Source: Escherichia phage ST2
Direction: 5' to 3' (one strand)
Sequence record: OM982647
Length of the DNA: 64,000 nucleotides
Shown here: positions 1 through 64,000 of the stretch, in pieces
Layout of the letters: every line of letters begins with the position of its first letter
How positions within the stretch are numbered: position 1 is the stretch's first letter
Made by a program: the position numbers and the translations under genes
The notes under the pieces: model-generated
Told to the model about the DNA's origin: nothing
Database searches by the model: none
Seen by the model: the letters and a program-made list of their open reading frames with translations, nothing else

Positions 1-1461
1 ATAAGCTCTAAGTTAGACAGATTAGCTACATTATTAGAGCAAAAATTACAAACATCTACCGCTATTCAAAATACAGGAGGCACCTCTCTTGAAGTAATTG
101 AGAACGCAATACCTGTTAAAGTGGTTGAGAACGAAACTTCTGATGAGTTGTTTAAAGCATTACCTACACCTGAAAAGATTGATAATAAGCCAGACGAAGA
201 TTTCTTCCCGGTCCCGGTTCAAGAAAGTGCTAATTCTACTTCCGATTCTAAAAGCGGAATTAGCTTTAAATTGAGCGATAAAATTGCAATGCTCACCAAA
301 ACAGTTCAAACCGGGTTTAATAAATCAATATCAATTTCAGACAGAATTGCTGGAATGCTTTTCAAATACACTATAACGGCCGCTATTGAAGCAGCAAAAA
401 TGGCCGCACTTATTCTTGGTATTGTTATCGGTATTGATTTATTGATAGTCCATTTCAAATATTGGACAGACAAGTTCACTTCTGCTTGGGATTTATTTGA
501 TGAAAACTTTACTAAATTCTCCGATGAAGCTAAAGAGTGGGGTAAATTCTTAAGTGATATATTCACTTCTATTGACTCGATAAAACAATTATGGGAAGCT
601 GGAGACTGGGGTGGTTTAACCGTTGCTATTGTCAAAGGTGTAGGAACAGCATTAATGAACTTAGGTGAACTAATTCAATTAGGAATGGCTAAACTCTCCG
701 CGTCTATATTGCGTGCTATAGGTTTTGGTGATACTGCGGACGAAATAGAAGGACGTGCTTTGGAAGGATTCCAAGAAACTACTGGGAACAAATTAAAGAA
801 AGAAGACCAAGAGAAAGTCGCTAAATATCAAATGAAGCGTGACGATGGGGAATTAGGAACCGTTTCTAAAGGTCTTGATATGTTACAGCGCGGCAAAACA
901 TTCGTTACTAACTGGGTTCGTGGTAATGACAATAAAGAAGAGTTTAGTACAAGCGATGAGCGTGCTGCGGAATCAGCAAAATTAAAAGAGTTACCTGAAG
1001 AGGAGCGTAAAGAAGCGTATATAAAAGCTAATGAAACTCGTGCGGCACTTGTTAGATTTGAGGATTATATCGATAAAATCGATATGACTAATCCGGAAAA
1101 TGCTAAAAACGTCGAGAAGTCTTATGCTGATTTAAGTAAACTTATTAAAGACCCTGAACTTAATAAAACTCCTGTTGTTAAAAAGGAATTAGATGCTAGA
1201 TTTGAAAAGCTAAATAATAAAATGGCTGAAGCCAAAAAGGCTCAGACAACAGTTAAGCCTGAATCTTCGTCTAAATCTCCGGAAGCAAAACAAGTTCAGT
1301 CAATAGAGAAAGGACGTGCTTCTGAATCTAAACAACAGCAACCGGTAGCGGCGATTAGTAACACAAATAATGTCGTCAAAAAGAATACCGTAGTCCAGAA
1401 TATGACCCCTGTAACAAGTACAACGGCTCCTGGAATTTTCCATGCCACCGGTGTTAATTAA
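1..1461 (+). CDS. 29: Baseplate hub / tail-length determinator, 3' portion (reading frame open from window edge)
   Basis: Frame open from nt 1 with no stop; hydrophobic segment plus coiled-coil-rich C-terminus; order 29-48-54 as in T4. Confidence 0.55.
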   Translation: MSSKLDRLATLLEQKLQTSTAIQNTGGTSLEVIENAIPVKVVENETSDELFKALPTPEKIDNKPDEDFFPVPVQESANSTSDSKSGISFKLSDKIAMLTKTVQTGFNKSISISDRIAGMLFKYTITAAIEAAKMAALILGIVIGIDLLIVHFKYWTDKFTSAWDLFDENFTKFSDEAKEWGKFLSDIFTSIDSIKQLWEAGDWGGLTVAIVKGVGTALMNLGELIQLGMAKLSASILRAIGFGDTADEIEGRALEGFQETTGNKLKKEDQEKVAKYQMKRDDGELGTVSKGLDMLQRGKTFVTNWVRGNDNKEEFSTSDERAAESAKLKELPEEERKEAYIKANETRAALVRFEDYIDKIDMTNPENAKNVEKSYADLSKLIKDPELNKTPVVKKELDARFEKLNNKMAEAKKAQTTVKPESSSKSPEAKQVQSIEKGRASESKQQQPVAAISNTNNVVKKNTVVQNMTPVTSTTAPGIFHATGVN

Positions 1462-1469
1462 GGATTATT

Positions 1470-2579
1470 ATGATTAGTGTAAAAGAAATAGTAGTAGATG
1501 CAAAGGATTTAAATAAAGCAATCCCAGTCTCAGAAAGTGCTGGGCAAAGCACTAAAACCGAAACAACTACTAAAACTTATGTTGCTCAATTTCCTACAGG
1601 AAGAGCAGCCGGAAATGACTCCACAGGAGACTTCCAGGTAACAGACCTTTATAAGAATGGATTATTATTTACCGCGTACAATATGTCTGCACGCGATTCA
1701 GGATCCCTCAGGAATTTACGTCCGGCATACGCCGGGACTTCATCTAATGGTATCATATCAGATTTAGCTGATAATGTGAAAGATGCAGTGACTAAATTCT
1801 CAAACGGATTGCTTCCTGCTGGAGCTAATAAATCTACTATAAATAAAACTCCTGTTGCCAATATCCTTTTGCCACGTTCCAAATCTGACGTTGATACAAC
1901 TTCACATCGTTTTAATGATATCGGTGATAGTCTTATTACTAAAGGTGGAGGTACTGCTACGGGTGTTTTAAGTAACATTGCTTCTACTGCAGTTTTTGGT
2001 GCATTAGATTCTATTACCCAAGGGCTTATGGCTGATAATAACGAACAGATTTATACGACTTCTCGTAGTATGTATGGTGGTGCCGAGAACCGTACTAAAG
2101 TCTTTACATGGGATTTAACTCCACGTTCAACTGAAGACCTTATGGCTATTATAAACATTTACCAGTATTTTAATTATTTCTCATATGGTGAGACCGGTAA
2201 ATCACAGTACGCCCAAGAGATTAAAAGTTATTTAGACGAATGGTACCGTTCAACGTTTATTGAGCCTATGACACCAGACGATGCTGTAAAAAATAAGACA
2301 TTGTTTGAAAAGATTACTGCGTCGTTAACAAACGTATTAGTTGTAAGCAACCCTACGATTTGGATGGTTAAAAACTTTGGACACACATCTAAATTTGACG
2401 GGTTAACTGATGTATTTGGCCCATGTCAAATTCAAAGCGTACGTTTTGATAAAACTCCAAATGGACAATTTAATGGTCTCGCTGTTGCTCCTAACTTACC
2501 GTCAACATTTACGTTAGAGATAACAATGCGAGAAATTATTACATTAAACCGTTCTTCACTTTATGCGGGGACTTTCTAA
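1470..2579 (+). CDS. 48: Baseplate tail-tube cap protein
   Basis: 369 aa vs 364 aa in T4; position between 29 and 54; SD aggatt upstream. Confidence 0.65.
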   Translation: MISVKEIVVDAKDLNKAIPVSESAGQSTKTETTTKTYVAQFPTGRAAGNDSTGDFQVTDLYKNGLLFTAYNMSARDSGSLRNLRPAYAGTSSNGIISDLADNVKDAVTKFSNGLLPAGANKSTINKTPVANILLPRSKSDVDTTSHRFNDIGDSLITKGGGTATGVLSNIASTAVFGALDSITQGLMADNNEQIYTTSRSMYGGAENRTKVFTWDLTPRSTEDLMAIINIYQYFNYFSYGETGKSQYAQEIKSYLDEWYRSTFIEPMTPDDAVKNKTLFEKITASLTNVLVVSNPTIWMVKNFGHTSKFDGLTDVFGPCQIQSVRFDKTPNGQFNGLAVAPNLPSTFTLEITMREIITLNRSSLYAGTF

Positions 2580-3541
2580 TGTACTCTTTAGAAGAATTTA
2601 ATAACCAAGCTATAAATGCAGATTTCCAACGAAACAATATGTTTAGTTGTGTATTTGCTACTACACCATCAACCAAATCGTCTTCACTAATTTCGTCAAT
2701 TGGTAGTTTTGCTTATAATAACTTAGGGTTGGATTCTGATTGGCTAGGATTGACTCAAGGTGATATCAATCAGGGCGTAACAACCCTGATTACAGCAGGA
2801 ACACAGAAATTAATTCGAAAATCAGGTATAAGTAAATATCTGATTGGAGCAATGAGTCAACGTACGGTACAAAGCTTGTTAGGTGAGTTCACAGTAGGAG
2901 CTTATCTGATAGACTTCTTCAATATGGCATATAATAATACAGGTTTAATGATTTATTCTGTAAAAATGCCTGAGAACCGATTATCTTATGAAACAGATTT
3001 CAACTATAACTCACCGAACATCCGAATTACCGGTCGTGAAATGGACCCGTTAGTAATAAGCTTTAGAATGGATTCTGAAGCATCTAACTTTAGAGCAATG
3101 CAAGACTGGGTAAACTCAGTCCAAGACCCTGTAACAGGTCTTCGTGCTTTACCACAAGACGTCGAAGCAGATATTCAGGTTAATTTACATGCACGAAATG
3201 GTTTACCACATACCGCTGTCATGTTCACCGGATGTATTCCTGTTAGTGTCTCTTCTCCTGAGTTAACGTATGATGGCGATAATCAGATAACAGTTTTTGA
3301 TGTAACATTTGCTTATCGCGTTATGCAATCAGGTGCTGTAAATAGACAGGCTGCTTTAGAATGGTTGGAATCAGGACTTATTAGTAGTGTTTCAGGAATG
3401 TTTGGAAATAATCAGAATGATTCTGGACTAGGAAGTGCCGTATCAAGACTTTCTAGATTAGGTGGGACTGCTGGAGGTGTGTCTAATATAAACACATTGA
3501 CAGGTGTGGTGAATTCTGCGTCAAGAGTTTTAGGACTATAA
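2579..3541 (+). CDS. 54: Baseplate tail-tube initiator
   Basis: 320 aa as in T4; start overlaps gp48 stop (TAATG); followed by terminator hairpin. Confidence 0.65.
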   Translation: MYSLEEFNNQAINADFQRNNMFSCVFATTPSTKSSSLISSIGSFAYNNLGLDSDWLGLTQGDINQGVTTLITAGTQKLIRKSGISKYLIGAMSQRTVQSLLGEFTVGAYLIDFFNMAYNNTGLMIYSVKMPENRLSYETDFNYNSPNIRITGREMDPLVISFRMDSEASNFRAMQDWVNSVQDPVTGLRALPQDVEADIQVNLHARNGLPHTAVMFTGCIPVSVSSPELTYDGDNQITVFDVTFAYRVMQSGAVNRQAALEWLESGLISSVSGMFGNNQNDSGLGSAVSRLSRLGGTAGGVSNINTLTGVVNSASRVLGL

Positions 3542-3548
3542 GAAAAAA

Positions 3549-3565
3549 GGGAGACGTTGTCTCCC
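3549..3565. terminator. Bidirectional hairpin terminator between convergent genes 54 (+) and the minus-strand early block
   Basis: GGGAGAC-GTT-GTCTCCC flanked by A6 on one side and T3 on the other. Confidence 0.6.
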
Positions 3566-3574
3566 TTTAGGGGT

Positions 3575-3868
3575 TTATTTACGGAATGAAAGGAATGCTG
3601 GTGCTCGAAATGGAGTATCATCTTTAGAGTATTTAACTAATACGACCATTGGTACCTCTGTTTCTAAATGACCTGTCAATACACCGATAAAAATTTGATC
3701 AGTGTGCTCAGGGTCACGAAAGTTTTTAAGAGGTTCCATAGCAATATGGAATGCACCTGGGAATACTCGATTCAATTCGTCAATCACAGCTTCGTTAAAA
3801 ACATCATCTGCCGGGATAACATCTTCAACTACTAGTTCTTGACCATTAAAGCGAAGCATAGATTTCAT
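3575..3868 (-). CDS. Hypothetical early protein (alt-downstream ORF); track start trimmed to ATG with SD GAGGAA
   Basis: ORF track 3575..3940 runs through promoter; ATG at 3868 preceded by GAGGAAAACGTT. Confidence 0.5.
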   Translation of the reverse strand: MKSMLRFNGQELVVEDVIPADDVFNEAVIDELNRVFPGAFHIAMEPLKNFRDPEHTDQIFIGVLTGHLETEVPMVVLVKYSKDDTPFRAPAFLSFRK

Positions 3869-3895
3869 AACGTTTTCCTCATGTTGTTGATGAGA

Positions 3896-3930
3896 TGATA
3901 GTATCACACATCCATGTGTTTGTAAACTAT
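3896..3930 (-). promoter_or_regulatory. T4-type early promoter
   Basis: Minus strand GTTTACA, 18-nt spacer, GATACTAT -10. Confidence 0.5.
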
Positions 3931-6014
3931 CCTTGGACAAATTTAAACGGAACTGATTCTAAATCCATTAAAGATGCTAACAATTTCAAACCTTTAGGTG
4001 CACTAGTTTTTTCTACAAATGAGGAGAACGATACCGGCTCATCTGATTCGATTTCACCCGCCATAGCAACCACCTCGCCTGTTTCCATGAGAACATCGCC
4101 GTCGTAAATGACAGCTTCATCCAACTGGTCCGAGGACATGACTTCAGCTTGAATAAATTTAAGGTTGGATTCTAAACCTGCACCGGTGTCAGATGACGCA
4201 TCTGTAATTTTATTTATCTGCAAGAGAATGCCTCTAGGCAAAATAATTTCTTGCTCATTAGGGTGATTACTCAACTGTCCTGGATAAATCACGTTAACTT
4301 TATGGGCGCCATCAATAGCCCATCCAACGTTAACACGGATTTGTTCTGGTGCATGCATAGCTGTTCTTACTTGACTAGGAGAAATGGTAACACCTTCGTC
4401 ATTATTGTCAATGTTAAGCTCTTTGCGAACTTCTTCAGGAGCAAGTCCAAGGGCAACGTTCTCTTTAAACCCGCCGAAAATAATAGGAGCTAGTGAAGTG
4501 GAAACATAGTTTCTGAAGTAGAATACCTTATTTTTAACCATTGCTTCGTAAATAGGCATTCTGATAGACTGAGCTCTATATAACGTTAGTCCTTCAGGTA
4601 AACGGTCTCCATTTAAAAACGCCGAATCAAGACCATCAATAGCGCGTTTAACTTCATCTTCATCCGCAACATCGTAAAAATCTGGTTTATAACGACCTAA
4701 CAACATATTATTGATATCGGTATACGCAGAAGAGGCATATTCACGAATAGCTCGTTTTTCAGCAACAGAGTATTGTTTAGGGTCCCGATTCATTGTTATA
4801 TTAAAGGTGCCTCTAGCCGATTCTCGTGCATAAGTATACATCACATTAGACAAGAACGCTGATTTACGTTGTTTCCAAGTTTTTTCAGATACTTCAGCTA
4901 AAACATCGTCGGCCAGTTGGAAATTATCACGTCTAAAATCTTCAAACCATTCGTCTTTAATAGAGTCTGCAATTTCGTTTGCAGCTTCAACAAAAGCAGC
5001 TAATGCTTTAACAGATGTTGTTTTTTCAGTTTTAATTTTCTTAGCAAACTTTTCTAAAGTTGGCTTAATAACACTACCATAAGAAACTTCATCAGCAAAT
5101 CTAAAGGATTCATCAATACGATTATAAATCTTATTTTCGATATCAGCAACTAAAGTGCCTTTTGCTGTGGATGATGCTTGGGCTAGTACGATTTCATATG
5201 CTTCAGGAAGTAATTCGGCTGTAGCCGGGCCACTAACTTCTTTAGCAGAATTTTCGTATTTCTGGAATAACTCACCTTCTTGGCGGTCAGCTTCTAAAGA
5301 TTGGCTTGCGGCAATAGCGCGCCGAGAAATTTTAGTACGAGCAATAACAGGCTTATCTTTACGTTTTTCTTCTACAGCAGCAATAGAACCAGCGATAGCC
5401 GTTTCTTTGGTGACCTTTTCGCCAGTCTTTTTACTCACATAAACTTCGCCAACATCAGAATCTACTTTCGTGTACAACTCTGTGTTAATGTTAGGGATGC
5501 CTTTAATATCTTCAATGTTGGCATTTTTACGAACCATCATCACATAGGTGTGTTTACCTGTGAATTGATACATTGCCGACAATACTTTAAAACGACCACC
5601 GGTTTTAGTAGAAACTAAACGAGCAAGAAGAGTTTGAAGTTGTTGTCCGCGTCCTTTCAATTTCTTGGTAGGGAATCTGAACAGAACCGCGTCCATACGA
5701 AGAGCTTTAACCTGTTCATATACTGTATTGAAAATGGTGTTGATTGCATCAATAGGAGCAGGACCAAGACCGTTTTTCAATTCAGCGAGATTACCCTTTT
5801 CAGACAGACTCATAATAACGACATGAGCATATTTGTCGCCAAGTTTAACTTGTTTTACAGCATCGCCTTCAGAAAGGTAAGAGAATAAGCGAACTACGAT
5901 GTTTGTATCGATATCACCAATTTTCCAGACTTGTGGAACTTTAGCTTTAGGGTTCAAATTGACGACAGGAAGACTGCCTTCAGATTCAAACACTTCATTT
6001 AATTGTTCAGACAT
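3927..6014 (-). CDS. alt: Alt-like ADP-ribosyltransferase (virion-injected)
   Basis: 695 aa (T4 Alt 682 aa); R-S-EXE motifs LYRAQ / YVSTS / NEQEI; between 54 and 30 as in T4. Confidence 0.75.
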   Translation of the reverse strand: MSEQLNEVFESEGSLPVVNLNPKAKVPQVWKIGDIDTNIVVRLFSYLSEGDAVKQVKLGDKYAHVVIMSLSEKGNLAELKNGLGPAPIDAINTIFNTVYEQVKALRMDAVLFRFPTKKLKGRGQQLQTLLARLVSTKTGGRFKVLSAMYQFTGKHTYVMMVRKNANIEDIKGIPNINTELYTKVDSDVGEVYVSKKTGEKVTKETAIAGSIAAVEEKRKDKPVIARTKISRRAIAASQSLEADRQEGELFQKYENSAKEVSGPATAELLPEAYEIVLAQASSTAKGTLVADIENKIYNRIDESFRFADEVSYGSVIKPTLEKFAKKIKTEKTTSVKALAAFVEAANEIADSIKDEWFEDFRRDNFQLADDVLAEVSEKTWKQRKSAFLSNVMYTYARESARGTFNITMNRDPKQYSVAEKRAIREYASSAYTDINNMLLGRYKPDFYDVADEDEVKRAIDGLDSAFLNGDRLPEGLTLYRAQSIRMPIYEAMVKNKVFYFRNYVSTSLAPIIFGGFKENVALGLAPEEVRKELNIDNNDEGVTISPSQVRTAMHAPEQIRVNVGWAIDGAHKVNVIYPGQLSNHPNEQEIILPRGILLQINKITDASSDTGAGLESNLKFIQAEVMSSDQLDEAVIYDGDVLMETGEVVAMAGEIESDEPVSFSSFVEKTSAPKGLKLLASLMDLESVPFKFVQG

Positions 6015-6054
6015 AGTGTTTTCCTTTTAGTAATAATTTATATTTATGCCAAAA

Positions 6055-6070
6055 AGAGCCCGAAGGCTCT
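6055..6070 (-). terminator. UUCG-tetraloop hairpin
   Basis: AGAGCC-CGAA-GGCTCT on + strand (UUCG loop on transcript), followed by U-run. Confidence 0.5.
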
Positions 6071-6258
6071 TAATCCACAATCGGGAGCAAAGTACGATAA
6101 ACTTCAAAATTAGGGCCTTTTTCGTACCCATTAACGTTATCTACGAAAACCCGATACGAATTTTCATTAGGAAAATCTAATATAATCTGAGAGCAAGAGG
6201 TGGAAACATCTCCACCATCCTTCTTAGCTACAATAACTGTTTCTAAATAAGCTTTCAT
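6070..6258 (-). CDS. Hypothetical small protein, start coupled to ligase stop
   Basis: ATG at 6258 overlaps gene 30 stop (TAATG); 62 aa. Confidence 0.4.
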   Translation of the reverse strand: MKAYLETVIVAKKDGGDVSTSCSQIILDFPNENSYRVFVDNVNGYEKGPNFEVYRTLLPIVD

Positions 6259-7751
6259 TATAAACCTGTCTGGGACCACGGTCCAAATACGTCTTCAAAT
6301 GAATCCGCTTCTGTTTTATCAAAACGGAACCCTTTAATAATTGGAAGGAAAATACCTACAGTACCTTCACGGCCTTTAGAATGAACCCAACCATTACATT
6401 CACAATCAGCGATACGTCCAATTAATTTACCTTCACGAGCTTCGGTCATTAATCGTTCACGGTCTAAATCATGACGCTCGTCTAAAGGAATAAGAACCTT
6501 TACACCATCAACTGTTTTATGAGTTGTATCTTTAAAACCTGAACCACAATCGGTTGTAATACGACGACAACGTGATACGAGTTCGACACCACCTAATTTG
6601 TTAGGGTCTTTAGAGTGTTCATAGTATCCTACAACTTCTAAAGCGATATCAATAACTTCTTTAAATTTAATTAGATTCTTAGAGCGTTTGTTTTCCCAAT
6701 ATGAATCACGGTTTTTAAGGATAATACCTTCAAGACCTTGGTCAACATATTTTTTATAAACCACTTTAGCTTCGTCAAGATTACGAACTAACTGATTTTC
6801 AATTGGCTCAATTCGCTTAAAGCCTTCAGCCATATTTTCAAGAGCAGCAAAACGAACATCGTATTTCTGACCTTTAATTTTGCCGTCAGAATAGACTTCA
6901 TCTAAAGGAACATAGTCCCAGGCTTGAAGAACCATACCTTCCGCTTCTTTAGGAGAAATAGTCCCTTGAAGAGATTTATTTGCTAAACCGTTTGAAGTGC
7001 TACGGTCTGCAACTTGTACTTCTTCGGATTCTTCATTATCACCAAATAAGAACGACAGGTCATTTCCTGAGCTCACAGCCTTTTTAATATCAAATGAATG
7101 ATAAACTAATTCACCGTCGATTAAAACCCCATTAGGGTGTCTTTCACGAGCTTCTTTAGTCATTTCCATTAGTTCATCTGCTAATAGAGTAAGACCATGG
7201 TATTCATTACCGGCACGAGAAAAGAATTGAACACCATCATCGCGAACTTCAGCGAAACAACGAGCACCATCGGCTTTTAATTGAGCAAATGCAGGCCATT
7301 TAATATTTTTAGTAATCAATTTCTCATCATATGCAGATGCTAACATCTGTGGCTGCAATTGAATAAGACCAGGCCACACCTTATTCGCGATAGACACTGA
7401 AGCACCTACTTCAAGGTCGCGCATCATTACACGACGAAGGACTTCTACATCATCAGGTTTACCATCAGCGATATAACCCATGAGCTCTTTAATTGCAGCA
7501 TTACCAGTGAGTTTACGAGTGGCTAATGTGAACTCAATAAAATCCAACATGTCATCTAATTCAAGAAGACCATACGCTTGAGACCTTTCACCTGGTCCTG
7601 GCCATTTCTTAATATAATACTGGATACCACGTGCATATGTTAAACGATACACACGTTCAAGTAATTTGTTGTCCTTATTTTTCTTAAGGATTTCTTGTTT
7701 TGTTTTAGTAGAACCGATCGCAGCTATTTGGTTTAAAATATCTAAAATCAT
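6258..7751 (-). CDS. 30: ATP-dependent DNA ligase
   Basis: 497 aa; N-terminus MILDILNQIAAIGSTKTKQEILKKNKDN and C-terminus ...FEDVFGPWSQTGL match my recollection of T4 ligase nearly residue for residue. Confidence 0.95.
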   Translation of the reverse strand: MILDILNQIAAIGSTKTKQEILKKNKDNKLLERVYRLTYARGIQYYIKKWPGPGERSQAYGLLELDDMLDFIEFTLATRKLTGNAAIKELMGYIADGKPDDVEVLRRVMMRDLEVGASVSIANKVWPGLIQLQPQMLASAYDEKLITKNIKWPAFAQLKADGARCFAEVRDDGVQFFSRAGNEYHGLTLLADELMEMTKEARERHPNGVLIDGELVYHSFDIKKAVSSGNDLSFLFGDNEESEEVQVADRSTSNGLANKSLQGTISPKEAEGMVLQAWDYVPLDEVYSDGKIKGQKYDVRFAALENMAEGFKRIEPIENQLVRNLDEAKVVYKKYVDQGLEGIILKNRDSYWENKRSKNLIKFKEVIDIALEVVGYYEHSKDPNKLGGVELVSRCRRITTDCGSGFKDTTHKTVDGVKVLIPLDERHDLDRERLMTEAREGKLIGRIADCECNGWVHSKGREGTVGIFLPIIKGFRFDKTEADSFEDVFGPWSQTGL

Positions 7752-8017
7752 TTGATGTCCTCGATTTTGGTTACGGTTCTATTATAAGCCACTTCATCTA
7801 GAAGCGATTTCAGCGTTTTCTGATAAGTGGTAATCCGTTTACCGAGTCCTTCAACGTAGTATTCTGAAATGTAGATGAACCCTTGTTCAACACACTCTTT
7901 AAATATTTCTGCGTCTTTTACTGAACGAAACAATGGCCAGTCTCGAAAGAACATGTTAACGTGACCGTAGTCACGCGTTGTGTTTTTACCATCTGTAATA
8001 TCATGAACTACAAACAT
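7748..8017 (-). CDS. Hypothetical protein (30.1 position)
   Basis: 89-aa ORF, ATGA overlap with ligase start. Confidence 0.45.
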   Translation of the reverse strand: MFVVHDITDGKNTTRDYGHVNMFFRDWPLFRSVKDAEIFKECVEQGFIYISEYYVEGLGKRITTYQKTLKSLLDEVAYNRTVTKIEDIK

Positions 8018-8026
8018 AAGTATCCC

Positions 8027-8851
8027 TTAACAATTTATAGACCAAGTCCATTTAGACGAATCTAAAGGAAAGTTTTGAATCGTCCACCACGGCCGCATAT
8101 CGGTTGGTCCTGGGGTTCGCCAGGTATATGGAGTACGTGTTGTCGAGGGGCCACCAATTTGATTAGGCCATGCACCTGGACTTGTTGCACCAGATTCTTT
8201 AAGCAAATCCGCCAATCGTTTTAAAAGGTCTTCACGATCTGAATCTGAATTATGCTCGGGTGGAACCAAACGAGATTCAATATCATCCCACGTGTGTACA
8301 CGTTGTGCAGTGCGAGGAATATCATCACGTTCACCACGAGCCAACCAATAAATCGGTACATTAAGAATTTCTGCCGCATGGTCACAGTGATGAGCTAAAT
8401 CGTCAACGTAACAAATCACGTTATATTTTGTTTTAGCTAGTTCGAATAATTGTTCCTTTGAAGAATCATGACCACACATCATTACTTCAGAGAAAGCGCC
8501 TGGGAACAAAGCGTTCAAATTAAATTGTCTATTCAATCGAGCATCAATTGAATCACCTAGCGCCGTCACGGCTACAAAATTATAGTCTTCTTTTAGTTTA
8601 TTGATAACTCGAAGAGCATCCGAATAAGGCGCTAAGTAACGAATAAAATCAGAGCGATTATATTTTTCTATTAATTGTTTACCAAGGTTATCGTCGGTAT
8701 TGAACAGTTTACCAGGAGAAATAAATTTTTCGTCCTGAATCATTTTTAAAATATGTTCTAATGGAAGATTATATTTTTGGGCAAAATAAGGAAGCCCAGA
8801 TTGCCAGCTTAAACATACACCATCAATATCAGTCAAAATAGTAGGTTTCAT
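8027..8851 (-). CDS. HAD-superfamily hydrolase-like protein (30.2 position) with W/P-rich C-terminal tail
   Basis: Motif I DIDGV near N-terminus, YVDDL motif; C-terminal 60 aa Trp/Pro/Thr-rich and GC-rich. Confidence 0.5.
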   Translation of the reverse strand: MKPTILTDIDGVCLSWQSGLPYFAQKYNLPLEHILKMIQDEKFISPGKLFNTDDNLGKQLIEKYNRSDFIRYLAPYSDALRVINKLKEDYNFVAVTALGDSIDARLNRQFNLNALFPGAFSEVMMCGHDSSKEQLFELAKTKYNVICYVDDLAHHCDHAAEILNVPIYWLARGERDDIPRTAQRVHTWDDIESRLVPPEHNSDSDREDLLKRLADLLKESGATSPGAWPNQIGGPSTTRTPYTWRTPGPTDMRPWWTIQNFPLDSSKWTWSINC

Positions 8852-9300
8852 AAAGAGTCTCTTAATAGGTTTAACACATCAATAAATTCAACTTCGGTTA
8901 GTATTGTATCATCTTTTGTTAGGTGGCTGGCCATGCTGTGCTTCAAAATTTTTCCTTTAGAGGCTTGTAATGCATCACGAAACCCCTTGTTTTGGATCGC
9001 GGCTTCAAAATATGCATTTGTATATAATTCTTTCCACGCTTCGGAGTATCTTGAAAATGGAACTCCTAACCAGAAGAGAGTCCCACGGTCCTGAGCTCTT
9101 GCATAAGACCTTCCAGCTTGCTGTGCAGCCAATCCAGACAACCTGAATATACGTCTTTGTTGTTCAACATTTTTCACCTTACATCCTTGGAGAAATCCTT
9201 CAAGTCCTCCGAATTGAATACCATCCATGACGAAAGGCCATTGGGCGAAGTTACTTAATGCACATGACGGCCATGGAAAATTGCTTCTGATTTCAATCAT
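8848..9300 (-). CDS. NADAR-domain-like protein (30.3 position), candidate ADP-ribose processing enzyme
   Basis: SNFAQWPF ... GLEGFLQGCK ... WKELYTNAYFEAAIQNKGFRDAL pattern resembles NADAR/YbiA family. Confidence 0.45.
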   Translation of the reverse strand: MIEIRSNFPWPSCALSNFAQWPFVMDGIQFGGLEGFLQGCKVKNVEQQRRIFRLSGLAAQQAGRSYARAQDRGTLFWLGVPFSRYSEAWKELYTNAYFEAAIQNKGFRDALQASKGKILKHSMASHLTKDDTILTEVEFIDVLNLLRDSL

Positions 9301-9491
9301 AGTCTTTTAAGGCTTTTGATAACTTCTAATTCAGAACTCATGCGAACGTCTTCAGTTCCATCGACCCATAGGACGGTGTAGGCTTCTTTAATTTGAGTAT
9401 TACCTAATTTAAAAGCAGGTAGAACCTTTGAAATCATTCCAGGAATACCTATGCCTTTTAACTGGACTGTTTGCGATAAAAATAGTTGCAT
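9297..9491 (-). CDS. Hypothetical small protein
   Basis: 64-aa ORF; ATG overlaps upstream stop (TAATG). Confidence 0.4.
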   Translation of the reverse strand: MQLFLSQTVQLKGIGIPGMISKVLPAFKLGNTQIKEAYTVLWVDGTEDVRMSSELEVIKSLKRL

Positions 9492-9778
9492 TAGAACCTC
9501 ATCTGGAACCCGTGTGATTTAACATTACCACCGTAGATGTCAGAGGTATTGACTTCACGGGCGGCACTATGGACGATATTGATATCGTGGTTGAGCTTAG
9601 TGATTGCTAAGGTATCACGGCCGTTAACAGTACGGAATTCTACCGGGCACACAACATCAGCATAAGCCTTAATAGATTCACGAGTAGGTTGTTTGTCGGC
9701 AGGAACGTCTTTACCTGCTTTAGAGAAAACAACTTCACAGAAATTTTTACGAGTATCGAAATAAGTGGTCATAAACAT
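9491..9778 (-). CDS. Hypothetical protein; start trimmed to ATG after hairpin
   Basis: ATG at 9778 with SD GAGGAAAATATT; track start lies inside terminator hairpin. Confidence 0.45.
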   Translation of the reverse strand: MFMTTYFDTRKNFCEVVFSKAGKDVPADKQPTRESIKAYADVVCPVEFRTVNGRDTLAITKLNHDINIVHSAAREVNTSDIYGGNVKSHGFQMRF

Positions 9779-9793
9779 AATATTTTCCTCAAA

Positions 9794-9809
9794 GGAGGCC
9801 GAAGCCTCC
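9794..9809 (-). terminator. UUCG-tetraloop hairpin
   Basis: GGAGGC-CGAA-GCCTCC. Confidence 0.5.
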
Positions 9810-9818
9810 ATTTTAAGA

Positions 9819-10184
9819 TTAGATATCGAATTCGTTAAGAACTACATCAAAGATTGCTTCGAGATGTTCAGGTTTAGCTCGGTTACTCAGGATATGACGA
9901 ATCCAAGTTTTAACCAGAAGTTTACGATTAACACCATTCCAGCAAGGATGAGTACCTAAATCACGTTGACGGAAATCGTCATCTAATGCAATTTTGAAGT
10001 TGGAACCTTCCATCGTGATTGAAACCGTGATGCCGTTTTCAAATCGCATATAAACGTAATTAGGAGTCATGCACTGTTCGATTTCACAAACTGAACCGTT
10101 ATTATGCTTCCATAAGCAAATAACTTCAGAAGAACCAGCGATACCGTTAGAAACATATTTACGTTCGAAGTTGGTGTAGTTCAT
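9819..10184 (-). CDS. Hypothetical protein
   Basis: 121-aa ORF with own early promoter. Confidence 0.45.
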   Translation of the reverse strand: MNYTNFERKYVSNGIAGSSEVICLWKHNNGSVCEIEQCMTPNYVYMRFENGITVSITMEGSNFKIALDDDFRQRDLGTHPCWNGVNRKLLVKTWIRHILSNRAKPEHLEAIFDVVLNEFDI

Positions 10185-10221
10185 TTTATTCTCCAGATGT
10201 TTAAGTTGTTTGTTGGTACAG

Positions 10222-10256
10222 GTCTATAATAACATAACCTGTACCAAAGTAAACAT
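10222..10256 (-). promoter_or_regulatory. T4-type early promoter with 8-bp inverted repeat flanking -10
   Basis: GTTTAC, 17-nt spacer, TATTAT; GGTACAGG/CCTGTACC arms at 10215..10245. Confidence 0.5.
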
Positions 10257-10258
10257 TT

Positions 10259-10630
10259 TTATTTGATTTTTGTCCACTTAGCTGAATCAATAACACCTTT
10301 TGCTTTAATCTTCTCAATTAATGACTCTGCGCGATTTCTGGCGTTTTCGTACCATACAACATCTTCAGAGTAACCAGTTTCTTCATCTTCGTAAGTTTTA
10401 GAACGAATACAGCCGTAAACTGTAGAATTCAGGCGGTAAATTTCACCAGTGAAAAAGTTTTCGATTTCGATATGATAACAAAAATCGTCTGAAGGGCCAT
10501 CAGGAGTTGTACAATAAACCACATCACCTTGAACTGAACGAACCATCCACTGTAACTCGTTAACAACTTGAGATTTATATCCATCATGGTCGCGGCATTT
10601 AATTGTAGCATTTAAATTGATAGTGTTCAT
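10259..10630 (-). CDS. Hypothetical protein
   Basis: 123-aa ORF with own early promoter. Confidence 0.45.
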   Translation of the reverse strand: MNTINLNATIKCRDHDGYKSQVVNELQWMVRSVQGDVVYCTTPDGPSDDFCYHIEIENFFTGEIYRLNSTVYGCIRSKTYEDEETGYSEDVVWYENARNRAESLIEKIKAKGVIDSAKWTKIK

Positions 10631-10664
10631 TTTATTCTCCGGTTGTTTTATTGATTAGGTGGTA

Positions 10665-10702
10665 CAAGTCTATAGTAACACATCCTACAGGAGAGTAAAC
10701 AT
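10665..10702 (-). promoter_or_regulatory. T4-type early promoter
   Basis: GTTTAC (10695..10700 revcomp), -10 TACTATAG. Confidence 0.45.
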
Positions 10703-10736
10703 CTTTTTAAACTTTTTCTGCCCTAAACGCACAAAA

Positions 10737-10754
10737 GGGAGACCGAAGTCTCCC
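10737..10754 (-). terminator. UUCG-tetraloop intrinsic terminator
   Basis: GGGAGAC-CGAA-GTCTCCC, followed by UUUU on transcript. Confidence 0.6.
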
Positions 10755-10759
10755 TAAAA

Positions 10760-10939
10760 TTATGCAACAACCTTTCCAAAACGAGAAGCATCATCTCGAA
10801 GAACTGCACGTGCTCTGCGCATGATCTTCTCAACTGTTTGATTAATACGAGAGTTCGACCCACGCTTGTATCCAGCGCGTTTAGAGGTACCATCAACTTT
10901 CTTTTCAACTGCTTTCTTTGCTTTAGCTTGTTTTGCCAT
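10760..10939 (-). CDS. Small basic protein, 59 aa (MAKQAKAKKAVEKK...), absent from ORF track
   Basis: ATG..TAA ORF translated by hand; lies between long non-coding stretch and strong terminator; track instead lists overlapping TTG-start ORF in another frame. Confidence 0.4.
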   Translation of the reverse strand: MAKQAKAKKAVEKKVDGTSKRAGYKRGSNSRINQTVEKIMRRARAVLRDDASRFGKVVA

Positions 10940-11202
10940 TATAAATTCTCTTTAAATGAAAATGCAGGACTTATTGACATTGCCTGCGCAAGCCCTCAAG
11001 GGGAACATAGGTTTTGAATATTTACCGACAGGATAACCATAAACCCGTCATCATACCAACCACGACTTAGACAGATAACCTTTTTCTGACGCGTGATAGT
11101 ACAAAATACATTCAAGAGGTACACCGTAAAACTGCCGGGGTCTTAAAACTATAATGATTCGCAAATCATTAATCAGACAGTTCGACGGCTCCTCGATTTA
11201 AC

Positions 11203-11451
11203 TTACTTCAGGGTAATAACAAAATGACGTACTGCTTTACGAGCCGCAGAAGCCAAAGGCTTAGCATATTTCAGTTCATCTTTTGCTTCCAGTTCAGAGG
11301 CCAATACAGCTTGGGCAGGGTTCAGATGTTTGAAATAACGCAGGATTTCCAATGCTTCGGCTTCAACATCAATAGATGCACCGTAGTTTTCGTGACCATT
11401 ATTCCATGCGTTTCGTTGCAGTTCAAGAGCGTGTTGTAATTGTTTAATCAT
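11203..11451 (-). CDS. rIII: rIII lysis-inhibition accessory protein
   Basis: 82 aa as in T4; position downstream of gene 31. Confidence 0.75.
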   Translation of the reverse strand: MIKQLQHALELQRNAWNNGHENYGASIDVEAEALEILRYFKHLNPAQAVLASELEAKDELKYAKPLASAARKAVRHFVITLK

Positions 11452-11567
11452 TTTAAATTCTCAATTCGAGATAATATTTAGTAGCCACGTTCGTCTGAAT
11501 TTCACCTTCTTTCGACAAGTCTCTCAGTTGTAGGCTACCGCTTAGAAGAGTGTTCTCTTCATATAGT

Positions 11568-11575
11568 TATTTATA
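11568..11575 (-). promoter_or_regulatory. Late promoter core TATAAATA
   Basis: Exact TATAAATA on minus strand immediately after gene 31 stop, about 115 nt upstream of rIII. Confidence 0.4.
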
Positions 11576-11908
11576 TCACTTATAAAGACACGGAATAGCT
11601 TTATAGTGGCATGTTACGAATTTCTGTTTAATTTCTTTAGGTTGTTTAAGTCCCAAAGCCACAAATGGATGTGGAACATTTCGAATTTGTCCAACTGGTA
11701 GTGGAGTCAAATCACCGACTTCAACAAAACCTTCAGGAACATCAGGACCTACAGAATGAACTACACATAGTTCAGGAACTTCACCTTGAACACGTTTACC
11801 AATCACAAGTCCTGATTCGGTAACTTCTTCATCACCTGCTTGAGCGGGTTCAGAAACCAGAATAACATATTCACCAACAGCACGAATTGGGAGTTGTACT
11901 TCAGACAT
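11576..11908 (-). CDS. 31: GroES-like co-chaperonin for capsid protein folding
   Basis: 110 aa; [34 protein letters not shown]... near-identical to T4 gp31 as I recall it. Confidence 0.9.
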
Positions 11909-11934
11909 CTTATTTCCTTGTTGTTTGACGATAG

Positions 11935-11965
11935 ATTAATAATACCATACTATTCGTAAAGCATA
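11935..11965 (-). promoter_or_regulatory. MotA-dependent middle promoter for gene 31
   Basis: Minus strand TATGCTTTAC (MotA box) then 12 nt then TATTAT. Confidence 0.5.
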
Positions 11966-12274
11966 TTACATAAGAAGCAAACGTTCAACCGGAGTACCAT
12001 CAACCGAAATTACTTTATCAAGGCGGAAAGAACGCCACTGACCTAACTCGGTATCGAATGCTCGAACTGATTCACGAGGTTCATAACGAACTTCTGTTGC
12101 CGGATTGTTATTTTCATATTTGACTTCAAGTTCATCGCGCGAAGCAAACATAGTGCGTACCTCGCCGTTAGCCTTTTCAAATACAACACAATGAACGCCT
12201 ACAGACAGAATAGTTTTAATACGTTCACGAAGAACCATAGTTTCTTGTTCAGTTAAAATCATATTATTCACCAC
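11966..12274 (-). CDS. Hypothetical protein (31.1/31.2 position)
   Basis: 102-aa ORF overlapping cd start region. Confidence 0.45.
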   Translation of the reverse strand: MVNNMILTEQETMVLRERIKTILSVGVHCVVFEKANGEVRTMFASRDELEVKYENNNPATEVRYEPRESVRAFDTELGQWRSFRLDKVISVDGTPVERLLLM

Positions 12275-12845
12275 AAAAGTTTCGAATTTGTTCCCAATTC
12301 AGAGAACGAAGATTATTACGAGAGTACTGAATTACTTCAATACCAGCTTGTTTTAGAATGTCGGCCCAATTTTCAGGAGATCTGTCATATAATTCTGCGT
12401 ATACAACCTTTTTAATACCTGACTGCGTAATAGCTTTAGTGCAATCAGGACACGGAGAAAGCGTAGTATATAACGTAGCACCTTCAATAGAATTACCTTT
12501 ACGAGCTGCAAACAAAATTGCATTCAATTCCGCATGGATTTCATTATTAGCAGACCATGCACTATGAGCGGCCCGATGTTCTTTAGCCAAAACAAAATTA
12601 TCCACCCGTCCAAATGCTGTAGTGCCTTCTTTATGCCCAGCAACGATGACCGGGCTTGGTTTATTCTTCAACCAACCGTTTTCGGATGCATGTTCGCAAC
12701 AGTTTGTACCACCTGAAGGAGAGCCATTATAACCTGTAGAAATAATGCGTCCATCTTTTTCAATGACGGCACCAACTTTCCATGAACAACATTTTGATTC
12801 TTGAGAAATCAGATATGCAATCTGAAGGTATGTGCTAGCTTTCAT
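12264..12845 (-). CDS. cd: dCMP deaminase
   Basis: 193 aa; zinc-binding CxxC / HAE motifs; N-terminus MKASTYLQIAYLISQESKCCSWKVGAVIEK as in T4. Confidence 0.9.
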   Translation of the reverse strand: MKASTYLQIAYLISQESKCCSWKVGAVIEKDGRIISTGYNGSPSGGTNCCEHASENGWLKNKPSPVIVAGHKEGTTAFGRVDNFVLAKEHRAAHSAWSANNEIHAELNAILFAARKGNSIEGATLYTTLSPCPDCTKAITQSGIKKVVYAELYDRSPENWADILKQAGIEVIQYSRNNLRSLNWEQIRNFCGE

Positions 12846-13837
12846 TATTGAACCTTATTAATATAAGTTAACAGCTCTTTAGTTTGTTCCCAACTGATGC
12901 ACGCATCGGTAATGGAAACGCCATAGGACATATTATCAGAAATTTTTTGATTTCCTTCATGTAGGAATGATTCTATCATAATTCCTTTGACCAAATCATT
13001 AGCTGCTAAATTTTTACCAATACCAATTTGATTGCTATAATGCCCATCAGCGTTTGCATGGCTACAGTCAACCATTACATAATGATTCAGACCTACTGCC
13101 CTTGCTTTGTTAGAAGCTTCTTGAATATCAGAAGAATGATAGTTCGGGCCGTTGGTCCCGCCACGCAATACGATATGCGTATTCTGATTACCTTCAGCTT
13201 CAACAATGCCTACAGTACCATCGACGTCCATACCCATATACCGATGAGGCCAGGCGGCACTATACATCGCGTCTGTAGCTACTTTAATAGAACCATTGGT
13301 TGCGTTCTTGAAGCCTACGCACATCGGTAGACCTGAAGCAATTTCACGATGTGTCTGACTTTCAGTCGTACGGGCGCCAATAGCAACCCATGAGAAAATA
13401 CCAGAAAGATACTTAATCGTGAATGGGTCTAATACTTCAGTTGCTAATGGAAGTCCCATACGTAGAAGTTTACGACACAATGTTCGTGCAACTATAAGAC
13501 CGTGGTTCATATCAAAACTTCCGTCAAGATATGGATCATTTACAAGACCTTTCCAACCTACGGTAGTTCGAGGCTTTTCAAAATAAACGCGCATCACTAA
13601 CAGAACATTAGGAAGACGAGTTTGAAGTTCAGCCAGACGTTTGCCGTATTCAACAGCAGCAATAGGGTCATGAATTGAACAAGGACCTACAACAATAAGT
13701 TTGCGTGGGTCTTCACCATTCATAATCGAATTAACTTGTTCGCGATGAGAAGCCACTTGTGATGCGTAAGCTTCCGACAAAGGAATAATCTCAGCCAGTT
13801 CTTTTGGAGAAATAAGTTTTCCGACGACAGGTAACAT
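12845..13837 (-). CDS. Class I DAHP synthase (3-deoxy-7-phosphoheptulonate synthase, AroG/F/H-like)
   Basis: 330 aa; FEKPRTTVGWKG, GARTTESQ, VMVDCSHAN, IMIESFLHEGNQ motifs, alignable by eye along its length to E. coli AroG. Confidence 0.8.
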   Translation of the reverse strand: MLPVVGKLISPKELAEIIPLSEAYASQVASHREQVNSIMNGEDPRKLIVVGPCSIHDPIAAVEYGKRLAELQTRLPNVLLVMRVYFEKPRTTVGWKGLVNDPYLDGSFDMNHGLIVARTLCRKLLRMGLPLATEVLDPFTIKYLSGIFSWVAIGARTTESQTHREIASGLPMCVGFKNATNGSIKVATDAMYSAAWPHRYMGMDVDGTVGIVEAEGNQNTHIVLRGGTNGPNYHSSDIQEASNKARAVGLNHYVMVDCSHANADGHYSNQIGIGKNLAANDLVKGIMIESFLHEGNQKISDNMSYGVSITDACISWEQTKELLTYINKVQ

Positions 13838-13957
13838 AACAATCCTTAGGAGATATAAACAGATTCTGATTCAACAATACCTTTAACCGGATTAGACAGG
13901 CTAAGTTGGTAGTGCTCAGATTTATGACCATTCTCGATAGTAATTAGATAGCTCTCA

Positions 13958-14194
13958 TTATAGTGTTCCATATACTCGAGTTGCTTCAACAAGACCATCA
14001 CTGCCTAATTTAAGATTAGTAATTTGGTCACCATCTTTAGGATTAACGATTATGAGAAAAGAACGTGGAGATTCTTGAATAACTCGTAATGTTGCATCCT
14101 GGAAACGTTCAGATACTTTATTAATCAAAGTCTGAGCGAACTCTTTTACTTTAACATGAAATTCTTGAAGCGTGATAGGTTTTTCACTTAACAT
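13958..14194 (-). CDS. Hypothetical protein
   Basis: 78-aa ORF; ATG with SD GAGGAAAACAGA. Confidence 0.45.
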   Translation of the reverse strand: MLSEKPITLQEFHVKVKEFAQTLINKVSERFQDATLRVIQESPRSFLIIVNPKDGDQITNLKLGSDGLVEATRVYGTL

Positions 14195-14220
14195 TCTGTT
14201 TTCCTCATTGTGTTGGTAGA

Positions 14221-14255
14221 GTCATAGTATCACAACTCCACCATGTTGTAAACTT
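14221..14255 (-). promoter_or_regulatory. T4-type early promoter
   Basis: GTTTACA then GTGATACTATG. Confidence 0.45.
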
Positions 14256-14529
14256 AAATTGCAAAACATTTAATTTCTTGTGAATCGAAATCAACTTCGC
14301 ACTGAATTACTAGTTCAGCATCAAGTCCAAACACAACAATCACATGAGCCGAGCTGGGCAACAGTGTAACAGACACAGAATCCACTTGGTCAGGCACCAG
14401 CGTATTCAAAACGTAGAGTAGTTCAGAGTGGATCTTAAGCTCGGTAGCCGTGTCCAGCTTATCAAAGAAATGATTTGCGATAATCTGACTAAAAACGACC
14501 TTTACAATTTCAGAATATTTAGGGAACAT
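14254..14529 (-). CDS. Hypothetical protein
   Basis: 91-aa ORF, SD GAGGTAATT. Confidence 0.45.
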   Translation of the reverse strand: MFPKYSEIVKVVFSQIIANHFFDKLDTATELKIHSELLYVLNTLVPDQVDSVSVTLLPSSAHVIVVFGLDAELVIQCEVDFDSQEIKCFAI

Positions 14530-14536
14530 AATTACC

Positions 14537-14761
14537 TCAGTGTACAGTATTTACTTTAACTCGAACAACAAATTGCTCGGTCGGTTCGCCTACAGGAACA
14601 AACTCTACATGATATTCGCCTTTGTAACGAGTATTCAGGTCGTTACGAATTTCGGTAAGCTTGTTGATTAATGTAGAACTCATATTAAGTCCCACTAGTT
14701 TACGAAGCATTTTGTATGCTTCATCTTCGATTTCATGATGTTTATCGCACATAGTTTTCAT
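14537..14761 (-). CDS. Hypothetical protein (start uncertain)
   Basis: 74-aa ORF. Confidence 0.4.
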   Translation of the reverse strand: MKTMCDKHHEIEDEAYKMLRKLVGLNMSSTLINKLTEIRNDLNTRYKGEYHVEFVPVGEPTEQFVVRVKVNTVH

Positions 14762-14932
14762 TTAACCATTCAATTGCCTGGTCGACGTTATCAAATATAC
14801 CACCGTCCAAACGTTCTTCATACTCATAGTCCAGCACATCAATACCGAACTGTCCATTTACTAAAGGCCAGGCTACAAACAAATATTCTTTATGCTGTTC
14901 GATGGCCTCAATCACTTCATATAATCGTTTCA

Positions 14933-14933
<1 letters not shown>
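14742..14933 (-). CDS. Hypothetical protein
   Basis: 63-aa ORF; ATG overlaps pseT stop (TAATG). Confidence 0.4.
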
Positions 14934-16019
<1,086 letters not shown>

Positions 16020-16020
<1 letters not shown>

Positions 16021-16319
16021 TATTTTATTCCTAAGAAAGTTTCAAGAATACGAATGTTATGCTCGCGCCGGTCTTTATTAATTTCAGCAACGTTTTTATT
16101 AATTGACGTACTTCTAACGTTTGAAGAAATAAATTTAATCATATGACTTTTGAGTTGTTGCAAATCCAACCCTTTTTCTTTAGCAGCTTTACGAAGAGCT
16201 TTACCTGCTTCATCTAGTGCCTTTGCTGCATCTTTATCATAATTGCCAAGTGACATTCCACGGCAGATATCAATATACTCATCCGACCGTTTGATGTAAT
16301 TCTCTAGTAATGTTTTCAT
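16020..16319 (-). CDS. Hypothetical protein
   Basis: 99-aa ORF, SD GAGGAAATCTAA. Confidence 0.45.
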
Positions 16320-16342
16320 TTAGATTTCCTCAATTATCCATA

Positions 16343-16379
16343 GGAGCATTATACTCTGCTCCCGAGAGTTTGTAAACTA
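16343..16379 (-). promoter_or_regulatory. T4-type early promoter with palindrome GGAGCA/TGCTCC flanking TATAAT
   Basis: GTTTACA, then TATAAT; near-identical copy at 44664..44700. Confidence 0.5.
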
Positions 16380-16601
16380 TTTTACTAAAGATTCAATATA
16401 CTCATGAAGAGCTTTAGTCGCTACTGCCCACTTATTCTGATATTCATTTTTCAGATTAGCACGAGACTGAACTAACAAGCGGTCATTAGTCGGAGGCAAA
16501 GATTCTAATCGTTGAATCTGGCGCCCATAAATCATAGCCGCCATTTCAGATTCATAGATAAGCCCTTTAATGTATTCATGCTGTTCTTTAGTCATTGGCA
16601 T
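16377..16601 (-). CDS. Hypothetical protein
   Basis: 74-aa ORF. Confidence 0.4.
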   Translation of the reverse strand: MPMTKEQHEYIKGLIYESEMAAMIYGRQIQRLESLPPTNDRLLVQSRANLKNEYQNKWAVATKALHEYIESLVK

Positions 16602-16882
16602 TTTTCCTCTTTTAAACCACTACGATAATAACATATCATAGTCTTCTGGTCATGTACATATCTTTTTACGTCATTTAACCAGATACGAAATTCTTGAGAG
16701 TCTTCAAACGGCATTCCAACCCATGGATTACCATCAATAACCTTTACTTGCCATTTCTGGTTATATTCAACAATAGATTCAGGCCATGACGGATGTAAAG
16801 TTTCTTTAGGGCTTAAGGGCACATCCTGGGCACATCCAGCCAAAATGCCAATAGATAATACAACTGCGGTTAATTTAATCAT
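16592..16882 (-). CDS. Outer-membrane spanin subunit (lipoprotein, Rz1-like)
   Basis: Signal peptide with lipobox LAGC; overlaps upstream i-spanin by 4 nt. Confidence 0.6.
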   Translation of the reverse strand: MIKLTAVVLSIGILAGCAQDVPLSPKETLHPSWPESIVEYNQKWQVKVIDGNPWVGMPFEDSQEFRIWLNDVKRYVHDQKTMICYYRSGLKEEKCQ

Positions 16883-17235
16883 TCTGAGAGCTTCCTGAGG
16901 TCTTCTGCAAAGGAATCGAAGGACTTGTTGATTTGTTTTTCGACCAATCCTGGTTTACTTGCCACCACGTTCTTCTTCTTCGAATCCTTACGGAGCTTTT
17001 CATTTTCGGCCTTAAGTTGGTCAACTAAAACACGGTTCTTATAAGTCATTTCTTCGATTGACTGATATTGAACCTTGAAGTCGTCTAATACTTTAGCATT
17101 GTTTTTAGCGGTCTCTTTGACAGAAGCTAATTCAGTATTCAACGAATCAACTTTGTTGTTTAAGACAACTATTGTTACCGTAGAAACTAGAGCAAAAGCT
17201 GCTACTATAGCATAAATCGGATTTACTTTAAGCAT
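16879..17235 (-). CDS. Inner-membrane spanin subunit (Rz-like)
   Basis: N-terminal TM helix then coiled-coil-rich periplasmic domain; paired with lipoprotein. Confidence 0.6.
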   Translation of the reverse strand: MLKVNPIYAIVAAFALVSTVTIVVLNNKVDSLNTELASVKETAKNNAKVLDDFKVQYQSIEEMTYKNRVLVDQLKAENEKLRKDSKKKNVVASKPGLVEKQINKSFDSFAEDLRKLSE

Positions 17236-17723
17236 GTTTTAATAATCTCAATGATTTCATCTCGGGATAATCCATTGATAAGAACGGTTTTCAAACCATC
17301 ACACTGGATTTTGTACGATTCAAACAATACACACAACTCTTCTGCTGTATGATACGGACTTGAAATTCCGAGGCGGTTGAATTTGTCGGTAAGAGGGTCG
17401 CAAATAATGTAGAATTTTATACCTGCGATATGTACGTTTGGTTGACTAATATTAATGAACACATTAGCGTCATATTTAGTCAAATTGTTTTGAAGAAATT
17501 CTACCATGGCATTAACTGCTTCCGGCATTGCTTCACGTTTCTCTTCAGCGTATCGGGTGGAATACTCTTTTTGTTTTACTTTCTTTTTAAGATTTTTGGC
17601 CAGTGTAACACGTAGGTCAGTAAGATAACCAACTGGACGTCCTTTCTTAAAGACCCGGATTCCGTCAGTTGTATCTCCAAAAGCGGTTACGACCATATCG
17701 TTAGTAATCAATTGCATATTCAT
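17223..17723 (-). CDS. alc: Alc-like transcription-termination protein for cytosine-containing DNA
   Basis: 166 aa after trimming to ATG with SD GAGGAG (track start extends through promoter); position between rnlA and pseT as in T4. Confidence 0.55.
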   Translation of the reverse strand: MNMQLITNDMVVTAFGDTTDGIRVFKKGRPVGYLTDLRVTLAKNLKKKVKQKEYSTRYAEEKREAMPEAVNAMVEFLQNNLTKYDANVFINISQPNVHIAGIKFYIICDPLTDKFNRLGISSPYHTAEELCVLFESYKIQCDGLKTVLINGLSRDEIIEIIKTCLK

Positions 17724-17749
17724 AATTTTCTCCTCGTGTTGTTGATAAA

Positions 17750-17784
17750 AGCCATAGTAACACCTTCCTTGGTGTTTGTAAACC
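17750..17784 (-). promoter_or_regulatory. T4-type early promoter
   Basis: GTTTACA then GTGTTACTATGG. Confidence 0.45.
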
Positions 17785-17785
17785 A

Positions 17786-18919
<1,134 letters not shown>

Positions 18920-18924
18920 TCAGT

Positions 18925-18966
18925 TAGTTTTTTTTAAATTGTACCACAATCCTTGTGGTGTGTAAA
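18925..18966 (-). promoter_or_regulatory. T4-type early promoter with CCACAA/TTGTGG inverted repeat in spacer
   Basis: GTTTACA, 17-nt spacer, TACAAT. Confidence 0.5.
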
Positions 18967-19377
18967 CTACTTTTTCTTATGTTGGATATTCCAAGGCGGG
19001 TTGAACTTTTTGATAAAAAGCGGTTCTTCAAGGTCCATTGTTGCGATGGTCATTGAACCAAGTTCGTTGGTGACTGAAAGGTCAAAACATTGGCGGGCCC
19101 AGAATTCAACCTTTTTTCCTTGCATTAAGGCATCCAAAATCATAAGTGATTTTCTTGAATCTGAAGTCTGGTCTTTTCGATTTATGGCTGTTCGATAATA
19201 GTTAATGCGTTTCTTTAAATTCTTGGTTTTACCAATATACACAAGTTCGTCATCTATAGCAATAGCGTATATGACATTTTTCTTATTAGGGACATCAACT
19301 GTTTTAATTGTTGCATCTTCTAATAGCTCCAATTCTGTATATTTAATAAAGGAATATTCGGCGGCAATATCTTTCAT
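18967..19377 (-). CDS. denA: Endonuclease II (GIY-YIG family)
   Basis: 136 aa as in T4; GIY-YIG-like VYIGKTKNLKKRINYY; position after nrdB. Confidence 0.7.
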   Translation of the reverse strand: MKDIAAEYSFIKYTELELLEDATIKTVDVPNKKNVIYAIAIDDELVYIGKTKNLKKRINYYRTAINRKDQTSDSRKSLMILDALMQGKKVEFWARQCFDLSVTNELGSMTIATMDLEEPLFIKKFNPPWNIQHKKK

Positions 19378-19385
19378 AATAAAGT

Positions 19386-19399
19386 GGGACCGAAGTCCC
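19386..19399 (-). terminator. UUCG-tetraloop hairpin
   Basis: GGGAC-CGAA-GTCCC between nrdB and denA. Confidence 0.45.
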
Positions 19400-19403
19400 G
19401 TCC

Positions 19404-20579
19404 TTAGAAATATTTTTTGTATGAATTGATTACATTTTGGTCTACATCATTATCAATTTGTGCGACAAGATAAGAACTGATTTCAACTTCCTGAGGAGCT
19501 GCTTGAACTAAATCAGAGTTCAGATATTCACGAATCCAAGGATACGGATGTTTGGTCGGAGCATCAGTGATTGGGCATGGCAAACCACACTGTTTCATAC
19601 GAGACACAGTCAAGTAATCAACAAAAGCACACATACTCTGCGTATTGATACCCGGACATGTACCATCTTTAAAGAGGTGTGCAGCCCATTCCTTCTCTTG
19701 TCTATTTACTTCCATAAAAATGTCAACTGCTTCTTGTTCACATTCTTTAGCAATTTGAACCCACTCATCACCATCGGTACCGGACTGAAGTTGACGGATA
19801 ATGTACTGAGTACCCTTGAGGTGGAGTTGTTCGTCGCGAGCAATGAACTTCATAATCTTTGCATTACCTTCCATAATTTCCATATTTTTATGGAAGTTGA
19901 AAGTACATGCAAATGATACGTAAAAACGAATAGCTTCTAAGGCGTTGATAACATGCAAACAGAGATAAAGAGACTTCATTAAATCACGCTTGGCGTTAAA
20001 CATTATTTCTTCGTACATCTCAATATCATTCTGCTGGCATGAGCCTATTGAATACTCATAATTTTCCTTAGCATTTTCCCAATGACGAGTCTTGACTAGA
20101 ACATCATCATAATATTTGCCGATTGATTCCGCACGTTTCATAATTGCTTCATCTAATACAATCTCATCAAATACCTTCGATGGATCAGTATAAAGATTTC
20201 GCATGATATGAGTATATGAACGAGAGTGAATGGTTTCACTGAATGTCCATGTAGCAACCCATGTATCTAATGAAGGGTCGGAAAGCAATGCCATAAGTAC
20301 CGCAGATGGTGCCCTGCCTTGGATAGAATCCAATAATGATTGATACTTAAGGTTGTTCGTAAAGATGTTCTGTTGGAACTGTGGAAGCTTATTGAACTGC
20401 GCAGAGTCCAACATCAAGTTTACCTCTTCAGGGCGCCAAAAAAACGACAATTGCTTTTCAATAAGCTCTTCAAAAACTTTATGGCGTTGAATATCGTAAC
20501 GCGCCAGACCAAGACCGGAACCGAAGAACATTGGTTCATTCAAAACATCAACTTTTTGGGTATTAAAAACTGTACTCAT
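19404..20579 (-). CDS. nrdB: Ribonucleotide reductase small subunit (uninterrupted)
   Basis: 391 aa; di-iron/tyrosyl radical family features; contiguous ORF, no intron. Confidence 0.9.
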   Translation of the reverse strand: MSTVFNTQKVDVLNEPMFFGSGLGLARYDIQRHKVFEELIEKQLSFFWRPEEVNLMLDSAQFNKLPQFQQNIFTNNLKYQSLLDSIQGRAPSAVLMALLSDPSLDTWVATWTFSETIHSRSYTHIMRNLYTDPSKVFDEIVLDEAIMKRAESIGKYYDDVLVKTRHWENAKENYEYSIGSCQQNDIEMYEEIMFNAKRDLMKSLYLCLHVINALEAIRFYVSFACTFNFHKNMEIMEGNAKIMKFIARDEQLHLKGTQYIIRQLQSGTDGDEWVQIAKECEQEAVDIFMEVNRQEKEWAAHLFKDGTCPGINTQSMCAFVDYLTVSRMKQCGLPCPITDAPTKHPYPWIREYLNSDLVQAAPQEVEISSYLVAQIDNDVDQNVINSYKKYF

Positions 20580-20629
20580 TATATTCTCTCAATAGTGACT
20601 CATCCATGAGTCAATTATAAACAAAATTC

Positions 20630-22885
20630 TTAAAGCTTACAAGCGGAGCAATCTTCAGCTTTAGGCGTTTCTAACTCATAGTCATCTGTACCAGAACCAT
20701 CTCGAGTGTTATGATAGTAAAGGTTCTTACCACCAAAGTACCAGAAGTAAAGCAAGTCATCAAGCATTACAGACATTGGCACTTTGCCTTTCTCAAAGAC
20801 TGAAGGGTCGTAGTATGTATTAGCAGAAGCAGATTGGCACACCCATTTTAACATGATAACAACTTGTGTCAGATAAGGCTTATTACCTTTCTTAGCGAGT
20901 TTCCACGCATAGTCATAAAGACCCATGTTGTGTTCAATATTAGGAACTACTTGACGGAAATTACCTTCTTTAGATTCTTTAATACTTACTGGGCCACGAG
21001 GTGGTTCAATACCATTTGTGCTATTTGAGACCTGGCTGCTTGATTCGCATGGCATGAGAGCACTGAGTGTACTGTTACGAATCCCGTGTTCTTTAAGTTC
21101 GGCTCGTAGTTCTTCCCAATCACATACATAGTTTGGGGCTGCGATTTGGTCAATCTTTTTATTGTACCAGTCGATAGGTAATTCGCCTCGAGACCATTTA
21201 GTGTCTGAATAATACTCGCAACGTCCTTTTTCTTTGGCAAGTTTGATTGACGCTTTGATAAGGCCATATTGTAATCTCTCAAACAATTCATGAGTCAAAT
21301 CGTTAGCATCTTCATATGAAGCAAAGTTAGAAGCTAACCAGGCTGCATAGTTAGTAACACCAACACCTAGGTTTCGACGCTTTTTAGCTTTTAAAGCTTC
21401 TGGAACCGGATAATCTTGATAGTCTAACAAGTTATCAAGTGCACGTACTTGCACTTCAGCAAGTTCATTAATTTTATCTTGGTCTTGCCAATCAAATTTA
21501 TCAAGAACAAAAGCAGAAAGAGTGCAAAGTCCAATTTCTGCGTCAGGACTATTAACATCATTAGTTGGAATAGCTATTTCACAACATAGATTGCTCTGAC
21601 GAATAGGAGCTTTTTCACGAATAAATGGAGTGTAGTTATTTGTGTTATCAACAAACTGTGGATAAATTCGAGCAGTGCCAGAACGTTCAGTCATGAACAA
21701 TTCAAAGAGTTCTAGTGCTTTGATTCTTTTCTTTCTGATTGTTGGATCTTTTTCAGCTTTCTCATAAAGCTCACGGAATTTATCTTGATCTTCAAAGAAC
21801 GAGTAGTATAGTTCGCCTGACATTTCGTGAGGGCTAAATAAAGTAATATAATCATTTTTACCAAGGCGTTCCATCATAAGGTCATTAATCTGAATTCCGT
21901 AGTCCATATGTCGAATACGGTTTTCATCCACGCCTTTGTTATTTTTCAGAACTAATAGGTTCTCTACTTCTAAGTGCCACATCGGATAATACGCTGTAGC
22001 AGCACCGCCACGAATACCACCTTGAGAACAAGATTTTACTGCAGTTTGGAAATGTTTCCAGAATGGAATAACACCCGTATGTCGAACTTCACCCATACCG
22101 ATCTTAGAACCTTCCGCACGAAGCATACCAACGTTGATACCGATACCAGCTCGTTTAGAAATATATTCGATAATTGATGCTGAAGTTTTGTTAATAGATT
22201 TTAACGAATCACCAGCTTCAATAACTACACAACTAGAGAACTGGCGAGTCGGAGTACGAGCACCTGCCATAATTGGAGTAGGCAATGAAACTTGATGAGT
22301 AGAAACGGCATCATAAAAACGAATAATATGTTTCAAACGGTCACGAGTTTCGTCTTGATGTAAAGCCATGCCAATAGCCATAATAGCAAACTGTGGAGTT
22401 TCATAAATCTTCCCAGTTGTTTTATCTTTAACTAGATATTTTTCTTTAAGCTGCATAGCGCCAGCATAAGTCAGGTCAAAGTCTCGTTCATGTTTAATCT
22501 GTGAATCGAGATAAATGATTTCTTCTGCAGAATATCTAGACAACAACTCAGGGTCGTATTTGCCTTCATTAACACAATAAGAAATATGGTCGATAAAAGC
22601 AGGCGGTTCAAACTGCCCATATACATCTTTACGAAGTGCAAACATTAGCCCTTTGGCGGCGACATACTGATAATCAGGTTCTTCGACAGAAATCGAGTTA
22701 GCTGCAACTTTAATACAAATCTTCTGGATATCTTTGGTGCTCATCCCATCAACAAGATGGGTCTTAATTTCTTCGTACAATTCATATGGGTCAATTTGTG
22801 TTCCTTCACATTGCCAAGTTAATACTTGAATAATTTTCTGTGCATCAAAATTTTGGGATACACCACTGCTCTTAGTTACTTGCAT
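20630..22885 (-). CDS. nrdA: Ribonucleotide reductase large subunit
   Basis: 751 aa; ATP-cone N-terminus, catalytic Cys region NLCCEIA, C-terminal CSACKL. Confidence 0.9.
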   Translation of the reverse strand: MQVTKSSGVSQNFDAQKIIQVLTWQCEGTQIDPYELYEEIKTHLVDGMSTKDIQKICIKVAANSISVEEPDYQYVAAKGLMFALRKDVYGQFEPPAFIDHISYCVNEGKYDPELLSRYSAEEIIYLDSQIKHERDFDLTYAGAMQLKEKYLVKDKTTGKIYETPQFAIMAIGMALHQDETRDRLKHIIRFYDAVSTHQVSLPTPIMAGARTPTRQFSSCVVIEAGDSLKSINKTSASIIEYISKRAGIGINVGMLRAEGSKIGMGEVRHTGVIPFWKHFQTAVKSCSQGGIRGGAATAYYPMWHLEVENLLVLKNNKGVDENRIRHMDYGIQINDLMMERLGKNDYITLFSPHEMSGELYYSFFEDQDKFRELYEKAEKDPTIRKKRIKALELFELFMTERSGTARIYPQFVDNTNNYTPFIREKAPIRQSNLCCEIAIPTNDVNSPDAEIGLCTLSAFVLDKFDWQDQDKINELAEVQVRALDNLLDYQDYPVPEALKAKKRRNLGVGVTNYAAWLASNFASYEDANDLTHELFERLQYGLIKASIKLAKEKGRCEYYSDTKWSRGELPIDWYNKKIDQIAAPNYVCDWEELRAELKEHGIRNSTLSALMPCESSSQVSNSTNGIEPPRGPVSIKESKEGNFRQVVPNIEHNMGLYDYAWKLAKKGNKPYLTQVVIMLKWVCQSASANTYYDPSVFEKGKVPMSVMLDDLLYFWYFGGKNLYYHNTRDGSGTDDYELETPKAEDCSACKL

Positions 22886-22972
22886 ATATTCCTCAGTATA
22901 GGTTGATAGACATTACTCCAAACGGGATAGTATTTATCCCGTTAATTTATTATACACTTTTAAACTGAAGCG

Positions 22973-23227
22973 TTAATTATCCTCAGCAATAATTTCTTTA
23001 TATTCTTTAGGAGTCAAGACCGTGATATCGAAATAAACCAATGGTTCTTTTTCCATACCGTAACCACCACAAAATTCACGATATTCATAAATTCGTTCGT
23101 GTGAATGACAAATGAATCGTTCACCTTTAACTGTGATTTCACTATTCGGTGAAGGGATATCTAGTTCGGTAGGATTTTTCATTTCAAAAATTGTGGTGCC
23201 ATATGAATTAATAAAACGTAAAATCAT
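22973..23227 (-). CDS. Hypothetical protein
   Basis: 84-aa ORF between td and nrdA. Confidence 0.45.
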   Translation of the reverse strand: MILRFINSYGTTIFEMKNPTELDIPSPNSEITVKGERFICHSHERIYEYREFCGGYGMEKEPLVYFDITVLTPKEYKEIIAEDN

Positions 23228-24923
<1,696 letters not shown>

Positions 24924-24947
24924 TTTATTCTCCTTCACTTTTATTTG

Positions 24948-24990
24948 ATAGGGCTACTATAACATAGCCCTATCTTGTTATAAACTACTT
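24948..24990 (-). promoter_or_regulatory. Early promoter with 9-bp palindrome ATAGGGCTA/TAGCCCTAT flanking -10
   Basis: GTTTATA, 17-nt spacer, TATAGT. Confidence 0.45.
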
Positions 24991-25377
24991 TTTAAAAGTT
25001 TTTTGCAAAAGTTCGATGATTTCGTCGACGTTGGTTTCATCTACGATACAATGGATTTTTGTTACACCTAAAGTTATACCTTCGTTAGAAGGTTGAGGCT
25101 TTACTAAATCTACCTCAGTAAAGTATTTGAACTCGTCAGGATAAATCTCAAAATAAGTTTCAATTTCACCACCGGCAGAACATACAGTACCATCTTCCAT
25201 AGTTACACTTACTACGTTTGACGTATCGCTATCATAATCAGGTTCCATTCCGTTTACAACAAAACTAGGCCCGTGGAGTTCAATCAATTTTAACATCTTA
25301 GCGTTATTGTGTGGTGCTTCTTGAACAAAGTCATCTTTAAATAAAGGGTTAATGATATAAGATTTTCCGATTTCCAT
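24985..25377 (-). CDS. Hypothetical protein
   Basis: 130-aa ORF, SD GAGGAAATC. Confidence 0.45.
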   Translation of the reverse strand: MEIGKSYIINPLFKDDFVQEAPHNNAKMLKLIELHGPSFVVNGMEPDYDSDTSNVVSVTMEDGTVCSAGGEIETYFEIYPDEFKYFTEVDLVKPQPSNEGITLGVTKIHCIVDETNVDEIIELLQKTFKK

Positions 25378-25466
25378 TTTGATTTCCTCATGTTGTTGAT
25401 AAGTCTATACTAACACATCCAGGGAAGAAGTAAACAACTTTTTAGGCAATTTACAGATACTCAAAA

Positions 25467-25484
25467 GGGAGACCGAAGTCTCCC
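25467..25484 (-). terminator. UUCG-tetraloop intrinsic terminator after gene 32
   Basis: GGGAGAC-CGAA-GTCTCCC then U-run on transcript. Confidence 0.6.
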
Positions 25485-25490
25485 GATTTA

Positions 25491-26390
25491 TTATAGACCA
25501 GCTAACAGGTCATCGAGGTCGCCATCATCAGAGGATGAGGTAGAGCTCATGAAGTCGTCTTCAGTTTTTGCAGAACTAAAGGCTTCCATGTCTTTATCAA
25601 AATCGTCAAGGTCAGAAGCAACTTTATCTGCAACAGAAGCTGCGGCTGCTGCACCACCAAGAGCGGCAGTACCAAGAACCTTAGCGAAAGATTCATTTAA
25701 TTTTTCAAAGGATTTAAACTGGTCTTTAGCCGTCAAAGTAGTAAGATCTACCATCTGGTCATATAGTTCTTTCTGGAATGCTTCATCATTAATACGAGGA
25801 ATTTCAGATTGACCCAAGAATTTAGATTCATCATAGTTGCTAAAACCGGAAACCTGCTTAGCTTTCAGAACGAAGTTAGCACCTTCAAACGGACAAGTAA
25901 CATCAACTGGAGTTTCACCCATTTCGGTATCAACTGCAATCATTGCATTGATTTTGTCCCAAATCTTTTTACCGAAACGATATTTAAATACTTTACCTTC
26001 GTTATCTGGAGCTTGAGGGTCTTTAACAACCAGAATATTAGCCCAATAAGAAGTTTTACGTTTCAGTTGAGAATATTCATTTTTGTTGGTATTGTACAGG
26101 TCATTTTTACTAATGTACTGACATACAGGACAAGAGTCGTAATCACCGTGTGTAGAAGAGCAATTTTCAATATACCATTTACCATTTTTCTTGAAACCAT
26201 GGTTAACAAGAATTGCAAATGGTAGTGCATCATCAGTTTTTGCTGGCAAGAAACGAATTACCGCTTGACCATTACCTGATGCATCTAGCTTCAGCTTCCA
26301 TTCGCCTTTATCTTCTGAAGAGAAACCTTTGTTACCGTTCAGTTTAGCCATTTGAGCAGCGAGGTCAGCAGTAGATTTACGTTTAAACAT
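25491..26390 (-). CDS. 32: Single-stranded DNA-binding protein
   Basis: 299 aa; [36 protein letters not shown]... near-identical to T4 gp32; acidic C-terminus. Confidence 0.95.
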
Positions 26391-26506
26391 TATATTTACC
26401 TTTATTTAGATTATTTAATTTATTTACAGTTGGTTGCTACGACACTTATACCTCGTAGCTGGTACGATTTATTTATAAAGTAATTTTAACACACAAGAAA
26501 TAAAGC
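26391..26506 (-). promoter_or_regulatory. Gene 32 leader: late promoter TATAAATA (26470..26477) plus structured AU-rich translational operator region
   Basis: 116-nt leader with 7-bp stem GCTACGA/TCGTAGC and AU-rich repeats upstream of start. Confidence 0.5.
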
Positions 26507-27160
26507 TTAATACTTACACGATTTGATTGTTTCTATGAACAATTTCTTAGCAGCATTTCCATCGATTTGAAGTATTTTTCGATATGCCTTTAATTTGGTA
26601 GAATAATTTTGCCAGACTAAGTTATCGGTGAGTTCGTCGTGCTTATCTATAATATTCAAGAATGAATCCAACAACAAGAAGGTTTCAAACGAAATTATAT
26701 TGCTTTGTAGCAATTTAAATATGTAGCTCGACTGAACTTTATTATTATAATCAAATATCTCTTGAAGCGCACTAACTTCAACTTTCTTACTGAAATAGTA
26801 GATGTTACGTACATCTTCAGCAAACGTCTCCTTGGCTTGTTTGAGACGTCCAATATATTCCCTATAGAAAACTAATGCATCAGCGTCTGATATCTCACCA
26901 ATCCATGCATCTTGGTTAGCAACTAAGTTACTGATGAATATCAAAGTGAGTTCCTTTAACTTATATTTCTCTGCTAGTTTCTCAAAGAAATATTTATCTC
27001 GGCGTTTTTGATACGCATTATCCGAAACACGCATGCACCAGTTATATTTGATTACGTCATACCGACCATTAAAATGTTGTTTGCACATCAAGTATAGTTT
27101 GTATACCGATTTTCCGTTAATATAACGTTCTCCATCAGGAGGCATGCGTATTTTAATCAT
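26507..27160 (-). CDS. 59: Helicase loader
   Basis: 217 aa; MIKIRMPPDGERYINGKSVYKLYLM... as T4 gp59. Confidence 0.85.
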   Translation of the reverse strand: MIKIRMPPDGERYINGKSVYKLYLMCKQHFNGRYDVIKYNWCMRVSDNAYQKRRDKYFFEKLAEKYKLKELTLIFISNLVANQDAWIGEISDADALVFYREYIGRLKQAKETFAEDVRNIYYFSKKVEVSALQEIFDYNNKVQSSYIFKLLQSNIISFETFLLLDSFLNIIDKHDELTDNLVWQNYSTKLKAYRKILQIDGNAAKKLFIETIKSCKY

Positions 27161-27495
27161 AATAAGAAATCTAACGTATTAGTTTTTTCACCACGAGCAA
27201 CTGATGGGCGAAGCATGTTTTCGTCAATTGCTTCGCTTGTAATTTTTTCAACAATTCCTGTAGGAATAAATTTAGCAAATTGTGTTTCTGGAATAGAATT
27301 TTCTTCCAAGAAAGCAGTTGTTGCTTCTAAATAAGACATACCAAATTTTTCAACCATGGATTCGATAATGAATCCGTTTTCTTGTCGGTCAAGCAATTTA
27401 GCGATATCATCTTTATCGTGTTTTACTGCTAATTCTTGTTCAGATAAACCGGCCTCATCAACCGGTTTAATATCACTTAGTGAAAACTGTGTCAT
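27157..27495 (-). CDS. 33: Late transcription co-activator
   Basis: 112 aa as in T4; position between dsbA and 59. Confidence 0.65.
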   Translation of the reverse strand: MTQFSLSDIKPVDEAGLSEQELAVKHDKDDIAKLLDRQENGFIIESMVEKFGMSYLEATTAFLEENSIPETQFAKFIPTGIVEKITSEAIDENMLRPSVARGEKTNTLDFLL

Positions 27496-27760
27496 AAAGC
27501 TCGACTACCTCTTCGTTTTCAGCTTCAAATTGGTCACGAGCGTCTTTATGATAAAGAGCTAACAAACGATTAAACATTTTTCCATCGACACCAAGCTCTT
27601 CTTTAGCACGAGTACGAATGTCTTTAATCAGTTCGTTATAACCAGAAATTTTAAGTTTGTTATCGGAAGCTTCCTTGACTAGTTTAGCCAGTTCTTCACC
27701 ATGCACATCTTGATTAAATTCAACTGCTTCTTTCTTAGCCATGTTTACCTCAGAATTCAT
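27473..27760 (-). CDS. dsbA: dsDNA-binding protein DsbA-like
   Basis: 95-aa ORF between rnh and 33. Confidence 0.55.
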   Translation of the reverse strand: MNSEVNMAKKEAVEFNQDVHGEELAKLVKEASDNKLKISGYNELIKDIRTRAKEELGVDGKMFNRLLALYHKDARDQFEAENEEVVELYDTVFTK

Positions 27761-28667
27761 TAATTACACTTGTTAATTTAGAAAGACCAGATTTTACAAA
27801 GTATGAATAAATCTTGCCTTTAGGTTGTTGTTTATATGAGTTATAATACTCTATAATGGTTGAAGCAATATTATCAGGGATATAATCAAAATCAATGAGA
27901 ACCAAATTTTCTTGGTACCGTTTATATTCTTCTGCACTTAATAATACTTCAGCTTGAGAACGATCATTGGCAATTGCTTCAATGATCGTTGTTTTCATGC
28001 TTGGAGTTCGTTCGCCTTCAACTCGAGTAAACCAGAAATCACCACGAACTCGAACAGACGCAACACCATCTTTACGGTCGCCTTTAAGAATTTTAGTCAT
28101 GCAATCAATTTCGGCAGAACCATTCTTAATTTTAACCCATTTTTTCTGCGGTGGTGACCACTGTTTAACGTTAGGGTATTTGTGTAATTGTGTAAAGTCA
28201 CCATCTGATGCAACAATACATACCTTATGACCAGCTAATGACAAATATTTAGTTAATACACCGATATGGTCATCCGCTTCATACTTGTCAATATCCATTA
28301 CAACGTATGGCATGTATTTCTTAATCTCATCAACAACTTGACGGAGCGCAGTAAAATATCCTTCCCAATCCCACTTTGAAGCTTCACGATCGGTTTTACG
28401 ATTTTTCTTGTAATAGTAAGCAAAGTCACGACGCCAATAACCTGAAGTAGCATTATCCATACACAATACAAATTTTGTATAGCCTTGCTTACGGAACATC
28501 ACTACGTTTTTACGAATTGAATTCAAGATTACATGGCGAACCATCGGAACAGTAATTTTATCGCCGTCTTCAAAGTTGTTTAATGCAGCTGCCAATGCAA
28601 TGTTACTAAAGTCGGCAAGTGCAATACCTTCTTTGTAATCTTCATCCAACATCATTTCTAAATCCAT
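27750..28667 (-). CDS. rnh: RNase H / 5'-3' exonuclease
   Basis: 305 aa as in T4; FEN-family acidic motifs (VVMDIDKYEADD, SDGDFTQL). Confidence 0.9.
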   Translation of the reverse strand: MDLEMMLDEDYKEGIALADFSNIALAAALNNFEDGDKITVPMVRHVILNSIRKNVVMFRKQGYTKFVLCMDNATSGYWRRDFAYYYKKNRKTDREASKWDWEGYFTALRQVVDEIKKYMPYVVMDIDKYEADDHIGVLTKYLSLAGHKVCIVASDGDFTQLHKYPNVKQWSPPQKKWVKIKNGSAEIDCMTKILKGDRKDGVASVRVRGDFWFTRVEGERTPSMKTTIIEAIANDRSQAEVLLSAEEYKRYQENLVLIDFDYIPDNIASTIIEYYNSYKQQPKGKIYSYFVKSGLSKLTSVINEF

Positions 28668-28745
28668 ATGAACCTCTTGTTCAGTTAGTCAACTTGGACT
28701 ATAGTAACATACTAGTTCGAAAGCGTAAATAGTCTTTTACTCATT

Positions 28746-28753
28746 TATAAATA
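28746..28753 (+). promoter_or_regulatory. Late promoter TATAAATA for gene 34
   Basis: Exact TATAAATA 35 nt upstream of ATG, SD AAGAGGA. Confidence 0.6.
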
Positions 28754-28787
28754 GTAAAATAGAACACATAATGATAAGAGGACTACC

Positions 28788-31700
28788 ATGGTTGACATCA
28801 AACGTAAGTTCAGGGCCGAAGATGGTCTTGACGCAGGCGGTGATAAGATAGTTAACGTTGCGCTTGCTGACCGCACAGTTGGCACCGATGGCGTGAACGT
28901 TGACTTTTTGGTGCAAGAAAACACCGTACAGAATTATGACGATACGCGCGCGTATACAAAAGATTTTATTGTTCTTTATGATAATCGTTTTTATCAAGCT
29001 TTAAGCGATATTCCAGCTCCGGCAGGCCCTTTCTCTTTGGCTAAATGGAAGGCAACTCGTACAGATGCAGAATGGATTACAGTTCAAGGCGGAGATTTCC
29101 AATTATCAGTAGGTAACTCTATTGCGGTTGATACTTCAGCTGGCACTGATATTAATTTCACTTTGCCTCAAAATCCTTTAGATGGCGATACAGTTATTTT
29201 GTCTGATATTGGCGGTAGAGTAGGCTATGTAAAAGTTCAAATTACTGCAGCGGCTCAAAGTATTGTAGACTTTAGAGGACAACAGGTTCGTTCAGTTTTA
29301 ATGACGCACCCAAAATCTAAAATGGTCTTCATTTTTAGCAACCGCCTATGGCAAATGTATGTTTCTGATTACGAACGTAATGCAGTCACAGTAACTCCTG
29401 CCACGCCATATCAAGCGCAACCTAATGATTTTATCATTCGACGTTTTACATCAGCCGCTCCTATTAATATTACATTGCCTCGTAATGCTAATAATGGCGA
29501 TATTATTAATTTAGTGGATTTAGACAAATTAAACCCATTATATCACACAATTGTCAAAACTTACGATGAAACAACTTCTATACGAGAAGCTGGTGTTCAT
29601 GTAGCAGAAGGACGTAATACTGCGGAAGCATTCTTTGTTTATGATTCTGCCAATAGTTTATGGCGTGTTTGGGAAGGTGACCAGAAATCTCGTTTACGTA
29701 TAGTTCGTAATGATACTGATTTACGCCCTAATGAAGAAGTTCTTGTTTTTGGAACTAATAATGATACAATCTCGACGGTAAATCTTACTTTGCCTACAGA
29801 TATTTTGTCTGGCGATACTGTTAAAATATCGTTGAATTATATGCGTAAAGGGCAAACTGTAAAAATTAAAGCTGCTGAAGGCGATACAATTGCTAGCAGT
29901 ATTTCTTTATTACAGTTCCCAAAACGTTCGGAGTATCCACCTGATGCACAATGGGTTTCTGTTAGTGAGCTGGAATTTAATGGTGATACTTCGTATGTAC
30001 CTGTACTTGAGTTATCTTATATAGAAGATTATTCATCTGAAACAAAATATTGGGTAGTTCAACAAAACACCGTAACCGTCGAACGAGTCGATGCATCGAG
30101 CAATACCACTCGAGCTCGTTTAGGTGTTATTGCTCTTGCTTCTCAAGCGCAAGCAAATGTCGATTTAGAAAATGCTCCTGGTAAAGAACTGGCTATTACT
30201 CCGGAAACATTAGCAAATCGTACAGCAACTGAAACTCGTCGTGGTATTGCTCGTATTGCAACAACTGCACAAGTTAACCAGAATACCGATTTTGCATTCC
30301 AAGACGACTTGATTATTTCTCCTAAGAAATTGAACGAACGTACAGCAACCGAAACCCGTAGAGGTGTTGCTGAAGTTGCAACTCAGGCTGAAACTAATGC
30401 CGGAACAGATGACACCACTATTATTACTCCTAAGAAATTGGATGCCCGTCAAGGTTCTGAAGTTTTATCTGGTATTGTAAAATACACATCTACGACTGGT
30501 ACTACAGCTGCTACTATTCGTGGTAATGCTGGGACTAACGTTTATAACAAAGCCGTAGATAATTTAACTATTTCTCCAAAGGCCCTTGACCAATATAAAG
30601 CTACCCCTACTCAGCAGGGTGCAGTAATTCTTGCTATTGAAAGTGAAGTTATCGCTGGCGAATCACAGGCCGGTTGGGCTAATGCTGTAGTGACCCCTGA
30701 AACTCTGCATAAGAAAACTTCTACTGATGGACGTATTGGTTTAATTGAAATTGCTACGCAAGCAGAAACTAACACTGGAACTGATTATACTAGAGCAGTA
30801 ACGCCTAAGACGTTAAACGATAGGAAAGCTACGGAAGGATTATCTGGCATAGCCGAAATTGCTACGCAAGTTGAATTTGATACTGGAACTGATGATACTC
30901 GTATCTCGACTCCACTGAAAATTAAAACTCATTTTGATTCTTCTGACCGTACCAGTGTTAATTCTGATTCCGGACTTATTGAAGAAGGAACCTTGTGGAA
31001 CCATTATACTCTTGATATTTCTAAAGCAAATGAAACACAACGTGGTACACTTCGCGTAGCGACCCAGGCAGAATCTAATGCAGGAACTTTAGATGATGTT
31101 CTTATTACTCCTAAAAAGCTTTTAGGGACTAAGTCCACTGAAACGTCTGAAGGCGTAATTAAGGTTGCTACTCAGGCTGAAACTGTAACAGGAACTTCTG
31201 CTAATACTGCTGTATCACCTAAGAATTTAAAATGGATTGTTCAATCAGAACCATCATGGACTGCTACTACGGCAATTCGTGGATTCGTTAAAACTTCATC
31301 TGGTTCTATTACATTTGTTGGTAATGATACAGTTGGTTCAACACAATCTTTAGAATCATATGAGAAAAATAGCTATGCGGTATCACCATATGAATTAAAC
31401 CGTGTACTTGCTAACTACTTACCGTTGAAAGCTAAAGCAGCTGATAGTAATTTGTTAGATGGTCTAGATTCTCTTCAGTTCATCCGTAGAGACATCGACC
31501 AGACGGTTAATGGTTCTTTAAGTCTTACTAAACAGACCAACCTGAGTGCTCCTTTAGTATCTACAAGCACTGCTTCTTTTGGTTCCGAAGCATCTGTTAC
31601 TCGTAGATTAACTCTTAATGATTCTAGCGGTTCTGAAATAATTTTCACTAAAGGAACCCAATCTCTTAGTAATAAAGAGAATTTCGTTGTTAGAGCATGG

Positions 31701-32621
31701 GGTAATAGCGCTACAGATGGTGCCCGTGATACAGTATTTGAAGCGGGTGATGAAACCGGATACCATTTCTATTCTCAGCGCGCTGCTGATAATAGAGTAT
31801 CATTTAATATTAATGGAACACTTTATTCAACAGGTATTGTTTCTACAAATGGATTAAATGTTACAGGTGTTTCTACCTTTACAGGGCCTATTAGTGCTAC
31901 AGGCGAAATTGTTTCTAGTTCTCCTATTGCATTCAGAGCTATTAACGGTAACTATGGTGTTATGCTTTATAATGCTGGTAACAGTTCTTATATTGCATTA
32001 ACTAACTCAGGTGACCAGACCGGGACGTTTAATAACTTACGCCCGATCACGATTAACAACGCCACAGGCTTAGTTCGTCTTGACAATGGTGTTCAAATCA
32101 CGAGTGGTGCAACAATAACTACCGGTGGATTAACTGTAAATAACAGAATTATTTCTAACGGCGTTAAAACTGCCACTGTTTATACCGATAAACCAACAGC
32201 TTCTACTGTAGGTTTTTGGTCTATTGACATTAACGATTCTGCTGTATATAGCCAATTCCCTGGATACTGGACGCGTGATAACAAAGGTAACCGTGACCAA
32301 GAAATTAAATATCCTGGTACTTTGACTCAATTCGGTAATAGCTTAGATTCACTTTATCAGGATTGGATTTGTTATCCTACAGGTGCAAATGGTGGTAGCA
32401 TTCGATATACTCGTACCTGGCAGAAAAATAAAGATGCTTGGACTTCATTTGCAATGGTATTTGATAGTGGCAACCCACCTTCACCTAGCGATGTTGGTGC
32501 TATACCATCTGATAATGCTGTTATTGGAAACCTTACTATTCGAGACTTCTTACAATTAGGAAATGTGAGAATTGTTCCAGACCCGGTTAACAAAACAGTT
32601 AAATTTATATGGGTTGAATAA
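28788..32621 (+). CDS. 34: Long tail fiber proximal subunit
   Basis: 1277 aa (T4 1289); internal repeat motifs; first gene of 34-35-36-37 late cluster. Confidence 0.85.
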   Translation: MVDIKRKFRAEDGLDAGGDKIVNVALADRTVGTDGVNVDFLVQENTVQNYDDTRAYTKDFIVLYDNRFYQALSDIPAPAGPFSLAKWKATRTDAEWITVQGGDFQLSVGNSIAVDTSAGTDINFTLPQNPLDGDTVILSDIGGRVGYVKVQITAAAQSIVDFRGQQVRSVLMTHPKSKMVFIFSNRLWQMYVSDYERNAVTVTPATPYQAQPNDFIIRRFTSAAPINITLPRNANNGDIINLVDLDKLNPLYHTIVKTYDETTSIREAGVHVAEGRNTAEAFFVYDSANSLWRVWEGDQKSRLRIVRNDTDLRPNEEVLVFGTNNDTISTVNLTLPTDILSGDTVKISLNYMRKGQTVKIKAAEGDTIASSISLLQFPKRSEYPPDAQWVSVSELEFNGDTSYVPVLELSYIEDYSSETKYWVVQQNTVTVERVDASSNTTRARLGVIALASQAQANVDLENAPGKELAITPETLANRTATETRRGIARIATTAQVNQNTDFAFQDDLIISPKKLNERTATETRRGVAEVATQAETNAGTDDTTIITPKKLDARQGSEVLSGIVKYTSTTGTTAATIRGNAGTNVYNKAVDNLTISPKALDQYKATPTQQGAVILAIESEVIAGESQAGWANAVVTPETLHKKTSTDGRIGLIEIATQAETNTGTDYTRAVTPKTLNDRKATEGLSGIAEIATQVEFDTGTDDTRISTPLKIKTHFDSSDRTSVNSDSGLIEEGTLWNHYTLDISKANETQRGTLRVATQAESNAGTLDDVLITPKKLLGTKSTETSEGVIKVATQAETVTGTSANTAVSPKNLKWIVQSEPSWTATTAIRGFVKTSSGSITFVGNDTVGSTQSLESYEKNSYAVSPYELNRVLANYLPLKAKAADSNLLDGLDSLQFIRRDIDQTVNGSLSLTKQTNLSAPLVSTSTASFGSEASVTRRLTLNDSSGSEIIFTKGTQSLSNKENFVVRAWGNSATDGARDTVFEAGDETGYHFYSQRAADNRVSFNINGTLYSTGIVSTNGLNVTGVSTFTGPISATGEIVSSSPIAFRAINGNYGVMLYNAGNSSYIALTNSGDQTGTFNNLRPITINNATGLVRLDNGVQITSGATITTGGLTVNNRIISNGVKTATVYTDKPTASTVGFWSIDINDSAVYSQFPGYWTRDNKGNRDQEIKYPGTLTQFGNSLDSLYQDWICYPTGANGGSIRYTRTWQKNKDAWTSFAMVFDSGNPPSPSDVGAIPSDNAVIGNLTIRDFLQLGNVRIVPDPVNKTVKFIWVE
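30200..31230 (+). repeat. Imperfect in-frame tandem repeats inside gene 34
   Basis: Repeated peptide modules (T/A)ATETRRG(I/V)A..ATQA..N.GTD...I(T/S)PKKL at least 6 times. Confidence 0.5.
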
Positions 32622-32629
32622 GAGGTTAT

Positions 32630-33754
32630 ATGGAAAAATTTATGGCAAGGTTTGGACAGGGATACGTCCAAACGCCGTTTTTATCGGAAAGCAATTCAGT
32701 TAGATTTAAGCTAAGTATAGCGGGTTCATGCCCGCTTTCAACAACTAATCCGTATATTTTGTTCCAAAACGAGCCTTTAGGGTTGCAGTCTTTTGGTATT
32801 GGACTAAATGTTAGGGTGATAAATCCGGAAAATGGAACTATAGTTGATAGTAAATTATACAATTTTGCGCCTACAAATAATGCAACTTCGGCCGCGTTTA
32901 TTTCGTTTGTTAATACATACGCGGATAATTTCATTTTCGCATTTATTTCTAATAACAAATTTAATTTGCCGCCAGAAATAATTGAATGGTTTAAAGCTGC
33001 TGGGAGTTCAGTTATACCGTCAATTGAAGTTGCTAGTCTTGTTGATATTTCATATTCAGCGTTTTATGTTTCAGGTAAAAATACTATTGCATTAGAACAC
33101 ATAAAATACAGTAATAAGAAAACAATTTCTGATTACGCAACTCCATTAGATATTGTATATGACTCTATTGCTGATATAGGTGCTACCGGCTATCCTAGAC
33201 GTACATATGAAGCTTTAGAAACGTTTTTATCTCCTATTGGAGAAACTAACAATGAAATAAAAAGGATGCCTACATCATCCCTTGTTACTCCTATCGCAAA
33301 CTATGGATTAAAGCCTACAGATTTTCTTTATTTGAAATTTCAATTAATGGCTGATGAAGAATTATTAGAGGAAGGAACCACAAGACTTTCAATTCGTTTC
33401 TTTAAGTCTCCATCTAGCTCTCCTATATCATCTAAAGATATAAACTTTGATGGAACTGCCGGGGAGTGGAAGCTATATGAAGAATACGTTGAAATACCAG
33501 CTGAAGCTGATGGCTTTACAGTATATTGTTACCGTACGGCCTCAGTCGGTCAAGGTGGACTAAGAAATGTTATTTTCACTGAAGTATCATGTAACGGAAG
33601 TATAGCAAAACCCGCCGAGTTTGGTATAAACGGTATTCGTGTTAATTACATTGATGAATCATTAACCGGTAATGATATAATGGACTTGCCTACTCAGTTA
33701 TCTAACGACACAGGTAAGGTATTTGGGCAGGAATTTAAAGAGTACACAGAATAA
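32630..33754 (+). CDS. 35: Long tail fiber hinge connector
   Basis: 374 aa (T4 372); position. Confidence 0.75.
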   Translation: MEKFMARFGQGYVQTPFLSESNSVRFKLSIAGSCPLSTTNPYILFQNEPLGLQSFGIGLNVRVINPENGTIVDSKLYNFAPTNNATSAAFISFVNTYADNFIFAFISNNKFNLPPEIIEWFKAAGSSVIPSIEVASLVDISYSAFYVSGKNTIALEHIKYSNKKTISDYATPLDIVYDSIADIGATGYPRRTYEALETFLSPIGETNNEIKRMPTSSLVTPIANYGLKPTDFLYLKFQLMADEELLEEGTTRLSIRFFKSPSSSPISSKDINFDGTAGEWKLYEEYVEIPAEADGFTVYCYRTASVGQGGLRNVIFTEVSCNGSIAKPAEFGINGIRVNYIDESLTGNDIMDLPTQLSNDTGKVFGQEFKEYTE

Positions 33755-33755
33755 A

Positions 33756-33771
33756 GGAGACTTCGGTCTCC
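33756..33771 (+). terminator. UUCG-tetraloop intrinsic terminator
   Basis: GGAGAC-TTCG-GTCTCC followed by TTTT. Confidence 0.6.
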
Positions 33772-33779
33772 TTTTCGCG

Positions 33780-33787
33780 TATAAATA
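33780..33787 (+). promoter_or_regulatory. Late promoter TATAAATA for gene 36
   Basis: Exact TATAAATA 27 nt upstream of ATG, SD AAGGAGA. Confidence 0.6.
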
Positions 33788-33813
33788 CTTTAATATTAAT
33801 AAGGAGACACGAA

Positions 33814-34470
33814 ATGGCCGATTTAAAAGCCGGAAGTACAGTTGGTGGTTCCGTCATATGGCATCAAGGCAATTTTCCTTTAATGCCAGCTGGCGATGAC
33901 ATCCTATATAAAACATTTAAATTATACACCGAATATAACAAGCCAAAAGCGGCTGATAATGATTTCGTATCTAAAGCAAATGGTGGGACATATCTCAAAA
34001 AGGTAATCTTTAACGAAGGTATTGCAGTCAAAACAGCAGATGACCAAACGAATGGTATTTTTTCTGGTGGTGGTGACGCCGCGACATTCGACCAAACAAA
34101 CATGGATATTGTTTCGTGGTATGGTATTGGGTTTAAATCATCTCAAGGTACAGGTGAAAGAACTGTTGTAATTGATACTCGCACCGGTAATATAAGTTCT
34201 AAAGGTGTTATTGAAGCATCTCAATTCAGAGCCACAACGTTAGCACCTTTAAATAATTACGACCTTACTCGCAAAGATTATGTTGATAGTCAAATAAATA
34301 CAGTTAATGCTAATGCAAACAGTCGTGTACTCCGTTCAGGAGATACGATGACCGGCGCGCTAACAGCCCCAAACTTTTTCTCACAGAATCCTGCATCTCA
34401 ACCCTCGCATGTTCCACGATTTGACCAAATTGTTATTAAGGATTCTGTTCAAGATTTCGGCTATTATTAA
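33814..34470 (+). CDS. 36: Long tail fiber distal connector
   Basis: 218 aa (T4 221); position. Confidence 0.75.
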   Translation: MADLKAGSTVGGSVIWHQGNFPLMPAGDDILYKTFKLYTEYNKPKAADNDFVSKANGGTYLKKVIFNEGIAVKTADDQTNGIFSGGGDAATFDQTNMDIVSWYGIGFKSSQGTGERTVVIDTRTGNISSKGVIEASQFRATTLAPLNNYDLTRKDYVDSQINTVNANANSRVLRSGDTMTGALTAPNFFSQNPASQPSHVPRFDQIVIKDSVQDFGYY

Positions 34471-34478
34471 GAGGACTT

Positions 34479-37400
34479 ATGGCTACTTTAAAACAAATAC
34501 AATTTAAAAGAAGCAAAACTGCAGGAGCACGTCCTGCCGCTTCAGTATTAGCCGAAGGTGAATTGGCTATAAACTTAAAAGACCGTGTACTTTTTACTAA
34601 AGATGACCAAGGAAATATTATTGATCTGGGTTTTGCTAAAGGCGGTAGTATTGACGGGAATGTTATTCATACAGGCAATTATAACCAAACTGGCGATTAT
34701 ACTTTAAATGGGGTCTTCACTCAGACTGGTAATTTTAATTTAACCGGTATTGCTCGAGTAACTCGTGATATTATTGCCGCTGGGCAGATTATGACTGAAG
34801 GCGGAGAACTTATTACAAAAAGTTCGGGTACAGCGCATGTTCGTTTTTTCGATGGCAATAGTCGCGAACGTGGAATCATTTATGCCCCGGCTAATGATGG
34901 ATTAACTACACAAGTACTTAATATCAGGGTTCAAGACTACGCCGCTGGTAGCGAAAGCACTTATGCATTTTCAGGCAGTGGCCTATTTACTTCACCTGAA
35001 GTATCAGCATGGAAATCTATGTCAACTCCTCAGATTTTGACTGACAAAGTCATTACAGACGGGAAGAAGACAGGCGATTATGATATCTATTCATTATCAA
35101 ATAACACTCCAATGGCAGAAGGCGAAACGGCTATTAACCACCTCCGTGTTATGCGAAATGCTGTAGGAGCAGGTATTTTCCACGAAGTTAATGTTAATGA
35201 CGGAATAACCTGGTATTCCGGAGATGGACTTGACACTTATCTTTGGTCGTTTAACTGGGCCGGTGGATTGAAAGCCGGTCATTCTATTTCTGTAGGTCTT
35301 CCAGGCGGCCCCAAAGGATATTCTGAATTAGGAACGGCCTCAATTGTTCTTGGGGATAATGATACCGGGCTAAAATGGCATCAGGACGGATATTTCTATA
35401 CAGTAAACAACGGAACAAAAACTTTCATCTATGGTCCAGGAGAAACGCAAAGCCTTAGAAAAATGGTTATGGCTTATTCTCCAGATGGGCTTCTTATGAC
35501 AACGCCGCCGACAGAAAACTATGCTTTGGCTACTGTTGTTACTTACCATGATAATAATGCGTATGGTGACGGTCAAACTCTTTTAGGATATTATCAAGGT
35601 GGTAATTATCATCATTATTTCCGCGGCAAGGGTACCACAAACATTAATACTCATGGCGGTTTGTTAGTTACTCCAGGTAATATTGATGTTATTGGCGGTT
35701 CTGTTAATATAGATGGTAGAAATAATTCTTCTACACTAATGTTTAGAGGCAACACAACAGGATACAGCTCGGTTGATAATATGGATATTAAAGTTTGGGG
35801 TAATACGTTTGTTGATCCAAGCGGAGGTATCCGTAAAAACATTATGGAAATTTCTGATGCAACTAGCTGGATGAGCTATATTCAAAGACTTACTACTGGC
35901 GAAGTAGAAATGAACGTTAATGGTTCATTTGAATCATCTGGTGTTACTGCTGGAGATAGAGGAGTTCACACAACAGGTGAAATTTCATCTGGAGCAGTGA
36001 ATGCTCTTCGTATTTGGAACGCAGATTATGGAGCCATTTTTAGACGTTCAGAAGGAAGTCTTCATATTATTCCAACTGCTTATGGCGAAGGCAAAGATGG
36101 CGATATCGGTCCACTTCGCCCGTTTAGTATGGCTTTAGATACCGGTAAAGTTACTATTCCAGATTTACAATCAAGTTACAATACGTTCGCTGCGAACGGC
36201 TATATTAAATTTGTTGGCCATGGTGCAGGCGCAGGTGGATATGATATTCAATATGCCCAAGCGGCTCCTATTTTCCAAGAAATTGATGATGCTGAGGTAA
36301 GCAAATATTATCCTATTGTTAAGCAGAAATTTTTACAAGGAAAAGCAGTTTGGTCTTTAGGTACTGAAATTAATTCAGGTACATTCGTGATACACCATAT
36401 CAAAGAAGACGGGACTCAAGCTCATACATCAAGATTTAATGCTGACGGTACAGTTAATTTCCCTGATAATGTTCAGGTTGGTGGCGGTGAAGCTACTATT
36501 GCTCGAAATGGTAATATCTTCTCCAACATTTGGAACGTATTTACCTCTGCTGGTGATATAACCAACATTCATGATGCCATTGCCTCCCGTGTGGCTAAAG
36601 AAGGCGACACGATGACAGGTAAGTTGAGTATTAATGCCCCAGACGATGCTTTAGTATTAAATGCTCCTAGTGCAACTAACTCATCTCATATTCGTTCGAC
36701 TGTCGCTGGAGCAAATAGCTGGTTCATAGGTAAAGGTGGAGTGTCAGACACCGTATCTTTTTATAACTATAAGTCCCAGACAGGTATAGATATATCAGCA
36801 GAAGGTAATATTTCATTTAACCCACAATCGGGTAACCTGGTCAGCATGAGCCAGAACCGTATGTATGTTAACGGCGAAAGATGGGTGGCCACAAACCAAG
36901 GTGCAATTAATGTGCAATACGGCGTTGAAGCTCCAGTATTTGTTAACTTAGGCGAGTTAAATGGTAACGTATACTATCCATTGATAAAGGGTCGAAGCTC
37001 TTCCACCGGATATGGTTACCTAAGTAGTGTTGAGCTTGGCCAATTACGTACAGGTGACAATAACTGGGGTATTGGTTGTATAATTGTTCGCTCGGCTGAA
37101 AATACACCAGAACAAGGACATCCGGCAGCAGTATACCAGTTTGACGCTAGAGGTAACTTTAGTGCTCCAGCCGGGGTTTATTCGAACGTTAATATGGGCA
37201 TTGGCACTATTCCTGTATGGGGTGGTCCATCTCTTGCAATCGGCGACAATGATACTGGATTTGTATGGGAAGCAGACGGTATTTTCAACGCATATGCAAA
37301 CGGCCAAGGTGTGTTTAGTTTTAGACCTGGTTTAGCTCAGACATTCGGTAATGTTAACTTCCACTGTAATGCAGGTATGTATGTTCGTGATAACATTGAT

Positions 37401-37742
37401 GTTAACGACGTTTATATTCGTTCTGATATTCGTTGTAAGTCGGAAATTAAGCTTATTAAGAACGCTCAAGAGAAATCTAAACTATTGGGCGGTTATACTT
37501 ATCTGCTTAAAAACTCTGTTACAGACGAAGTTAAACCGTCCGCAGGTTTAATTGCTCAGGAAGTTCAAGAAGTATTACCTGAACTTGTTTCTGAAGATAA
37601 AGAGACCGGACTGCTTCGTTTGAACTATAACGGTATTATTGGTTTAAATACAGCTGCAATAAACGAGCATACAGATGAAATCAAGGAATTGAAATCTGAA
37701 ATTACCGAATTGAAAGCATTAATTAAATCATTGATAAAATAA
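34479..37742 (+). CDS. 37: Long tail fiber distal subunit with C-terminal intramolecular-chaperone-like domain
   Basis: 1087 aa; C-terminal ~105 aa carries SDIRCK and GLIAQEVQEVLPELV motifs typical of auto-cleaving chaperone domains. Confidence 0.8.
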   Translation: MATLKQIQFKRSKTAGARPAASVLAEGELAINLKDRVLFTKDDQGNIIDLGFAKGGSIDGNVIHTGNYNQTGDYTLNGVFTQTGNFNLTGIARVTRDIIAAGQIMTEGGELITKSSGTAHVRFFDGNSRERGIIYAPANDGLTTQVLNIRVQDYAAGSESTYAFSGSGLFTSPEVSAWKSMSTPQILTDKVITDGKKTGDYDIYSLSNNTPMAEGETAINHLRVMRNAVGAGIFHEVNVNDGITWYSGDGLDTYLWSFNWAGGLKAGHSISVGLPGGPKGYSELGTASIVLGDNDTGLKWHQDGYFYTVNNGTKTFIYGPGETQSLRKMVMAYSPDGLLMTTPPTENYALATVVTYHDNNAYGDGQTLLGYYQGGNYHHYFRGKGTTNINTHGGLLVTPGNIDVIGGSVNIDGRNNSSTLMFRGNTTGYSSVDNMDIKVWGNTFVDPSGGIRKNIMEISDATSWMSYIQRLTTGEVEMNVNGSFESSGVTAGDRGVHTTGEISSGAVNALRIWNADYGAIFRRSEGSLHIIPTAYGEGKDGDIGPLRPFSMALDTGKVTIPDLQSSYNTFAANGYIKFVGHGAGAGGYDIQYAQAAPIFQEIDDAEVSKYYPIVKQKFLQGKAVWSLGTEINSGTFVIHHIKEDGTQAHTSRFNADGTVNFPDNVQVGGGEATIARNGNIFSNIWNVFTSAGDITNIHDAIASRVAKEGDTMTGKLSINAPDDALVLNAPSATNSSHIRSTVAGANSWFIGKGGVSDTVSFYNYKSQTGIDISAEGNISFNPQSGNLVSMSQNRMYVNGERWVATNQGAINVQYGVEAPVFVNLGELNGNVYYPLIKGRSSSTGYGYLSSVELGQLRTGDNNWGIGCIIVRSAENTPEQGHPAAVYQFDARGNFSAPAGVYSNVNMGIGTIPVWGGPSLAIGDNDTGFVWEADGIFNAYANGQGVFSFRPGLAQTFGNVNFHCNAGMYVRDNIDVNDVYIRSDIRCKSEIKLIKNAQEKSKLLGGYTYLLKNSVTDEVKPSAGLIAQEVQEVLPELVSEDKETGLLRLNYNGIIGLNTAAINEHTDEIKELKSEITELKALIKSLIK

Positions 37743-37747
37743 TAAAA

Positions 37748-37761
37748 GGGCCTTCGGGCCC
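37748..37761 (+). terminator. UUCG hairpin (no U-run; likely mRNA-stabilising stem-loop)
   Basis: GGGCC-TTCG-GGCCC immediately after gene 37 stop. Confidence 0.4.
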
Positions 37762-37772
37762 TGGAGGTTTAT

Positions 37773-38552
37773 ATGGCAGTAGTAGGAATCCCTGGTTGGA
37801 TTGGGACCTCAGCCGTTGCTGAAACGGGTCAAAGATGGATGACGGCTGCTTCAAGGGAACTTCGTTTAGGAAACCCTTCATGGATGTCCCAATTCGCGGG
37901 CCGTTCAAGAGAAATAATTCATACACTTGGTGCAGACCATAACTTTAACGGACAATGGTTCCGAGATAGATGTTTTGAGGCAGGTAGTACACCTATAGTG
38001 TTTAATATCACTGGAGATTTAGTATCATATTCTAAAGATGTTCCTTTATTCTTCATGTACGGAGATACACCGAATGAATATGTTCAGTTGAATATACACG
38101 GCGTAACGATGTATGGACGTGGGGGTAATGGCGGTAGCAATAGTCCTGGCTCAGCTGGAGGTCATTGTATTCAAAACGATATTGGTGGGAGACTAAGAAT
38201 TAATAATGGTGGAGCTATTGCAGGCGGCGGTGGCGGCGGTGGCGGCGGTATATATGGCAGACTATCATTTGGTGGTGGCGGTGGTCGTCCATTTGGTGCT
38301 GGTGGGTCTTCCTCTCATATGGGTGCTGGTGCAACCGCTGGCACCATTTCCGCTCCGGGTGCAGGATCTGTCGGTGAGGGGTCTCTTTGGGTATATACAG
38401 GCGGGAATGGCGGCGAAGTTGGCTCTGCAGGAGGAAGATGTAATATTCATGGTAACGGCACAGAATATAACGGCGGCGGTGCTGGTTATGCTGTTATAGG
38501 GTCTGCTCCAACGTGGATAAATGTTGGAGCAATATATGGTCCAAGAGTATAA
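37773..38552 (+). CDS. 38: T2-type receptor-recognising adhesin gp38
   Basis: 259 aa; N-terminus [15 protein letters not shown]...; C-terminal poly-Gly motifs separated by variable segments. Confidence 0.8.
38223..38249 (+). repeat. Perfect (GGCGGCGGT)x3 tandem repeat encoding Gly9 within gene 38
   Basis: 27 bp exact triplication. Confidence 0.8.
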
Positions 38553-38582
38553 TTTGAATAAATATCCTTAAAAGGAGGTATT

Positions 38583-39242
38583 ATGGCAACACCAAAAGTG
38601 TCATTTTCGCCTAGTGATATTCTATTTGGGTTGCTAGATCGTATTTTCAAAGATAACGCTACTGGAAAGGTTTTAATGTCTCGAGTAGCGGTAATTATTC
38701 TTTTGTTCCTAATGGCACTAATATGGTACAAAGGAAGTATTTTGCTGGATTATTATGTAAGAGCTAAGTATGATACTTATACTGAAATAATCCAAAAAGA
38801 ACGAGCTTTACGTTTTGAATCTGCGGCTCTAGAACAACTGCAAATAGTTCATATCTCATCTGGTGCAGATTTTAGTGCTGTGTATTCTTTCAGACCTAAA
38901 AACTTAAATTATTTCGTCGACCTTATAGCTTATGAAGGCAAACTACCTAGCACAATTTCTGAAAAGTCCCTTGGCGGATTCCCGGTGGATAAAACGGCTA
39001 ATGAATATATAATTCATTTAAGTGGCCGTCATTTCTCATCTAAATCAGAATTTGCATTTTTGCCTACAAAATCTAAGACCGCCGAACTTTCTTATATGTA
39101 TAGTTGCCCATACTTTAATTTGGATAACATCTACGCTGGAACTGTGACGATGTATTGGTATAAGGGGAATAATATACTTGAGGAGGAACGCTTAGCGGCT
39201 ATATGCAACCAAGCGGTCCGAATACTAGGAAGGGCTAAATAA
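38583..39242 (+). CDS. t: Holin
   Basis: 219 aa; MATPKVSFSPSDILFGLLDRIFKDNATGKVLMSRVAVIILLF... as T4 T; single TM then periplasmic domain. Confidence 0.9.
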   Translation: MATPKVSFSPSDILFGLLDRIFKDNATGKVLMSRVAVIILLFLMALIWYKGSILLDYYVRAKYDTYTEIIQKERALRFESAALEQLQIVHISSGADFSAVYSFRPKNLNYFVDLIAYEGKLPSTISEKSLGGFPVDKTANEYIIHLSGRHFSSKSEFAFLPTKSKTAELSYMYSCPYFNLDNIYAGTVTMYWYKGNNILEEERLAAICNQAVRILGRAK

Positions 39243-39515
39243 TTAGTTGTTAGAATACATCGCTAAATGACGATAAATATTTTCAAAACCTTCATTGAAT
39301 TCACTAATCAGTGTTTTCTTTTCTTCGGCAGTTAAATTTGTAATTAGTTTTCTGAACGAATTCTGATTTAGCTGCCGACCATCTTTTTTAATTCCAATCT
39401 CATTCAAGAATCCGATGAAACTTGCTCGGTCTTCAACAATATCTTCCCTAGAGAATTTAATCAAAATAGAAGCAATAGTAATAATTTCACGTACGATTTC
39501 AATGTCTTTATTCAT
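39243..39515 (-). CDS. asiA: Anti-sigma70 factor
   Basis: 90 aa; MNKDIEIVREIITIASILIKFSREDIVEDRASFIGFLNEIG... as T4 AsiA. Confidence 0.9.
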   Translation of the reverse strand: MNKDIEIVREIITIASILIKFSREDIVEDRASFIGFLNEIGIKKDGRQLNQNSFRKLITNLTAEEKKTLISEFNEGFENIYRHLAMYSNN

Positions 39516-39547
39516 AACGTTTTATTCATTCCACTTAGTTGATATGG

Positions 39548-39580
39548 ATATAGTACCATTATCAGTGTTGATTGTAAACA
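39548..39580 (-). promoter_or_regulatory. T4-type early promoter for asiA
   Basis: GTTTACA, 18-nt spacer, TACTATAT. Confidence 0.5.
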
Positions 39581-39723
39581 GCTTTTTCTACGCTTTTAAC
39601 GTAATTGGTATAGTCTTCCTGTTCATACGAGTGTAAGGCCAAGAATGTGGCTAATAGTTCATTATAAACTAAAGCCTCACGCTCACGTTCGGCCTCTACT
39701 ACGTTCTGAAGATTATGACTCAT
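39562..39723 (-). CDS. Hypothetical small protein (start trimmed to ATG)
   Basis: 53 aa from internal ATG; track start 39777 non-ATG. Confidence 0.35.
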   Translation of the reverse strand: MSHNLQNVVEAEREREALVYNELLATFLALHSYEQEDYTNYVKSVEKAVYNQH

Positions 39724-40012
39724 ATCGTTCCTTATAACTATCAATGTAGTCCTGTATGTCAAAGAATGACATTTCATATTCTAGGACATTAAGAGCCTGT
39801 TCTTCAGTGTAGTCAGAACCAAATACGATAGTGATTTCACCTGGTTTAGAATGACTGAAATCAACACTAAACTCAATTCGAGAGCAGACTTCATCTTCCA
39901 TATCTATGACAACACTACGATACACTTCTCGGTTAACCTGATAAAGCTCTGCAAGTTCTTCACATTGAATAACAAGTTCAGTGGCAGGATTTTCTTTGAT
40001 TTTAGTAAGCAT
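39713..40012 (-). CDS. Hypothetical protein (start trimmed to ATG with SD AAGGG)
   Basis: 99 aa. Confidence 0.4.
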   Translation of the reverse strand: MLTKIKENPATELVIQCEELAELYQVNREVYRSVVIDMEDEVCSRIEFSVDFSHSKPGEITIVFGSDYTEEQALNVLEYEMSFFDIQDYIDSYKERYES

Positions 40013-40095
40013 AGTCTTTACCCTTATGTTTTTGTTTGCGTTTAGATTGAAGTTCTGATTTCTTTTTGTCCTTATGGACGGAAGCCTTATTGAAA

Positions 40096-40314
40096 TCATG
40101 TTTTGCTACAAGATTGTTCATAATGATTTATAACCTCATTTAAACATTTATCGGTAAAAGAAAACTTTTTAGCCACAGAACATTCGATAATGTGCTCTTT
40201 CAAATCTTTAGAGTCGGTATAACCCATCTCAGTAATAAAGTGGCGAATTAAAGCTTTATTCTTATCATTAACAGAATTAAAATAATCTGCTTTAGAATCA
40301 ATTATTCTCATCAT
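40096..40314 (-). CDS. Hypothetical protein
   Basis: 72-aa ORF. Confidence 0.4.
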   Translation of the reverse strand: MMRIIDSKADYFNSVNDKNKALIRHFITEMGYTDSKDLKEHIIECSVAKKFSFTDKCLNEVINHYEQSCSKT

Positions 40315-40579
40315 CTAATTTCCTTAATTGATATTGCAACGAGCTAATAATTTCTTCATTCATTTTAATATACATGTCGCGCAAGAAAGGTTTTAACCCA
40401 TCACGAATAATTGCTAACGTATCACCTTTACATAGATTGACCAAATAAGGATGATCTAAAGCATCCCAACCAGGCTGATTAGCATACATACCATAGTTTT
40501 CTTCCATCATATGATTAAGGCGTTTGATATCTTGGATACGTGATTCAATAGCATCTTTCTGGAGTTGTTTAATATTCAT
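40298..40579 (-). CDS. Hypothetical protein
   Basis: 93-aa ORF. Confidence 0.4.
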   Translation of the reverse strand: MNIKQLQKDAIESRIQDIKRLNHMMEENYGMYANQPGWDALDHPYLVNLCKGDTLAIIRDGLKPFLRDMYIKMNEEIISSLQYQLRKLDDENN

Positions 40580-41040
40580 TAATAAAGGTCCTCTGAATAA
40601 AGTTCTTTCTCACTTCCGCCACGTTCAATACGTACCTGTCCAGCATATGTTGCAATAATCATTGCTTCTTCACGAGTCCAGTAATTAGAGTATTGGTCGA
40701 TAAAGCCTTGGTCGTCACCACAAACCTGTTGCGAGACTAATTGAGGACCAACTATATCAAGTACTTCAGCCATATCTTTAGAGTAATGACGAACTCCAGG
40801 AATAACCAGAGTTCCACCGCTCTTCAATTTAAACCTATTAGCTGCACATACTATAACACGTTGAACTTTTTGGTCATTATTCCAATAGCACGTTTGCCAA
40901 CAGATTTCAGGAACTTCATTCGTTACATCATCAGCAGAATAATTATAACCGTAGGACTGGAATTTTTCTGCTAGACTTTCAGGAGTCTCACGAGACAAGG
41001 CCAGATCTAATAGCTCTAAACGTTCTTTAAATGATTTCAT
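40579..41040 (-). CDS. Hypothetical protein
   Basis: 153-aa ORF, TAATG-type coupling. Confidence 0.45.
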
Positions 41041-41366
41041 TTAAACCATTCCTTAATACGTTGCCAAATAGATTTTTGTGCTTGTTTATTTACACCAATC
41101 GAACGAATAACCGGTTGTGACTGCTGATATTCTTTATAATCTTCTTTATAGATTTCGTAAGCTACATCAACAAATGAACTGATCGCTGCCATGTAGTTTT
41201 TACGAAGGCCAAATGGCGCGTCATTATTTTCACGAATAACCGTATATTGACCTGCTTTAATCTTTACAATTGTCCCTAAATAAGCCCCGTGGTACCAAAT
41301 ATCCCATCCTTCCTGAGTAGGTTCTGCACATTTACGAAGTTCGTTAATAATATTCAGCTTATTCAT
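41037..41366 (-). CDS. Hypothetical protein
   Basis: 109-aa ORF, ATGA overlap. Confidence 0.45.
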
Positions 41367-41376
41367 TATGTATTCC

Positions 41377-42009
41377 TCACAGTACGTTAGTTACAAGGGT
41401 AATGATTTCTTTGGACACATTAGGGAAGTCAATGTAAGTATATTTACCACCGATCTTAATCTTAACATCATTTTCAAGAGAAGTAAACAGCTTTGATTCA
41501 GTTTCTGACATGTTGTATGCAAAGATTCTAAGAGAACCATCTCGACGAATTTCGATCTGACGAATACCTAGAACTCGTTTTGCAAATCGAACTTCTAAGT
41601 TACTACGGTTTTCGCCAATTTCTTTAACTTCAACTTTATCTTTAATATTTTCAAAAACAAAGTTTGCTAATTCATGCATTTCAGGAGTAACTCCACGTGC
41701 TTTTCTAGTGTTACGTTTCTGAAGAAGTTCTGGAGCATTTTCTTGGGCAAAGAGGTCTGCAGCTTTTTGGATAATATCCATTGCTTCGCCTGTTGCTACA
41801 AGTCCATCACCGGATTTTTCGACTAAACCTTTCTTAATCAATACACCAATGTTAGAGTTAACAACCGATGCATTGTATTCCGCTTCTAGAGCTTCACGGA
41901 CATTGGCAGCAGTGGTGAAGTTGTTCTTAATGATATAAACCATTATTGCAGCAGTTTTTTCATTCAGAGCGTTTTCAGAAGCTTTGATGATGTAAGTAAC
42001 TTTAGACAT
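41377..42009 (-). CDS. motA: Middle-transcription activator
   Basis: 210 aa (T4 211); MSKVTYIIKAS...NIGVLIKKGLVEKSGDGL as T4 MotA. Confidence 0.85.
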   Translation of the reverse strand: MSKVTYIIKASENALNEKTAAIMVYIIKNNFTTAANVREALEAEYNASVVNSNIGVLIKKGLVEKSGDGLVATGEAMDIIQKAADLFAQENAPELLQKRNTRKARGVTPEMHELANFVFENIKDKVEVKEIGENRSNLEVRFAKRVLGIRQIEIRRDGSLRIFAYNMSETESKLFTSLENDVKIKIGGKYTYIDFPNVSKEIITLVTNVL

Positions 42010-42066
42010 TTTATTTCTCCAAATTAGTATTTGTTTTGATAGGTCTATAATATCATGTTTGAAGCA
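42001..42066 (-). repeat. Promoter-leader module copy A (66 bp identical to 42320..42385)
   Basis: Exact 66-bp direct repeat spanning start codon, SD and early promoter -10. Confidence 0.8.
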
Positions 42067-42076
42067 AAAGTAAACT
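42045..42076 (-). promoter_or_regulatory. T4-type early promoter for motA
   Basis: GTTTAC, 17-nt spacer, TATTAT. Confidence 0.5.
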
Positions 42077-42112
42077 TTATTTTGGGCTCTTTTTCAAAAG
42101 CCCTGGTAAAAT

Positions 42113-42328
42113 TTACAAACTCATTTCTTTAATAAGGCTAATAAGTTTTGCCTTTTTAGAACGAAGCTTTTCTAAATGATGACCATTCGAACCGCGAACC
42201 ACTAAAGAATTGATTTCAACTTCTAAGAAATTTAATTCTTCAACAAGTGCTTTACGGAGAGCATTCATACCAGGTTTGACTTTACCGAAACGAGTAGTTG
42301 TGTTTTGGGTTAATTTCATTTTAGACAT
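42113..42328 (-). CDS. Hypothetical basic protein, 71 aa (start trimmed to ATG)
   Basis: ATG at 42328 with same leader as motA; track start runs through promoter. Confidence 0.45.
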   Translation of the reverse strand: MSKMKLTQNTTTRFGKVKPGMNALRKALVEELNFLEVEINSLVVRGSNGHHLEKLRSKKAKLISLIKEMSL

Positions 42329-42385
42329 TTTATTTCTCCAAATTAGTATTTGTTTTGATAGGTCTATAATATCATGTTTGAAGCA
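42320..42385 (-). repeat. Promoter-leader module copy B
   Basis: Exact 66-bp direct repeat of 42001..42066. Confidence 0.8.
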
Positions 42386-42420
42386 CATGTAAACTGTTTT
42401 GTGAGAAAAAATGCACAAAA

Positions 42421-42436
42421 GGGAGCCGAAGCTCCC
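42421..42436 (-). terminator. UUCG-tetraloop intrinsic terminator
   Basis: GGGAGC-CGAA-GCTCCC then U-run. Confidence 0.55.
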
Positions 42437-42512
42437 TAATCATGTTTGTCCAACCAATACAGCCAAATCACTAGTGCAGCTATTGCACCGAGAAATCCTA
42501 AGGCTAGGGCAC

Positions 42513-43838
42513 TCAAAGTGCCTCCAAGTCTTTAGTGTACTCTGTCACAACATCAGTAGACTTCCAATACTCATTTTCTTCTTTCTTAGCTTTAGCTTCT
42601 TCTGCTAGTTTACGTGCTTCGTCGGAAGTGATATGGAAGATGTTAAGACCTACCAGTTTATCGACATGTTCTTTATACATTTCGATTTGTGCTAGCTCTT
42701 CAGTCAAAGCTTTACGAGTCTTGCCCTGAATCACAATTTCGCCACTGATAACTTTTTTGATGAAGTGTGCCTTAGCAAAAGCAAGTTTAAATGCTTTTTC
42801 AGATTCAAGGATTTTGTTATCAATACGTTTCTGAACGTAAGTCTTACGGACTTCAACAAAATCTTTGATTAAGTCCACTACGTTATCGTAGACCGCTAAT
42901 TTACCCTTTTCATTAATCACTGTGATGTTTTGTGAACGACGTTCGATGAGACTAAAATCTTTCATGATTTTTTCATGACGTAGCTCTTCATCATCAGGAA
43001 GCGAGTACTCTTTACGGAACTTCACCTTAAACCCAAAGCCATGTTCACCACAATCATCTTCCCATGAGATTAGACCTTTGTCTTCCAACGGGTCAAGAAC
43101 CTTACTCACATACGTTTCACGGTCGAATTTATATGGGATTTCAGTTATCTGCATTTGAGTGCGAGATGTGAACTTATATGTTCCGTGAATCTCATAACGC
43201 CCATCAACTTCATGTACTTCACCACGGAATTCTGGGAATTCAACTTTTGGCTTAGTGACATTTTTACCTTGAAGAGCTTGTAATACGGCCTTTTTGACTG
43301 ATTTAAAACTATGAGGCAGAATATTTGTTGCGTAACCGGTTGCAATACCAGAGACGCCATTCAAAAGAACTGTCGGAATAATAGGAAGATAGAATTTTGG
43401 TGGAATATGTTCTTTATCTTCATGAGCTGGAGCATATTCAGTATCTTTATATACGTTATAGAAATTTTTACTTACACGAGCAAAAATATAACGAGATGCT
43501 GCAGCTTTTTGGACTGTTCGAGAACCAAAGTTGCCTTGGCCATCTAACAGTGGATAGTTGTTGTTCCATGTGTTAGCCATCAATGCACCTGCATCTTGTG
43601 CAGAAGATTCACCATGGTGATAACCTAAATCTGCAACACCTCCTGCAATTGACGCAAGTTTATGAAATTTTTCTTTATTACCACGAGCCAAATCTAACGC
43701 ACGATGAACCACAAAACGTTGAACCGGCTTAAATCCATCAATCATGTTTGGGATTGCACGGTTTTCAACGGTGTACATCGCATATGCTAAGGCTTCGTTA
43801 TCAATAATACTTTTTAGATTACGAGAATTCAATTGCAT
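42513..43838 (-). CDS. 52: DNA topoisomerase II medium subunit (GyrA-like)
   Basis: 441 aa (T4 442); MQLNSRNLKSIIDNEALAYAMYTVENRAIPNMIDGFKPVQRF... Confidence 0.95.
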   Translation of the reverse strand: MQLNSRNLKSIIDNEALAYAMYTVENRAIPNMIDGFKPVQRFVVHRALDLARGNKEKFHKLASIAGGVADLGYHHGESSAQDAGALMANTWNNNYPLLDGQGNFGSRTVQKAAASRYIFARVSKNFYNVYKDTEYAPAHEDKEHIPPKFYLPIIPTVLLNGVSGIATGYATNILPHSFKSVKKAVLQALQGKNVTKPKVEFPEFRGEVHEVDGRYEIHGTYKFTSRTQMQITEIPYKFDRETYVSKVLDPLEDKGLISWEDDCGEHGFGFKVKFRKEYSLPDDEELRHEKIMKDFSLIERRSQNITVINEKGKLAVYDNVVDLIKDFVEVRKTYVQKRIDNKILESEKAFKLAFAKAHFIKKVISGEIVIQGKTRKALTEELAQIEMYKEHVDKLVGLNIFHITSDEARKLAEEAKAKKEENEYWKSTDVVTEYTKDLEAL

Positions 43839-43842
43839 ATTT

Positions 43843-43983
43843 TCACCATATTAATGAACGAATAACCATTATAACATCTGAAATGAAAAGCACTACTTGG
43901 ATTAGTCCAAACATCACACCGTAGTACAGAACCGTAAGCAACAACAAGAGCCCGAAGGCTCCTGCTAAGATTTTCTTAATCAT
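43843..43983 (-). CDS. Small hydrophobic membrane protein, 46 aa (not in ORF track)
   Basis: ATG overlaps upstream stop (TAATG); single predicted TM. Confidence 0.4.
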   Translation of the reverse strand: MIKKILAGAFGLLLLLTVLYYGVMFGLIQVVLFISDVIMVIRSLIW

Positions 43984-44129
43984 TACTCGCCTTTTAACAC
44001 GTTAACAAGAGCTAAGACCGCTAAGGTGCCTTGTGATACGGCCTGTTGAAATACCGTTGTTTCGCCTGTAACTAAAGTGCTAACGAATAAAAACGACCAA
44101 CACAGCAATGCAATAATCCATGCCACCAT
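43983..44129 (-). CDS. Small hydrophobic membrane protein, 48 aa (not in ORF track)
   Basis: ATG with SD GAGGTAATTAAA; single predicted TM. Confidence 0.45.
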   Translation of the reverse strand: MVAWIIALLCWSFLFVSTLVTGETTVFQQAVSQGTLAVLALVNVLKGE

Positions 44130-44181
44130 TTTAATTACCTCAAAAATAAATTAAAGGCCCAACTTAATAGGCCCGTATAAA

Positions 44182-44628
44182 TTAGTAACTCTGCAGAATG
44201 AATTTGAAATTATCTGCCAGAAGACGGTTCATTTCAGTGAGTGTTTGATATTCTGATGTATGGTTGCGAGTGAATGCCAGAGCCAATTGTCCTTTACCAT
44301 AACCAGTAGTCAGTGGTTTCATGTTCTTAGCTGCAACAAAGATTACATCATATTCAATATTGTTAGTGCCCATAGTGCGAGCTAGTTGCGAACGGCCTTG
44401 ACGAATGTGAGAAAGAATTGCATCCAACCCTTGTTTAGAACGTTGACGTCCTACAAAGAATCGTGCTGCTACTTGTCGCCAATCAGATGAACCTTTAACA
44501 AAGAAGTAAAAACCTTCACGAGAACGAAACTCTTTAGAAACTTCAGAACCGTATTCGCCATTGCGAACTACTGCAACAACTTCACCGCCAACTGCCAGAA
44601 GGTCTTTACGAGTTAAATATTTAGACAT
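44182..44628 (-). CDS. ndd: Nucleoid disruption protein
   Basis: 148 aa; ...[25 protein letters not shown]...[20 protein letters not shown]...[12 protein letters not shown] as T4 Ndd. Confidence 0.85.
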
Positions 44629-44666
44629 GCTAATTTCCTCAATTGATTAATGTTTTTGTAATCCAT

Positions 44667-44700
44667 GAGAGCATTATACTCTGCTCTCAAGAGTTTGTAC
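44667..44700 (-). promoter_or_regulatory. Early promoter for ndd; near-identical to module at 16343..16379
   Basis: GAGAGCATTATACTCTGCTCTC palindrome around TATAAT, -35 GTACAA variant. Confidence 0.45.
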
Positions 44701-44704
44701 AATT

Positions 44705-44905
44705 TTATTCGGTCATATCAGAACGTTCAAAAAGCTCTTCAACGGTTAAACATTCGGTGTCATCCTCAATAAAGAATCGGGTCCAACACGTTGGGGCGAT
44801 GCAGTTATGAGTTTGTCCGGCTATAGAAGCTACACGAATAAGCTGCTGACCATTATTCAGGACAAATTTTTCACCAATTTCAACATCTTTAAAAAGCTTA
44901 GCCAT
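44705..44905 (-). CDS. Hypothetical protein
   Basis: 66-aa ORF, SD GAGGAACACAAA. Confidence 0.45.
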   Translation of the reverse strand: MAKLFKDVEIGEKFVLNNGQQLIRVASIAGQTHNCIAPTCWTRFFIEDDTECLTVEELFERSDMTE

Positions 44906-44965
44906 TTTGTGTTCCTCATATTTTGATAGGACTACTATACCATAATCCTACCTTGATGTAAACAA

Positions 44966-45076
44966 TTAAATTACATTAAAATATGTTAAAGCCAACCATG
45001 TTCCAGTGAACGAACATGCGATGTAAAAACCCGTATCACAAATTGTTCTTAGTACAATAAGAAGTGCATTTTTCAT
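44966..45076 (-). CDS. Small hydrophobic peptide, 36 aa (not in ORF track)
   Basis: ATGA-coupled to upstream peptide; hydrophobic. Confidence 0.3.
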   Translation of the reverse strand: MKNALLIVLRTICDTGFYIACSFTGTWLALTYFNVI

Positions 45077-45159
45077 AAGTACCTCAATACAATTGAAAAT
45101 ATTATACAAATCATAGGGATACTAAGCAACCATATTCCGATCCACATTTTAGAGCTCAT
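45073..45159 (-). CDS. Small hydrophobic peptide, 28 aa (not in ORF track)
   Basis: ATG overlaps stop of 45156..45419 ORF (ATGA). Confidence 0.3.
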   Translation of the reverse strand: MSSKMWIGIWLLSIPMICIIFSIVLRYL

Positions 45160-45419
45160 ATCTCAACTTCCGCGAGTTCCATATATCCTTTGTTGATAAC
45201 CTCTTTAAGGTCTTTAGAAAGAATGACATTAAAATGGTCGTTCATATGTCCATTAACTAAACGAGTTATTTCGGCTTCAGATGACATATAAGGCACGTCT
45301 GAGTCCCAATGAGATAGACCTAAATGGGTATAAATCATCCCTTCGTCGTCTGCAGTGTTGTACATTGAAACAAATTCGCCTGTTACTTTATGTTTTGCGT
45401 AGAAAAATTTAAATTTCAT
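45156..45419 (-). CDS. Hypothetical protein
   Basis: 87-aa ORF, SD GAGGATAACATC. Confidence 0.45.
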   Translation of the reverse strand: MKFKFFYAKHKVTGEFVSMYNTADDEGMIYTHLGLSHWDSDVPYMSSEAEITRLVNGHMNDHFNVILSKDLKEVINKGYMELAEVEI

Positions 45420-45438
45420 GATGTTATCCTCTTTTAGA

Positions 45439-45478
45439 TAGGACTACTATATCATAGTCCTACTTAGTTGTAAACACT
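45439..45478 (-). promoter_or_regulatory. Early promoter with 8-bp palindrome TAGGACTA/TAGTCCTA flanking -10
   Basis: GTTTACA, 17-nt spacer, TATAGT. Confidence 0.5.
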
Positions 45479-45487
45479 TTTATGAAA

Positions 45488-46045
45488 TTAAAGATGAAGA
45501 TACCACCCGTTGTAGTTGCTCTTGCGGACGATTTTCTTTAGGTCTTCATGGTCTCCCACGAACTTTATAGAATAGGAGAAGACGTCAGGTGAGGTTTCTT
45601 TGACATCTAATATAATAATGCAATCTGCGACTCGATGGTTCAAGAAGGGCCCTATATTGATTCCATTACCACCAGGATAATCACCACTGTATCCTGTGGT
45701 AACCGAAATCCATTTAGAATCTATCTGGTGCGTCTTGACTTCGACACGCAACCCGCAATATTTAGGATGAGCTAACACGTCCCATGCATACGTGTACGGG
45801 TCTTCGACGTCTTCAATACCTTTATTAACATATCCGTCTAGCCAATTTGCTACTACATACTCTGCAAAGACTGCAACCTTACAACGTCGAACAACGTCTT
45901 CTTTTATTTGACCTGGATCTTGTTTCAACGAATACCGAGCAGTATCAGCGATCTTAACCTTCATTTCGCTAGTCAAAAACTCATTCGACAGGATAAATGT
46001 CGGAAGACTCTTCAGCCTCAACAGTCCCAAGTTCGTCTTTACCAT
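45488..46045 (-). CDS. denB: Endonuclease IV-like (start uncertain; 185 aa from internal ATG)
   Basis: Position between ndd and rIIB and length 185 aa as T4 DenB; track start 46096 overlaps upstream ORF. Confidence 0.45.
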   Translation of the reverse strand: MVKTNLGLLRLKSLPTFILSNEFLTSEMKVKIADTARYSLKQDPGQIKEDVVRRCKVAVFAEYVVANWLDGYVNKGIEDVEDPYTYAWDVLAHPKYCGLRVEVKTHQIDSKWISVTTGYSGDYPGGNGINIGPFLNHRVADCIIILDVKETSPDVFSYSIKFVGDHEDLKKIVRKSNYNGWYLHL

Positions 46046-46268
46046 AGATACCTCTGATGTGTAGTTCACCAAAATAAATGCGGTCACCTTCTTCAAGATA
46101 TTCTGCGTCTACAGGCGGAATTTCAATAACAACTTCGTCGCATTCTAACCAGCCGTAGTGTGCATCACCAGGATGTTTTACCAATTTAGCACAATAAACT
46201 GATTTACACTTATGATGACCACGAAGATTAGCAATTTTGGATTCTGATACGTCAAATGGATGAATCAT
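45981..46268 (-). CDS. Hypothetical protein
   Basis: 95-aa ORF. Confidence 0.4.
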   Translation of the reverse strand: MIHPFDVSESKIANLRGHHKCKSVYCAKLVKHPGDAHYGWLECDEVVIEIPPVDAEYLEEGDRIYFGELHIRGIYGKDELGTVEAEESSDIYPVE

Positions 46269-46288
46269 AATTACCCCTAAAGAAAAAA

Positions 46289-46304
46289 GGGGACCGAAGT
46301 CCCC
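46289..46304 (-). terminator. UUCG-tetraloop intrinsic terminator after rIIB
   Basis: GGGGAC-CGAA-GTCCCC then U6. Confidence 0.6.
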
Positions 46305-46309
46305 AATTA

Positions 46310-47257
46310 TTATTCTGCAAATAATTCAGTAACGTCTGAAATTACTTCATAACGACAAGTACGCATCTTAGCATCACCATAGTCAACTGGGATGGATACA
46401 ACATCACGTGGATGAACTTTAACCTTAACAACTTTATCTGAGCTAGAACCAAAGTAACGAATATATGATTTAGCACAAACATGTAGACCGCTGGAGCAGG
46501 TTTGAGTATCATCATCGTTAACACGAGTACGAGGCATTGAAACAACTTTACCAGGCGAGTTATCAAATGTACCACTATAACAGTCTAAATAGTCCTTACG
46601 AACTACTTTCCATGCATAGAAATGTCCGTCTTCAGTGATTTCAATATCATTTGCAACCAAGAAGTCGAATAAACGTTGTACAGCTTTTTCGCTTGGGTTT
46701 TCTAACAGGTTTTCAAGGAACGGCAGATAGAATTTAAAGTCTTCGCCTTTTTCCATGGAATCAATAATACGGTTAACCAGCCCTGAACGAATCTCTATAC
46801 CTTGATAAAATAAACTACCACCTTCAATAGTAACATTACCATCAACAAACTTAGTAATAGCTTTCTTGATGTTAATAAGTTCGACAGCTTTACTAAGGTT
46901 TCCTGCGACCAGATTAGCTTTAATTTCTTCAAAATTTGCATGACTTGATGGAGTCGCATTGTATGCTACGCGTCCTTCAATAATTGAAATAAATTTAGAT
47001 GACGCGTTCCATATGATTTCAGGACGATGTCCGCCGATAATAGGTTCATTATTTTCTGGAACTTCTTCGATTACATAAGAGGCATCGTTTGCTTCAGGGA
47101 CAACGCCTTCTGCTTTAAAATTCTTAACAATCTTACGAAGAGTATCTGTTGAAATGTCAAAGTAATCGGCAATTTCTTTACGGGTCCATTGACCTGATTT
47201 AACCAGGCCATAAGCTTCTAACTGTTCTTCTTGGGACAAGCATTTGATATTGTACAT
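46310..47257 (-). CDS. rIIB: rIIB
   Basis: 315 aa (T4 312); MYNIKCL... and C-terminal half recalled from T4. Confidence 0.85.
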   Translation of the reverse strand: MYNIKCLSQEEQLEAYGLVKSGQWTRKEIADYFDISTDTLRKIVKNFKAEGVVPEANDASYVIEEVPENNEPIIGGHRPEIIWNASSKFISIIEGRVAYNATPSSHANFEEIKANLVAGNLSKAVELINIKKAITKFVDGNVTIEGGSLFYQGIEIRSGLVNRIIDSMEKGEDFKFYLPFLENLLENPSEKAVQRLFDFLVANDIEITEDGHFYAWKVVRKDYLDCYSGTFDNSPGKVVSMPRTRVNDDDTQTCSSGLHVCAKSYIRYFGSSSDKVVKVKVHPRDVVSIPVDYGDAKMRTCRYEVISDVTELFAE

Positions 47258-47266
47258 AATGTTTCC

Positions 47267-49480
47267 TTATTTGGCCGCTTCCACGGCCTTCATGAATTTA
47301 ACGATTTGAGCGACCTGTTCTTTGGAAAGAGTACCACGTCGTCCCATGTATTCTGACACAATATGATAATTGGTTTCGAATTCAATAACCATTTTATCAT
47401 CATTATCGTAAGCATTATCTTTAAGCTTATCGAAAATTTTGGCACACAATTCTAACTTCCTGTTCAGGTCTCTGTTATCAGCGCCTGCGAATCGATTCCA
47501 TCCCCAACGATTATTTACTGTTGAAAGTTTTGCGAAATCTTTACTGATTTCTTTGTTCTTAGAGCTAAAATACTTACTAAGGAAGTTAAGTTCTTCATTA
47601 CGAGTAATATGATTCAAATAAGGCTGTGCTCTACGACTTGGTGATACATACTCATCATAATCCACTTTATCAATTAGCGTAATATAGTCGTTAATTGATT
47701 TTTCAAACAAGCATTCTACTTCACCAAGTTTACGAACTTTCTTAGCAATCTGTGGGCGAACTACAGTGAACTCTTTAATACCTGACAAATCAGCAATACG
47801 GGTCAAAAAATTGGAGTCATAGTTCAACCAACCTTTATCTGCGTCAAGACATTCAGCGTTAGAACGATTACGAATTACAACATAACCTTGAATCTCATCA
47901 GCTTTACTGGCCGGAATAAAAAGGTCTTCTGATACCCAAACATCTTTTTCGTTCTTGAAGAAACGATGGGCACTCGGTGATTTAGGGCGAGGCTGCGATG
48001 AACGTTCTTTAACTTCAATCCACGGTTTAACTAATGCAAGAATTTCAGAGGTCTTATAAAATTTAAGGCTATCACCAGCGAAAATAACCTTTAATCGTTC
48101 CAGAAGTTTCATTGCAACTTCATCTTCTGGGTTAATGAATAATACGCTACTACCCCATCCGGAAGGAACCTTATCAACGAGTGTTGATGCATCTGTGGAA
48201 GTCAAAGCATCGTTCAGAGCACGCATCATTGGTACGCGGCCTTTCACATCGTCAATAACAATATCAATATGCTTACGACTAATACCTAGCAGGCTATTAA
48301 TTGAAATAGTTGCAGACGAGCTTCCGCTTTCACGAATACGACGAAGTCGTGGGTCTGAAACGATATCATATACAACACCAAGGTTGCACCATTCGGGACC
48401 CATTTTAAAACGTTTGTACAACTCGGAATAAGTTAGTTGTTCTTTAGAGTATTTCAGTGATTCAATATTAGAACCGGCTTTTTCCATGTATTTACGAGCA
48501 GAGTAACCAAGAGAATCGATTTCACGGAATACATGACGTGGATATTCACAATCAATCCATTTCTTAGAATCTTCAGCAAATAATTTTGCATCGATTTCTG
48601 CAACACGTTTATGGATATTTGCTACTGTGCGTTTATCAAATGACAATGCTTCACGAGACGGGGCTACATCTAGTTCACCCATAGGGAATTTAATATAAGC
48701 TGTAGTGCATCGCGTCATCATCCATGTTTGTTCTTTAATAACACTTCCGATTGGATATACAATACCACCATAAACAGCCATGATATTACCACGTTCACCC
48801 CATGGAGCTTCCTTGGCCAAATATACATCGTCAAATTCAGGAAAGTATTTAATATCTTTAACACCGCGAACTTCTGCAATATCACCTAGAGGACGCATAA
48901 CATATGCAATTTCAGATGCGAACTTTTCAAAATCTTCTGGGTTAACCGGCACAACTACTTCTACACCCGTACGGTCATCAGGACCCATCTTATCTACAAA
49001 GGTTGGCTTAATTTGTGGACCCGTGTCATCTTGGTAGATTACGTAACCACGAACTTCACCGTTGTGATAAGACGTAAGGTTAAACGTATCGGTATATGCT
49101 AGTGGAGCTTTAGAGCCGAGTCCGAATCCACCAATGAAATCATTACTCGATGTTTTAGTTGAAGCAAAATATGAGTTATAGATTCCTGGCTCTTCGTCAT
49201 TACCTCGAATGGTGAAATCACTCATACCAGGACCAAAGTCTCGAACTACAAAACGTGGGTCTAAACGACCTGGAGCCTGAACAATAAACTTATCAGTGCA
49301 ACCATTAAGAATTTGACCATCGATACAGTTTGTGATTAATTCACGTACACAAGCCAATTCTTTGTTTGTATAAAGGTCATTAGACAAAATCTTATAAACT
49401 TTGCTATTGCCTTGAATAGTGAATGCTGTGCTCTTACCGCCTGAACCAATAATCGTTTCTTTAGCCGTTTCAATAATCAT
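47267..49480 (-). CDS. rIIA: rIIA
   Basis: 737 aa (T4 725); MIIETAKETIIGSGGKSTAFTIQG... Confidence 0.9.
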   Translation of the reverse strand: MIIETAKETIIGSGGKSTAFTIQGNSKVYKILSNDLYTNKELACVRELITNCIDGQILNGCTDKFIVQAPGRLDPRFVVRDFGPGMSDFTIRGNDEEPGIYNSYFASTKTSSNDFIGGFGLGSKAPLAYTDTFNLTSYHNGEVRGYVIYQDDTGPQIKPTFVDKMGPDDRTGVEVVVPVNPEDFEKFASEIAYVMRPLGDIAEVRGVKDIKYFPEFDDVYLAKEAPWGERGNIMAVYGGIVYPIGSVIKEQTWMMTRCTTAYIKFPMGELDVAPSREALSFDKRTVANIHKRVAEIDAKLFAEDSKKWIDCEYPRHVFREIDSLGYSARKYMEKAGSNIESLKYSKEQLTYSELYKRFKMGPEWCNLGVVYDIVSDPRLRRIRESGSSSATISINSLLGISRKHIDIVIDDVKGRVPMMRALNDALTSTDASTLVDKVPSGWGSSVLFINPEDEVAMKLLERLKVIFAGDSLKFYKTSEILALVKPWIEVKERSSQPRPKSPSAHRFFKNEKDVWVSEDLFIPASKADEIQGYVVIRNRSNAECLDADKGWLNYDSNFLTRIADLSGIKEFTVVRPQIAKKVRKLGEVECLFEKSINDYITLIDKVDYDEYVSPSRRAQPYLNHITRNEELNFLSKYFSSKNKEISKDFAKLSTVNNRWGWNRFAGADNRDLNRKLELCAKIFDKLKDNAYDNDDKMVIEFETNYHIVSEYMGRRGTLSKEQVAQIVKFMKAVEAAK

Positions 49481-49492
49481 ATTTTTCTCTCA

Positions 49493-49693
49493 TCACAAGT
49501 TACGTTTAAAAATTTCTGCTACTTCAAGAAGTTCTTCTTTAGTAGCTGTATCGGTTTGTATTTTATATCGAATTTCTTTAAAGCGTTCTTTAAAGGCTTC
49601 AGCTGATTCGATATCAAAAAATCTTTGGATAAGACGGAATTCCCGGAGCACTGCTTTATCAAAAAGTTCCAAGTCCACGTTATATGTTCTCAT
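49493..49693 (-). CDS. Hypothetical protein (rIIA.1 position)
   Basis: 66-aa ORF. Confidence 0.45.
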   Translation of the reverse strand: MRTYNVDLELFDKAVLREFRLIQRFFDIESAEAFKERFKEIRYKIQTDTATKEELLEVAEIFKRNL

Positions 49694-49785
49694 AATATTC
49701 TCTTCAGTAGATTGCTAGGGCACTATTACTAAAGACCATATAATTTATCATCTTATATGTAATAGTGCCTCAGGCTATTCAGGAT

Positions 49786-50886
49786 TTACGCTGTGAAGAT
49801 TTTATCCCACATCGCAACAACTGCATCTCGATTATACTTCTTCCATACTGCTTCAGCACGTTTAACTCGAGCTTCGTATGTGTCAGTGAATTCTAATACA
49901 GCTTTTGTGTAAAGCGCAACTACTTCTTTCTTAGGAGTAGAGGAATCAATTTCTACACGCACAGTATCTGGGTCGTATTCGAATGTCGCATGAGGATAAT
50001 CCTTAAAAACTAACTGGATTACAGGGACACCTTTAGAGATGGCTTCAATAGAACTATTCTCTACCGTACCTGTGTCAGGACACGTATTAATAAGTGCTTT
50101 AGCTGTTTTAAGACGTTCCATGATTTCACTGTGTGGAGCATCAATAATAACAGGATATTTAGCTGGTGGTGCCCATTTGCTTGGACAATAACCAATACCA
50201 TTTTCGCCTAGTGCTTTAATCGCTTCGAGAGCAACATCAGTACGACGCATTTTAGTGTCATAACGTTGTGCACTAATAATCAGATCAGTCGCCGGAAGAA
50301 CTTCAGGTTTCTCATTCAAACAAATAACCGGATAATCTTCGGCTTCAAACAACGGATTTGCTCGCCAATAATCATAATCAATTTTGTCAGTCAGACCTGA
50401 AGTCATATAACAATATTTGCGTTCAAATTCACGGAAGGCTTTAGTAGGAGCATAACTCTTACCACCATTCTTATGAATTTGAATAGTCTGGTCCCAAATT
50501 TGAACAATGCCACGAGATACCGGTTCAAATGGTGTTGCCATAAAATTCTTATGAACTTTAGAGAGACCTGCGTCTTTAATTGCCTGAACGGTTAGTTTAG
50601 TCGGTTCCATAGTAACAACAAAATCGTATTCATGGATGCCGGCTAGTTCAACAATCTTACGAGCCATAGTATAACTCATACCTAGACTGAATTTTGTCAG
50701 ATGACCAACAGGATGGTGTGTAACTTTCCAATCACCAAACGTGTCATTATCAAAGCCGATATAATCAATATCAGCACCGATGGATACAAGATATTTCAAC
50801 ACATTTAAATGTACTGCTTCAAGACCACCTTGTACACGGTCAGGGTTAAATGGGACTGCACGAGATGGGATAAACATAACTTTCAT
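49786..50886 (-). CDS. GT-B fold glycosyltransferase-like protein (GT4-like signature)
   Basis: 366 aa; N-terminal ...RVQGGLEAVHLNVLKYL... and C-terminal ...ENSSIEAISKGVPVIQ... resemble GT-B donor-binding motifs. Confidence 0.5.
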   Translation of the reverse strand: MKVMFIPSRAVPFNPDRVQGGLEAVHLNVLKYLVSIGADIDYIGFDNDTFGDWKVTHHPVGHLTKFSLGMSYTMARKIVELAGIHEYDFVVTMEPTKLTVQAIKDAGLSKVHKNFMATPFEPVSRGIVQIWDQTIQIHKNGGKSYAPTKAFREFERKYCYMTSGLTDKIDYDYWRANPLFEAEDYPVICLNEKPEVLPATDLIISAQRYDTKMRRTDVALEAIKALGENGIGYCPSKWAPPAKYPVIIDAPHSEIMERLKTAKALINTCPDTGTVENSSIEAISKGVPVIQLVFKDYPHATFEYDPDTVRVEIDSSTPKKEVVALYTKAVLEFTDTYEARVKRAEAVWKKYNRDAVVAMWDKIFTA

Positions 50887-50912
50887 AATTAAGCCTTATT
50901 AAAATTAAAATG

Positions 50913-50930
50913 AAGCTCCCGAAGGAGCTT
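50913..50930 (-). terminator. UUCG hairpin immediately after gene 39 stop
   Basis: AAGCTCC-CGAA-GGAGCTT. Confidence 0.4.
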
Positions 50931-52746
50931 AGGACATCCATTCTTTACGAAGTTCTGAATCATCACCCATCAACATTTCAAAGAGTTCTTTCCAATTTTC
51001 AGGAAGTTTAACTACGTCGTACACAGGGTTCTGAATCATTTCACGATATTCTGACTTTTCAAGGGAGCCTAATCCCTTGATGTATCGAATACTATGCTTA
51101 GGCAGTGTATCTTTAACTTCTTCATACTCAGCTACAGTATAAAACCATTTTTGAGTTTTGCCAATTTGTGCAATAATTACAGGCGTTTTAACAAAGCGAA
51201 TACGTCCTTGTTCAAACAATTCAGGCCAATTACTAAAGAAAGCAAGCAAAGCCGGATAGATACTTCCAAGACCGTCATGATCGGCATCGGTCATAATTGC
51301 AATATTACGATAGTTCGTATTCTCTGCCTTTTCACCAAGAATAAGACCTGTGATAGCACAGATATCAAAGAGCTCTTTGTTCTTCATCATATCGGCATAT
51401 GACATACCCCAGCTATTCATCACCTTACCACGTAATGGGAATCCGCCATGTAGTTCACGGTCACGAACATCAATGAGATAACCAATTGCCGAATCACCTT
51501 CTGTTAAGAACAATGTCGTATCTGCATCTTTACCACATTGGTTAGCTTTAATATGCTTATGAACCTTAGCTTTAGTTGCCTTTTTAGCTGCTTTAGTTTC
51601 TGCAGCCTTTTCTGCTGCCAATTTACGAGCTAATGCTGCTTCAACAATAGGCATAATCAAGGCTTCGTTTTTAAGAAGTGCCTGAGCAATTTTCTTAGCA
51701 TCTAATTGGATATGATTACGAATATCACCGTACGTTGACGTTAAACGTTCTTTAGTCTGAGAATCAAAACGCATGTTGCTCATGTCTCTAATAAACATCA
51801 ACATTGTGAGGCATTCTTTAACACGAGCTTTAGTGACTTCAATACCCTTATATTTCTTTTTAATACCGGGCAAAAGATGTTCGCAGATATCATCCATTAC
51901 GCATTCAACATGATGACCACCATTTTTAGTATGGATGTTATTCACATAAGTTAAATGTCGGAAGCCATCTGGTGATGTTGTGAATGCTATAGAGACTTTA
52001 TCATTTTCTTGAATGATGTTATCTTCGCCAAATTGTTTAGCAAATCGTTTAAAATTACCATCAACCTTTTTACCATTAAATGTGAACTTGATATCAGGAT
52101 AAACGACTGCCAATGTTTGAAGTCGGTCTAAAGTAATATCTAAATAAACTTGAGATAAATTATGCTCTTCAAATGAAGAGAAATCAGGAGTGAAGATTAC
52201 TTTAGTGCCTTTACCTTTAGATTTCTTAGAAGACCATGATTTGTTTTCCATTCCATTTGAACAGTTAACAGTGATTTCATTTTCGCCATCTGACGTGATG
52301 CCTGTAAACAACGTAGAGAAGATATTAGTTAAACTACTCCCGACGCCATTCATACCACCAGTCTTGCGTTCAGAGTCATCACCAAAGTTACCACCTGCCT
52401 TTGGAATAGTCCAGGCTGCTACAGGCCCAGGAATTTGTTCACCTGTTTGGTCGGTAACTAAACCTTGAGGAATACCACGTCCGTTATCTTCCACCGAAAC
52501 TTGATTATTTTTAATTTGCACATCAATTTTATTTGCAAACTTAAATGATGTACGAATAGCTTCATCAACCGAGTTGTCAATAATCTCATCGATTAATTTA
52601 ACCAGACCAGGAACATATTCAACTTGTTGATATTTACCAAACAAAAAACGCTCGTGGGCTTCTTTAGCCGAAGAACCAATATACATACCACTACGTTTCT
52701 TAATATGTTCTACATCTGACAATACCTTAATTTCATTTTTAATCAT
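50929..52746 (-). CDS. 39: DNA topoisomerase II large subunit, unsplit (GyrB-like ATPase plus Toprim in one ORF)
   Basis: 605 aa single ORF; GHKL ATPase N-terminus; length as T2-type fused 39+60. Confidence 0.85.
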   Translation of the reverse strand: MIKNEIKVLSDVEHIKKRSGMYIGSSAKEAHERFLFGKYQQVEYVPGLVKLIDEIIDNSVDEAIRTSFKFANKIDVQIKNNQVSVEDNGRGIPQGLVTDQTGEQIPGPVAAWTIPKAGGNFGDDSERKTGGMNGVGSSLTNIFSTLFTGITSDGENEITVNCSNGMENKSWSSKKSKGKGTKVIFTPDFSSFEEHNLSQVYLDITLDRLQTLAVVYPDIKFTFNGKKVDGNFKRFAKQFGEDNIIQENDKVSIAFTTSPDGFRHLTYVNNIHTKNGGHHVECVMDDICEHLLPGIKKKYKGIEVTKARVKECLTMLMFIRDMSNMRFDSQTKERLTSTYGDIRNHIQLDAKKIAQALLKNEALIMPIVEAALARKLAAEKAAETKAAKKATKAKVHKHIKANQCGKDADTTLFLTEGDSAIGYLIDVRDRELHGGFPLRGKVMNSWGMSYADMMKNKELFDICAITGLILGEKAENTNYRNIAIMTDADHDGLGSIYPALLAFFSNWPELFEQGRIRFVKTPVIIAQIGKTQKWFYTVAEYEEVKDTLPKHSIRYIKGLGSLEKSEYREMIQNPVYDVVKLPENWKELFEMLMGDDSELRKEWMS

Positions 52747-52797
52747 GTTGTCTCCTCGTTATGAAGGTATTCTATCATCCGAAATCTAAAGCAAAAA

Positions 52798-52809
52798 GGG
52801 CCGAAGCCC
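52798..52809 (-). terminator. UUCG hairpin
   Basis: GGGC-CGAA-GCCC with flanking A/T pairs. Confidence 0.45.
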
Positions 52810-53247
52810 TTATTTAAATTTAATTTTCTGAAGTGTATCAATTGCAGCTAAACGCCCTTGTTCACTTTTAACTGTAATGACCACATCGCCTGATACAATC
52901 ACCGAACCATCAACAAATTCTATAGAGCCTTTTTTGAAATCGACAGCTGTATCTGGTTCCGGAACTTCTTCAAAGAATTTGAATTCTGCACCATAAATCA
53001 GAATATCACCTTGCATACTATGAATAGTTCGGCCATAATCGCCTACGGCTTCTACAGCAATCACTGAAACACCATAACCAATCATCTCTTCCACAATAAA
53101 ATCTTTGGACAATAAAGTAGTATGCAGATTAGTATTAAGACGTTTACCAGTCGTATTAAGAATTCTCAAGAAATTATCTTCTTGTCCTTTGATAATACGA
53201 TATTTCTTACCAACTTCAAAACCTTTAAAAGCCGTATTAAAAGCCAT
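52810..53247 (-). CDS. Hypothetical protein
   Basis: 145-aa ORF. Confidence 0.45.
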   Translation of the reverse strand: MAFNTAFKGFEVGKKYRIIKGQEDNFLRILNTTGKRLNTNLHTTLLSKDFIVEEMIGYGVSVIAVEAVGDYGRTIHSMQGDILIYGAEFKFFEEVPEPDTAVDFKKGSIEFVDGSVIVSGDVVITVKSEQGRLAAIDTLQKIKFK

Positions 53248-53249
53248 AA

Positions 53250-53429
53250 TTAACCCTTCTTAAGTAAGTCGTAAAAACCACCGTTCACATGTTTAGGAGC
53301 AGAAACCCGACGAGTAGACAGGCGATGACATTCAGGGCAAACATCGTTTTCTCGTTCAGAAATTCTTTTAATTTTTTCGTATTCATGGCCACAATCTTCA
53401 GATTGGCATTTATAGTCGTATAACGGCAT
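53250..53429 (-). CDS. Small zinc-ribbon protein (CxxC...CPxC), 59 aa (not in ORF track)
   Basis: Hand translation MPLYDYKCQSEDCGHEYEKIKRISERENDVCPECHRL... Confidence 0.45.
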   Translation of the reverse strand: MPLYDYKCQSEDCGHEYEKIKRISERENDVCPECHRLSTRRVSAPKHVNGGFYDLLKKG

Positions 53430-53431
53430 TA

Positions 53432-53842
53432 TTATTCCTTAAAATGTGCTTTCAACATTTGATACAAAGACCATGCCTGGTCATTATTTTCGATAGTAAT
53501 CGTCATCACAGGAAATTCAGTCAATTCATCAAGTTCACCAGAATCTTGCTCTTCAGACGCTTGATACGGATTTCCAACTTCGTCAAAGAACTCTGCTTCA
53601 TTCGTGGAGAGCCAGATAAAGTTTTCATCAAGGATATCACCGCCTGTTGCGTATCCAACCATGCCAGTAGATGTCACAATTTTAGTAGGACGACCAAGAT
53701 GGTCAACATCTAATACTTTAAATGGTTCCATGCCAAGACGTCGTGCATAAATCCCATTATCAGTGTGGTTTTTAATAAACTCTTCTTGGACACGTTTATC
53801 TTTAAATTGGTACCATGAGTTAACGCGGAATTTATTAGCCAT
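53432..53842 (-). CDS. Hypothetical protein (start trimmed to ATG with SD AAGGAA)
   Basis: 136 aa; track start is TTG. Confidence 0.45.
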
Positions 53843-54069
53843 TAGTAAGTTTCCTTCCAATAAGTTGTACCATTTTCAGTGATTTCACGGAAGATACCAT
53901 AGATAGGCATTTCATCACCGAGTTTTTCGTAAACGTAAACCACTTCAGTGTAGCATAAAAATTCAGTCCAGTTTTTCTGTACAACAACTAAATCAGGATT
54001 AAACAGAACATCTTCAAACTCATCGATGTTTGAATCAGTAGTTACGTTTTTAATGATTTGACGTTTCAT
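53842..54069 (-). CDS. Hypothetical protein (start trimmed to ATG with SD GAGGAG)
   Basis: 75 aa; track start runs through promoter. Confidence 0.45.
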
Positions 54070-54084
54070 AATATTCTCCTCTTG

Positions 54085-54125
54085 TTTTGATAGGTCTATA
54101 GTATCATAAACCAGAGGAGAAGTAA
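54085..54125 (-). promoter_or_regulatory. T4-type early promoter
   Basis: GTTTAC then GATACTATAGACC. Confidence 0.45.
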
Positions 54126-54131
54126 ACAACT

Positions 54132-54551
54132 TTATGCAAAAGATGCTGGACAATATTTTTTGATTTGGAACTCAGGAACTACCATGAACTGTCCAGCAAA
54201 AACAATGTTATAAAGCTTGACGCCATCTTCAACCCATTGGTCCGAAATAAAACCAGCAACTTTATTCGTTGTCCATGGAGACCCGTCAGTTGCAGCAGCA
54301 ATAGTAAATTCATGGTCTTTTACAACTAAAACAGATCTGCACAGTTTCCATTTGAACGCACGTTCTTCTGGCTCAATGAACTGGCTTGAGACGTAGCCAA
54401 TGTTGCCATCAGCATCACGAACTTTAACTTGATGTGGACTAAAGAGTCCACAACTTACAGAAAGAACTTCAACCAACTTCCCGGCAACTTTAGAGCGAGA
54501 AGCAACAGATACATATACGTAATCACCTGTAGAGAGATTTACAATATTCAT
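54132..54551 (-). CDS. Hypothetical protein, paralog 1 of tandem pair
   Basis: 139 aa; shares SRSK.AG.LVEV and GFISDQWVEDG.KLYNIVF.G.F.VV motifs with 54561..55016. Confidence 0.5.
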   Translation of the reverse strand: MNIVNLSTGDYVYVSVASRSKVAGKLVEVLSVSCGLFSPHQVKVRDADGNIGYVSSQFIEPEERAFKWKLCRSVLVVKDHEFTIAAATDGSPWTTNKVAGFISDQWVEDGVKLYNIVFAGQFMVVPEFQIKKYCPASFA

Positions 54552-54560
54552 AATAATTCC

Positions 54561-55016
54561 TTAAGCTTTAAGAGGAGACACATAGCGAGTGATTTCAGAT
54601 TCTTTAACAACTCGGAAGTCACCTAAGAATACGATATTGTATAACTTTTCACCATCTTCAACCCATTGGTCACTAATGAAGCCACACATAGTATCAGTTT
54701 TGCTTGGATAACCGTGTTCGTCGATGTAATCAAATTCTTTATCGGTTATAAATTCAACGCCTTTGCAAAGGGCCCATTTGAACTGTACATTAGGTTTGGT
54801 AGAAGCAAAATGAGCGCTCACAGGAGTTTCCAAGAATTTAGGACTTACATAAGCGAACTGAACATCTTTTTGCCCAAAGTTATGAATGATTCGAACTTTA
54901 ACTTCTTTAATGCGTCCCATGCCATTTGTGCGAAGTCCCACCACTTCAACCAATCGTCCTGCAGCTTTAGAACGAGATACAGGCGATACATACTTAATTT
55001 CACCAATAGTAATCAT
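54561..55016 (-). CDS. Hypothetical protein, paralog 2 of tandem pair
   Basis: 151 aa; see paralog 1. Confidence 0.5.
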   Translation of the reverse strand: MITIGEIKYVSPVSRSKAAGRLVEVVGLRTNGMGRIKEVKVRIIHNFGQKDVQFAYVSPKFLETPVSAHFASTKPNVQFKWALCKGVEFITDKEFDYIDEHGYPSKTDTMCGFISDQWVEDGEKLYNIVFLGDFRVVKESEITRYVSPLKA

Positions 55017-55034
55017 AATTTCTCTCTCTCTTTG

Positions 55035-55075
55035 TTTAAATTTAATTCATTATACTCCAACCATCCTTGGTTGTA
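55035..55075 (-). promoter_or_regulatory. T4-type early promoter (consensus GTTTACA-17-TATAAT)
   Basis: Spacer contains AACCA/TGGTT inverted repeat; (CT)n tract in leader. Confidence 0.55.
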
Positions 55076-55083
55076 AACTGGTT

Positions 55084-55761
55084 TTATCGCTGTTTTACAC
55101 TTAACGGGTCAGGATTCTCAGGGACATCTTCAAGGCCAAGCGCATAACGCTGAGCATATTTTAACATCAAAATATCTTTAGCACAATCATGAATACTATC
55201 ATGGGCAACGAATCCTTTTAGCGTACCCATCGGTAATGGACACATACTTAATCCTCGTGTCAACGAGTAAGCTTCGATTGCCGTACGAATATCGCGTTGA
55301 GCCCAGAATTTAACCGGTTCTAATTTATCAGTATCAATATCTGGTTCAAGAACACCTTCATCACGATAGAGGTCACGAATCAAATCGACCAAGATCGGGA
55401 AGTCAAAGCTCATACCACGGCACCACATCTGTGATTTCCATTGGTCAACTTTATTATCTCGGCAATAGTCTAAAAAGATTTTAATGCCTTCAAGCGTAGT
55501 GACATCGTCTTCAGACGGGGCCAAGTTTTTACGCGCTTCAGCCGATTGTTCTTTCCACCATTTCATAGTGGATTTAGCGAAAACTCTCTTCCCTTTCTGA
55601 GAAGCTAAATTAAATTTAATTCGCTTACCACGTTGAACAAGTTCTTCAAATGATTCAACAACTTCAGGGTCGGAATTATATGCAATAACCGCAAGGTCAA
55701 TAACGGCCGCTTTTGATGTATTGCCGAATGTTTCAAAATCTATAATAACATCAGTGCTCAT
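55084..55761 (-). CDS. dexA: Exonuclease A (DEDD 3'-5' exonuclease)
   Basis: 225 aa (T4 227); IIDFETFG motif. Confidence 0.8.
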   Translation of the reverse strand: MSTDVIIDFETFGNTSKAAVIDLAVIAYNSDPEVVESFEELVQRGKRIKFNLASQKGKRVFAKSTMKWWKEQSAEARKNLAPSEDDVTTLEGIKIFLDYCRDNKVDQWKSQMWCRGMSFDFPILVDLIRDLYRDEGVLEPDIDTDKLEPVKFWAQRDIRTAIEAYSLTRGLSMCPLPMGTLKGFVAHDSIHDCAKDILMLKYAQRYALGLEDVPENPDPLSVKQR

Positions 55762-55770
55762 AATTTTCTC

Positions 55771-57084
55771 TCAAATAAAATGGACGTCAAAACGACCACG
55801 AGTCGTGCCGACATACAATAACTGTTTAGCTAATTCTGAATCGGCATAATGGATACACGGTGTATAAACAAAGGCCGTGTCAACAGACATACCCTGGGCC
55901 TTATGGAAGGTTGATACTGGTAGCGCCTTCACCTTAGTGAACATACGTTTAGCATCCCAGAATTCGCTCCATGGAGCTTTACCACCTTTATTCCAGAATT
56001 TATATGTTTCTGCGGCCTTAGCCAAAAACAAATTGAATTTATAAAGCTCTTCTTCAGAAGAAATAACCTTTATATCTTCTCGGATGTATTCTTCATCATC
56101 CCCATATGTTTCTACTGTAAGATTCCAGTATCGTATCATATATTCGCCTGAAACGCCACGTGCTTTAACGAATGTAGACGTTTCTACAGCATCTCGAATA
56201 CGAACGAATTGCCCATTATTGAAAAGCATTTCGGTCATATTTTTACCATCTAGCTTGTACGTCTTAGTAAACGGCTCTTGTAGAACAATGACTTCGTCTT
56301 TAATAAATGGTTTTTCTGTTTCAAGAAGTTTTCGGCGAATAATTGAATTTAACTTGTCCACCGACTTATTTGTGAATGCCATCATTCGATTTTCGAAAAG
56401 GTCTTCAGGAGTTTTAACGACGTTAAAATAGTTCATCATATACGATTTAAGGTCTGTATATCCGTGAACACCGTGTCCATCAACTACTTTATCGTAAATC
56501 CATTTGCCATTACGAATATCAGTCGCAACATCAATAATTGGTGCATTGCTACGTTTAACTTCTGTAAGGTTGCATTGCACGAAGTCTTTGTGAGTGAAGA
56601 AAGGACTTAGATACGCAGTTGATTCGCCTGGGTCTACCGGACGAATCTGGCATCGGTCGCCGATTCCAATTACTGTACACCATTTAGGGATACTAGCTAA
56701 CATTATTTTAAACAGAGAACGGTCGCACATTGACGCTTCATCAAATAACAGTACACGACACAAGGCTAAGTCGGGAACCTTTTTCTGTTCAAACAATACG
56801 TTTTCTTCGTATGTAGTTGGGTTGATTTTAAGAATGCTATGAATAGTCGATGCTTCTTGGCCCGCAAGTTTGCTTAGAACCTTTTTAGCAGCATGTGTAG
56901 GGGCTGCTAAAATAATACCTGATTCTCCAGAAGAAATAAGGGCTTCAACGATGAATCTAGTAAGGGTTGTTTTACCTGTACCAGCAGGCCCATTAATAGT
57001 TACGTGATGTTTCTTTTCTTTAATAGCTTTCATAACAACGTTGAAGGCGTTTTTCTGGCCTTCAGTCAAATCATCAAATGTCAT
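55771..57084 (-). CDS. dda: Dda DNA helicase (SF1B)
   Basis: 437 aa; MTFDDLTEGQKNAFNVVMKAIKEKKHHVTINGPAGTGKTTL... near-identical to T4 Dda. Confidence 0.95.
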   Translation of the reverse strand: MTFDDLTEGQKNAFNVVMKAIKEKKHHVTINGPAGTGKTTLTRFIVEALISSGESGIILAAPTHAAKKVLSKLAGQEASTIHSILKINPTTYEENVLFEQKKVPDLALCRVLLFDEASMCDRSLFKIMLASIPKWCTVIGIGDRCQIRPVDPGESTAYLSPFFTHKDFVQCNLTEVKRSNAPIIDVATDIRNGKWIYDKVVDGHGVHGYTDLKSYMMNYFNVVKTPEDLFENRMMAFTNKSVDKLNSIIRRKLLETEKPFIKDEVIVLQEPFTKTYKLDGKNMTEMLFNNGQFVRIRDAVETSTFVKARGVSGEYMIRYWNLTVETYGDDEEYIREDIKVISSEEELYKFNLFLAKAAETYKFWNKGGKAPWSEFWDAKRMFTKVKALPVSTFHKAQGMSVDTAFVYTPCIHYADSELAKQLLYVGTTRGRFDVHFI

Positions 57085-57392
57085 CGTAAAGTCCCTGCAA
57101 TTGGAATACTAACAATACGGCCTGTGTCCAGGATTCGTTGATACAATCTTTGCGTCTCCGCATCTAGTTTAATGTGTTTCATTTCGAGCTTATTAAACCA
57201 GAACTTACGCGGAGTTTCGACCATTCTTAGAACTCCCATTTTTAAATCTGTTTTATACTGTGTTTTCAAAGTATCGAAAACTTTATCTGCAATATCCTTT
57301 CTAAAAAATACTGCAGGACGATGCTCATCAAGTGGAACCGGGACAGTAAATCCTTCCATATCTCGATAAACTATTGCATATACATAAACCAT
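57081..57392 (-). CDS. Hypothetical protein (dda.1 position)
   Basis: 103-aa ORF. Confidence 0.45.
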   Translation of the reverse strand: MVYVYAIVYRDMEGFTVPVPLDEHRPAVFFRKDIADKVFDTLKTQYKTDLKMGVLRMVETPRKFWFNKLEMKHIKLDAETQRLYQRILDTGRIVSIPIAGTLR

Positions 57393-57394
57393 AA

Positions 57395-58141
57395 TTAACC
57401 TTTAATCAGTTGGAATAATGATGCGCTAAGTGGTAAGCCACGTTTCAATTTTAATTTACCAATGAAACCAATCTTTTCAAAACGTTGCAGACCTTGGATA
57501 ACTTTATCATATGTATCGAAAAGCGATTCAGCGTCAGTTAATTTAGTTTTAGTTTTCCAGTCAGAGCCTTTAAGAAGAACGTTGAGTTTAGTAAGTTCAT
57601 GGCCTTCTGCTTGATGTGAGCCATTAATGCGTGCTTTCAAAGCAACAATTCTAAGTTTAGATTCGTTAGATAAAGGTTGATTTTTCATCATGTTTGCCAT
57701 ATGCTTAACACGATTTTCACGTTTTGCTCGGATTTTTAAAATAGTACCATAAACCTTTTTAATTTGGGCCCATTTCTTCTCGTCGAGATTAAGTTTCTCT
57801 ACTTTACGGGCAGAAGGATTAGCGATACGTCTTGCAACGGCATCACGTTTCTCAATAAGTTCTTCTAATGTTAAATCAGAACGAGCCGTGTTATATTTTT
57901 TCTTAACTGGGATGACATTACCTTTAATGTAGCCTATATCATTATTAAAACGTTCTAAGGATAATTTCTCACCTTCAACAGAGTTATTAAAAGATTCACC
58001 TGAGTAAGCGCAGACCTTTTGATCAAGAATGTTTTTAAGGTAATTAAAGTCTAAGTTAAAATCCTTAGAGCGTCTCTTCGCAGAAGCTCTGGTGTGATCA
58101 AGACGACGATTAATTTTGTTAATTTTATTATTTGATAACAT
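57395..58141 (-). CDS. Highly basic protein, possibly Srd-like
   Basis: 248 aa, K/R-rich; position between dda and mod genes as T4 srd. Confidence 0.35.
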   Translation of the reverse strand: MLSNNKINKINRRLDHTRASAKRRSKDFNLDFNYLKNILDQKVCAYSGESFNNSVEGEKLSLERFNNDIGYIKGNVIPVKKKYNTARSDLTLEELIEKRDAVARRIANPSARKVEKLNLDEKKWAQIKKVYGTILKIRAKRENRVKHMANMMKNQPLSNESKLRIVALKARINGSHQAEGHELTKLNVLLKGSDWKTKTKLTDAESLFDTYDKVIQGLQRFEKIGFIGKLKLKRGLPLSASLFQLIKG

Positions 58142-58294
58142 AATATTTTCCTCTGTCTTACGGACGTTAAGGTCATTTAGCTGATAAGCTTATAATATCA
58201 TGCCCTCAGGTAGTGTACACTCTTTTTTCATAAAATGCTTTAATTTTTTATGTGTTATAATGGTTCTGAGTTCCATCCGGTTATTCCAATTCAG

Positions 58295-58903
58295 TCAGTA
58301 ACTGACAATAGTCAGATTCCAGATTGTATAACGTCCATCTTGAATAATAGAATCTACACGCAGTGTAGTCCCTATAGGGAGCATAAATTCACATTCGTCA
58401 GATATAAGTCTAGCATTAGACCGTCTTGTCGCTTCAGGGAAAGCTCCATTGAACTCACAAGATGGCGCAGCCAGAATCATGTTAAGCATATGTTCACGGA
58501 AGTTGAAAGCAAATGGTGCATCTTTGATGCAGAACATATTAAATGTTCCGTAAAAATTATACGAAGCAAAGTTACGTGCTACACCGAACACTGGGCTGAA
58601 GCTCATTACTCTGTCAAATTTAATAATACTACCAATGCCTTTATCATCGAGTGTGGCCATAGTTTTCTTAGAGATTCCACGATACATTGTCTCAGGAACA
58701 GAAGACGACCAATTTCTACGAACAATTGCACTTAAATCTTGTTGGATGCTATCGGGCTTGTTTTCCATACACTGCCATAGTACACTTTGTTCAATGTCGC
58801 TGAATTGCTCATCGATTTTGTACTGAAGCATATCTTGATAATCCGGGCATTGAGCACGACGAACCATTTCCTCAATTTCACATTCATTATACGGCATAAA
58901 CAT
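58295..58903 (-). CDS. ModA/ModB-like ADP-ribosyltransferase, paralog 1
   Basis: 202 aa; R-S-EXE-like motifs MYRG / SFSPVFG / SDECEF; SD GGAG. Confidence 0.6.
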   Translation of the reverse strand: MFMPYNECEIEEMVRRAQCPDYQDMLQYKIDEQFSDIEQSVLWQCMENKPDSIQQDLSAIVRRNWSSSVPETMYRGISKKTMATLDDKGIGSIIKFDRVMSFSPVFGVARNFASYNFYGTFNMFCIKDAPFAFNFREHMLNMILAAPSCEFNGAFPEATRRSNARLISDECEFMLPIGTTLRVDSIIQDGRYTIWNLTIVSY

Positions 58904-58960
58904 TTATGTTTCTCCTGTGGTTGATAAAGATATAGTATCATCATCGGAAGAGTTTGTACA

Positions 58961-59542
58961 CTAAAAATTCAACATTTTCAAATGAATGATTTTGTATAAT
59001 CGAGATAAAGGGTCATATTCTAAGTCTTCAATTTCCACAATCTCAAATCTAGAGATACCTGAGACCATGTACTCTTGTTCAGATTCAATCATATCTAGGA
59101 CGTCAACACGCTTTTCTTCCATAACATGCTTAGGGTTCTTTCCGGCGAGTACAATGTTAACCATGTTTTGGTAGTAATCAAAAATGAATGGAGCATTCCT
59201 GAGACTAAGAATAGTGTACGTCTGATATTCCCATATCCCGGAGAATTGACGAGCTGTACTGAAATCAGTTGTGAACGATGTTACTCGTCCAGGAGACCAA
59301 TGGCATCCAACAGAAAGAAGGGAAAGACGTTCTGCTTCTTCTGGAGTTACACCACGGTAGAGTTCTACTGGTACTGTAGAAGTCATATGCTTACGAACAA
59401 GATGGTCTAATTCATAGTGGAAATCCGGGTCTTCCTTAGAATCGGTGCAAGCCCAGAGAATGTTTTGTTCTTGGCGGGTGAATTTGCTATCAATCAGATT
59501 TGTTAGGTATTCACGTTCTTGAAGTTCAGATTGACATGTCAT
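58961..59542 (-). CDS. ModA/ModB-like ADP-ribosyltransferase, paralog 2
   Basis: 193 aa; LYRG / SFTTDFS / ESEQEY; SD GGAGG. Confidence 0.6.
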   Translation of the reverse strand: MTCQSELQEREYLTNLIDSKFTRQEQNILWACTDSKEDPDFHYELDHLVRKHMTSTVPVELYRGVTPEEAERLSLLSVGCHWSPGRVTSFTTDFSTARQFSGIWEYQTYTILSLRNAPFIFDYYQNMVNIVLAGKNPKHVMEEKRVDVLDMIESEQEYMVSGISRFEIVEIEDLEYDPLSRLYKIIHLKMLNF

Positions 59543-59746
59543 GATAGACCTCCATTTAAAGATAAGCCTATCATAACACGAGAGGAGGGAATGTAAACTA
59601 CTTTTTAAGCTTTCCTACTAAAGGTCCATCAGGACCAGGTTGTTCTAACATGAATAAGGATGCTTTAAAAAGCAATGTCAACCCTTTCACCATTCGATAC
59701 CATGTCTCAAAGTCTTTTTCCTTGATTTCTAGTAAGAATTTCTCTT

Positions 59747-59935
59747 TCATTTCCAAGGACTCCATGGTGGTGGGTCGTCATAATAAGAGGCAAGGTCTTT
59801 CAGGGCTTCGACAGGTAAACTAAAGCCGTGTCGTTGTATAATACTATCTAGTTCATCAACAAGTTCACTACGATGCACTTTAGGAGCCTTGACTTCAGGC
59901 TCATCAAACATACTCATCAAGTCCATATTATTCAC
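59747..59935 (-). CDS. Hypothetical protein
   Basis: 62-aa ORF. Confidence 0.4.
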   Translation of the reverse strand: MNNMDLMSMFDEPEVKAPKVHRSELVDELDSIIQRHGFSLPVEALKDLASYYDDPPPWSPWK

Positions 59936-60392
59936 CGAGATAAAAACTAGCAGGTTCAGAGAACGTTTCTAGTGCTACACCTTTTGTCTTAAAAAATTTC
60001 CAAATAGCTCGTTGCAAATGGATTAAATCTGCTAATGATGTAATAAAGTATTTTTTGGCAAAATACTTGTGGTCTCGCTTTTCAAACAAGTCTAAACGCT
60101 TTTCAGGATTCACATAAACGGCATTTTCCGTAGATTCATAACCTAAGTCCTTTATGCCTTCTTCAAGACTAAACGGAGAATTTTTAGAACGAGTAATAGC
60201 TCCAACTCGCTCTACACGAATTTTGTAACCTTTAGGAATCTGTAATTTGCAGAATTCTTCTACGATATATTGCGGATTATTTAGACTTTTGTTAATGAGA
60301 ATAGCTATTTCTAGTGGAGTCTTATCTTCCACTGGTATATGTTTAAATGACTTGGCTTCAAGCAAATACATTTTAAATAGCATAGCATCCAT
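59928..60392 (-). CDS. Hypothetical protein
   Basis: 154-aa ORF. Confidence 0.45.
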   Translation of the reverse strand: MDAMLFKMYLLEAKSFKHIPVEDKTPLEIAILINKSLNNPQYIVEEFCKLQIPKGYKIRVERVGAITRSKNSPFSLEEGIKDLGYESTENAVYVNPEKRLDLFEKRDHKYFAKKYFITSLADLIHLQRAIWKFFKTKGVALETFSEPASFYLGE

Positions 60393-60567
60393 TATAATTT
60401 CCTCGATGGTTCACCCATATAAAGTTTTACAATACGTTCGCCTTCATCTTCGACGAGCTTTTCTTCATGTTTCTGGAATTCTTTAGCCATATTCTCTTCA
60501 AGAACATCCAGCCAATCTTCTGGACCGACGCCATCATTCCAGCTTTTAAACCATTTTACTATTCTGT

Positions 60568-60768
60568 TCATTCACAGCTCCCTGAGCTTGAACCACAATC
60601 AGAATAACTTGACCCAGAATCACCAGGCCAAGACGATACGTATGAATGATTATAACTTGAAGAGTTTGAAGCATTAACATGTTTTGTTTTTGGACGAACA
60701 ACTTCTTCCATCATGCCGTCACCAATGTATTCCCAACTTTTTTCGTGTGTATCAGGAATAGGCATCAT
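60568..60768 (-). CDS. Hypothetical protein with Ser-rich C-terminus (start trimmed to ATG with SD GAAGGT)
   Basis: 66 aa. Confidence 0.4.
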   Translation of the reverse strand: MMPIPDTHEKSWEYIGDGMMEEVVRPKTKHVNASNSSSYNHSYVSSWPGDSGSSYSDCGSSSGSCE

Positions 60769-60781
60769 ACCTTCGCCAGGT

Positions 60782-61078
60782 TTAGCAGCAAACAACTTCT
60801 TCAGCATCGTAAGCATTAATTGTTCCTCGAACAAAACGAACATCGCCATCATCCCAACGAATTTCGGCATTAAATTTGACGTCTTCACCATCCATCATGA
60901 ATGAGTGTACGACTACATCATCATAATATCCAAGACCGTATTTCAACGAAACTTCTTGAGCAATCAAAGCACCTAATGTGTTATTAGGTTTAATCCAACG
61001 ATTTAACATATTGTTCTCCTCTTGAGTAAGTAAGAATATCTTAACACAGTTTTTAGTGGTTGTAAACTGTAGAAACAA
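60782..61078 (-). CDS. Hypothetical protein
   Basis: 98-aa ORF. Confidence 0.45.
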   Translation of the reverse strand: MFLQFTTTKNCVKIFLLTQEENNMLNRWIKPNNTLGALIAQEVSLKYGLGYYDDVVVHSFMMDGEDVKFNAEIRWDDGDVRFVRGTINAYDAEEVVCC

Positions 61079-61084
61079 AAAAAA

Positions 61085-61104
61085 AGGAATCCCGAAGGAT
61101 TCCT
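61085..61104 (-). terminator. UUCG-tetraloop intrinsic terminator after soc
   Basis: AGGAATCC-CGAA-GGATTCCT then U10. Confidence 0.65.
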
Positions 61105-61112
61105 TAAATTAT

Positions 61113-61349
61113 TTAACCGCTTACTGGTGTAGGGGTAAACATTGCAGCATTCTTAGTTTTCCAAGTTGCTGCATCAGAAACGACATCAGAATAAGCTGCC
61201 TTTTCTGACGGAAAGATTTGATAATGAGAATCTGCAATCCGATGTTCGTTTGAATAAATCTCAAACGGTACAGAAACTTCCATACCTTTAACTTCTTTGC
61301 CTTCACCAGCCGGACGTGTAAAGGTTTTGATATTAACGTAACCACCCAT
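61113..61349 (-). CDS. soc: Small outer capsid protein
   Basis: 78 aa; GYVNIKTF...HYQIFPSEKAAYS as T4 Soc. Confidence 0.85.
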   Translation of the reverse strand: MGGYVNIKTFTRPAGEGKEVKGMEVSVPFEIYSNEHRIADSHYQIFPSEKAAYSDVVSDAATWKTKNAAMFTPTPVSG

Positions 61350-61380
61350 AATTAACTCCTTTGTTGTTTAATTACAGGTG

Positions 61381-61388
61381 TATTTATA
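61381..61388 (-). promoter_or_regulatory. Late promoter TATAAATA for soc
   Basis: Exact TATAAATA on minus strand 32 nt upstream of soc ATG. Confidence 0.6.
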
Positions 61389-61394
61389 ACTTAA

Positions 61395-61916
61395 TCAGTA
61401 ACCATTATCCTGACGTTCAAAGTTGTGTTGGTTTTTCAAGTAGTAAAGTTTAAAGATTTCTTCAGCAGAAAGACCCAGACCTTGGAACATATTTAGAACG
61501 AAATGCAGAATATCAATCATTTCAAATTTAATTTCAAGTTGGTCTTCAGGAGACAGTTCATCGATACGACGATTTCGATATTCAGCATGTTGTGCTTTCC
61601 ATGGCTTCCAAACACTGCTAGCGGCTTTCTCACCATTGCTCATACCGCCAAGTGAAGTCAACAGTTCACGGAATTCATCATCAATATAATCTTTCTGATT
61701 ACGCAGCCAATCAACAACATCGCCAGCAGTGGCCAATTCATCAGGATGTTTGTTATGTTCAGGCTTGTCATTTGCCAGACGAACCTGTAAAGATTTCTGC
61801 ATATCAAGCATTACCTGCAGTGGGTCTTTATCTTCGTGAATCAGAGCATTAAAATAAGCTTCTTCTGCTTTATCAACACCAGAAATAAGTTGTGAACATT
61901 CGTTAAAGTGTGCCAT
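61395..61916 (-). CDS. 56: dCTPase / dCTP pyrophosphatase
   Basis: MAHFNEC... start with SD AAGGA; ...PLQVMLDMQ...IDDEFRELLTSLG...EIFKLYYLKN as T4 gp56. Confidence 0.85.
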   Translation of the reverse strand: MAHFNECSQLISGVDKAEEAYFNALIHEDKDPLQVMLDMQKSLQVRLANDKPEHNKHPDELATAGDVVDWLRNQKDYIDDEFRELLTSLGGMSNGEKAASSVWKPWKAQHAEYRNRRIDELSPEDQLEIKFEMIDILHFVLNMFQGLGLSAEEIFKLYYLKNQHNFERQDNGY

Positions 61917-62005
61917 TATTTTTCCTTTCAATTCAGTATAAGAGAGTTAATTCTAACATTAATTTTATAAAGCGTAATAAATAATAAGGTAACTAAGGAG
62001 ATATT

Positions 62006-62203
62006 ATGTTTAAACTTCCATCGTTAATCAACGCTATTAAAGGCAATAAAAAGAAAACTGCTATCGCCGCAATAGTTGTAGGTGGCATTATTTCATGGAA
62101 CTTCGGTATCGCACCATTATTAGTTGCTAATGGTATTATAGTTCCTTCTGTTCCATTGGATACTGTAGTTGATTTGGCCTTTGCTTTAGTTGGGCTTGTT
62201 TAA
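62006..62203 (+). CDS. Small hydrophobic protein on opposite strand, 65 aa
   Basis: Strong SD AAGGAG 7 nt before ATG; two hydrophobic segments; stop overlaps gene 61 stop. Confidence 0.45.
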   Translation: MFKLPSLINAIKGNKKKTAIAAIVVGGIISWNFGIAPLLVANGIIVPSVPLDTVVDLAFALVGLV

Positions 62204-63222
62204 ATCTTAGAATAATGAGATAATCTCATTTTAGCATGCAACCCACTTGAAATATTCTGTTTCATATATTCTAAAATTTCTTGTGGTGTTGCATTTTCTT
62301 TCATTACCATATCATTCACATCCTTTGATCTCCATGGAGCTCGATCCCAGAACATGACACGTTCGCCTGCATCAACTAATCGCTTCATACGAGCTATAGT
62401 ATCCGGATGCCTAGGTTCATTATCCATTACCCATACCCGACGTTCTTTAAATGGTACCACATCTAAATCTATTGAGCCGCCTGTAATAGCGATTGCGTTT
62501 GGTATGAATAAACTATCAATAGGACCTTCCATTACCCAGACGTCCCCTTCCTTAACACGTTCAACACCATAAATTTTTGTTGCAGACTCAAACGCTTTAA
62601 TAGTGATATATTTCTGAGGAGCATCTTTACGAAGTGCACGTCCTTGGAACGACTCGGCCTTCCCATCTTTATTAAAAATAGGAATCACTAAACGCGGTTC
62701 AGGAATCTCTTTCTTATACGTACCCGGTTGAATCTTGTTGACCAATTTGGGCCATTCTAATGTGAACCATAATCTGTTCCATGATTCTTTAGGAATACAC
62801 CGAGACTTAACATATTTCACAATAGGATGCTCTTCAGGCAACTTGTCTAGACGAGAACAAGACGGCAAAGAATTTATAGTCTTTTTCTCTGGCTCCGGTT
62901 TAGCTTCAGGAACCTTTTCAATCTTTGGTTCCATTCTAGCTTTTTCTTTACGAACTTCCATTAGATATTCGCGATAAAGCTCTTCATCATACTCTTTTAA
63001 GTATCCGGAAATTGTATTGTGGTATTGACAGTTATAGCAATGCACATTACCAGGAGTACCGCCATAATACCATCCGCGAGCTTTCATTGCATCTGTCTGG
63101 GAGTCGCCACAAACTGGACATCGAAATGTTAATTTAAATGTGCTTGAATTATTGATTTGTCTAAAACGAGGTAGGTGAGAAAACGCACGATAAGCAAATT
63201 CATTATCTATCCATTCAGCCAT
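62200..63222 (-). CDS. 61: DNA primase
   Basis: 340 aa from ATG with SD GGAGAA; WIDNEFAYRA...FRCPVCGDSQTD...HCYNCQYH zinc-binding domain as T4 gp61. Confidence 0.9.
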   Translation of the reverse strand: MAEWIDNEFAYRAFSHLPRFRQINNSSTFKLTFRCPVCGDSQTDAMKARGWYYGGTPGNVHCYNCQYHNTISGYLKEYDEELYREYLMEVRKEKARMEPKIEKVPEAKPEPEKKTINSLPSCSRLDKLPEEHPIVKYVKSRCIPKESWNRLWFTLEWPKLVNKIQPGTYKKEIPEPRLVIPIFNKDGKAESFQGRALRKDAPQKYITIKAFESATKIYGVERVKEGDVWVMEGPIDSLFIPNAIAITGGSIDLDVVPFKERRVWVMDNEPRHPDTIARMKRLVDAGERVMFWDRAPWRSKDVNDMVMKENATPQEILEYMKQNISSGLHAKMRLSHYSKI

Positions 63223-63262
63223 AGTATTCTCCAGAGGCCTTAAATTAATAAGGCCCATCTTA

Positions 63263-63757
63263 TCACAACTTATTAATATTTACTTTAATTCGCTTTCTTT
63301 TCTTGGAAGGAATTTGTTCGGGACCTTTATTTACGACTGCACCTGTAGTTGTTCCTGATGCAATAGCTTGAGGGCTGCCACCTGAATCGCCAGCAACCAT
63401 ATCCTCAAATAAAGGGAGCTCTTTAAATATTTCTTTCTGTTGTTCTTCCGTAATGTTATAGCGTGAAGCTACAGCACTCCAGGCAGACATCATTGAGGCC
63501 ATTCCATTAAGACCCGGAACAGTGCTCATCATTCGCTTCATTGAACGAACTGAAGCATGAAAAGGTGTATACGCCGCTTTTTCTTCGGGAGTAGAAGGAC
63601 GTTTAAGAACACTTCCACGTTCATCGATGATTTTGGCGTCGTATGCTTTCCATTCGGTAAAAGGTTTTTGCATTAGTCGAATAAACTTATATGCGTAAAC
63701 AGAATCTATTGCAGTGTTAATAATACCCATAGGTACCTCCTGAGTATATTTAATCAA
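63263..63757 (-). CDS. Hypothetical protein (61.1 position)
   Basis: 164-aa ORF. Confidence 0.45.
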   Translation of the reverse strand: MIKYTQEVPMGIINTAIDSVYAYKFIRLMQKPFTEWKAYDAKIIDERGSVLKRPSTPEEKAAYTPFHASVRSMKRMMSTVPGLNGMASMMSAWSAVASRYNITEEQQKEIFKELPLFEDMVAGDSGGSPQAIASGTTTGAVVNKGPEQIPSKKRKRIKVNINKL

Positions 63758-63947
63758 TTACAAAGATTGCTTTGTCACCATTTATATCTGTGACTTCATA
63801 CGTAGTGCCTTCATACTGTGGAATATTCCAAATTACACCATCATTAGCTTTTACGCTAATATGGCATTGGTGTTTTGAAACAACTTCATAATCTTCAAAA
63901 CTTGTAAAAACACTAATTTTAGAACCAGTGCAAATTGCAGTAGTCAT
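63750..63947 (-). CDS. Hypothetical protein
   Basis: 65-aa ORF. Confidence 0.4.
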   Translation of the reverse strand: MTTAICTGSKISVFTSFEDYEVVSKHQCHISVKANDGVIWNIPQYEGTTYEVTDINGDKAIFVID

Positions 63948-64000
63948 TTTAACCTCGATTCATAAATGCATTAAATATTTGGTCATCAACAGAAATTTCT

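Follow-up and report, generated by a model that had tools for sequence, protein, structure and literature searches.

The closest described counterpart of the locus analysed here is the PeSL (promoter-early stem-loop) of T4-type phages, a composite of a stem-loop, a strong early promoter, a Shine-Dalgarno sequence and an ATG (Arbiol 2010, PMC2839356; Comeau 2014, PMC4122927). PeSLs have been described in RB49/phi1, PST/T4 and nt-1/KVP40, where they occur as numerous scattered copies, most of them ahead of small genes without an assigned function. When two PeSLs on either side of an ORFan recombine, the ORFan is lost and a single chimeric PeSL stays behind, and mini-circles can be released (PMC2839356, PMC4122927). 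A second described class consists of deletions that have their ends in short direct repeats and arise through recombination or copy-choice (Albertini et al. 1982, as cited in PMC4122927). A third point of reference is motA of T4, whose mRNA is cleaved by RegB in its GGAG Shine-Dalgarno sequence and thereby inactivated (PMC2988021, PMC1702504).

We analysed a locus of Escherichia phage ST2, a T4-like phage of the genus Mosigvirus (sequence record OM982647), within a window of 64,000 nucleotides, which is the whole stretch of DNA under study. We believe, with a probability of about 0.8, that it consists of tandem PeSL-type early modules, and that exchange and conversion between them segregate a small gene, orf71, as a cassette. 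The shuffling of PeSL-type modules, with gene conversion, is a known mechanism, of which the locus is an unusually clear example; neither the Mosigvirus motA/orf71 locus nor the genus is among the PeSLs described earlier.

A duplicated early module around orf71

A sequence-only reading of this DNA had claimed a 66-bp identity between 42001..42066 and 42320..42385, with the start codon, Shine-Dalgarno sequence, 5′ UTR and -10 inside the repeat and the -35 just beyond it, a 71-aa gene at 42113..42328 between the copies, and two proteins that both begin MSK. Direct comparison confirmed the 66 nt as exact, and all of the named signals were located on the minus strand in both copies. GTTTAC lies outside the 66 nt and inside a wider match of 84 nt at 94% (42001-42084 vs 42320-42403), the enclosed ORF is present on the minus strand, and ATG TCT AAA opens both motA and orf71. 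The features are as follows, all on the minus strand.

42513..43838, minus strand: gene 52, topoisomerase II medium subunit (441-aa ORF; gp52 annotation in all relatives)
42436..42516, minus strand: unannotated 26-aa hydrophobic ORF, starting at a TTG that overlaps the stop of gene 52
42420..42437, minus strand: hairpin 1, the stem-loop of the upstream module (7-bp G+C stem, UUCG loop, then a U-run)
42320..42403, minus strand: upstream repeat copy, exact over 42320-42385, serving orf71
42394-89, minus strand: upstream -35, GTTTAC
42385-79, minus strand: upstream spacer TGCTTCA
42374-66, minus strand: upstream TG and -10 TATTAT (TATTAT itself 42371-66)
42339-36, minus strand: upstream GGAG ribosome-binding site
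42328-20, minus strand: upstream ATG TCT AAA, the start of orf71 (ATG 42328-26)
42113..42328, minus strand: orf71, 71 aa, PHROG 6200 (function unassigned)
42084..42103, minus strand: hairpin 2, the stem-loop of the downstream module (GGGCUUUU-GAAA-AAGAGCCC; 8 bp, GAAA loop)
42001..42084, minus strand: downstream repeat copy, exact over 42001-42066, serving motA
42075-70, minus strand: downstream -35, GTTTAC
42066-60, minus strand: downstream spacer TGCTTCA
42055-47, minus strand: downstream TG and -10 TATTAT (TATTAT itself 42052-47)
42020-17, minus strand: downstream GGAG ribosome-binding site
42009-01, minus strand: downstream ATG TCT AAA, the start of motA (ATG 42009-07)
41377..42009, minus strand: motA, activator of middle transcription (210 aa; PHROG 1345)
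54082..54107, minus strand: third, partial copy of the -10/+1 part (25/26 nt), in another early promoter

Both copies follow the same order on the minus strand, that is, hairpin, GTTTAC-N17-TGnTATTAT, A-rich leader, GGAG and ATG-TCT-AAA, with 7 nt from GGAG to ATG in each and a leader of ~30 nt that is unstructured (RNA fold z -0.4). Exact identity runs in both from the T of the spacer TGCTTCA to codon 3; the copies differ at two spacer bases beside the -35 and in all sequence further upstream, and the distance between the direct repeats is 319 bp. The earlier claim that the two genes have the same transcription and translation initiation signals holds in the ST2 genome. When the 64-kb window was searched for the repeat with up to 3 mismatches, 2 matches were returned, exactly the two copies, while 100 dinucleotide-preserving shuffles of the window gave 0 matches, the chance expectation being none. 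The pair is the best-conserved direct repeat in the window among the families listed, which range from 30 to 111 nt, and the sole longer family (111 nt) is only 72% identical.

Upstream of the repeats, the position of the 26-aa ORF, which has a GGAGG 6 nt upstream of its TTG, matches that of T4 motA.1 and of a 34-aa ORF of VR5. Hairpin 1 (RNA fold -15.6 kcal/mol, z -4.1) has the form of an intrinsic terminator, with 7 bp followed by UUUUGUGCAUUUUUU, and terminator activity is predicted for it; its counterpart carries a terminator annotation in SA79RD, ATK48, WFK and NRG-P0074. Hairpin 2 is also stable (-12.3 kcal/mol, z -4.07, with an equally stable version in JS98) and shows a paired change between genera, G-C in ST2 versus A-U in VR5 and JS98. 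It falls outside the intrinsic-terminator definition, having AAAAUAAA next to its stem in place of a U-tract, and a terminator role for it is uncertain on its sequence. Downstream, both domains of MotA were detected above cut-offs, the N-terminal activation domain (Pfam MotA_activ PF09114, 2.4e-39) and the C-terminal MotA-box-binding domain (MotCF PF09158, 2.1e-8).

The enclosed gene itself keeps a constant length of 71 aa, with 48 of 71 alignment columns invariant and, against Dhakavirus orthologues, a dN/dS of ~0.2 at a dS of ~1-1.3; on these grounds orf71 is a real gene. It had zero matches in Pfam, its only noteworthy match in PHROG was to PHROG 6200, a family with no assigned function, and a large protein database held 8 clusters of it, every one from the same phage group. 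An AlphaFold model (pLDDT 76) predicts a disordered basic N-terminus followed by a generic helical hairpin, and a Foldseek search of this model against PDB and BFVD returned only its own orthologue. No homing endonuclease or integrase gene was found inside or adjoining the orf71 cassette. Mosigvirus AV110 also carries orf71; a 2026 bioRxiv preprint on a growth-inhibiting peptide of that phage, 'Emp', mentions motA.

Both copies read GTTTAC(A/T)-17 bp-TATTAT with TG at -15/-14, which fits the T4/PST-class TTTACW-N17-TAYWAT (PMC4122927), and each hairpin lies 11-25 nt upstream of its -35. At least 10 further modules of the PeSL class were found on the minus strand of the window, several with an inverted repeat bracketing the -10, and a second tandem module pair (10168-10278 / 10614-10724) encloses a 123-aa gene. 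All the elements that mark a PeSL at the sequence level are present at the locus, namely promoter, stem-loop, Shine-Dalgarno sequence with start, dispersed copies, and an indel with a chimeric empty site. As in PeSLs, the module is a composite of stem-loop, sigma-70-like early promoter, Shine-Dalgarno sequence and ATG, tandem modules surround a small gene while in close relatives one chimeric module stands without the gene, and many dispersed copies lie in early regions. In other respects the ST2 locus departs from PeSLs: its repeat enters the coding sequence (3 codons) and is perfect over 66 nt, whereas PeSLs are usually similar at the motif level; one of its partners is the promoter of the essential core regulator motA and not a hyperplastic-region ORFan; and hairpin 2 lacks a U-tract. 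A further mark of described PeSLs is the release of encapsidated mini-circles on excision.

Presence and absence of orf71 among related phages

Relatives were collected individually from a phage collection, and a MotA query of IMG/VR returned 2 loci only. The ST2 locus is 98-99% identical to that of the Mosigvirus phages NHEP29, ZQ3, JS09, HX01 and ST0. The unique interval, 42085-42319, was found in 76 Mosigvirus records (at least 95% identity) and in 17 Dhakavirus records (74-76%), and tblastn gave the same 93 records, with a single place in each.

The sequence-only reading had proposed that recombination between the repeats would delete exactly orf71, and that related phages be compared for the intervening gene. 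The predicted deletion product was built in silico by an exchange between the copies, which removes 319 bp, and its junction was contiguous, in one piece, in 78 records, bearing out the proposal. Loci without orf71 are shorter by 316-319 bp. The extant genome of phage PTK is the deletion product predicted from ST2, apart from one T in a T-run, and the type phage RB69 departs from that product at three points, namely a single SNP, a hairpin loop in inverted form and one T of a T-run. The 76 records with the gene and the 78 without it make 154, in agreement with the 155 Mosigvirus-level records counted by identity band; 157 records cover at least 80% of the locus. orf71 is present in about half of Mosigvirus records, a ~1:1 presence/absence polymorphism over ~154 sequenced records, in which absence means that the gene was lost or never gained. 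Since 78 related records do without it, orf71 is dispensable.

These counts also bear on the possibility of an assembly or polishing artefact, by which the repeat would have been collapsed or duplicated in ST2 only. Short exact repeats are prone to mis-assembly, and the fully homogenised haplotype occurs in two database records only, but orf71 lies between tandem modules in 76 independent Mosigvirus records, 17 Dhakavirus records are alike, the independent isolate NHEP29 has a motA-type leader upstream too, and the interval holds a conserved ORF under purifying selection. We regard the chance of an artefact as negligible.

The absence of the gene resembles deletions between short direct repeats, in that the endpoints lie in direct repeats and one copy is kept. 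T4 rII deletions are another case of this kind. The resemblance ends at two points: the ST2 repeat is a functional regulatory module whose product is always correctly expressed, and the orf71 event is widespread in nature as a polymorphism (76 vs 78 records).

Leaders, exchange points and age of the copies

Modules were extracted from 10 carriers of orf71, including the ST2 window, and from 13 non-carriers. In the 10 carriers the leader of the motA copy was always of one type, M (...CAAAACAAATACTAATTTGGAG), while in 8 of them the orf71 copy had a different type, U (...CAAAACAAAACAACCAAATTGGAG); only the ST2 window and NHEP29 had the M leader in both copies. The two types start with ATCAAAACAAC/AAAACAACC in the orf71-type leader and with ATCAAATAAAT/AAACAAATAC in the motA-type leader. 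A 22-nt block, TTGGAGAAATAAAATGTCTAAA, is common to both copies across all Mosigviruses. Since 11 of the 13 non-carriers have the U leader joined straight to motA, the exchange point in these lies inside the 22-nt TTGGAGAAATAAAATGTCTAAA. RB69 and PTK combine the upstream -35 flank with the M leader, which places their exchange point in the promoter core.

The single modules of non-carriers are chimeric or the same as the upstream copy of carriers. The single-copy haplotype of NHEP36 equals the upstream copy of MRostami, that of PTE-Eco05 and phi25-307 equals the upstream copy of AlbertHofmann/G53/ST0, and that of phiE142 equals the upstream copy of FP43. Carriers and non-carriers are intermingled for informative sites in the flanks (motA, 400 nt; gene 52, 550 nt). 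Taken together, the comparisons of junctions, leaders, haplotypes and flanks present the orf71 indel as a polymorphism that segregates in a population of recombining phages; its breakpoints are of at least two classes, both within the repeat. Many independent events could have produced it, or frequent recombination among Mosigviruses could have spread one ancient indel over different backgrounds.

The arrangement was also traced in Dhakavirus, where the order is gene 52, a small TM ORF, a terminator, P, orf71, hairpin 2, P and motA. Since orf71, its position, hairpin 2 and the two leader lineages are common to Dhakavirus and Mosigvirus, the tandem arrangement is old, predating the split of the two. 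The motA module of the Klebsiella phage Biddle_MM4 is nearly identical to that of ST2, which marks the motA copy as the old and conserved one and the orf71 copy as derived. This agrees with the earlier claim that it was the promoter, leader and start of motA that were duplicated, the motA-type module being the conserved one, unchanged ahead of motA in Mosigvirus and nearly so in the Klebsiella phage.

This shared history also weighs on a contrary polarity, in which a single module would be ancestral in Mosigvirus and a cassette of orf71, hairpin 2 and a motA-type module would have come in, possibly repeatedly, as a circular or foreign element recombining at the module. The process is formally reversible, and integration of PeSL mini-circles has been proposed for such a geometry (PMC2839356); T4, which has gene 52, motA.1 and a single promoter ahead of motA, lacks orf71; and the Dhakavirus IME08 has an extra cassette, with a 73-aa ORF, at the same place ahead of motA. 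Against it stand the position of orf71, hairpin 2 and the two leader lineages, which, being common to both genera, put the tandem state before their split, and the U leader before motA in 11 of 13 non-carriers is most easily derived via deletion. We consider insertion unlikely, yet the strongest of the alternatives.

The perfect 66 nt of ST2 has a separate and apparently younger origin. Because most orf71 carriers have unlike leaders in their two copies, and because only 2 database records reach at least 99% identity to the ST2 upstream copy, the perfect repeat appears to be the product of recent homogenisation, by conversion or exchange. Conversion inside the genome could have been the route, or else a crossover in the 22-nt block with a partner of the RB69/PTK type. 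A similar pattern is seen in Dhakavirus, where promoter cores are alike within a genome and unlike between genomes at one site, few sites being available: both copies have TTATG in VR5, TTCTG in JS98 and AAACGTGTTATTAT in IME08, and IME08 has its own independent 63-nt exact repeat around orf71. The 5′ end of orf71 is ATGAATAAG (MNK) in Dhakavirus vs ATGTCTAAA (MSK, the same as the motA start) in Mosigvirus, which indicates that a putative conversion tract crossed the start codon of orf71 in Mosigvirus.

The identity of the copies might alternatively owe nothing to conversion, if it is kept by selection because a strong promoter and ribosome-binding site of one kind are required by both genes. 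These two elements, the promoter in its core, are indeed conserved across genera far above coding DNA (orf71 dS ~1-1.3), and the motA module of Biddle_MM4 is nearly identical; purifying selection on the promoter core accounts for part of the identity. As the whole explanation, however, selection is improbable: the ST2 copies agree at non-consensus leader bases while 8 of 10 carriers have another leader that evidently works, a given SNP occurs in both copies of a genome and varies between genomes (VR5, JS98, IME08), and codons 2-3 of orf71 have been replaced by those of motA.

We thus return to tandem modules that recombine, for which the following course is proposed. The downstream copy is the native, widely conserved motA module, and the upstream copy would drive orf71 as an accessory early gene. 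Exchange between the direct repeats, whether inside a single genome, with a sister genome or with that of a co-infecting phage, leaves one chimeric module and no orf71, the product that the sequences of non-carriers display directly. The reverse event, or an ordinary crossover with an orf71-carrying partner, would bring the gene back, and a gene that can be restored by exchange would behave as a cassette segregating in recombining phages. The same recombination would homogenise the copies through gene conversion: a tract that originated in the motA copy would, in Mosigvirus, have run over the start codon, turning orf71 from MNK... to MSK..., and in the ST2/NHEP29 lineage a further tract would have swapped out the orf71-type leader to give the perfect 66-nt repeat. 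Ongoing deletion or mini-circle formation in ST2 itself may be supposed from the repeat and its relatives.

Control of the two genes and meaning of the locus

The -35, TGn and -10 elements of the two copies are those of the 'uber' early promoter class (PMC2988021). Like T4 motA, the motA of ST2 has an early promoter, a GGAG with an A-rich tract behind it, and ATG TCT AAA G as its start (PMC2988021, PMC1702504). Unlike in ST2, the T4 module is single, with another spacer and leader, while the GGAGAAAUAAA site of ST2 serves a second gene. This site matches the T4 RegB/S1 consensus, an 11-nt GGAGRAYARAA in single-stranded RNA (PMC1702504), at 9 of 11 positions and lies in the unstructured leader; the exact RegB optimum, GGAGAAUAAAA, occurs in three other modules of the window. 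RegB of the RB69 type is divergent (PMC3014915). It is plausible from these matches that orf71 and motA might be under RegB control together. With near-identical promoters, both genes would fire right after infection, and the GGAG-A-rich site shared by both mRNAs would probably expose them to a common RegB/S1-type post-transcriptional shut-off.

The spacer of both copies contains TGCTTCA. The core TGCTT(C/T)A is conserved in Mosigvirus, Dhakavirus and the Klebsiella phage, has an inverted form in T4, and is missing from the other early promoters inspected in the window. Its likeness to the MotA box, (a/t)(a/t)(a/t)TGCTTtA, which replaces the -35 at 12 +/- 1 bp upstream of a -10 TAtaaT (PMC2988021), would make the copies MotA-dependent middle promoters, or dual early/middle ones. 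The geometry speaks against this: TGCTTCA ends 7 bp from TATTAT where 12 +/- 1 bp is needed (PMC2988021), no TAnnnT occurs at 11-13 bp from it, and the canonical -35, GTTTAC, set 17 bp from the -10 and combined with TGn, belongs to the early-promoter class. With the MotA-box spacing wrong and a canonical -35 present, we rejected the middle-promoter reading, which we hold to be very improbable.

How T4 shuts off its early promoters has yet to be explained (PMC2988021). A slightly less remote idea, though a long shot, is that the spacer TGCTT(C/T)A is a MotA operator that closes the promoter once MotA accumulates, and that orf71 acts with MotA. If this were true, the duplicated module would put orf71 under the autoregulatory and RegB control of motA, suggesting joint action with MotA.

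Whatever the spacer does, the substrate of recombination at this locus would be the expression signal itself, and each product would be correctly transcribed and translated. Conversion tracts at the locus would also traverse a start codon, rewriting the first codons of a protein. For annotators the gene calls for caution, as orf71 is often mis-called or overlooked. As a dispensable immediate-early gene that would be co-regulated with motA, orf71 may be a candidate host-takeover or anti-defence factor. We believe that the locus offers a clear natural case of how T4-type phages may gain, lose and re-wire small early genes.

A MotA-box core in the promoter spacers

The two early promoters that precede motA and orf71, the 71-aa gene upstream of it, each carried a MotA-box core in the spacer, 7 bp from the -10 element:

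42060-42066, minus strand, MotA-box core TGCTTCA
42379-42385, minus strand, MotA-box core TGCTTCA

The core was kept across Mosigvirus, in Dhakavirus (as TGCTTTA) and in Klebsiella phage Biddle_MM4. T4 has the reverse complement, AAAGCA, at the equivalent place. None of the window's remaining early promoters that we inspected had the core. The spacer TGCTTCA may be an operator through which MotA regulates its own gene.

Other early promoters in the window

Tandem duplication of a promoter and leader was also observed at a second locus, where the copies (72% identical) flank a 123-aa gene (10259..10630), and one further early promoter contained a third, partial copy of the -10/+1 segment found before orf71 and motA:

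10168-10278, minus strand, promoter/leader copy, 111 nt
10614-10724, minus strand, promoter/leader copy, 111 nt
54082-54107, minus strand, ATGATACTATAGACCTATCAAAACAA, matching at 25/26 nt

Both 111-nt copies have GGAGAAUAAAA, a perfect RegB/S1 optimum, ahead of ATGAAC. Inverted repeats bracketing the -10 hexamer, for example TAGGACTAT GATA TAGTAGTCCTA, were present in the following early promoters, which represent the subclass of the promoter-early stem-loop (PeSL) cassettes of T4-type phages with the stem-loop lying over the -10 box:

-35 hexamers starting at 10254, 16377, 18967, 24985, 44963, 45475 and 55078, minus strand, early promoters

Variation and annotation in related phages

In Dhakavirus IME08 (locus L026, reverse strand 815-1036), an additional 73-aa ORF, MKTLNINSFFYNANTD..., lies between orf71 and motA. 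The module that drives it duplicates a 63-nt stretch of the orf71 module exactly, and the ORF is missing from the annotation of its record. Annotation was inconsistent at L008, L003, L019 and L025; orf71 was over-extended through the promoter to 109 aa in NHEP29 (L008, 524-853) and left unannotated in ATK47 and ATK48, and several genomes without the gene had spurious ORFs annotated across the promoter.

The A-rich leader varied in length by a 5-bp AAAAC duplication in p000v (L021), a poly-A expansion in G53 (L009) and a 1-nt loss in LF82-3 (L010), which are slippage-type differences. The terminator palindrome after gene 52 (window 42420-42437) was inverted in RB69 (L015) and LF82-3, with loop CGAA instead of UUCG, and this is a hairpin-flip polymorphism.

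Small ORFs and the early peptide of AV110

Upstream of this hairpin we observed a small ORF, left out of the annotation in most Mosigvirus records:

42436-42516, minus strand, unannotated 26-aa hydrophobic ORF, LSALALGFLGAIAALVIWLYWLDKHD, TTG taken as start

The TTG overlaps the gene 52 stop and is preceded by GGAGG 6 nt upstream. The equivalent position is occupied by motA.1 (49 aa) in T4 and by a 34-aa membrane-like ORF in Dhakavirus VR5.

A preprint on Mosigvirus AV110, which mentions motA, concerns a growth-inhibiting early peptide, 'Emp' (bioRxiv 10.64898/2026.09.14.751387). orf71 is present in AV110, and 'Emp' may correspond to orf71, to the 26-aa ORF or to an unrelated gene.

Follow-up and report, generated by a model that had tools for sequence, protein, structure and literature searches.

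The analysed window is a 64,000-nt stretch of the genome of Escherichia phage ST2 (OM982647), an RB69/HX01-like relative of T4 belonging to Mosigvirus, and in the region described here the identity to Mosigvirus records is about 98%. In the direction of transcription (minus strand, right to left), the locus consists of denB, an 87-aa ORF, an orthologue of ndd.6, a 36-aa ORF, ndd.1, ndd, the orthologues of ac and 52.1, gene 52, a 26-aa ORF and a terminator. The T4 map has the same order, with motA.1, 52, 52.1, ac, stp, ndd and ndd.1 to ndd.6. A preliminary description of this DNA had placed five small hydrophobic ORFs with tight overlaps here, and a mechanical ORF list bears this out for all five, each lying on the minus strand at the coordinates given below. 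The start and stop codons overlap by 1 or 4 nt: TAATG joins the 48-aa and the 46-aa ORF, ATGA joins the 87-aa to the 28-aa ORF as well as the 28-aa to the 36-aa ORF, and TTGA joins gene 52 to the 26-aa ORF, with GGAGG located 4 nt upstream. The GRAVY values are 1.86 (46 aa), 1.27 (48 aa), 1.61 (28 aa), 1.19 (26 aa) and 1.07 (36 aa). Together with the overlaps and the T4 map order, these values agree with the earlier view of small membrane-type genes that are translationally coupled and syntenic with small genes of T4.

The 46-aa ORF (43843..43983, minus strand, ATG start) is the orthologue of 52.1. The peptide matches the Pfam family DUF7396 with 79.9 bits (cut-off 27), residues 1-46 aligning with model positions 1-46, and PHROG 3595 with E = 1e-22. 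It is made up of two hydrophobic segments with a conserved YYG turn between them. The identity to T4 gp52.1 is 72%, and both peptides share the length of 46 aa, the site directly upstream of gene 52 and an identical 20-residue core (YYGVMFGLIQVVLFISDVIM), the differences being confined to the N-terminal hydrophobic segment. The length is the same in Mosigvirus, T4, WG01, TH41 and KP179, i.e. in five genera, between which pS amounts to 0.66-0.75 and pN to 0.19-0.27. By tblastn, 52.1 was found in 727 phage records. Four nucleotides separate the end of the ORF from the start of gene 52 on the same strand, an arrangement that is common to T4, WG01, TH41, KP179 and Merlin. The overlap of the 52.1 start with the ac stop comprises 1 nt (TAATG) in ST2, in contrast to 8 nt in T4. 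The near-invariant core makes 52.1 the best candidate for follow-up work among the peptides.

The 48-aa ORF (43983..44129, minus strand, ATG start) is located between ndd and 52.1, overlaps the start of the latter and is assigned to ac by tblastn, synteny and the Ac annotation in RB69 and HX01. In tblastn searches, the peptide matched Tequatrovirus genes annotated as ac with E = 1e-8 to 5e-6 and, in a small local database, T4 itself with E = 9e-6. It contains an N-terminal membrane helix, a polar TGETTVFQQAVSQG segment and a short hydrophobic C-terminal segment. The helix followed by a polar segment is shared with T4 Ac, as is the pattern W...T.....SVF.QA.AQG, and an alignment revealed that W, T(L/I)xTGE(T/S)SV and QG are common to the 48-aa peptide, T4, TH41 and KP179. 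T4 Ac is encoded at the same site between ndd and 52.1, but it has 51 aa and the direct identity is just about 37%, a distance that is bridged by TH41, KP179 and the RB33/RB51-type Ac of Tequatrovirus. Within Mosigvirus, pS of ac is 0.06-0.20 and pN about 0.02, and 7, 1 and 11 variable sites were counted at the first, second and third codon position, respectively; the ac gene of phage F2 carries an in-frame deletion of one codon. The Shine-Dalgarno (SD) sequence of ac is GAGGT (-6.9 kcal/mol).

The ac gene confers acridine sensitivity. In T4 and T2, the only phages for which this is known, its loss yields acriflavine-resistant phage and its expression sensitises the host (bioRxiv 10.1101/2025.06.30.662393). 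T4 Ac causes the infected cell to accumulate acridines, for which the 2025 preprint proposes a block of AcrAB-TolC efflux (bioRxiv 10.1101/2025.06.30.662393). Among the peptides described here, Ac alone has a known phenotype, which stems from T4, and by analogy the Mosigvirus orthologue is expected to act like its T4 counterpart. A comparison of Ac with the AcrB-binding small protein AcrZ gave no support for a similarity (z = -1.2), this being a weak test. The preliminary description had suggested ac/stp-class genes between 52 and ndd; this holds for ac, but stp, which is situated between ac and ndd in T4, is absent from ST2. The 52-nt gap between ac and ndd contains no ORF, and the best match to Stp in a tblastn search of the whole window (E = 0.11) lies away from this gap. 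At the site that stp occupies in T4, in the stretch from the end of ndd to the beginning of ac, the terminator scan detected a weak terminator-like hairpin (44155..44174, minus strand) with a fold energy of -11.1 kcal/mol and a z-score of just -1.4.

The 28-aa ORF (45073..45159, minus strand, ATG start) is the orthologue of ndd.6, as deduced from its match to PHROG 8851 (E = 4e-11) and from the alignment with T4 Ndd.6. Both peptides have 28 aa, are 54% identical over the full length (score 88, z = 12.5 relative to shuffles), share the pattern MSS...W..SIPxIC...R.L and are encoded in the small-gene block between denB and ndd. Comparison of ndd.6 with T4, TH41 and WG01 gave a pS of 0.60-0.87 and a pN of 0.29-0.37. 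A tblastn search uncovered 758 records, the E values for Tequatrovirus being merely 0.03-0.1 because the peptide is so short. The 87-aa gene (45156-45419, minus strand), which is located upstream and ATGA-coupled to ndd.6, has a homologue in WG01_269 (z = 24.5), which is also trailed by a coupled ndd.6-like ORF. The coupling to the 87-aa gene is found in Dhakavirus and Gaprivervirus as well, whereas T4 lacks this gene and has ndd.6 as the first gene after denB. The ndd.6 product is a single hydrophobic helix with a conserved IPxIC motif, and this helix of 19 residues suggests that Ndd.6 is placed in the inner rather than in the outer membrane. The label "outer membrane protein" that ndd.6 carries in databases is an old prediction. 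This label had prompted the consideration of Ndd.6 as a lipoprotein, which was rejected on inspection by eye, since the isoleucine at position -1 of the conserved IPxIC motif does not suit a lipobox.

The 36-aa ORF (44966..45076, minus strand), which is ATGA-coupled to the ndd.6 orthologue, is a Mosigvirus-specific orphan encoding a moderately hydrophobic peptide. The peptide matches PHROG 18561 (E = 1e-29), and tblastn detected it in Mosigvirus only (152 records). The frame is also open as 44966..45109, comprising 47 aa from a TTG, and the 36-aa version uses an internal ATG at 45076 as its start codon; the SD sequence of this ATG is GAGG with -6.9 kcal/mol, compared with +0.7 for the upstream TTG. 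With a best 19-residue window of 1.56, the peptide is borderline as a membrane helix. T4 ndd.2, ndd.3, ndd.4 and ndd.5 and the small ORFs of WG01 and KP179 were rejected as relatives (all z <= 1.1), and the equal length of the ORF and T4 ndd.2 (36 aa) is a coincidence. The variable sites are distributed as 8, 1 and 7 over the three codon positions, with the second position being depleted (P = 0.014). Four genomes carry an in-frame 3-nt deletion, and the ORF is frameshifted in 2 of the 14 genomes examined (F2 and PECP20), in both cases at a homopolymer run.

Full-length matches to PHROG families were obtained for four of the five peptides, and DUF7396 in 52.1 was the sole hit above threshold in the Pfam and NCBIfam scans. 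The SD energies of the ORFs range from -3.6 to -9.3 kcal/mol, compared with a background mean of -1.7 kcal/mol, in keeping with the good SD sequences noted earlier for several of them. It had also been proposed that the ORFs fill otherwise empty gaps. Such coverage is rare by chance, occurring in 10 of 5000 mononucleotide shuffles for the gap between gene 52 and ndd and in 38 of 5000 for the gap between ndd.1 and the 87-aa gene, but the argument does not extend to the 26-aa frame, since a frame behind the gene 52 stop stays open for 26 codons or more in 30% of the mononucleotide shuffles. Moreover, variable sites are under-represented at codon position 2 in 16 Mosigvirus genomes (7 of the 72 sites, five ORFs together), and the substitutions show a codon periodicity that is present in the ORF frames and absent from shifted frames. 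For 52.1, ac and ndd.6, pS lies far above pN. Indels of multiples of 3 nt are seen in ac and in the 36-aa ORF of Mosigvirus genomes, the latter ORF being also frameshifted in two of them. According to the preliminary description, frames that are lost from related phages would speak against genes; no such loss was seen for four of the five ORFs: the frames of 52.1, ac and ndd.6 are kept across genera under purifying selection and that of the 36-aa ORF is kept in Mosigvirus with a constrained codon position 2, while the support for the 26-aa ORF is purely positional. As judged from the substitution patterns, purifying selection acts on four of the five ORFs. A search of IMG/VR for related loci with Ndd returned three near-identical loci and added little diversity.

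The promoter scan revealed an early-type promoter-like site (TTTACA-17-TATAGT with a TG extension; 44934..44962, minus strand) inside a 60-nt repeat and a second copy at 45446-45474, both with 10 of 12 matches. The two sites are on the coding strand and in intergenic gaps. The direct repeat D2 (44921-44980 and 45433-45492, 82% identical) brackets the cassette of the 87-, 28- and 36-aa ORFs. The hexamers of the D2 sites fit the consensus TTTACW-N17-TAYWAT of the promoter-early stem-loops (PeSLs; PMC4122927), which have been described for RB49/phi1, PST/T4 and nt-1/KVP40, Mosigvirus not being among them (Arbiol 2010; Comeau 2014; PMC4122927). As in PeSL cassettes, direct repeats of 60-84 nt flank the block of the 87-, 28- and 36-aa ORFs on the one hand and a 71-aa ORF upstream of motA on the other, and the repeats hold a promoter of the type TTTACA-N16/17-TATAGT or TATTAT. 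The presence of promoter-like sites, hairpins and PeSL-like repeats might indicate that the gaps consist of non-coding regulatory RNA or DNA elements instead of peptide genes. However, an Rfam scan of positions 42000-45600 gave no match at E <= 1, and the interpretation as a known non-coding RNA was therefore dropped. Furthermore, the promoter and hairpin elements are found between the ORFs and not inside them, the codon periodicity is tied to the ORF frames, and the peptides are conserved across genera even though synonymous sites are near saturation. It is thus extremely improbable that the gaps are non-coding, and peptide genes are the preferred explanation.

The 26-aa ORF (42436..42516, minus strand) has a TTG start, overlaps the gene 52 stop (TTGA) and is a hydrophobic positional analogue of T4 motA.1. 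Its SD sequence GGAGG (-9.3 kcal/mol) belongs to the top 0.2% of background positions and falls within gene 52, in its conserved DLEAL codons. There is a real, if lesser, chance that this frame is no gene, being instead open by chance in the AT-rich DNA of a spacer or 3'-untranslated region and hydrophobic by virtue of T-rich codons; the same would apply with lower likelihood to the 36-aa ORF. A GRAVY of at least 1.0 is reached by 54 of the 462 small ORFs of the window (12%) and, given the frequency of open frames in the shuffles, neither the open frame nor the hydrophobicity of the 26-aa ORF alone exceeds chance. The variable sites (4, 2 and 5 at the three codon positions) show no significant depletion (P = 0.23), and the variant codons comprise 5 synonymous and 6 non-synonymous ones. 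Gene callers almost never predict the ORF, which is annotated only in HX01 among the opened records (YP_010247053.1) and forms a protein cluster with one member. The peptide matches no family in PHROG, Pfam or NCBIfam. A tblastn search of the phage collection yielded just an 11-residue fragment in one record, the low-complexity filter being suspected of masking most of the query; DNA alignments were used instead of tblastn for this ORF, and no sequence homologue of the peptide was found outside Mosigvirus. The frame is without net indel in 59 of 60 sampled records, which is little informative at 97-100% identity, and it is shifted in 2 of 15 genomes, namely in JQD51 and phiEC1.

Several observations speak against a chance frame. 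Three of the four frameshifts in the 26- and 36-aa ORFs could be sequencing errors, as those of F2 and PECP20 are located in homopolymers and the phiEC1 record carries the mark UNVERIFIED; the remaining one, that of JQD51, is due to a 5-nt duplication. The strength of the SD sequence also argues for a gene, and hydrophobic micro-ORFs (GRAVY 1.2-2.7) start across the gene 52 stop in seven genera of the Tevenvirinae, which would be unlikely if each of them had arisen by chance. In the case of the 36-aa ORF, the depletion of codon position 2, the in-frame deletion in four genomes and the intact frame in 152 records are evidence for a gene. The 26-aa ORF probably represents an analogue of T4 motA.1 that is decaying or expressed at a low level, and the odds that it is translated are about even.

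T4 MotA.1 (49 aa) and its counterparts in WG01, TH41, KP179, Cronus and Merlin are all hydrophobic, and their starts overlap the gene 52 stop, whereas the Mosigvirus version is shorter (26 aa), begins with TTG instead of ATG and is occasionally frameshifted. No sequence similarity is detectable among the micro-ORF peptides of these genera (z <= 2). Homology of the 26-aa ORF to MotA.1 was rejected (z = 0.4), the site, the stop-codon overlap and the hydrophobicity alone being shared, and homology to Stp was rejected by sequence comparison. The stop codon of the ORF abuts an intrinsic terminator (42414..42437, minus strand) with the stem-loop GGGAGC-UUCG-GCUCCC and a U-run, whose hairpin has a fold energy of -15.6 kcal/mol and a z-score of -4.1, with none of 200 shuffles being as stable. 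As in Mosigvirus, a terminator follows straight after the micro-ORF in T4, Dhakavirus and Gaprivervirus. The stop codon abuts the stem in Mosigvirus, WG01 and TH41, and it is 4 nt away in T4.

The micro-ORF after gene 52 might work mainly in cis: a re-initiating ribosome would reach the foot of the terminator and set the read-through toward motA or the stability of the mRNA 3'-end, with the peptide being of minor importance. This would fit the spacing between stop codon and stem, the embedding of the SD sequence in the DLEAL codons and the fact that the position and the gene 52 stop overlap are kept between genera and the peptide sequence is not. A function of this kind is nevertheless unlikely, because the peptides are strongly hydrophobic and of membrane-helix length in all seven genera, neither of which a purely cis-acting ORF needs. 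Moreover, Cronus (77 aa), Merlin and KP179 have no canonical terminator beside the micro-ORF stop, and an ORF merely filling the space up to the terminator would look identical. Slightly less likely still is that the Tevenvirinae micro-ORF constitutes a conserved regulatory device, in which coupled translation, between the topoisomerase gene and motA, tunes termination or read-through in addition to supplying a membrane peptide. If so, the peptide could change in sequence without restraint provided that its position, its coupling and its hydrophobic character were maintained, and the TTG of Mosigvirus would represent a down-tuned variant.

Taken together, the region most likely (with a probability of about 0.9) contains ordinary members of the dispensable early-gene clusters that encode predicted small membrane peptides in T4-like phages. 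According to the sequence comparisons, the set comprises the copies that this RB69-like phage has of the small early membrane-peptide genes 52.1, ac and ndd.6 of T4, one lineage-specific gene of 36 codons and a doubtful frame of 26 codons. Transcription of the genes would start at PeSL-type early promoters recognised by sigma-70, and each tiny ORF may be translated through re-initiation coupled to its upstream gene. Soon after infection, each peptide would become embedded in the inner membrane of the host by one or two helices. For the peptides other than Ac, an adjustment of the host envelope during the takeover seems the most likely role, though this is a guess. Tiny hydrophobic peptides are poor targets for mass spectrometry. 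In T4, the transcripts of these genes have been classed as early, and proteomics detected no product of motA.1, 52.1, ac or any of ndd.2 to ndd.6 (PMC9697503, Table S2). T4 with the deletion saΔ9, which spans 52.1 to denB inclusive, is viable (PMC6071114).

Nothing described here is new in kind, as the genes have long been known in T4 and are all present in public databases. The ORFs had been taken to be unannotated, which is true solely of the ORF track used at that stage: all five are CDS in the RefSeq record of HX01 (NC_018855), and the exact peptides of all five are present in NCBI. The value of the analysis thus lies in checking annotation, because very small phage genes are annotated inconsistently and a length cut-off in an ORF track hides conserved genes that are under selection. 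For instance, 52.1 and ac are also annotated in RB69 and T4, 52.1 is missing from the annotations of KP179, Merlin, AV110 and mar005P1, and the 28-aa ORF, like the 26-aa ORF, is annotated solely in HX01 among the opened records.

The preliminary description had regarded the small ORFs around gene 52 and ndd as unannotated. However, the exact sequences of all five peptides are already present in NCBI. The NCBI Ac sequence of phage ST2 is identical to the product of the 48-aa ORF (43983-44129), the 36-aa peptide (44966-45076) is carried by 116 contigs, the 28-aa peptide (45073-45159) is annotated in two records and the 26-aa peptide (42436-42516) is annotated only in HX01 (YP_010247053.1). The annotation of small genes is patchy from record to record, which explains the gaps that a length cut-off leaves in an ORF track. 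Since the peptides are already deposited, the observation is a correct reading of known genes and nothing new in kind, and two of the five ORFs are lineage-specific or doubtful.

Over 150 members of the genus Mosigvirus, all Escherichia or Shigella phages and including RB69, HX01, JS09 and PhAPEC2, share 97.5-98.1% identity with the region 42300-45600; T4-type phages are more distant relatives. Every gene of the region is located on the minus strand. According to the ORF list, PHROG matches and annotated relatives, the genes are transcribed in the order denB (45488 onwards), an 87-aa ORF (45156-45419), the 28-aa ORF, the 36-aa ORF, ndd.1 (44705-44905), ndd (44182-44628), the 48-aa ORF, the 46-aa ORF (43843-43983), gene 52 encoding the topoisomerase II medium subunit (42513-43838), the 26-aa ORF with its TTG start, a terminator, a 71-aa ORF (42113-42328) and motA (41377-42009). 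The T4 map reads motA, motA.1, 52, 52.1, ac, stp, ndd, ndd.1, ndd.2, ndd.2a, ndd.3-ndd.6 and denB.

All small ORFs were recovered in the ORF list at the positions originally claimed, and the tight coupling holds at all four junctions, where starts and stops overlap as TAATG (48-aa/46-aa ORFs), ATGA (87-aa/28-aa and 28-aa/36-aa ORFs) or TTGA (gene 52/26-aa ORF). The predicted pairing energies of the SD sequences with the 3' end of the 16S rRNA range from -3.6 to -9.3 kcal/mol against a background mean of -1.7 kcal/mol. The 26-aa ORF has the strongest site (GGAGG, -9.3 kcal/mol, equalled by 0.2% of background positions), followed by the 48-aa and 36-aa ORFs (-6.9 kcal/mol each); the two weakest sites, those of the 46-aa (-4.2 kcal/mol) and 28-aa ORFs (-3.6 kcal/mol), belong to the ORFs that are most tightly coupled to the upstream gene. 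The proposed hydrophobic character applies to four peptides (GRAVY 1.19-1.86, 19-residue windows of 2.3-2.6), whereas the 36-aa peptide is only moderately hydrophobic (GRAVY 1.07, best window 1.56). The ORF coverage of the gap between gene 52 and ndd was equalled in 10 of 5000 shuffles and that of the gap between ndd.1 and the 87-aa ORF in 38 of 5000. In 30% of shuffles, an open frame of 26 codons follows the gene 52 stop, and a GRAVY of at least 1 is reached by 54 of 462 small ORFs across the window. Because of these comparisons, the 46/48 and 28/36 pairs are exceptional from sequence alone and the 26-aa frame is not.

Comparison with the syntenic T4 genes identifies the 46-, 48- and 28-aa ORFs as orthologues of 52.1, ac and ndd.6. 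The 52.1 orthologue shares 72% identity with T4 gp52.1, the core YYGVMFGLIQVVLFISDVIM being the same in both, and Pfam DUF7396 covers it from end to end (79.9 bits, cut-off 27). Matches to 52.1 were found by tblastn in 727 phage records, its length of 46 aa is common to Mosigvirus, Tequatrovirus, Dhakavirus, Gaprivervirus and Jiaodavirus, and across genera pN is low (0.19-0.27) at pS values of 0.66-0.75, at which synonymous sites are near saturation. The ac orthologue is named Ac in the RB69 and HX01 records, matches annotated ac genes of Tequatrovirus (E ~1e-8) and shares W...T(L/I)xTGE(T/S)SV..Q..(A/S)QG with the Ac proteins of T4, TH41 and KP179. Within Mosigvirus, ac has a pS of 0.06-0.20 and a pN of about 0.02, and phage F2 has lost one ac codon in frame. 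The preliminary description had pointed to small T4 genes of the ac/stp class between gene 52 and ndd. T4 Stp is a 26-aa activator of the host anticodon nuclease PrrC. A stp gene is absent here: nothing resembling Stp was found in the 64-kb window, and the gap between ac and ndd (44130-44181) is a 52-nt spacer with only a weak hairpin.

The ndd.6 orthologue has the same length as T4 Ndd.6, with 54% identity (z = 12.5 against shuffles), and comparison with T4, TH41 and WG01 yields pS values of 0.60-0.87 and pN values of 0.29-0.37. In WG01 and TH41, ndd.6 has a TTG start codon and overlaps with the stop codon of a homologue of the 87-aa gene. PHROG 8851 and the RefSeq product name label ndd.6 (45073-45159; T4), whose 28 residues include one hydrophobic helix of 19 residues, as an outer membrane protein, apparently an old prediction that has been carried along. 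A lipobox was considered as well, and the motif IPxIC conserved across genera does not fit it. The 36-aa ORF is a Mosigvirus-specific orphan: it has a PHROG of its own (18561), its tblastn matches are confined to 152 Mosigvirus records and it does not resemble small ORFs of T4, WG01 or KP179.

Selection was assessed in an alignment of 16 Mosigvirus genomes (42380-45440, pairwise identity 97-98%) by counting variable sites at codon positions 1, 2 and 3. Depletion at position 2 was observed for 52.1 (8, 2, 8; P 0.033), ac (7, 1, 11; P 0.005) and the 36-aa ORF (8, 1, 7; P 0.014); the values for ndd.6 (1, 1, 6; P 0.20) and the 26-aa ORF (4, 2, 5; P 0.23) compare with those for gene 52 (13, 5, 103; P below 0.0001) and ndd (5, 5, 34; P 0.0008). 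Strong constraint at position 2, compared with more variable positions 1 and 3, would be expected if selection keeps the hydrophobic character and not the exact sequence. Four genomes (NHEP29, JQD51, ECO111 5-P and PNJ-9) carry a 3-nt deletion in the 36-aa ORF, and frameshifts in it occur in F2 (an additional A within an A-run) and PECP20 (a T lost from a T-run). Frameshifts in the 26-aa ORF are due to a 5-nt duplication in JQD51 and to a 1-nt deletion in phiEC1, whose record is flagged UNVERIFIED. Among 60 records sampled from the 149 matching 42425-42530, 59 lack a net indel, and at 97-100% identity this is little informative on selection.

By its position, the 26-aa ORF is an analogue of T4 motA.1. 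It has no match in PHROG, Pfam or NCBIfam, homology to T4 MotA.1 or Stp was rejected due to the lack of sequence similarity, and its peptide does not resemble those at the same site in WG01, TH41, KP179 or Merlin. Micro-ORFs of 23-77 codons (GRAVY 1.2-2.7) whose start codon overlaps the gene 52 stop occur in T4 (motA.1, 49 aa), WG01 (34 aa), TH41 (32 aa), KP179 (23 aa), Cronus (77 aa, annotated as integral membrane protein), Merlin (46 aa) and every Mosigvirus examined (26 aa). The overlap is ATGA or TTGA, and 10 nt long in Merlin. The SD sequence lies within the conserved DLEAL/DLEEL codons ending gene 52, and a one-base difference in Mosigvirus (CTA TGA to CTT TGA), synonymous in gene 52, turns the ATG into TTG. 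The WG01 and TH41 peptides are similar (z = 11.7); those of T4 and WG01 are not. The micro-ORF stop directly adjoins a strong intrinsic terminator in Mosigvirus, WG01 and TH41 (in ST2, GGGAGC-UUCG-GCUCCC followed by a U-run, fold z = -4.1), and in T4 a hairpin starts 4 nt past the motA.1 stop. No such micro-ORF was seen in Acj9, Aeromonas phage 31, Matisse (Slopekvirus) or a Krischvirus. The Tegunavirus phiR1-RT, with a hydrophobic 24-aa ORF (GRAVY 1.88), is ambiguous because its GTG start lies 7 nt past the gene 52 stop without overlap. The recurrence across genera supports a real feature at this site but falls short of proving translation of the TTG version. The terminator loop (42420-42437) is flipped between the window (GGGAGC TTCG GCTCCC) and RB69 and PECP20 (GGGAGC CGAA GCTCCC) with an unaltered stem, equivalent to a hairpin inversion.

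Several annotation errors were noticed in related phages. The 52.1 homologue is unannotated in KP179 (locus L005, 2610-2747) and Merlin, in which Ac-like and 52.1-like ORFs (locus L022, 622-771 and 768-905) are missing from the annotation and a "terminator" feature lies inside the latter. The TTG-start ndd.6 homologues of WG01 (locus L004, 826-915) and TH41 (locus L006, 565-654) are unannotated too, the TH41 record having no annotation whatsoever. Product names are off by one gene in JQD51 (PV204681.1), where the name nucleoid disruption protein has been given to the ac ORF and DNA topoisomerase to motA. Moreover, Ndd is labelled naphthalene 1,2-dioxygenase in several records and 52.1 acridine resistance protein in many.

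Regarding function, T4 ac mutants are acridine resistant, expression of Ac in E. coli increases acriflavine sensitivity, and a preprint has proposed that Ac enters the membrane and blocks AcrAB-TolC (bioRxiv 10.1101/2025.06.30.662393; cited in PMC13250531). Loss of 52.1, ac, stp, ndd, ndd.1-ndd.6 and denB through the T4 deletion saΔ9 leaves the phage viable, but infection no longer stimulates phosphatidylglycerol synthesis (PMC6071114). In a multi-omics study of T4, the genes motA.1, 52.1, ac, stp and ndd.2-ndd.6 had transcripts of the early class and the corresponding proteins were undetected (PMC9697503, Table S2). Composition, timing and the T4 literature suggest that the peptides other than Ac may be early inner-membrane peptides modifying the host envelope.

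Rfam families do not match the region. Four sigma-70-like sites are located in intergenic gaps on the coding strand, each agreeing with the consensus at 10 of 12 positions: 45474-45446 upstream of the 87-aa ORF and 44962-44934 upstream of ndd.1 (both TTTACA-17-TATAGT with TG), 44701-44673 upstream of ndd (TGTACA-17-TATAAT) and 42393-42366 upstream of the 71-aa ORF (TTTACA-16-TATTAT with TG). The case for promoters depends on this placement because the total number of such sites does not exceed the shuffle expectation (18 versus 14 ± 4). The site upstream of ndd falls in the spacer between ndd.1 and ndd (44629-44704). Conservation of this spacer across the 16 Mosigvirus genomes is unusually high, with 2 variable sites over its 76 nt compared with 0.17-0.21 per nt in the other spacers. 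The first two sites lie within the copies of a 60-nt direct repeat (44921-44980 and 45433-45492, 82% identity) flanking the 87/28/36-aa block, and a palindrome in this repeat (TAGGACTACTATA..TAGTCCTA) spans the -10 region. An 84-nt direct repeat (42001-42084 and 42320-42403, 94% identity) flanks the 71-aa ORF, which is absent from RB69; other relatives carry an ORF of about 330 nt at this place. These repeat-flanked blocks fit the PeSL (promoter-early stem-loop) cassettes of T4-type phages, for which the consensus TTTACW-N17-TAYWAT has been described (PMC4122927), and the 71-aa ORF with its repeats looks like a PeSL-type insertion upstream of motA. Both 84-nt copies contain a promoter-like site, the same SD context tactaatttggagaaataaa and the first codons ATG TCT AAA, which motA and the 71-aa ORF have in common.

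Follow-up and report, generated by a model that had tools for sequence, protein, structure and literature searches.

DNA arabinosylation in RB69-type phages

Arabinose was identified in the DNA of phage RB69 by Thomas et al. 2018, who used HMM and HHpred comparisons to propose ORF003c as a GT-B arabinosyltransferase and singled out Gly-20, Arg-207 and Glu-281 of the protein; this proposal dates from a time when the RB69 base was taken for hmC (PMC6024577). The chemistry of RB69 DNA has since been demonstrated by Lee et al. 2026, with cytosine fully replaced by mono- and di-arabinosylated 5-hydroxycytosine and the di-arabinosylated base having the structure beta-D-Araf-(1->3)-alpha-D-Araf-O5-dC (PMC13326640). 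In this pathway, 5-hydroxy-dCMP comes from a flavin-dependent thymidylate-synthase homolog, RB69 gp46:47 is listed as arabinosyltransferase 1 and gp3 as 'beta-arabinosyltransferase 2', an entry that carries no experimental-confirmation mark (PMC13326640). The accessible literature contains no biochemical assay of the RB69-type enzyme itself. For phage DLP3 an activity has been demonstrated: gp76 and gp77, which are inactive singly and both needed, jointly add a third arabinose from UDP-Araf onto RB69 DNA in vitro (PMC13326640).

Which of the restriction, CRISPR and glycosylase defences a T4-like phage can evade is decided by the sugars on its cytosines, and a gene that sets the length of the glycan would help to predict the host range of therapeutic Mosigvirus phages. 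Deletion of an Aat in the Mosigvirus Bas46 causes sensitivity to a defence system, according to PMC13216743, citing Mahler 2025. The gene considered here is already known: it was proposed in 2018, a crystal structure with UDP was released in 2025 and the pathway was assigned in 2025-26, with the assignment of the RB69 gp3 type as a DNA arabinosyltransferase found in PMC6024577, PMC13326640 and PMC13390438.

The locus between rIIA.1 and 60+39

The window, i.e. the whole 64-kb stretch of DNA that was analysed, comes from an RB69-like Mosigvirus of the T4 type. A first-pass annotation had described a 366-aa ORF with GT-B (GT4-like) features between rIIA.1 and gene 39, and had suggested that it could be a DNA sugar transferase distinct from the glucosyltransferases of T4. 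Both motifs that it quoted are present in the protein (DRVQGGLEAVHLNVLKYL and VENSSIEAISKGVPVIQ), and the gene lies where it was placed, gene 39 being the fused 60+39. The features of the region are as follows.

49493..49693, minus strand: rIIA.1, 66 aa, downstream of the glycosyltransferase ORF
49719..49769, minus strand: perfect 11-nt inverted repeat GGCACTATTAC / GTAATAGTGCC with a 29-nt AT-rich loop (repeat search)
49786..50886, minus strand: glycosyltransferase ORF, 366 aa, ATG start; proposed DNA beta-arabinofuranosyltransferase 2, ortholog of RB69ORF003c/gp3
50894..50897, minus strand: Shine-Dalgarno-like AAGG, 7 nt 5' of the glycosyltransferase ATG (read directly from the sequence)
50913..50930, minus strand: GC-rich UUCG-tetraloop hairpin AAGCTCC-TTCG-GGAGCTT with a T-rich tract, at the 60+39 stop codon and overlapping it (terminator-like scan)
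50929..52746, minus strand: fused 60+39 topoisomerase subunit, 605 aa, upstream of the glycosyltransferase ORF
52769..52793, minus strand: MotA-box middle-promoter consensus TGCTTTA-N12-TAGAAT, just upstream of 60+39 (pattern search)
52796..52811: GC-rich UUCG/GAAG tetraloop hairpin, directly upstream of 60+39, then the MotA box
62200..63258: primase gp61 (comparison with RB69)

The gene for the topoisomerase II large subunit is a single fused ORF, as in RB69, whereas T4 has a split gene 60; the T4 gene 60 split, its 50-nt translational bypass and the mobA insertion are thus all absent. The statement in the first-pass annotation that T4 has no glycosyltransferase here was accurate, since the T4 junction carries 60, 60.1 and a mobA pseudogene. 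The GC content of the ORF (0.38-0.40) equals that of the adjoining genes, and recent horizontal acquisition was rejected on this match in composition. Plus-strand ORFs of 40-50 aa within the gene show no conservation and were set aside as spurious.

No sigma-70-like promoter was found on the minus strand in the 42-nt gap between 39 and the ORF, which holds only the UUCG hairpin, a candidate terminator-like or mRNA-stabilising element. As there is no promoter consensus between the two genes, they probably share a transcript, and its probable source, judging from the sequence, is the MotA box upstream of 60+39; the MotA-box pattern has 12 matches in the 64-kb window against 2.55 expected. Expression of the glycosyltransferase is probably prereplicative, with early or middle co-transcription with gene 39 suggested by this arrangement. 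On the other side, the 11-nt inverted repeat lies in the 92-nt gap from the ORF stop to the rIIA.1 start, has an RNA fold of -25.2 kcal/mol (z = -3.55) and may serve as a terminator, as a site of processing or in the regulation of rIIA.1/rIIA.

Other genes that had been cited as implying modified cytosine were located in the window, viz. an NTP pyrophosphohydrolase of dCTPase type (61395..61931), Alc (17223..17786), a DenA-type endonuclease (18967..19377) and DenB (45488..46096). The modified base is arabinosylated 5-hydroxycytosine and no T4-like hydroxymethylcytosine derivative. In the source phage the ORF and the dCTPase gene (within 51000..64000) are ~1.3 kb closer together than in RB69, so some small RB69 early-region ORFs are missing or have been replaced. 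The window also encodes a 695-aa Alt-like protein with an ADP-ribosyltransferase exoenzyme domain (3927..6014, minus strand), and from RB69 synteny ModA/ModB-type genes are expected at ~58.3-59.5 kb, which with the Alt-like gene would complete the ADP-ribosylation set usual for T4. Neither tRNAs nor Rfam families were detected anywhere in the 64-kb window.

A DAHP synthase gene of the AroFGH type (12845..13837, minus strand) lies beside the dCMP deaminase gene (12264..12845), scoring 253 bits against Pfam DAHP_synth_1 and 428 bits against TIGR00034, for which the cutoff is 173. By tblastn it occurs in 212 phage records, from Escherichia/Mosigvirus, Klebsiella (25), Proteus (7), Serratia (6), Enterobacter and Edwardsiella phages, a genus list that closely resembles that of the first-arabinosyltransferase family described below. 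Either common descent or a metabolic connection to the drain on pentose phosphates by the arabinose pathway could explain this co-distribution; the DAHP synthase is unmentioned in the arabinosylation paper (PMC13326640).

Family membership and fold

A tblastn survey with the glycosyltransferase protein found homologs in 211 of 50,697 phage records. Escherichia and Shigella phages of the genus Mosigvirus account for 155 records, at 95% protein identity or more, and 55 Acinetobacter phage records carry two copies each at ~43% identity. This distribution, together with 64 invariant columns in an alignment of 12 family members, means that the ORF is a real gene and no chance reading frame. The protein of phage vB_EQ1 is 100% identical, and RB69ORF003c is 99.2% identical and has the same map position; by sequence identity and gene order (rIIA.1 / ORF / 60+39), the ORF is the ortholog of RB69 ORF003c/gp3, a glycosyltransferase already described, and for practical purposes the same protein. 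The family is a very small one: in a set of 5.8 billion proteins it makes up 12 clusters at the 90% identity level, and its profile finds only 21 representatives at E<=1e-3 among 1.84 billion. Existing classifications say little of its function: the ORF finds no family in Pfam or NCBIfam even at E<=10, PHROGs assigns it to phrog_8302 ('unknown function') and one GenBank record labels a homolog phosphatidylinositol mannosyltransferase.

A search of PDB sequences returned a single match, 9iqz/9ir0 (E 6e-251, ~99% identity over the full length), which is the glycosyltransferase of phage HY126 in its apo form (9IQZ) and with UDP (9IR0); the title of 9ir0 implies UDP binding in this 99%-identical ortholog. 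Four conservative changes separate the two proteins (Y160H, G164A, I231V and S315F, HY126 residue last), none at a family-invariant column. Structure prediction with AF2 was based on the 12-sequence alignment (pLDDT 88.8), a single-sequence model (pLDDT 38) having been discarded. The HY126 enzyme is the best fold match (TM 0.95), with GT4 enzymes next, and the best non-self matches are BGluT, PimA, BshA, BA1558, MshA and WaaG. The fold is thereby established as GT-B and GT4-like, with two Rossmann-like beta/alpha/beta domains and a cleft between them, the GT-B hallmark. The GT-B (GT4-like) features first noticed in the sequence thus agree with both the AF2 model and the solved HY126 structure.

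By sequence, the relationship to GT4 is an indirect one. The ORF itself does not reach the curated HMM thresholds for CAZy GT4 or for Pfam Glyco_transf_4 and Glycos_transf_1, and because the family alignment, used as a profile against PDB sequences, finds only 9iqz/9ir0, the GT4 link is not obtainable by sequence against the PDB. It is instead transitive: the family profile reaches P0020, P0023, P0024, P0026 and P0029 (E 3e-11 to 4e-4), each of which scores above the gathering score of PF13439 or PF00534, and the representatives that pass the Glyco_transf_4 or Glycos_transf_1 thresholds are the most distant members of the family. The hallmark of GT4 is a C-terminal E-x7-E motif; in the phage family the invariant glutamates E276 and E281 are spaced as E-x4-E (TGTVENSSIEAI). 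A comparison with the T4 glucosyltransferases, which had been recommended for this gene, found no sequence homology of the family to either the alpha- (GT72) or the beta-enzyme (GT63) when the family profile was aligned with hhalign to a single sequence of each, a weak test. A DNA sugar transferase distinct from those of T4, as first suggested, is supported by the fold, the cluster linkage of homologs and the literature, in which the idea is not new.

The arabinose proposed to be added by the ORF enzyme

Considering which sugar the enzyme adds, the distribution of its family relative to the arabinosylation genes is informative. The arabinosylation cluster of the source phage lies outside the 64-kb window; that of RB69 is at 24.0-30.6 kb, ~21 kb from ORF003c, so that the Mosigvirus gene is detached from it and occupies a locus that shows plasticity in T4 as well. 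In Acinetobacter phage Berthold, two full-length homologs (43% and 40% identity) stand in tandem at the end of a cluster encoding an arabinose-5-P isomerase, a bifunctional NDP-sugar pyrophosphorylase/kinase, a phosphatase, a ThyA-like synthase, the first transferase and a kinase, and a metagenomic T4-like contig, L008, has a single 36%-identical copy in its cluster, between a kinase-like gene and uvsX. The family thus occurs with the 5hodCMP synthase, UDP-Araf synthesis genes and the first transferase in RB69, Berthold and L008 alike. The first transferase, whose gene always adjoins the 5hodCMP synthase gene, has no detectable sequence relation to the ORF (BLASTP E 1.2; hhalign probability 0.3%, a weak test of a profile against a single sequence). 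Its family is found in 348 phage records compared to 211 for the ORF family, and includes phages of Klebsiella, Serratia, Enterobacter, Proteus, Yersinia, Edwardsiella and Shewanella, for none of which a homolog of the ORF was found among the 50,697 records. Among Mosigvirus records, 155 have the ORF and 153 the first transferase, both at 95% identity or more.

The number of arabinoses reported for these phages tracks the number of ORF-family copies. Lineages with none include the mono-arabinosylated Thanatos and phages that share a host with the mono-arabinosylated LC53, Mosigvirus combines one copy with a di-arabinosylated base, and in the DLP3-type Acinetobacter phages two copies go with a tri-arabinosylated base. 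In a neighbour-joining tree the two Acinetobacter paralog types group together (54-57% mutual identity) with the Mosigvirus protein outside, which indicates that the Acinetobacter duplication is lineage-specific and that both paralogs are co-orthologs of the Mosigvirus enzyme. A side observation from the tree is that P0007, from the record 'Tegunavirus sp. BRC001', is 84-87% identical to the Acinetobacter 074-type paralog and groups inside that clade; the genus label of this record looks doubtful.

The ORF product is most likely the second sugar transferase, which places arabinose onto arabinose, rather than the one that glycosylates the base in the first place. That it carries out the mono- to di-arabinosylation step is suggested by the phyletic and synteny evidence, in agreement with the published proposal, and we regard it as quite probable that it is a UDP-Araf-dependent transferase adding the second arabinose to phage DNA. 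In the proposed mechanism, cytosine in the phage DNA would be replaced by 5-hydroxycytosine and a different, unrelated enzyme of the RB69 gp46:47 type, encoded outside the window, would put alpha-D-arabinofuranose on the 5-OH. After replication, the ORF enzyme would then move a second arabinofuranose from UDP-Araf to O3 of the first, giving beta-D-Araf-(1->3)-alpha-D-Araf-5-hydroxy-dC, the base of RB69-type virions, and the bulkier sugar chain may widen protection from DNA-targeting host defences.

Other roles have to be weighed against this one. Addition of the first arabinose to the modified cytosine, as originally proposed in 2018 by Thomas et al. from the HMM/HHpred similarity of ORF003c to GT-B enzymes (PMC6024577), would fit the GT-B fold and UDP binding equally well. 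It is nevertheless very unlikely, given that more than 130 arabinosylating T4-like records (the Klebsiella, Serratia, Enterobacter, Proteus, Shewanella Thanatos and JS98-like lineages) have the other transferase family beside the 5hodCMP synthase and no homolog of the ORF, that the reported mono-arabinosylated phages fall within this group, and that elsewhere, in the Acinetobacter-phage and L008 lineages, the ORF family is always additional to the first-transferase family. An enzyme acting on a glycolipid of the host envelope, on a protein of the phage or on some other non-DNA acceptor might be imagined from the GenBank label mentioned above and from the top non-phage fold matches, which are lipid, small-molecule and polysaccharide GT4 enzymes (PimA, BshA, WaaG and sucrose-phosphate synthase). 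Identity to these cellular enzymes is, however, only 10-15%, in two other lineages the homologs sit within the DNA-arabinosylation cluster, only phages that poly-arabinosylate their DNA have the family and the DLP3 homologs work on DNA in vitro (PMC13326640), all of which leaves a non-DNA acceptor scarcely credible.

A closer variant is an enzyme that is active only in a complex, either a homo-oligomer or one with the first transferase, and that is not strictly specific for one step. The behaviour of DLP3 gp76 and gp77, inactive singly and active together (PMC13326640), is in favour of this, and the co-requirement indicates that 'one enzyme, one sugar' may be too simple; the 9iqz entry also has a chain H, hence several copies in the crystal. 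Yet Mosigviruses and contig L008 have a single family copy, and since the Acinetobacter paralogs derive from a lineage-specific duplication, dependence on a heteromer cannot be ancestral, so that we consider such a subunit role improbable.

Returning to the second-sugar transferase, two further readings concern the copy number and the stereochemistry. The product linkage in RB69 DNA is beta-Araf-(1->3), the first and second RB69 linkages differ in anomeric configuration and the nearest structural relatives are retaining enzymes. The first is that copy number predicts glycan length from the genome, the number of arabinoses being one plus the number of family copies, and the second that the beta linkage arises by retention from beta-configured UDP-D-Araf; both are offered tentatively and are somewhat doubtful. 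If the copy rule were true, uncultured lineages of the L008 type would be di-arabinosylated, and the records without the family, over 130 of the JS98, Klebsiella, Enterobacter and Serratia types, would be mono-arabinosylated. If the ORF enzyme retains, the unrelated first transferase would be an inverting one; if the donor is alpha-configured, the ORF enzyme would itself be an inverting enzyme with a GT4-like fold.

To the published assignment the present comparison makes modest additions, viz. independent comparative support for the second-sugar role and the lineage-specific duplication in Acinetobacter phages. Relative to RB69 gp46:47, DLP3 gp79 and Berthold_077, which are the proposed first, alpha-arabinosyltransferases, the enzyme belongs to the same pathway and presumably uses the same donor. 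The cellular GT4-type GT-B enzymes (PimA, BshA, MshA, WaaG and sucrose-phosphate synthase) share only the 10-15% identity given above and have E-x7-E motifs, whereas the phage enzyme has E-x4-E, lacks a direct Pfam/NCBIfam match and, unlike them, has a sugar on DNA as its proposed acceptor. DLP3 gp77 and gp76, the equivalents of Berthold_075 and _074 and the arabinosyltransferases for the second and third sugar, are of the same family (43% and 40% identity) and share the conserved G-G, R, R, E and E residues; these Acinetobacter paralogs are a tandem pair inside the cluster, whereas the Mosigvirus gene is single-copy and lies outside it.

What the first reader, a model, noticed from the sequence alone, without database searches (positions are those of the whole stretch)
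54132..55016. Tandem paralogous genes of unknown function upstream of dexA
Two adjacent co-transcribed ORFs (139 and 151 aa, 10-nt spacer) share clear sequence blocks (VS.VSRSK.AG.LVEV ... GFISDQWVEDG.KLYNIVF.G.F.VV.E..I..Y) but diverge elsewhere. This is the pattern of a duplicated and diversifying gene, as seen for phage host-interaction or anti-defence factors. I do not recognise the family.
Basis: seen in the sequence. Interest (0 to 1): 0.5.

Follow-up and report, generated by a model that had tools for sequence, protein, structure and literature searches.

The report
Two MotB paralogs in T4-like phage
The two neighbouring genes are real paralogs, but both belong to the known T4 MotB family (an early DNA-binding protein that interferes with the host silencer H-NS), and the pair is already annotated in related phages, so this is an ordinary finding with a few new details.

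Summary
Two minus-strand ORFs, A (54561-55016, 151 aa) and B (54132-54551, 139 aa), lie 9 nt apart and are 43% identical (E 2e-32).

The family is known. Both pass Pfam PF17613 (motB) and PHROG 1671. Both are 100% identical to GenBank proteins UUB18401.1 and UUB18400.1 of Escherichia phage ST2. A 2021 paper on MotB already noted that RB69 has two motB copies.

- **A** is the conservative copy: 46% identical to T4 MotB, basic, with a disordered linker.
- **B** is the diverged copy: near-neutral, no linker, all family-invariant residues kept, dN/dS 0.12-0.27.

AlphaFold models show two SH3-like (KOW/Tudor-like) barrels in each.

New details:
- The A-B unit always has the 9-nt spacer. About 200 phage records hold it, in Mosigvirus and some Tequatrovirus.
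- Two early-promoter motifs bracket it.
- It is a mosaic island. It is 81% identical to another Mosigvirus whose flanks are 96-97% identical, and 83% identical to Tequatrovirus RB51 whose flanks are 68-74% identical.
- This window holds the minimal version of the locus. The motB.1-like and motB.2-like genes present in relatives are missing, and the junctions fall inside promoter repeats.

B's function is untested. Low interest; already known.

The parts
55049..55077 (-). Early-promoter-like site (TTTACA-17 nt-TATAAT) between dexA and gene A. An inverted repeat AACCA-AGGA-TGGTT lies in its spacer. It is the upstream boundary of the A-B module.
   Evidence: 11 of 12 consensus matches; the motif TTTACW-N17-TAYWAT occurs 9 times in the window against 0.37 expected; the sequence is a hybrid of the two promoter repeats that flank the motB.1-like gene in phage AV112.
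54561..55016 (-). motB copy A, 151 aa plus stop. This is the conservative MotB-type copy. N-terminal KOW/SH3-like barrel: aa 1-62 (54831-55016). Variable disordered linker: aa 63-78 (54783-54830). C-terminal barrel: aa 79-151 (54564-54782).
54552..54560 (-). 9-nt spacer GGAATTATT. Together with the stop codon of A it forms a Shine-Dalgarno-like AAGGA 6 nt before the ATG of B.
   Evidence: The same 9-nt spacing occurs in AV112, AV115, phi25-307, RB51, moha, G53, pSe_SNUABM_01 and LF82-16.
54132..54551 (-). motB copy B, 139 aa plus stop. This is the diverged 'MotB-like' paralog. N-terminal barrel: aa 1-65 (54357-54551). C-terminal barrel: aa 66-139 (54135-54356). It has no linker and is near-neutral.
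   Evidence: Pfam PF17613 at 2e-22. phrog_1671 at 3.6e-50. 38% identical to T4 MotB. AF2 pLDDT 85.9, pTM 0.71. Foldseek matches tandem Tudor at E 7.6e-4. pI 6.7. Identical to UUB18400.1 of phage ST2.
54098..54126 (-). Second early-promoter-like site (TTTACT-17 nt-TACTAT) between B and cef. It is the downstream boundary of the module.
   Evidence: the sequence is a hybrid of the -35 half of the AV112 promoter before the motB.2-like gene and the -10 half of the AV112 promoter before cef.

Best explanation
The two ORFs are a bicistronic pair of motB genes of a T4-like Mosigvirus. At this locus the window is identical to Escherichia phage ST2. Copy A is the counterpart of T4 MotB. By inference it is an abundant early protein that binds DNA without sequence specificity through two small beta-barrels (a KOW/SH3-like N-terminal barrel and a second C-terminal barrel) and a basic N-terminal half. 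By the same inference it coats and compacts DNA, overrides H-NS/StpA binding, and modestly raises burst size. Copy B arose by duplication of a motB gene and diverged fast. It then became fixed as a compact version with no linker and a near-neutral charge. It keeps every family-invariant residue and is under purifying selection, so it is functional. Its most likely role is a MotB-type nucleic-acid or nucleoid-protein binder with altered affinity or a different partner, made together with A from one early transcript. The pair behaves as one exchangeable cassette bounded by early-promoter repeats. Recombination at such repeats removed the neighbouring motB.1-like and motB.2-like genes in this lineage. 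Shown here: homology, family membership by sequence, the predicted fold, conservation, purifying selection, the mosaic pattern, and the promoter motifs at the junctions. Inferred: early expression, DNA binding, H-NS antagonism, and any division of labour between A and B.
For: Paralogy: 43% identity, E 2e-32. Family: PF17613 at 125.3 and 80.2 bits against a cut-off of 25; phrog_1671. All 18-19 invariant columns of a 39-41 sequence family alignment are present in both proteins. Synteny dda-dexA-[motB cluster]-cef-goF-39.2-like-39 matches T4. T4 MotB function comes from PMC6070864 (toxic, non-specific DNA binding, co-purifies with H-NS and StpA, 2-fold burst) and PMC7827196 (alters the H-NS footprint, up-regulates H-NS-regulon genes, KOW plus beta-barrel domains, RB69 has two motB copies). 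Fold: AF2 pLDDT 85-86, with SH3-like tandem-barrel matches to 53BP1 tandem Tudor, Spt5 KOW6-7 and NusG KOW. B is functional: 139 aa in essentially all relatives, at least 80% identity in 207 phage records, dN/dS 0.12-0.27. A is the conservative copy and B the divergent one: mean identity of A to the T4-type is 52%, of B 42%. NJ bootstrap support for an A+B clade is 70%. Charge: A has pI 8.5 with an N-terminal half of net +7; B has pI 6.7 with an N-terminal half of net -1; T4 MotB has pI 9.2. Cassette: the 9-nt spacer is invariant in 9 genomes of two genera. Promoter motifs bracket the pair. Hybrid promoter junctions sit where AV112 carries extra genes.
Against: No experiment exists on either Mosigvirus copy. 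T4 MotB is only 46% (A) and 38% (B) identical to them. B lacks the basic N-terminal half and the linker, so it may not bind DNA as MotB does. The physiological role of MotB is itself only partly understood: motB is non-essential, its loss has a mild phenotype, and the T4 transcriptome is unaffected by a motB knockdown. The promoter calls are consensus matches only. The A+B clade has only moderate support, so B could be an older paralog lost in T4-type phages.
Confidence: 0.8

Rival explanations
1. Arms-race reading. A and B are anti-defence or host-range factors kept in two diversifying copies, each neutralising a different host factor, such as different H-NS-family silencers or a defence system. 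Positive selection would act on exposed loops.
For: The module is 2-5 times more divergent than its flanks between close relatives, and dN/dS is higher (about 0.2 against 0.01-0.08). Variation clusters in the hairpin at aa 45-54 and the linker of A, and in the loop at aa 33-41 of B. Alleles are exchanged across genera. The locus varies between 2 and 4 genes of the MotB, MotB.1 and MotB.2 types. T4 MotB counteracts H-NS, a xenogeneic silencer (PMC7827196).
Against: Gene-wide dN/dS is well below 1, and dS is raised as much as dN. That fits old alleles spread by recombination rather than rapid adaptive change. No defence system is known to be countered by MotB. The PADLOC scan found nothing, although that library holds defence proteins, not anti-defence proteins. 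A and B always occur together, which does not look like presence/absence variation.
Confidence: 0.15
2. B is a redundant or decaying duplicate with no function of its own.
For: B has lost the basic N-terminal character and the linker. It sits on the longest branch of the family tree.
Against: B has an intact 139-aa frame in every genome inspected. It is at least 80% identical in 207 records. dN/dS is 0.12-0.27. All family-invariant residues are kept. The fold is predicted with confidence. It has its own ribosome-binding site.
Confidence: 0.03
3. The proteins act on RNA polymerase or RNA rather than on DNA and H-NS. They would be KOW-type NusG/Spt5-like elongation or RNA-binding factors, as the historical name 'modifier of transcription' implies.
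Confidence: 0.07

Closest known systems
Bacteriophage T4 MotB (Pfam PF17613; NP_049626.1)
   Same: Same Pfam family. Same two-barrel architecture. Same invariant motifs: SRSKxAG...VEV in the N-terminal domain, FKW and D.WVE.G.KLYN.VF.G in the C-terminal domain. Same genomic neighbourhood between dexA and cef. An early-promoter motif lies upstream.
   Different: T4 has a single motB of 162 aa; here there are two copies. A is 46% identical and has a shorter linker. B is 38% identical, has no linker, has a shortened N-terminal hairpin, and is not basic. Function has been tested only for the T4 protein.
RB69 / RB51 'MotB' plus 'MotB-like protein' pairs (e.g. RB51ORF011 and RB51ORF010, L005)
   Same: Direct orthologs of A (77-88% identity) and B (88%). 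Same order, same 9-nt spacer, same lengths for B. The double motB of RB69 is mentioned in PMC7827196.
   Different: Those genomes also carry motB.1 and, in most cases, motB.2 homologs next to the pair. This window, like phi25-307, has neither.
T4 MotB.1 and its full-length relatives (AV112 164 aa, RB51 169 aa)
   Same: They share the conserved C-terminal barrel motif GWVTDQWIEDG..L.NVV. The AV112 164-aa protein is 62% identical to B over 29 residues.
   Different: They have an unrelated, LSm-like N-terminal domain (PMC12152347) and are acidic. No such gene is present in the window.
PeSL promoter-stem-loop cassettes of T4-type phages (PMC2839356, PMC4122927)
   Same: The promoter motif matches the published PST/T4 consensus TTTACW-N17-TAYWAT. 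The motifs sit exactly at the gene gain/loss junctions between close relatives in a hyperplastic early region.
   Different: The inverted repeat here lies inside the promoter spacer, not in a separate terminator hairpin. No terminator-like site was detected at either junction. Recombination activity was not tested.
Tandem Tudor / tandem KOW domains (53BP1, Spt5 KOW6-KOW7)
   Different: Sequence identity is 11-19% and TM is only 0.35-0.44. There is no aromatic-cage evidence. This is a fold resemblance only, not family membership.

Membership tests
MotB (Pfam PF17613) | Score above the Pfam gathering threshold (25 bits) | tested here: met
   A scores 125.3 bits over profile positions 2-160 of 162. 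B scores 80.2 bits. PHROG 1671 'MotB-like' gives 1.6e-61 and 3.6e-50.
MotB (Pfam PF17613) | Family-invariant residues in both domains | tested here: met
   All 18 (A) and 19 (B) invariant columns of the 41- and 39-sequence alignments are present in the window proteins.
MotB (Pfam PF17613) | Two-domain architecture: N-terminal KOW/SH3-like barrel plus C-terminal beta-barrel (PMC7827196) | tested here: met
MotB (Pfam PF17613) | Position in the early dda-dexA...cef-goF-39 region of a Tevenvirinae genome | tested here: met
   Gene order, compared with T4.
MotB (Pfam PF17613) | Non-specific DNA binding, co-purification with H-NS/StpA, toxicity in E. coli | not testable with these tools
   Known only for T4 MotB (PMC6070864, PMC7827196). 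Indirect data here: A is basic (pI 8.5) and B is not (pI 6.7).
PeSL-type regulatory cassette | Sigma-70-like early promoter matching TTTACW-N17-TAYWAT | tested here: met
   Sites at 55049-55077 and 54098-54126. There are 9 sites in the window against 0.37 expected.
PeSL-type regulatory cassette | Adjacent stem-loop acting as a terminator | tested here: not met
   No terminator-like site lies at either junction. The only inverted repeat is short (5 bp) and lies inside the promoter spacer.
PeSL-type regulatory cassette | Located at indel or replacement junctions between closely related phages | tested here: met
   The junction sequences are hybrids of the AV112 promoter repeats that flank the 164-aa and 174-aa genes. 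The identity breakpoints coincide with them.

The most novel reading that the evidence does not exclude
B is not a spare MotB. It is an obligate partner or modulator of A, always co-translated with it. One version: B forms a heteromer that tunes or caps MotB filaments on DNA and limits their toxicity. Another version: B targets a different nucleoid protein (StpA, Hha/YdgT or Hfq) than A does. Under this reading the A-B cassette is a mobile two-component counter-silencing module that moves between T4-like genera by recombination at promoter repeats.
Probability: 0.2. Interest if true: 0.45.

Novelty: already known. Interest (0 to 1): 0.2.

Why it matters
For a genome scan, this finding can be closed. 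The 'unknown tandem paralogs' are the MotB and MotB-like genes of RB69-type phages, which are already in GenBank and Pfam, and the double motB of RB69 is mentioned in the literature. One biological question is left. About a quarter of MotB-encoding phage records keep a second, non-basic, linker-less MotB welded to the first. Nobody has tested why. MotB is one of the few phage proteins known to act on H-NS and on nucleoid structure, so the A/B pair is a natural experiment on which parts of MotB matter: the basic N-terminal half and the linker are present in A and absent in B. The clean promoter-to-promoter junctions also give a tidy example of cassette gain and loss in T4-type early regions.

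Tried and rejected
- Sequence search of A against PDB chains found nothing at E up to 1, so no solved structure of the family exists.
- PADLOC and NCBIfam scans of both proteins found nothing.
- An Rfam scan of 52500-57500 at E up to 0.1 found nothing, so there is no known RNA element in or around the pair.
- tblastn for remnants of motB.1-like or motB.2-like genes, or for the 29-aa RB69 peptide, anywhere in the 64-kb window matched only the C-terminal domains of A and B.
- Plus-strand ORFs overlapping the pair (for example 54666..55076, 136 aa) have no support and lie antisense to two conserved genes. I treated them as spurious.
- Son et al. 2021 (NAR, PMC8450097) and the 2026 AV110 preprint could not be retrieved. 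The DNA-compaction claim therefore rests only on the title as cited in PMC12152347 and on a sentence in PMC13096335.
- I considered a toxin-antitoxin-like reading (T4 MotB is toxic and B would be its antidote). No evidence bears on it, so I folded it into the novel case.
- I considered that the high divergence meant positive selection. I rejected this as the main cause because dS is raised as much as dN.

Full report
**1. The observation**

The window region 54132-55016 holds two minus-strand ORFs. A is 54561..55016 (151 aa). B is 54132..54551 (139 aa).

They are separated by 9 nt, not 10. On the coding strand this reads TAA-GGAATTATT-ATG, which places an AAGGA Shine-Dalgarno-like element 6 nt before the ATG of B.

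BLASTP of A against B gives 43% identity over 145 columns, E 2e-32.

In the direction of transcription the pair lies downstream of dexA (55084..55761). dexA in turn follows dda (55771..57084).

**2. The family**

- Both proteins pass Pfam PF17613 'motB, modifier of transcription'. A scores 125.3 bits over the full length and B scores 80.2 bits, against a gathering score of 25.
- Both match PHROG 1671 'MotB-like transcriptional regulator', at 1.6e-61 and 3.6e-50.
- The neighbours are Cef (PF24050), a GoF-like protein, a zinc-ribbon 39.2-like protein and the topoisomerase large subunit. This is the T4 early region dda-dexA-motB cluster-cef-goF-39.2-39.
- The 2-kb segment is about 95% identical to Mosigvirus phages (AV112, phi25-307, JS09 and others), whose annotations already read 'MotB-like transcriptional regulator (x2)'.
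- Both proteins are in GenBank with exactly these sequences, as UUB18401.1 and UUB18400.1, 'transcriptional regulator [Escherichia phage ST2]'.

**3. What is known about MotB**

- It binds unmodified and glucosyl-hmC DNA without sequence specificity.
- It co-purifies with H-NS and StpA and doubles burst size. The T4 transcriptome barely changes without it (PMC6070864).
- It overrides the H-NS footprint at proV and up-regulates 75 host genes, about a third of them in the H-NS regulon.
[quoted passage not shown] The duplication is therefore already on record, though nobody has studied it.
- A later paper (Son et al. 2021, known to me only from its citation) reports DNA compaction and H-NS derepression.
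- MotB.1 shares the MotB C-terminal domain but has an LSm-like N-terminal domain (PMC12152347).

**4. How A and B relate to T4 and to each other**

- T4 MotB is 46% identical to A and 38% to B.
- In a 41-sequence alignment the mean identities run as follows. A against the T4-type is 52% and against the JS98/VR-type 55%. B is only 42-46% identical to every other group. B-type proteins are 89% alike among themselves.
- An NJ tree puts B on a long branch beside the A clade. The A+B split has 70% bootstrap support.
- The best reading is a duplication in the A lineage followed by rapid divergence of B. An older origin is not excluded.
- B keeps all invariant family columns. It has a shortened N-terminal hairpin and no interdomain linker.
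- A is basic (pI 8.5; N-terminal half plus linker net +7), like T4 MotB (pI 9.2). B is near neutral (pI 6.7; N-terminal half net -1).

**5. Predicted structure**

- AlphaFold2 with family alignments gives confident all-beta models.
- A has pLDDT 84.8 and pTM 0.49, with residues 66-75 disordered between two barrels.
- B has pLDDT 85.9 and pTM 0.71, with the two barrels packed and no disordered segment.
- Foldseek on B finds tandem Tudor domains over about 125 columns (E about 1e-3, TM 0.37-0.44).
- This agrees with the published KOW assignment and suggests that both domains are SH3-like small barrels.
- These matches are generic and say little about function. No solved structure of the family exists.

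**6. Distribution and linkage**

- tblastn finds B-type genes at 80% identity or more in 207 phage records. Below that there is a clean gap, with the next matches under 60% identity, in 570 records.
- A-type genes at 60% identity or more occur in 201 records.
- In all nine genomes inspected the order is A then B with exactly 9 nt between them. This includes the Tequatroviruses RB51 and pSe_SNUABM_01.
- A-B is therefore a fixed two-gene unit present in roughly a quarter of MotB-encoding phages.

**7. A variable locus with promoter-bounded cassettes**

- AV112 has dexA, a MotB.1-like gene (164 aa), A, B, a MotB.2-like gene (174 aa), then cef.
- AV115 lacks the first of these extra genes.
- The window and phi25-307 lack both, and no remnant is left in the window.
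- Each AV112 gene is preceded by an early-promoter-like repeat.
- The window's dexA-A junction carries the left half of the AV112 promoter before the 164-aa gene (GTTTACAACCAAGGATGGTTGG). This is joined at the shared core GGAGTATAAT to the right half of the promoter before A.
- The window's B-cef junction joins the -35 half of the promoter before the 174-aa gene to the -10 half of the cef promoter.
- Both junctions match TTTACW-N17-TAYWAT, the PST/T4 PeSL promoter consensus (PMC4122927). That motif occurs 9 times in the window against 0.37 expected by chance, 8 of them on the minus strand.
- T4 and RB51 also have motB.1 and motB.2, so loss in the window's lineage by promoter-to-promoter recombination is the simplest reading. 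This is the modular shuffling described for T4-type phages (PMC2839356).
- No terminator hairpin was found at either junction, so full PeSL membership is not met.
- The AV112-type MotB.2-like gene is present at 90% identity or more in 147 records. Among the top 30 hits only phi25-307 shares the two-gene state, so the minimal configuration seen here is uncommon.

**8. Selection and mosaicism**

| Comparison with the window | Flanking genes | A-B module |
|---|---|---|
| dS against six Mosigvirus genomes | 0.02-0.18 (dda, dexA, cef, zinc-ribbon gene) | 0.18-0.60 |
| dN/dS against the same genomes | mostly 0.00-0.08 | 0.14-0.28 |
| nt identity to Mosigvirus LF82-16 | 96-97% | 80.6% |
| nt identity to Tequatrovirus RB51 | 68-74% | 82.9% |

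- The breakpoints fall near the two promoter motifs.
- The pair is therefore an old, recombining allele set exchanged across genera. It is under purifying selection that is more relaxed than in its neighbours.
- It is not a gene pair under gene-wide positive selection.
- Variable positions cluster in the hairpin at aa 45-54 and the linker at aa 64-77 of A. The linker is also length-polymorphic, with up to 25 extra residues in acidic repeat-like units.
- In B the variable positions cluster in the loop at aa 33-41.
- Site-specific positive selection there remains untested.

**9. Verdict**

The finding is real but ordinary. It is a known, annotated pair of MotB paralogs. A is most likely a MotB-type nucleoid and H-NS modulator.

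B is a conserved, structurally compact, non-basic paralog whose specific role is unknown. My best guess is a MotB-like binder with altered affinity or partner, made together with A.

Nothing supports an anti-defence role beyond the link to H-NS counter-silencing. PADLOC, NCBIfam and Rfam scans were empty.

Noticed in passing
window 3898-3926, 14224-14252, 16348-16376, 17754-17782, 18938-18966, 39550-39578, 54098-54126, 55049-55077 (all minus strand): There are eight minus-strand matches to the early-promoter motif TTTACW-N17-TAYWAT; counting both strands, 9 matches occur against 0.37 expected. Most carry a short inverted repeat inside the -35/-10 spacer, centred on AAGGA or GGA (for example CACC-AAGGAA-GGTG, CCACAAGGATTGTGG, AACCA-AGGA-TGGTT). 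This could be a conserved spacer hairpin, or a recombination-prone core of these promoters.
   Followed up: partly
window 52810-53247 and 53432-53860 (minus strand): This is a second pair of distant paralogs. The GoF-like gene is listed as 142 aa from a TTG; the real start is probably the ATG at 53842, giving 136 aa that are 74% identical to T4 GoF. The 145-aa ORF next to gene 39 hits the same PHROG 622 as the GoF-like gene (6e-38 and 1e-21). The two flank a 59-aa zinc-ribbon gene (53250-53429). The 145-aa gene also shows raised divergence against some relatives (dS up to 0.31).
   Followed up: partly
window 53842-54153 (minus strand): The mechanical ORF list gives cef as 103 aa from a TTG that overlaps the end of gene B. 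Relatives annotate a 75-aa Cef starting at the ATG at 54069. That start follows the promoter-like site at 54098-54126 and a GAGGAG ribosome-binding site.
   Followed up: yes
proteins P0035, P0124, P0029 (metagenome contigs of 1-4 kb): These are chimeric MotB proteins. P0035 is an A-type N-terminal domain joined to a B-type C-terminal domain at the FKW motif. P0029 is A-type up to GFISDQWVEDG, then a B-type tail. P0124 is a T4-type N-terminal domain with a B-type C-terminal domain. They are either real unequal-crossover fusions that collapse the pair into one gene, or assembly chimeras at the shared repeat.
   Followed up: no
L004 (T4) 4292-4651; L001 3359-3853; L005 2663-3172: T4 MotB.1 (119 aa) ends at ...GGWVTDQWIGRWR. 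That point lies inside the conserved C-terminal motif, which continues for about 30 more residues in AV112 (164 aa) and RB51 (169 aa). The T4 reference gene looks C-terminally truncated, and 150 nt of non-coding DNA lie before motB.
   Followed up: no
A-type alleles P0017-P0034, aligned to window 54783-54830: The interdomain linker of copy A is length-polymorphic among alleles, with 0 to about 25 extra residues. The extra residues come in acidic, repeat-like units (EEVESRDGYVCES, EEVAPAHFAS, DIV). The window carries the shortest form.
   Followed up: partly
window 55761-55771 and 50929-52746: dda is followed directly by dexA with a 9-nt gap, so the dexA.1 and dexA.2 genes of T4 and RB51 are absent. 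Gene 39 encodes a 605-aa unsplit topoisomerase large subunit, unlike the split 39/60 arrangement of T4.
   Followed up: no

Follow-up and report, generated by a model that had tools for sequence, protein, structure and literature searches.

The adjacent minus-strand genes at positions 58295–58903 and 58961–59542 of the window (the 64,000-nucleotide stretch of Escherichia phage ST2 DNA, record OM982647, that was analysed) are modA and modB of an RB69-like Mosigvirus, both annotated before, and represent a rediscovery rather than a new pair. With a probability of about 0.9, they encode early R-S-EXE arginine-specific mono-ADP-ribosyltransferases whose host targets would follow from orthology to the T4 enzymes. 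The assignment draws on gene structure, homology, conservation of catalytic residues, the ADP-ribosyltransferase (ART) fold, synteny and orthology. A preliminary description of this DNA had proposed an adjacent pair of ModA/ModB-like R-S-EXE enzymes at the same coordinates, and this reading is supported by the catalytic residues, the predicted ART fold, the synteny and the RB69 annotation.

The same two genes are present in RB69 (GenBank AY303349 / NC_004928). The RB69 ModA (AAP75920) and ModB (AAP75921) proteins share 99% and about 98% identity, respectively, with the 202- and 193-residue window proteins, and the 3.2-kb region around the pair is 97.6% identical to RB69 at the DNA level, with the same coordinates relative to srd and dda. 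The differences are limited to a handful of substitutions and to the modA start, which is annotated in RB69 two codons downstream at the second ATG (58897) and yields a protein of 200 instead of 202 residues. In the RB69 record, modA is labelled ‘ADP-ribosylates both alpha subunits of RNA polymerase’, and modB is labelled ‘ADP ribosylates ribosomal protein S1, EF-Tu, trigger factor’. The 3.2-kb region exhibits 97–98% identity to RB69 and about 150 other Mosigvirus genomes (164 matching records, 152 of them with at least 80% query coverage), and both proteins occur at 90% identity or higher in well over 100 Mosigvirus genomes. Homologues of the two proteins were found in 1,080 and 1,060 phage records. 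Within Mosigvirus, the modA orthologue varies more than the modB orthologue at the protein level: 66 records of the former fall at 90–95% identity and 70 at 95–99%, compared with only 1 and 134 records of the latter.

The neighbouring genes are arranged in the T4 order and comprise those for the Dda helicase, dda.1 (Phage_Y01A), Srd, the two Mod proteins, modA.2, an MRH-family protein, Soc and gp56. The mod genes lie between modA.2/mrh and srd-dda.1-dda in the early region, in agreement with the modB-modA-srd-dda.1-dda order of T4, and the locus was compared in 12 further phages from which it was retrieved. The srd gene (57395–58141, minus strand) matches PHROG 1400 ‘Srd anti-sigma factor’ (E = 2e-99). 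Srd also has stretches within residues 4–157, in its N-terminal ∼150 residues, with matches to the HNH endonuclease and endonuclease VII families of phages (E = 4e-18 to 4e-11), which suggests that it contains a nuclease-like domain or is derived from one. The modA.2 homologue (59747–59935, minus strand; PHROG 1647) is called ‘molybdenum ABC transporter, periplasmic molybdenum-binding protein’ in several GenBank phage records, and this label looks like an annotation error that spread through confusion with the bacterial gene name modA. The MRH-family gene (59928–60392, minus strand) forms one intact 154-residue ORF (Pfam T4_MRH, 7e-38). In RB69 (AY303349, 5141–5606), one extra A in an A-run (ACAAAAATT vs ACAAAATT) breaks the gene into ‘RB69ORF022c’ and a short ‘mrh’, which is due either to a frameshift or to mis-sequencing of the reference.

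Both ORFs are assigned by full-length sequence similarity to T4 ModA and ModB to the T4-type Mod family (PHROG 832; Pfam tag PF26816). BLASTP comparisons of T4 ModA and ModB with the window proteins gave E values of 1e-9 to 1e-34, far past chance, and the PHROG 832 profile ‘RNA polymerase ADP-ribosylase’ matched the two proteins at 4e-38 and 1e-37. Pfam-A and NCBIfam scans returned no family for either window protein. These missing matches reflect a gap in the libraries and are not counter-evidence, because NCBIfam finds nothing for T4 ModA and ModB either and the scanned Pfam-A set lacked PF26816. The two proteins were described at the outset as considerably diverged paralogues, and this is accurate, with 31% identity over 147 residues (E = 6e-25). 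No further Mod-type ORF was found across the window. A plus-strand ORF of 161 codons (58250–58735), antisense to modA, was set aside; it lies entirely within or against a well-supported gene, and the Mod profile gave nothing for it. The window also contains an Alt-like ADP-ribosyltransferase gene (695 residues; 3927–6014, minus strand; PHROG 802, E = 1.8e-261; Pfam ADPrib_exo_Tox, 6e-28), which adjoins a DNA ligase gene (6258–7751, minus strand). As Alt, ModA and ModB are all present, the window encodes all three T4-type ARTs.

Table 1. Features of the mod gene pair, with positions in the window.
Feature	Position	Strand	Length	Details
modA orthologue (srd-proximal mod gene)	58295..58903	−	202 aa	R-S-EXE mono-ADP-ribosyltransferase (predicted)
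modB orthologue (srd-distal mod gene)	58961..59542	−	193 aa	R-S-EXE mono-ADP-ribosyltransferase (predicted)
T4-early-type promoter (predicted), 193-aa gene	59570..59597	−		(G)TTTACA-16-TATGAT with TG, preceded by an A-rich stretch; 10/12 in scan
Shine-Dalgarno GGAGG, 193-aa gene	59549..59553	−		6 nt before ATG
Weaker promoter-like site, 202-aa gene	58932..58960	−		TGTACA-17-TGnTACTAT; 8/12, below scan threshold
Shine-Dalgarno AGGAG, 202-aa gene	58912..58916	−		6–8 nt before ATG
Arg63 codon (YRG), 193-aa enzyme	59354..59356	−		Aligns with T4 ModB R73; invariant 20/20
Ser89 codon (S-F-T, S89-F-T91), 193-aa enzyme	59276..59278	−		Invariant Ser column 20/20
E155-Q-E157 codons (E-x-E), 193-aa enzyme	59072..59080	−		Aligns with T4 ModB E171/E173 and T4 ModA E163/E165
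Arg75 codon (YRG), 202-aa enzyme	58679..58681	−		Aligns with T4 ModA R72 and T4 ModB R73
Ser101 codon (S-F-S, S101-F-S103), 202-aa enzyme	58601..58603	−		Invariant Ser column
E170-C-E172 codons (E-x-E), 202-aa enzyme	58388..58396	−		E172 aligns with T4 ModA E165

The catalytic motifs quoted in the preliminary description are present in the correct order, as MYRG, VMSFS and SDECEF in the 202-residue protein and as LYRG, VTSFT and ESEQEY in the 193-residue protein. Its ‘S-rich’ element does correspond to a serine motif, but this is actually a short S-F-S/T motif. Twenty Mod proteins representing 14 genera of T4-like phages were aligned, and all 20 sequences share the YRG Arg and Gly residues, the first Ser residue of S-F-S/T and both Glu residues of E-x-E without exception. 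The R75, S101, E170 and E172 residues of the 202-residue protein are equivalent to R72, S96, E163 and E165 of T4 ModA, and the R63, S89, E155 and E157 residues of the 193-residue protein are equivalent to R73, S99, E171 and E173 of T4 ModB. The catalytic Glu pair, the loss of which the preliminary description had named as a refutation, is thus kept in both proteins on alignment to T4 ModA and ModB. In T4, the R73A/G74A double substitution renders ModB catalytically inactive and lowers burst size (PMC10468400), and the E165A mutation abolishes ADP-ribosylation by ModA (PMC11404850).

The predicted structures of both window proteins adopt the R-S-E ADP-ribosyltransferase fold and are confident full-length ART models. 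The R75 and R63 residues are located at the end of the first core strand (residues 72–76 and 60–64, respectively). A profile search aligned YRG with the YRG motif of Vis, and E-x-E with XopAI and Vis, although as weak matches (E values of 0.1–0.8). A sequence search of PDB chains gave nothing meaningful for the window proteins, and no solved Mod structure, including a ModB crystal structure, was found. Collectively, the alignment and the models show a complete R-S-EXE set of the arginine-specific class in both enzymes, consisting of the ART fold, the β1 Arg residue, S-x-S/T and E-x-E.

The window proteins differ from their T4 counterparts outside these motifs. The 202-residue protein occupies the same srd-adjacent place as T4 ModA (NP_049635, the ADP-ribosyltransferase of RNA polymerase alpha Arg265) and has the same size, but the two are only 31–35% identical. 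The 193-residue gene shares with T4 modB its position downstream of modA.2 and a conserved predicted early promoter. The encoded protein is 32–38% identical to T4 ModB (NP_049636, which ADP-ribosylates and RNAylates rS1, rL2, EF-Tu and trigger factor) but is 14 residues shorter, lacking most of the N-terminal extension of T4 ModB and an insert of about 8 residues ahead of E-x-E. Bacterial R-S-E ART toxins and effectors (Tre1 6drh_B, Vis 4xzj, VIP2 1qs1, C3 1ojz and HopU1 3u0j) and T4 Alt are more distant, with 10–21% identity. Unlike these proteins, the Mod proteins have at their N-terminus a phage-specific helical bundle about 60 residues long. They also lack secretion or packaging domains, whereas Alt is a 695-residue virion-packaged protein.

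The expression signals of the two genes are of unequal strength. Upstream of the 193-residue gene, the GTTTAC −35 element, which is the T4 early −35 consensus (PMC1524935), and the −10 element are found at the same position in RB69, WG01, VR7 and T4, which represent four genera. The weaker site of the 202-residue gene is located in a 57-nucleotide gap between the genes. It is common to RB69 and, in the form GTTTAC...TGgTACTAT, to Dhakavirus WG01, and inspection by eye revealed no such element in the VR7 mod gap. T4 lacks the gap, its modB and modA genes overlapping by ATGA, and T4 modA has no promoter of its own. As a whole, the region is not enriched in promoter-like matches over shuffled sequences (10 vs 10.6), and the promoter claim therefore rests on position and conservation. 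Of the two promoters initially suggested, one for each gene, the predicted early (sigma-70, T4-type) promoter of modB has good support (10/12, conserved position), and a separate promoter predicted for the 202-residue gene is only plausible, given the weak evidence (8/12). Each gene does have its own Shine-Dalgarno sequence, as had been proposed.

In T4, RNA polymerase ADP-ribosylation is started by injected Alt and completed by ModA, which is made early and modifies Arg265 on both alpha subunits, thereby blocking UP-element and activator contacts (PMC2988021, PMC3014915, PMC10468400). Specific Arg265 modification of both alpha subunits is known for T4 ModA only (PMC2988021). The substrates of T4 ModB are S1, EF-Tu, trigger factor and L2, and the enzyme can couple NAD-capped RNAs to S1 and L2 (PMC2988021, PMC3014915, PMC10468400); the use of NAD-capped RNA as a donor (RNAylation of rS1/rL2) has been shown for T4 ModB only (PMC10468400). 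No assays on RB69-type Mod enzymes were found in the literature searched.

By analogy with T4, the enzymatic activity, targets, RNAylation and expression timing of the window enzymes can be outlined as follows. The two proteins would be roughly 200-residue, single-domain, early-expressed enzymes that bind NAD+ in a cholera-toxin-like ART fold through the YRG Arg residue and the S-F-S/T motif. The second Glu residue of E-x-E would serve as the catalytic residue, and ADP-ribose would be transferred to arginines of host proteins soon after infection. The srd-proximal enzyme (ModA) would modify Arg265 of both RNA polymerase alpha subunits, finishing the work of injected Alt. The distal enzyme (ModB) would modify S1, EF-Tu, trigger factor and L2 and may also couple NAD-capped RNAs to those translation proteins. 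From the T4 enzymes, we infer different targets for the two proteins, as the preliminary description had suggested, and T4-like targets are likely for RB69-type enzymes.

The targets may differ from those in T4, because identity to the T4 enzymes is only 23–38%. An unlikely yet credible reading is that the window proteins are true ModA and ModB orthologues whose target range or co-substrate use has shifted; for example, the 193-residue enzyme may not RNAylate, or the 202-residue enzyme may hit proteins besides RNA polymerase alpha. Such a shift would be consistent with the low identity to the T4 enzymes (23–35% across the trimmed alignment of 20 sequences, reaching 38% in local BLASTP alignments) and with the differences beyond the catalytic core, notably in the segment preceding E-x-E, where the T4 ModB insert is longer. 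Moreover, the basis of RNAylation by ModB, and not by ModA, is not understood (PMC10468400). On the other hand, the pair has the same early regulation and synteny in genera with a common host, which speaks for conserved roles. A rather doubtful and tentative extension is that the division of labour has shifted relative to T4 ModA and ModB, in host targets or in the use of NAD-capped RNA, and that modA may have gained its own promoter in this lineage. If true, this would provide a natural comparison pair for mapping RNAylation determinants.

The number of mod genes varies among T4-like genera. Two mod genes are found in Tequatro-, Mosig-, Dhaka- and Gaprivervirus, and one is found in Gelderland-, Winkler-, Marfa-, Jiaoda-, Karam-, Moon-, Mosuguk-, Kagamiyama- and Krischvirus. 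The single-copy Mod proteins (for example, those of Salmonella phage STP4-a, Citrobacter phage Merlin and Serratia phage X20) are encoded at the same locus with the same catalytic motifs and, among the other genera compared, are closest to both window proteins (41–45% identity). They represent an unduplicated, ancestral-like state. In the T2 record AP018813, modA is intact, but modB occupies two ORFs, one of 142 residues covering the N-terminal part (2911–3339) and one of 42 residues covering the C-terminal part with E-x-E (3404–3532). The N-terminal ORF leaves the frame after ‘NYSDH’, and T2 ModB is either disrupted or mis-sequenced in this record.

Raw similarity does not discriminate between the two T4 enzymes in the expected manner. 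T4 ModB outscores T4 ModA for both window proteins in BLASTP (109 vs 72 bits and 91 vs 42 bits), and both window proteins are nearer to the single-copy Mod proteins than to either T4 protein. A 20-taxon bootstrapped neighbour-joining (NJ) tree resolved only two clades, an srd-proximal clade with the Mosig-, Dhaka- and Gaprivervirus copies (97%) and a distal clade with the Mosig- and Dhakavirus copies (99%), and its deep nodes received 3–44% support. The homologue searches, including one with a 17-sequence profile, gave 12, 16 and 21 matches, all carrying PF26816, which was enough to predict structures but too few to build a dense phylogeny. These scores and the unresolved deep nodes would fit a pair that duplicated independently of T4 ModA and ModB, in which case the names would be positional only and the RNA polymerase specificity of T4 ModA need not apply. 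Because its deep nodes are unresolved, the NJ tree was dropped as evidence of orthology, and signature-residue, HMM and four-cluster tests were used instead.

These tests leave an independent duplication very improbable. In the signature test, T4 ModA shares 21 exclusive residues with the proximal clade and 7 with the distal clade, a threefold difference. T4 ModA scores 95 bits with the proximal-clade HMM and 31 bits with the distal-clade HMM, whereas an ancestral-like single-copy protein scores about equally with the two (187 vs 179 bits). The four-cluster bootstrap grouped ModA with the proximal clade and ModB with the distal clade in 1866 of 2000 replicates (93%); independent duplication was recovered in 74 replicates and the swapped assignment in 60. 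The relative gene order is also identical in the four genera. T4 ModA forms a long branch (mean distance of 1.79, compared with about 1.35 for the others), which accounts for the low raw scores against it, and the interpretation of both window proteins as ModB-like was rejected as an effect of this branch.

The srd-adjacent position, the four-cluster bootstrap, the exclusive residues and the HMM scores support the 202-residue protein as the orthologue of T4 ModA. For T4 ModB, neither the signature test (17 vs 14 residues) nor the HMMs (90 vs 121 bits) point specifically to the distal clade, and the putative assignment of the 193-residue protein as the ModB orthologue for this reason rests on position, quartet topology and elimination. 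Overall, a single duplication that predated the split of the four two-copy genera, followed by fast evolution of T4 ModA, would explain the data. Finally, a catalytically dead pseudo-enzyme or decaying gene is extremely improbable for either copy: loss occurs in the family, as in the split modB of T2, but neither window ORF is interrupted, each encodes the full catalytic set, both yield confident full-length ART models, and both are retained at high identity throughout the Mosigvirus genomes noted above.

The gene pair carries little weight as a discovery: its annotation in RB69 dates from 2003, and over 1,000 genomes of T4-like phages carry these genes. The gain lies in the confirmation of a motif-based call, in stronger support for modA and modB as positional names in Mosigvirus, and in the observation that several T4-like genera have one mod gene and four have two. 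Why ModB but not ModA RNAylates is a question left open by the 2023 Nature paper (PMC10468400), and the RB69-type ModB, which is about 35% identical to T4 ModB, could be a natural variant for probing it.
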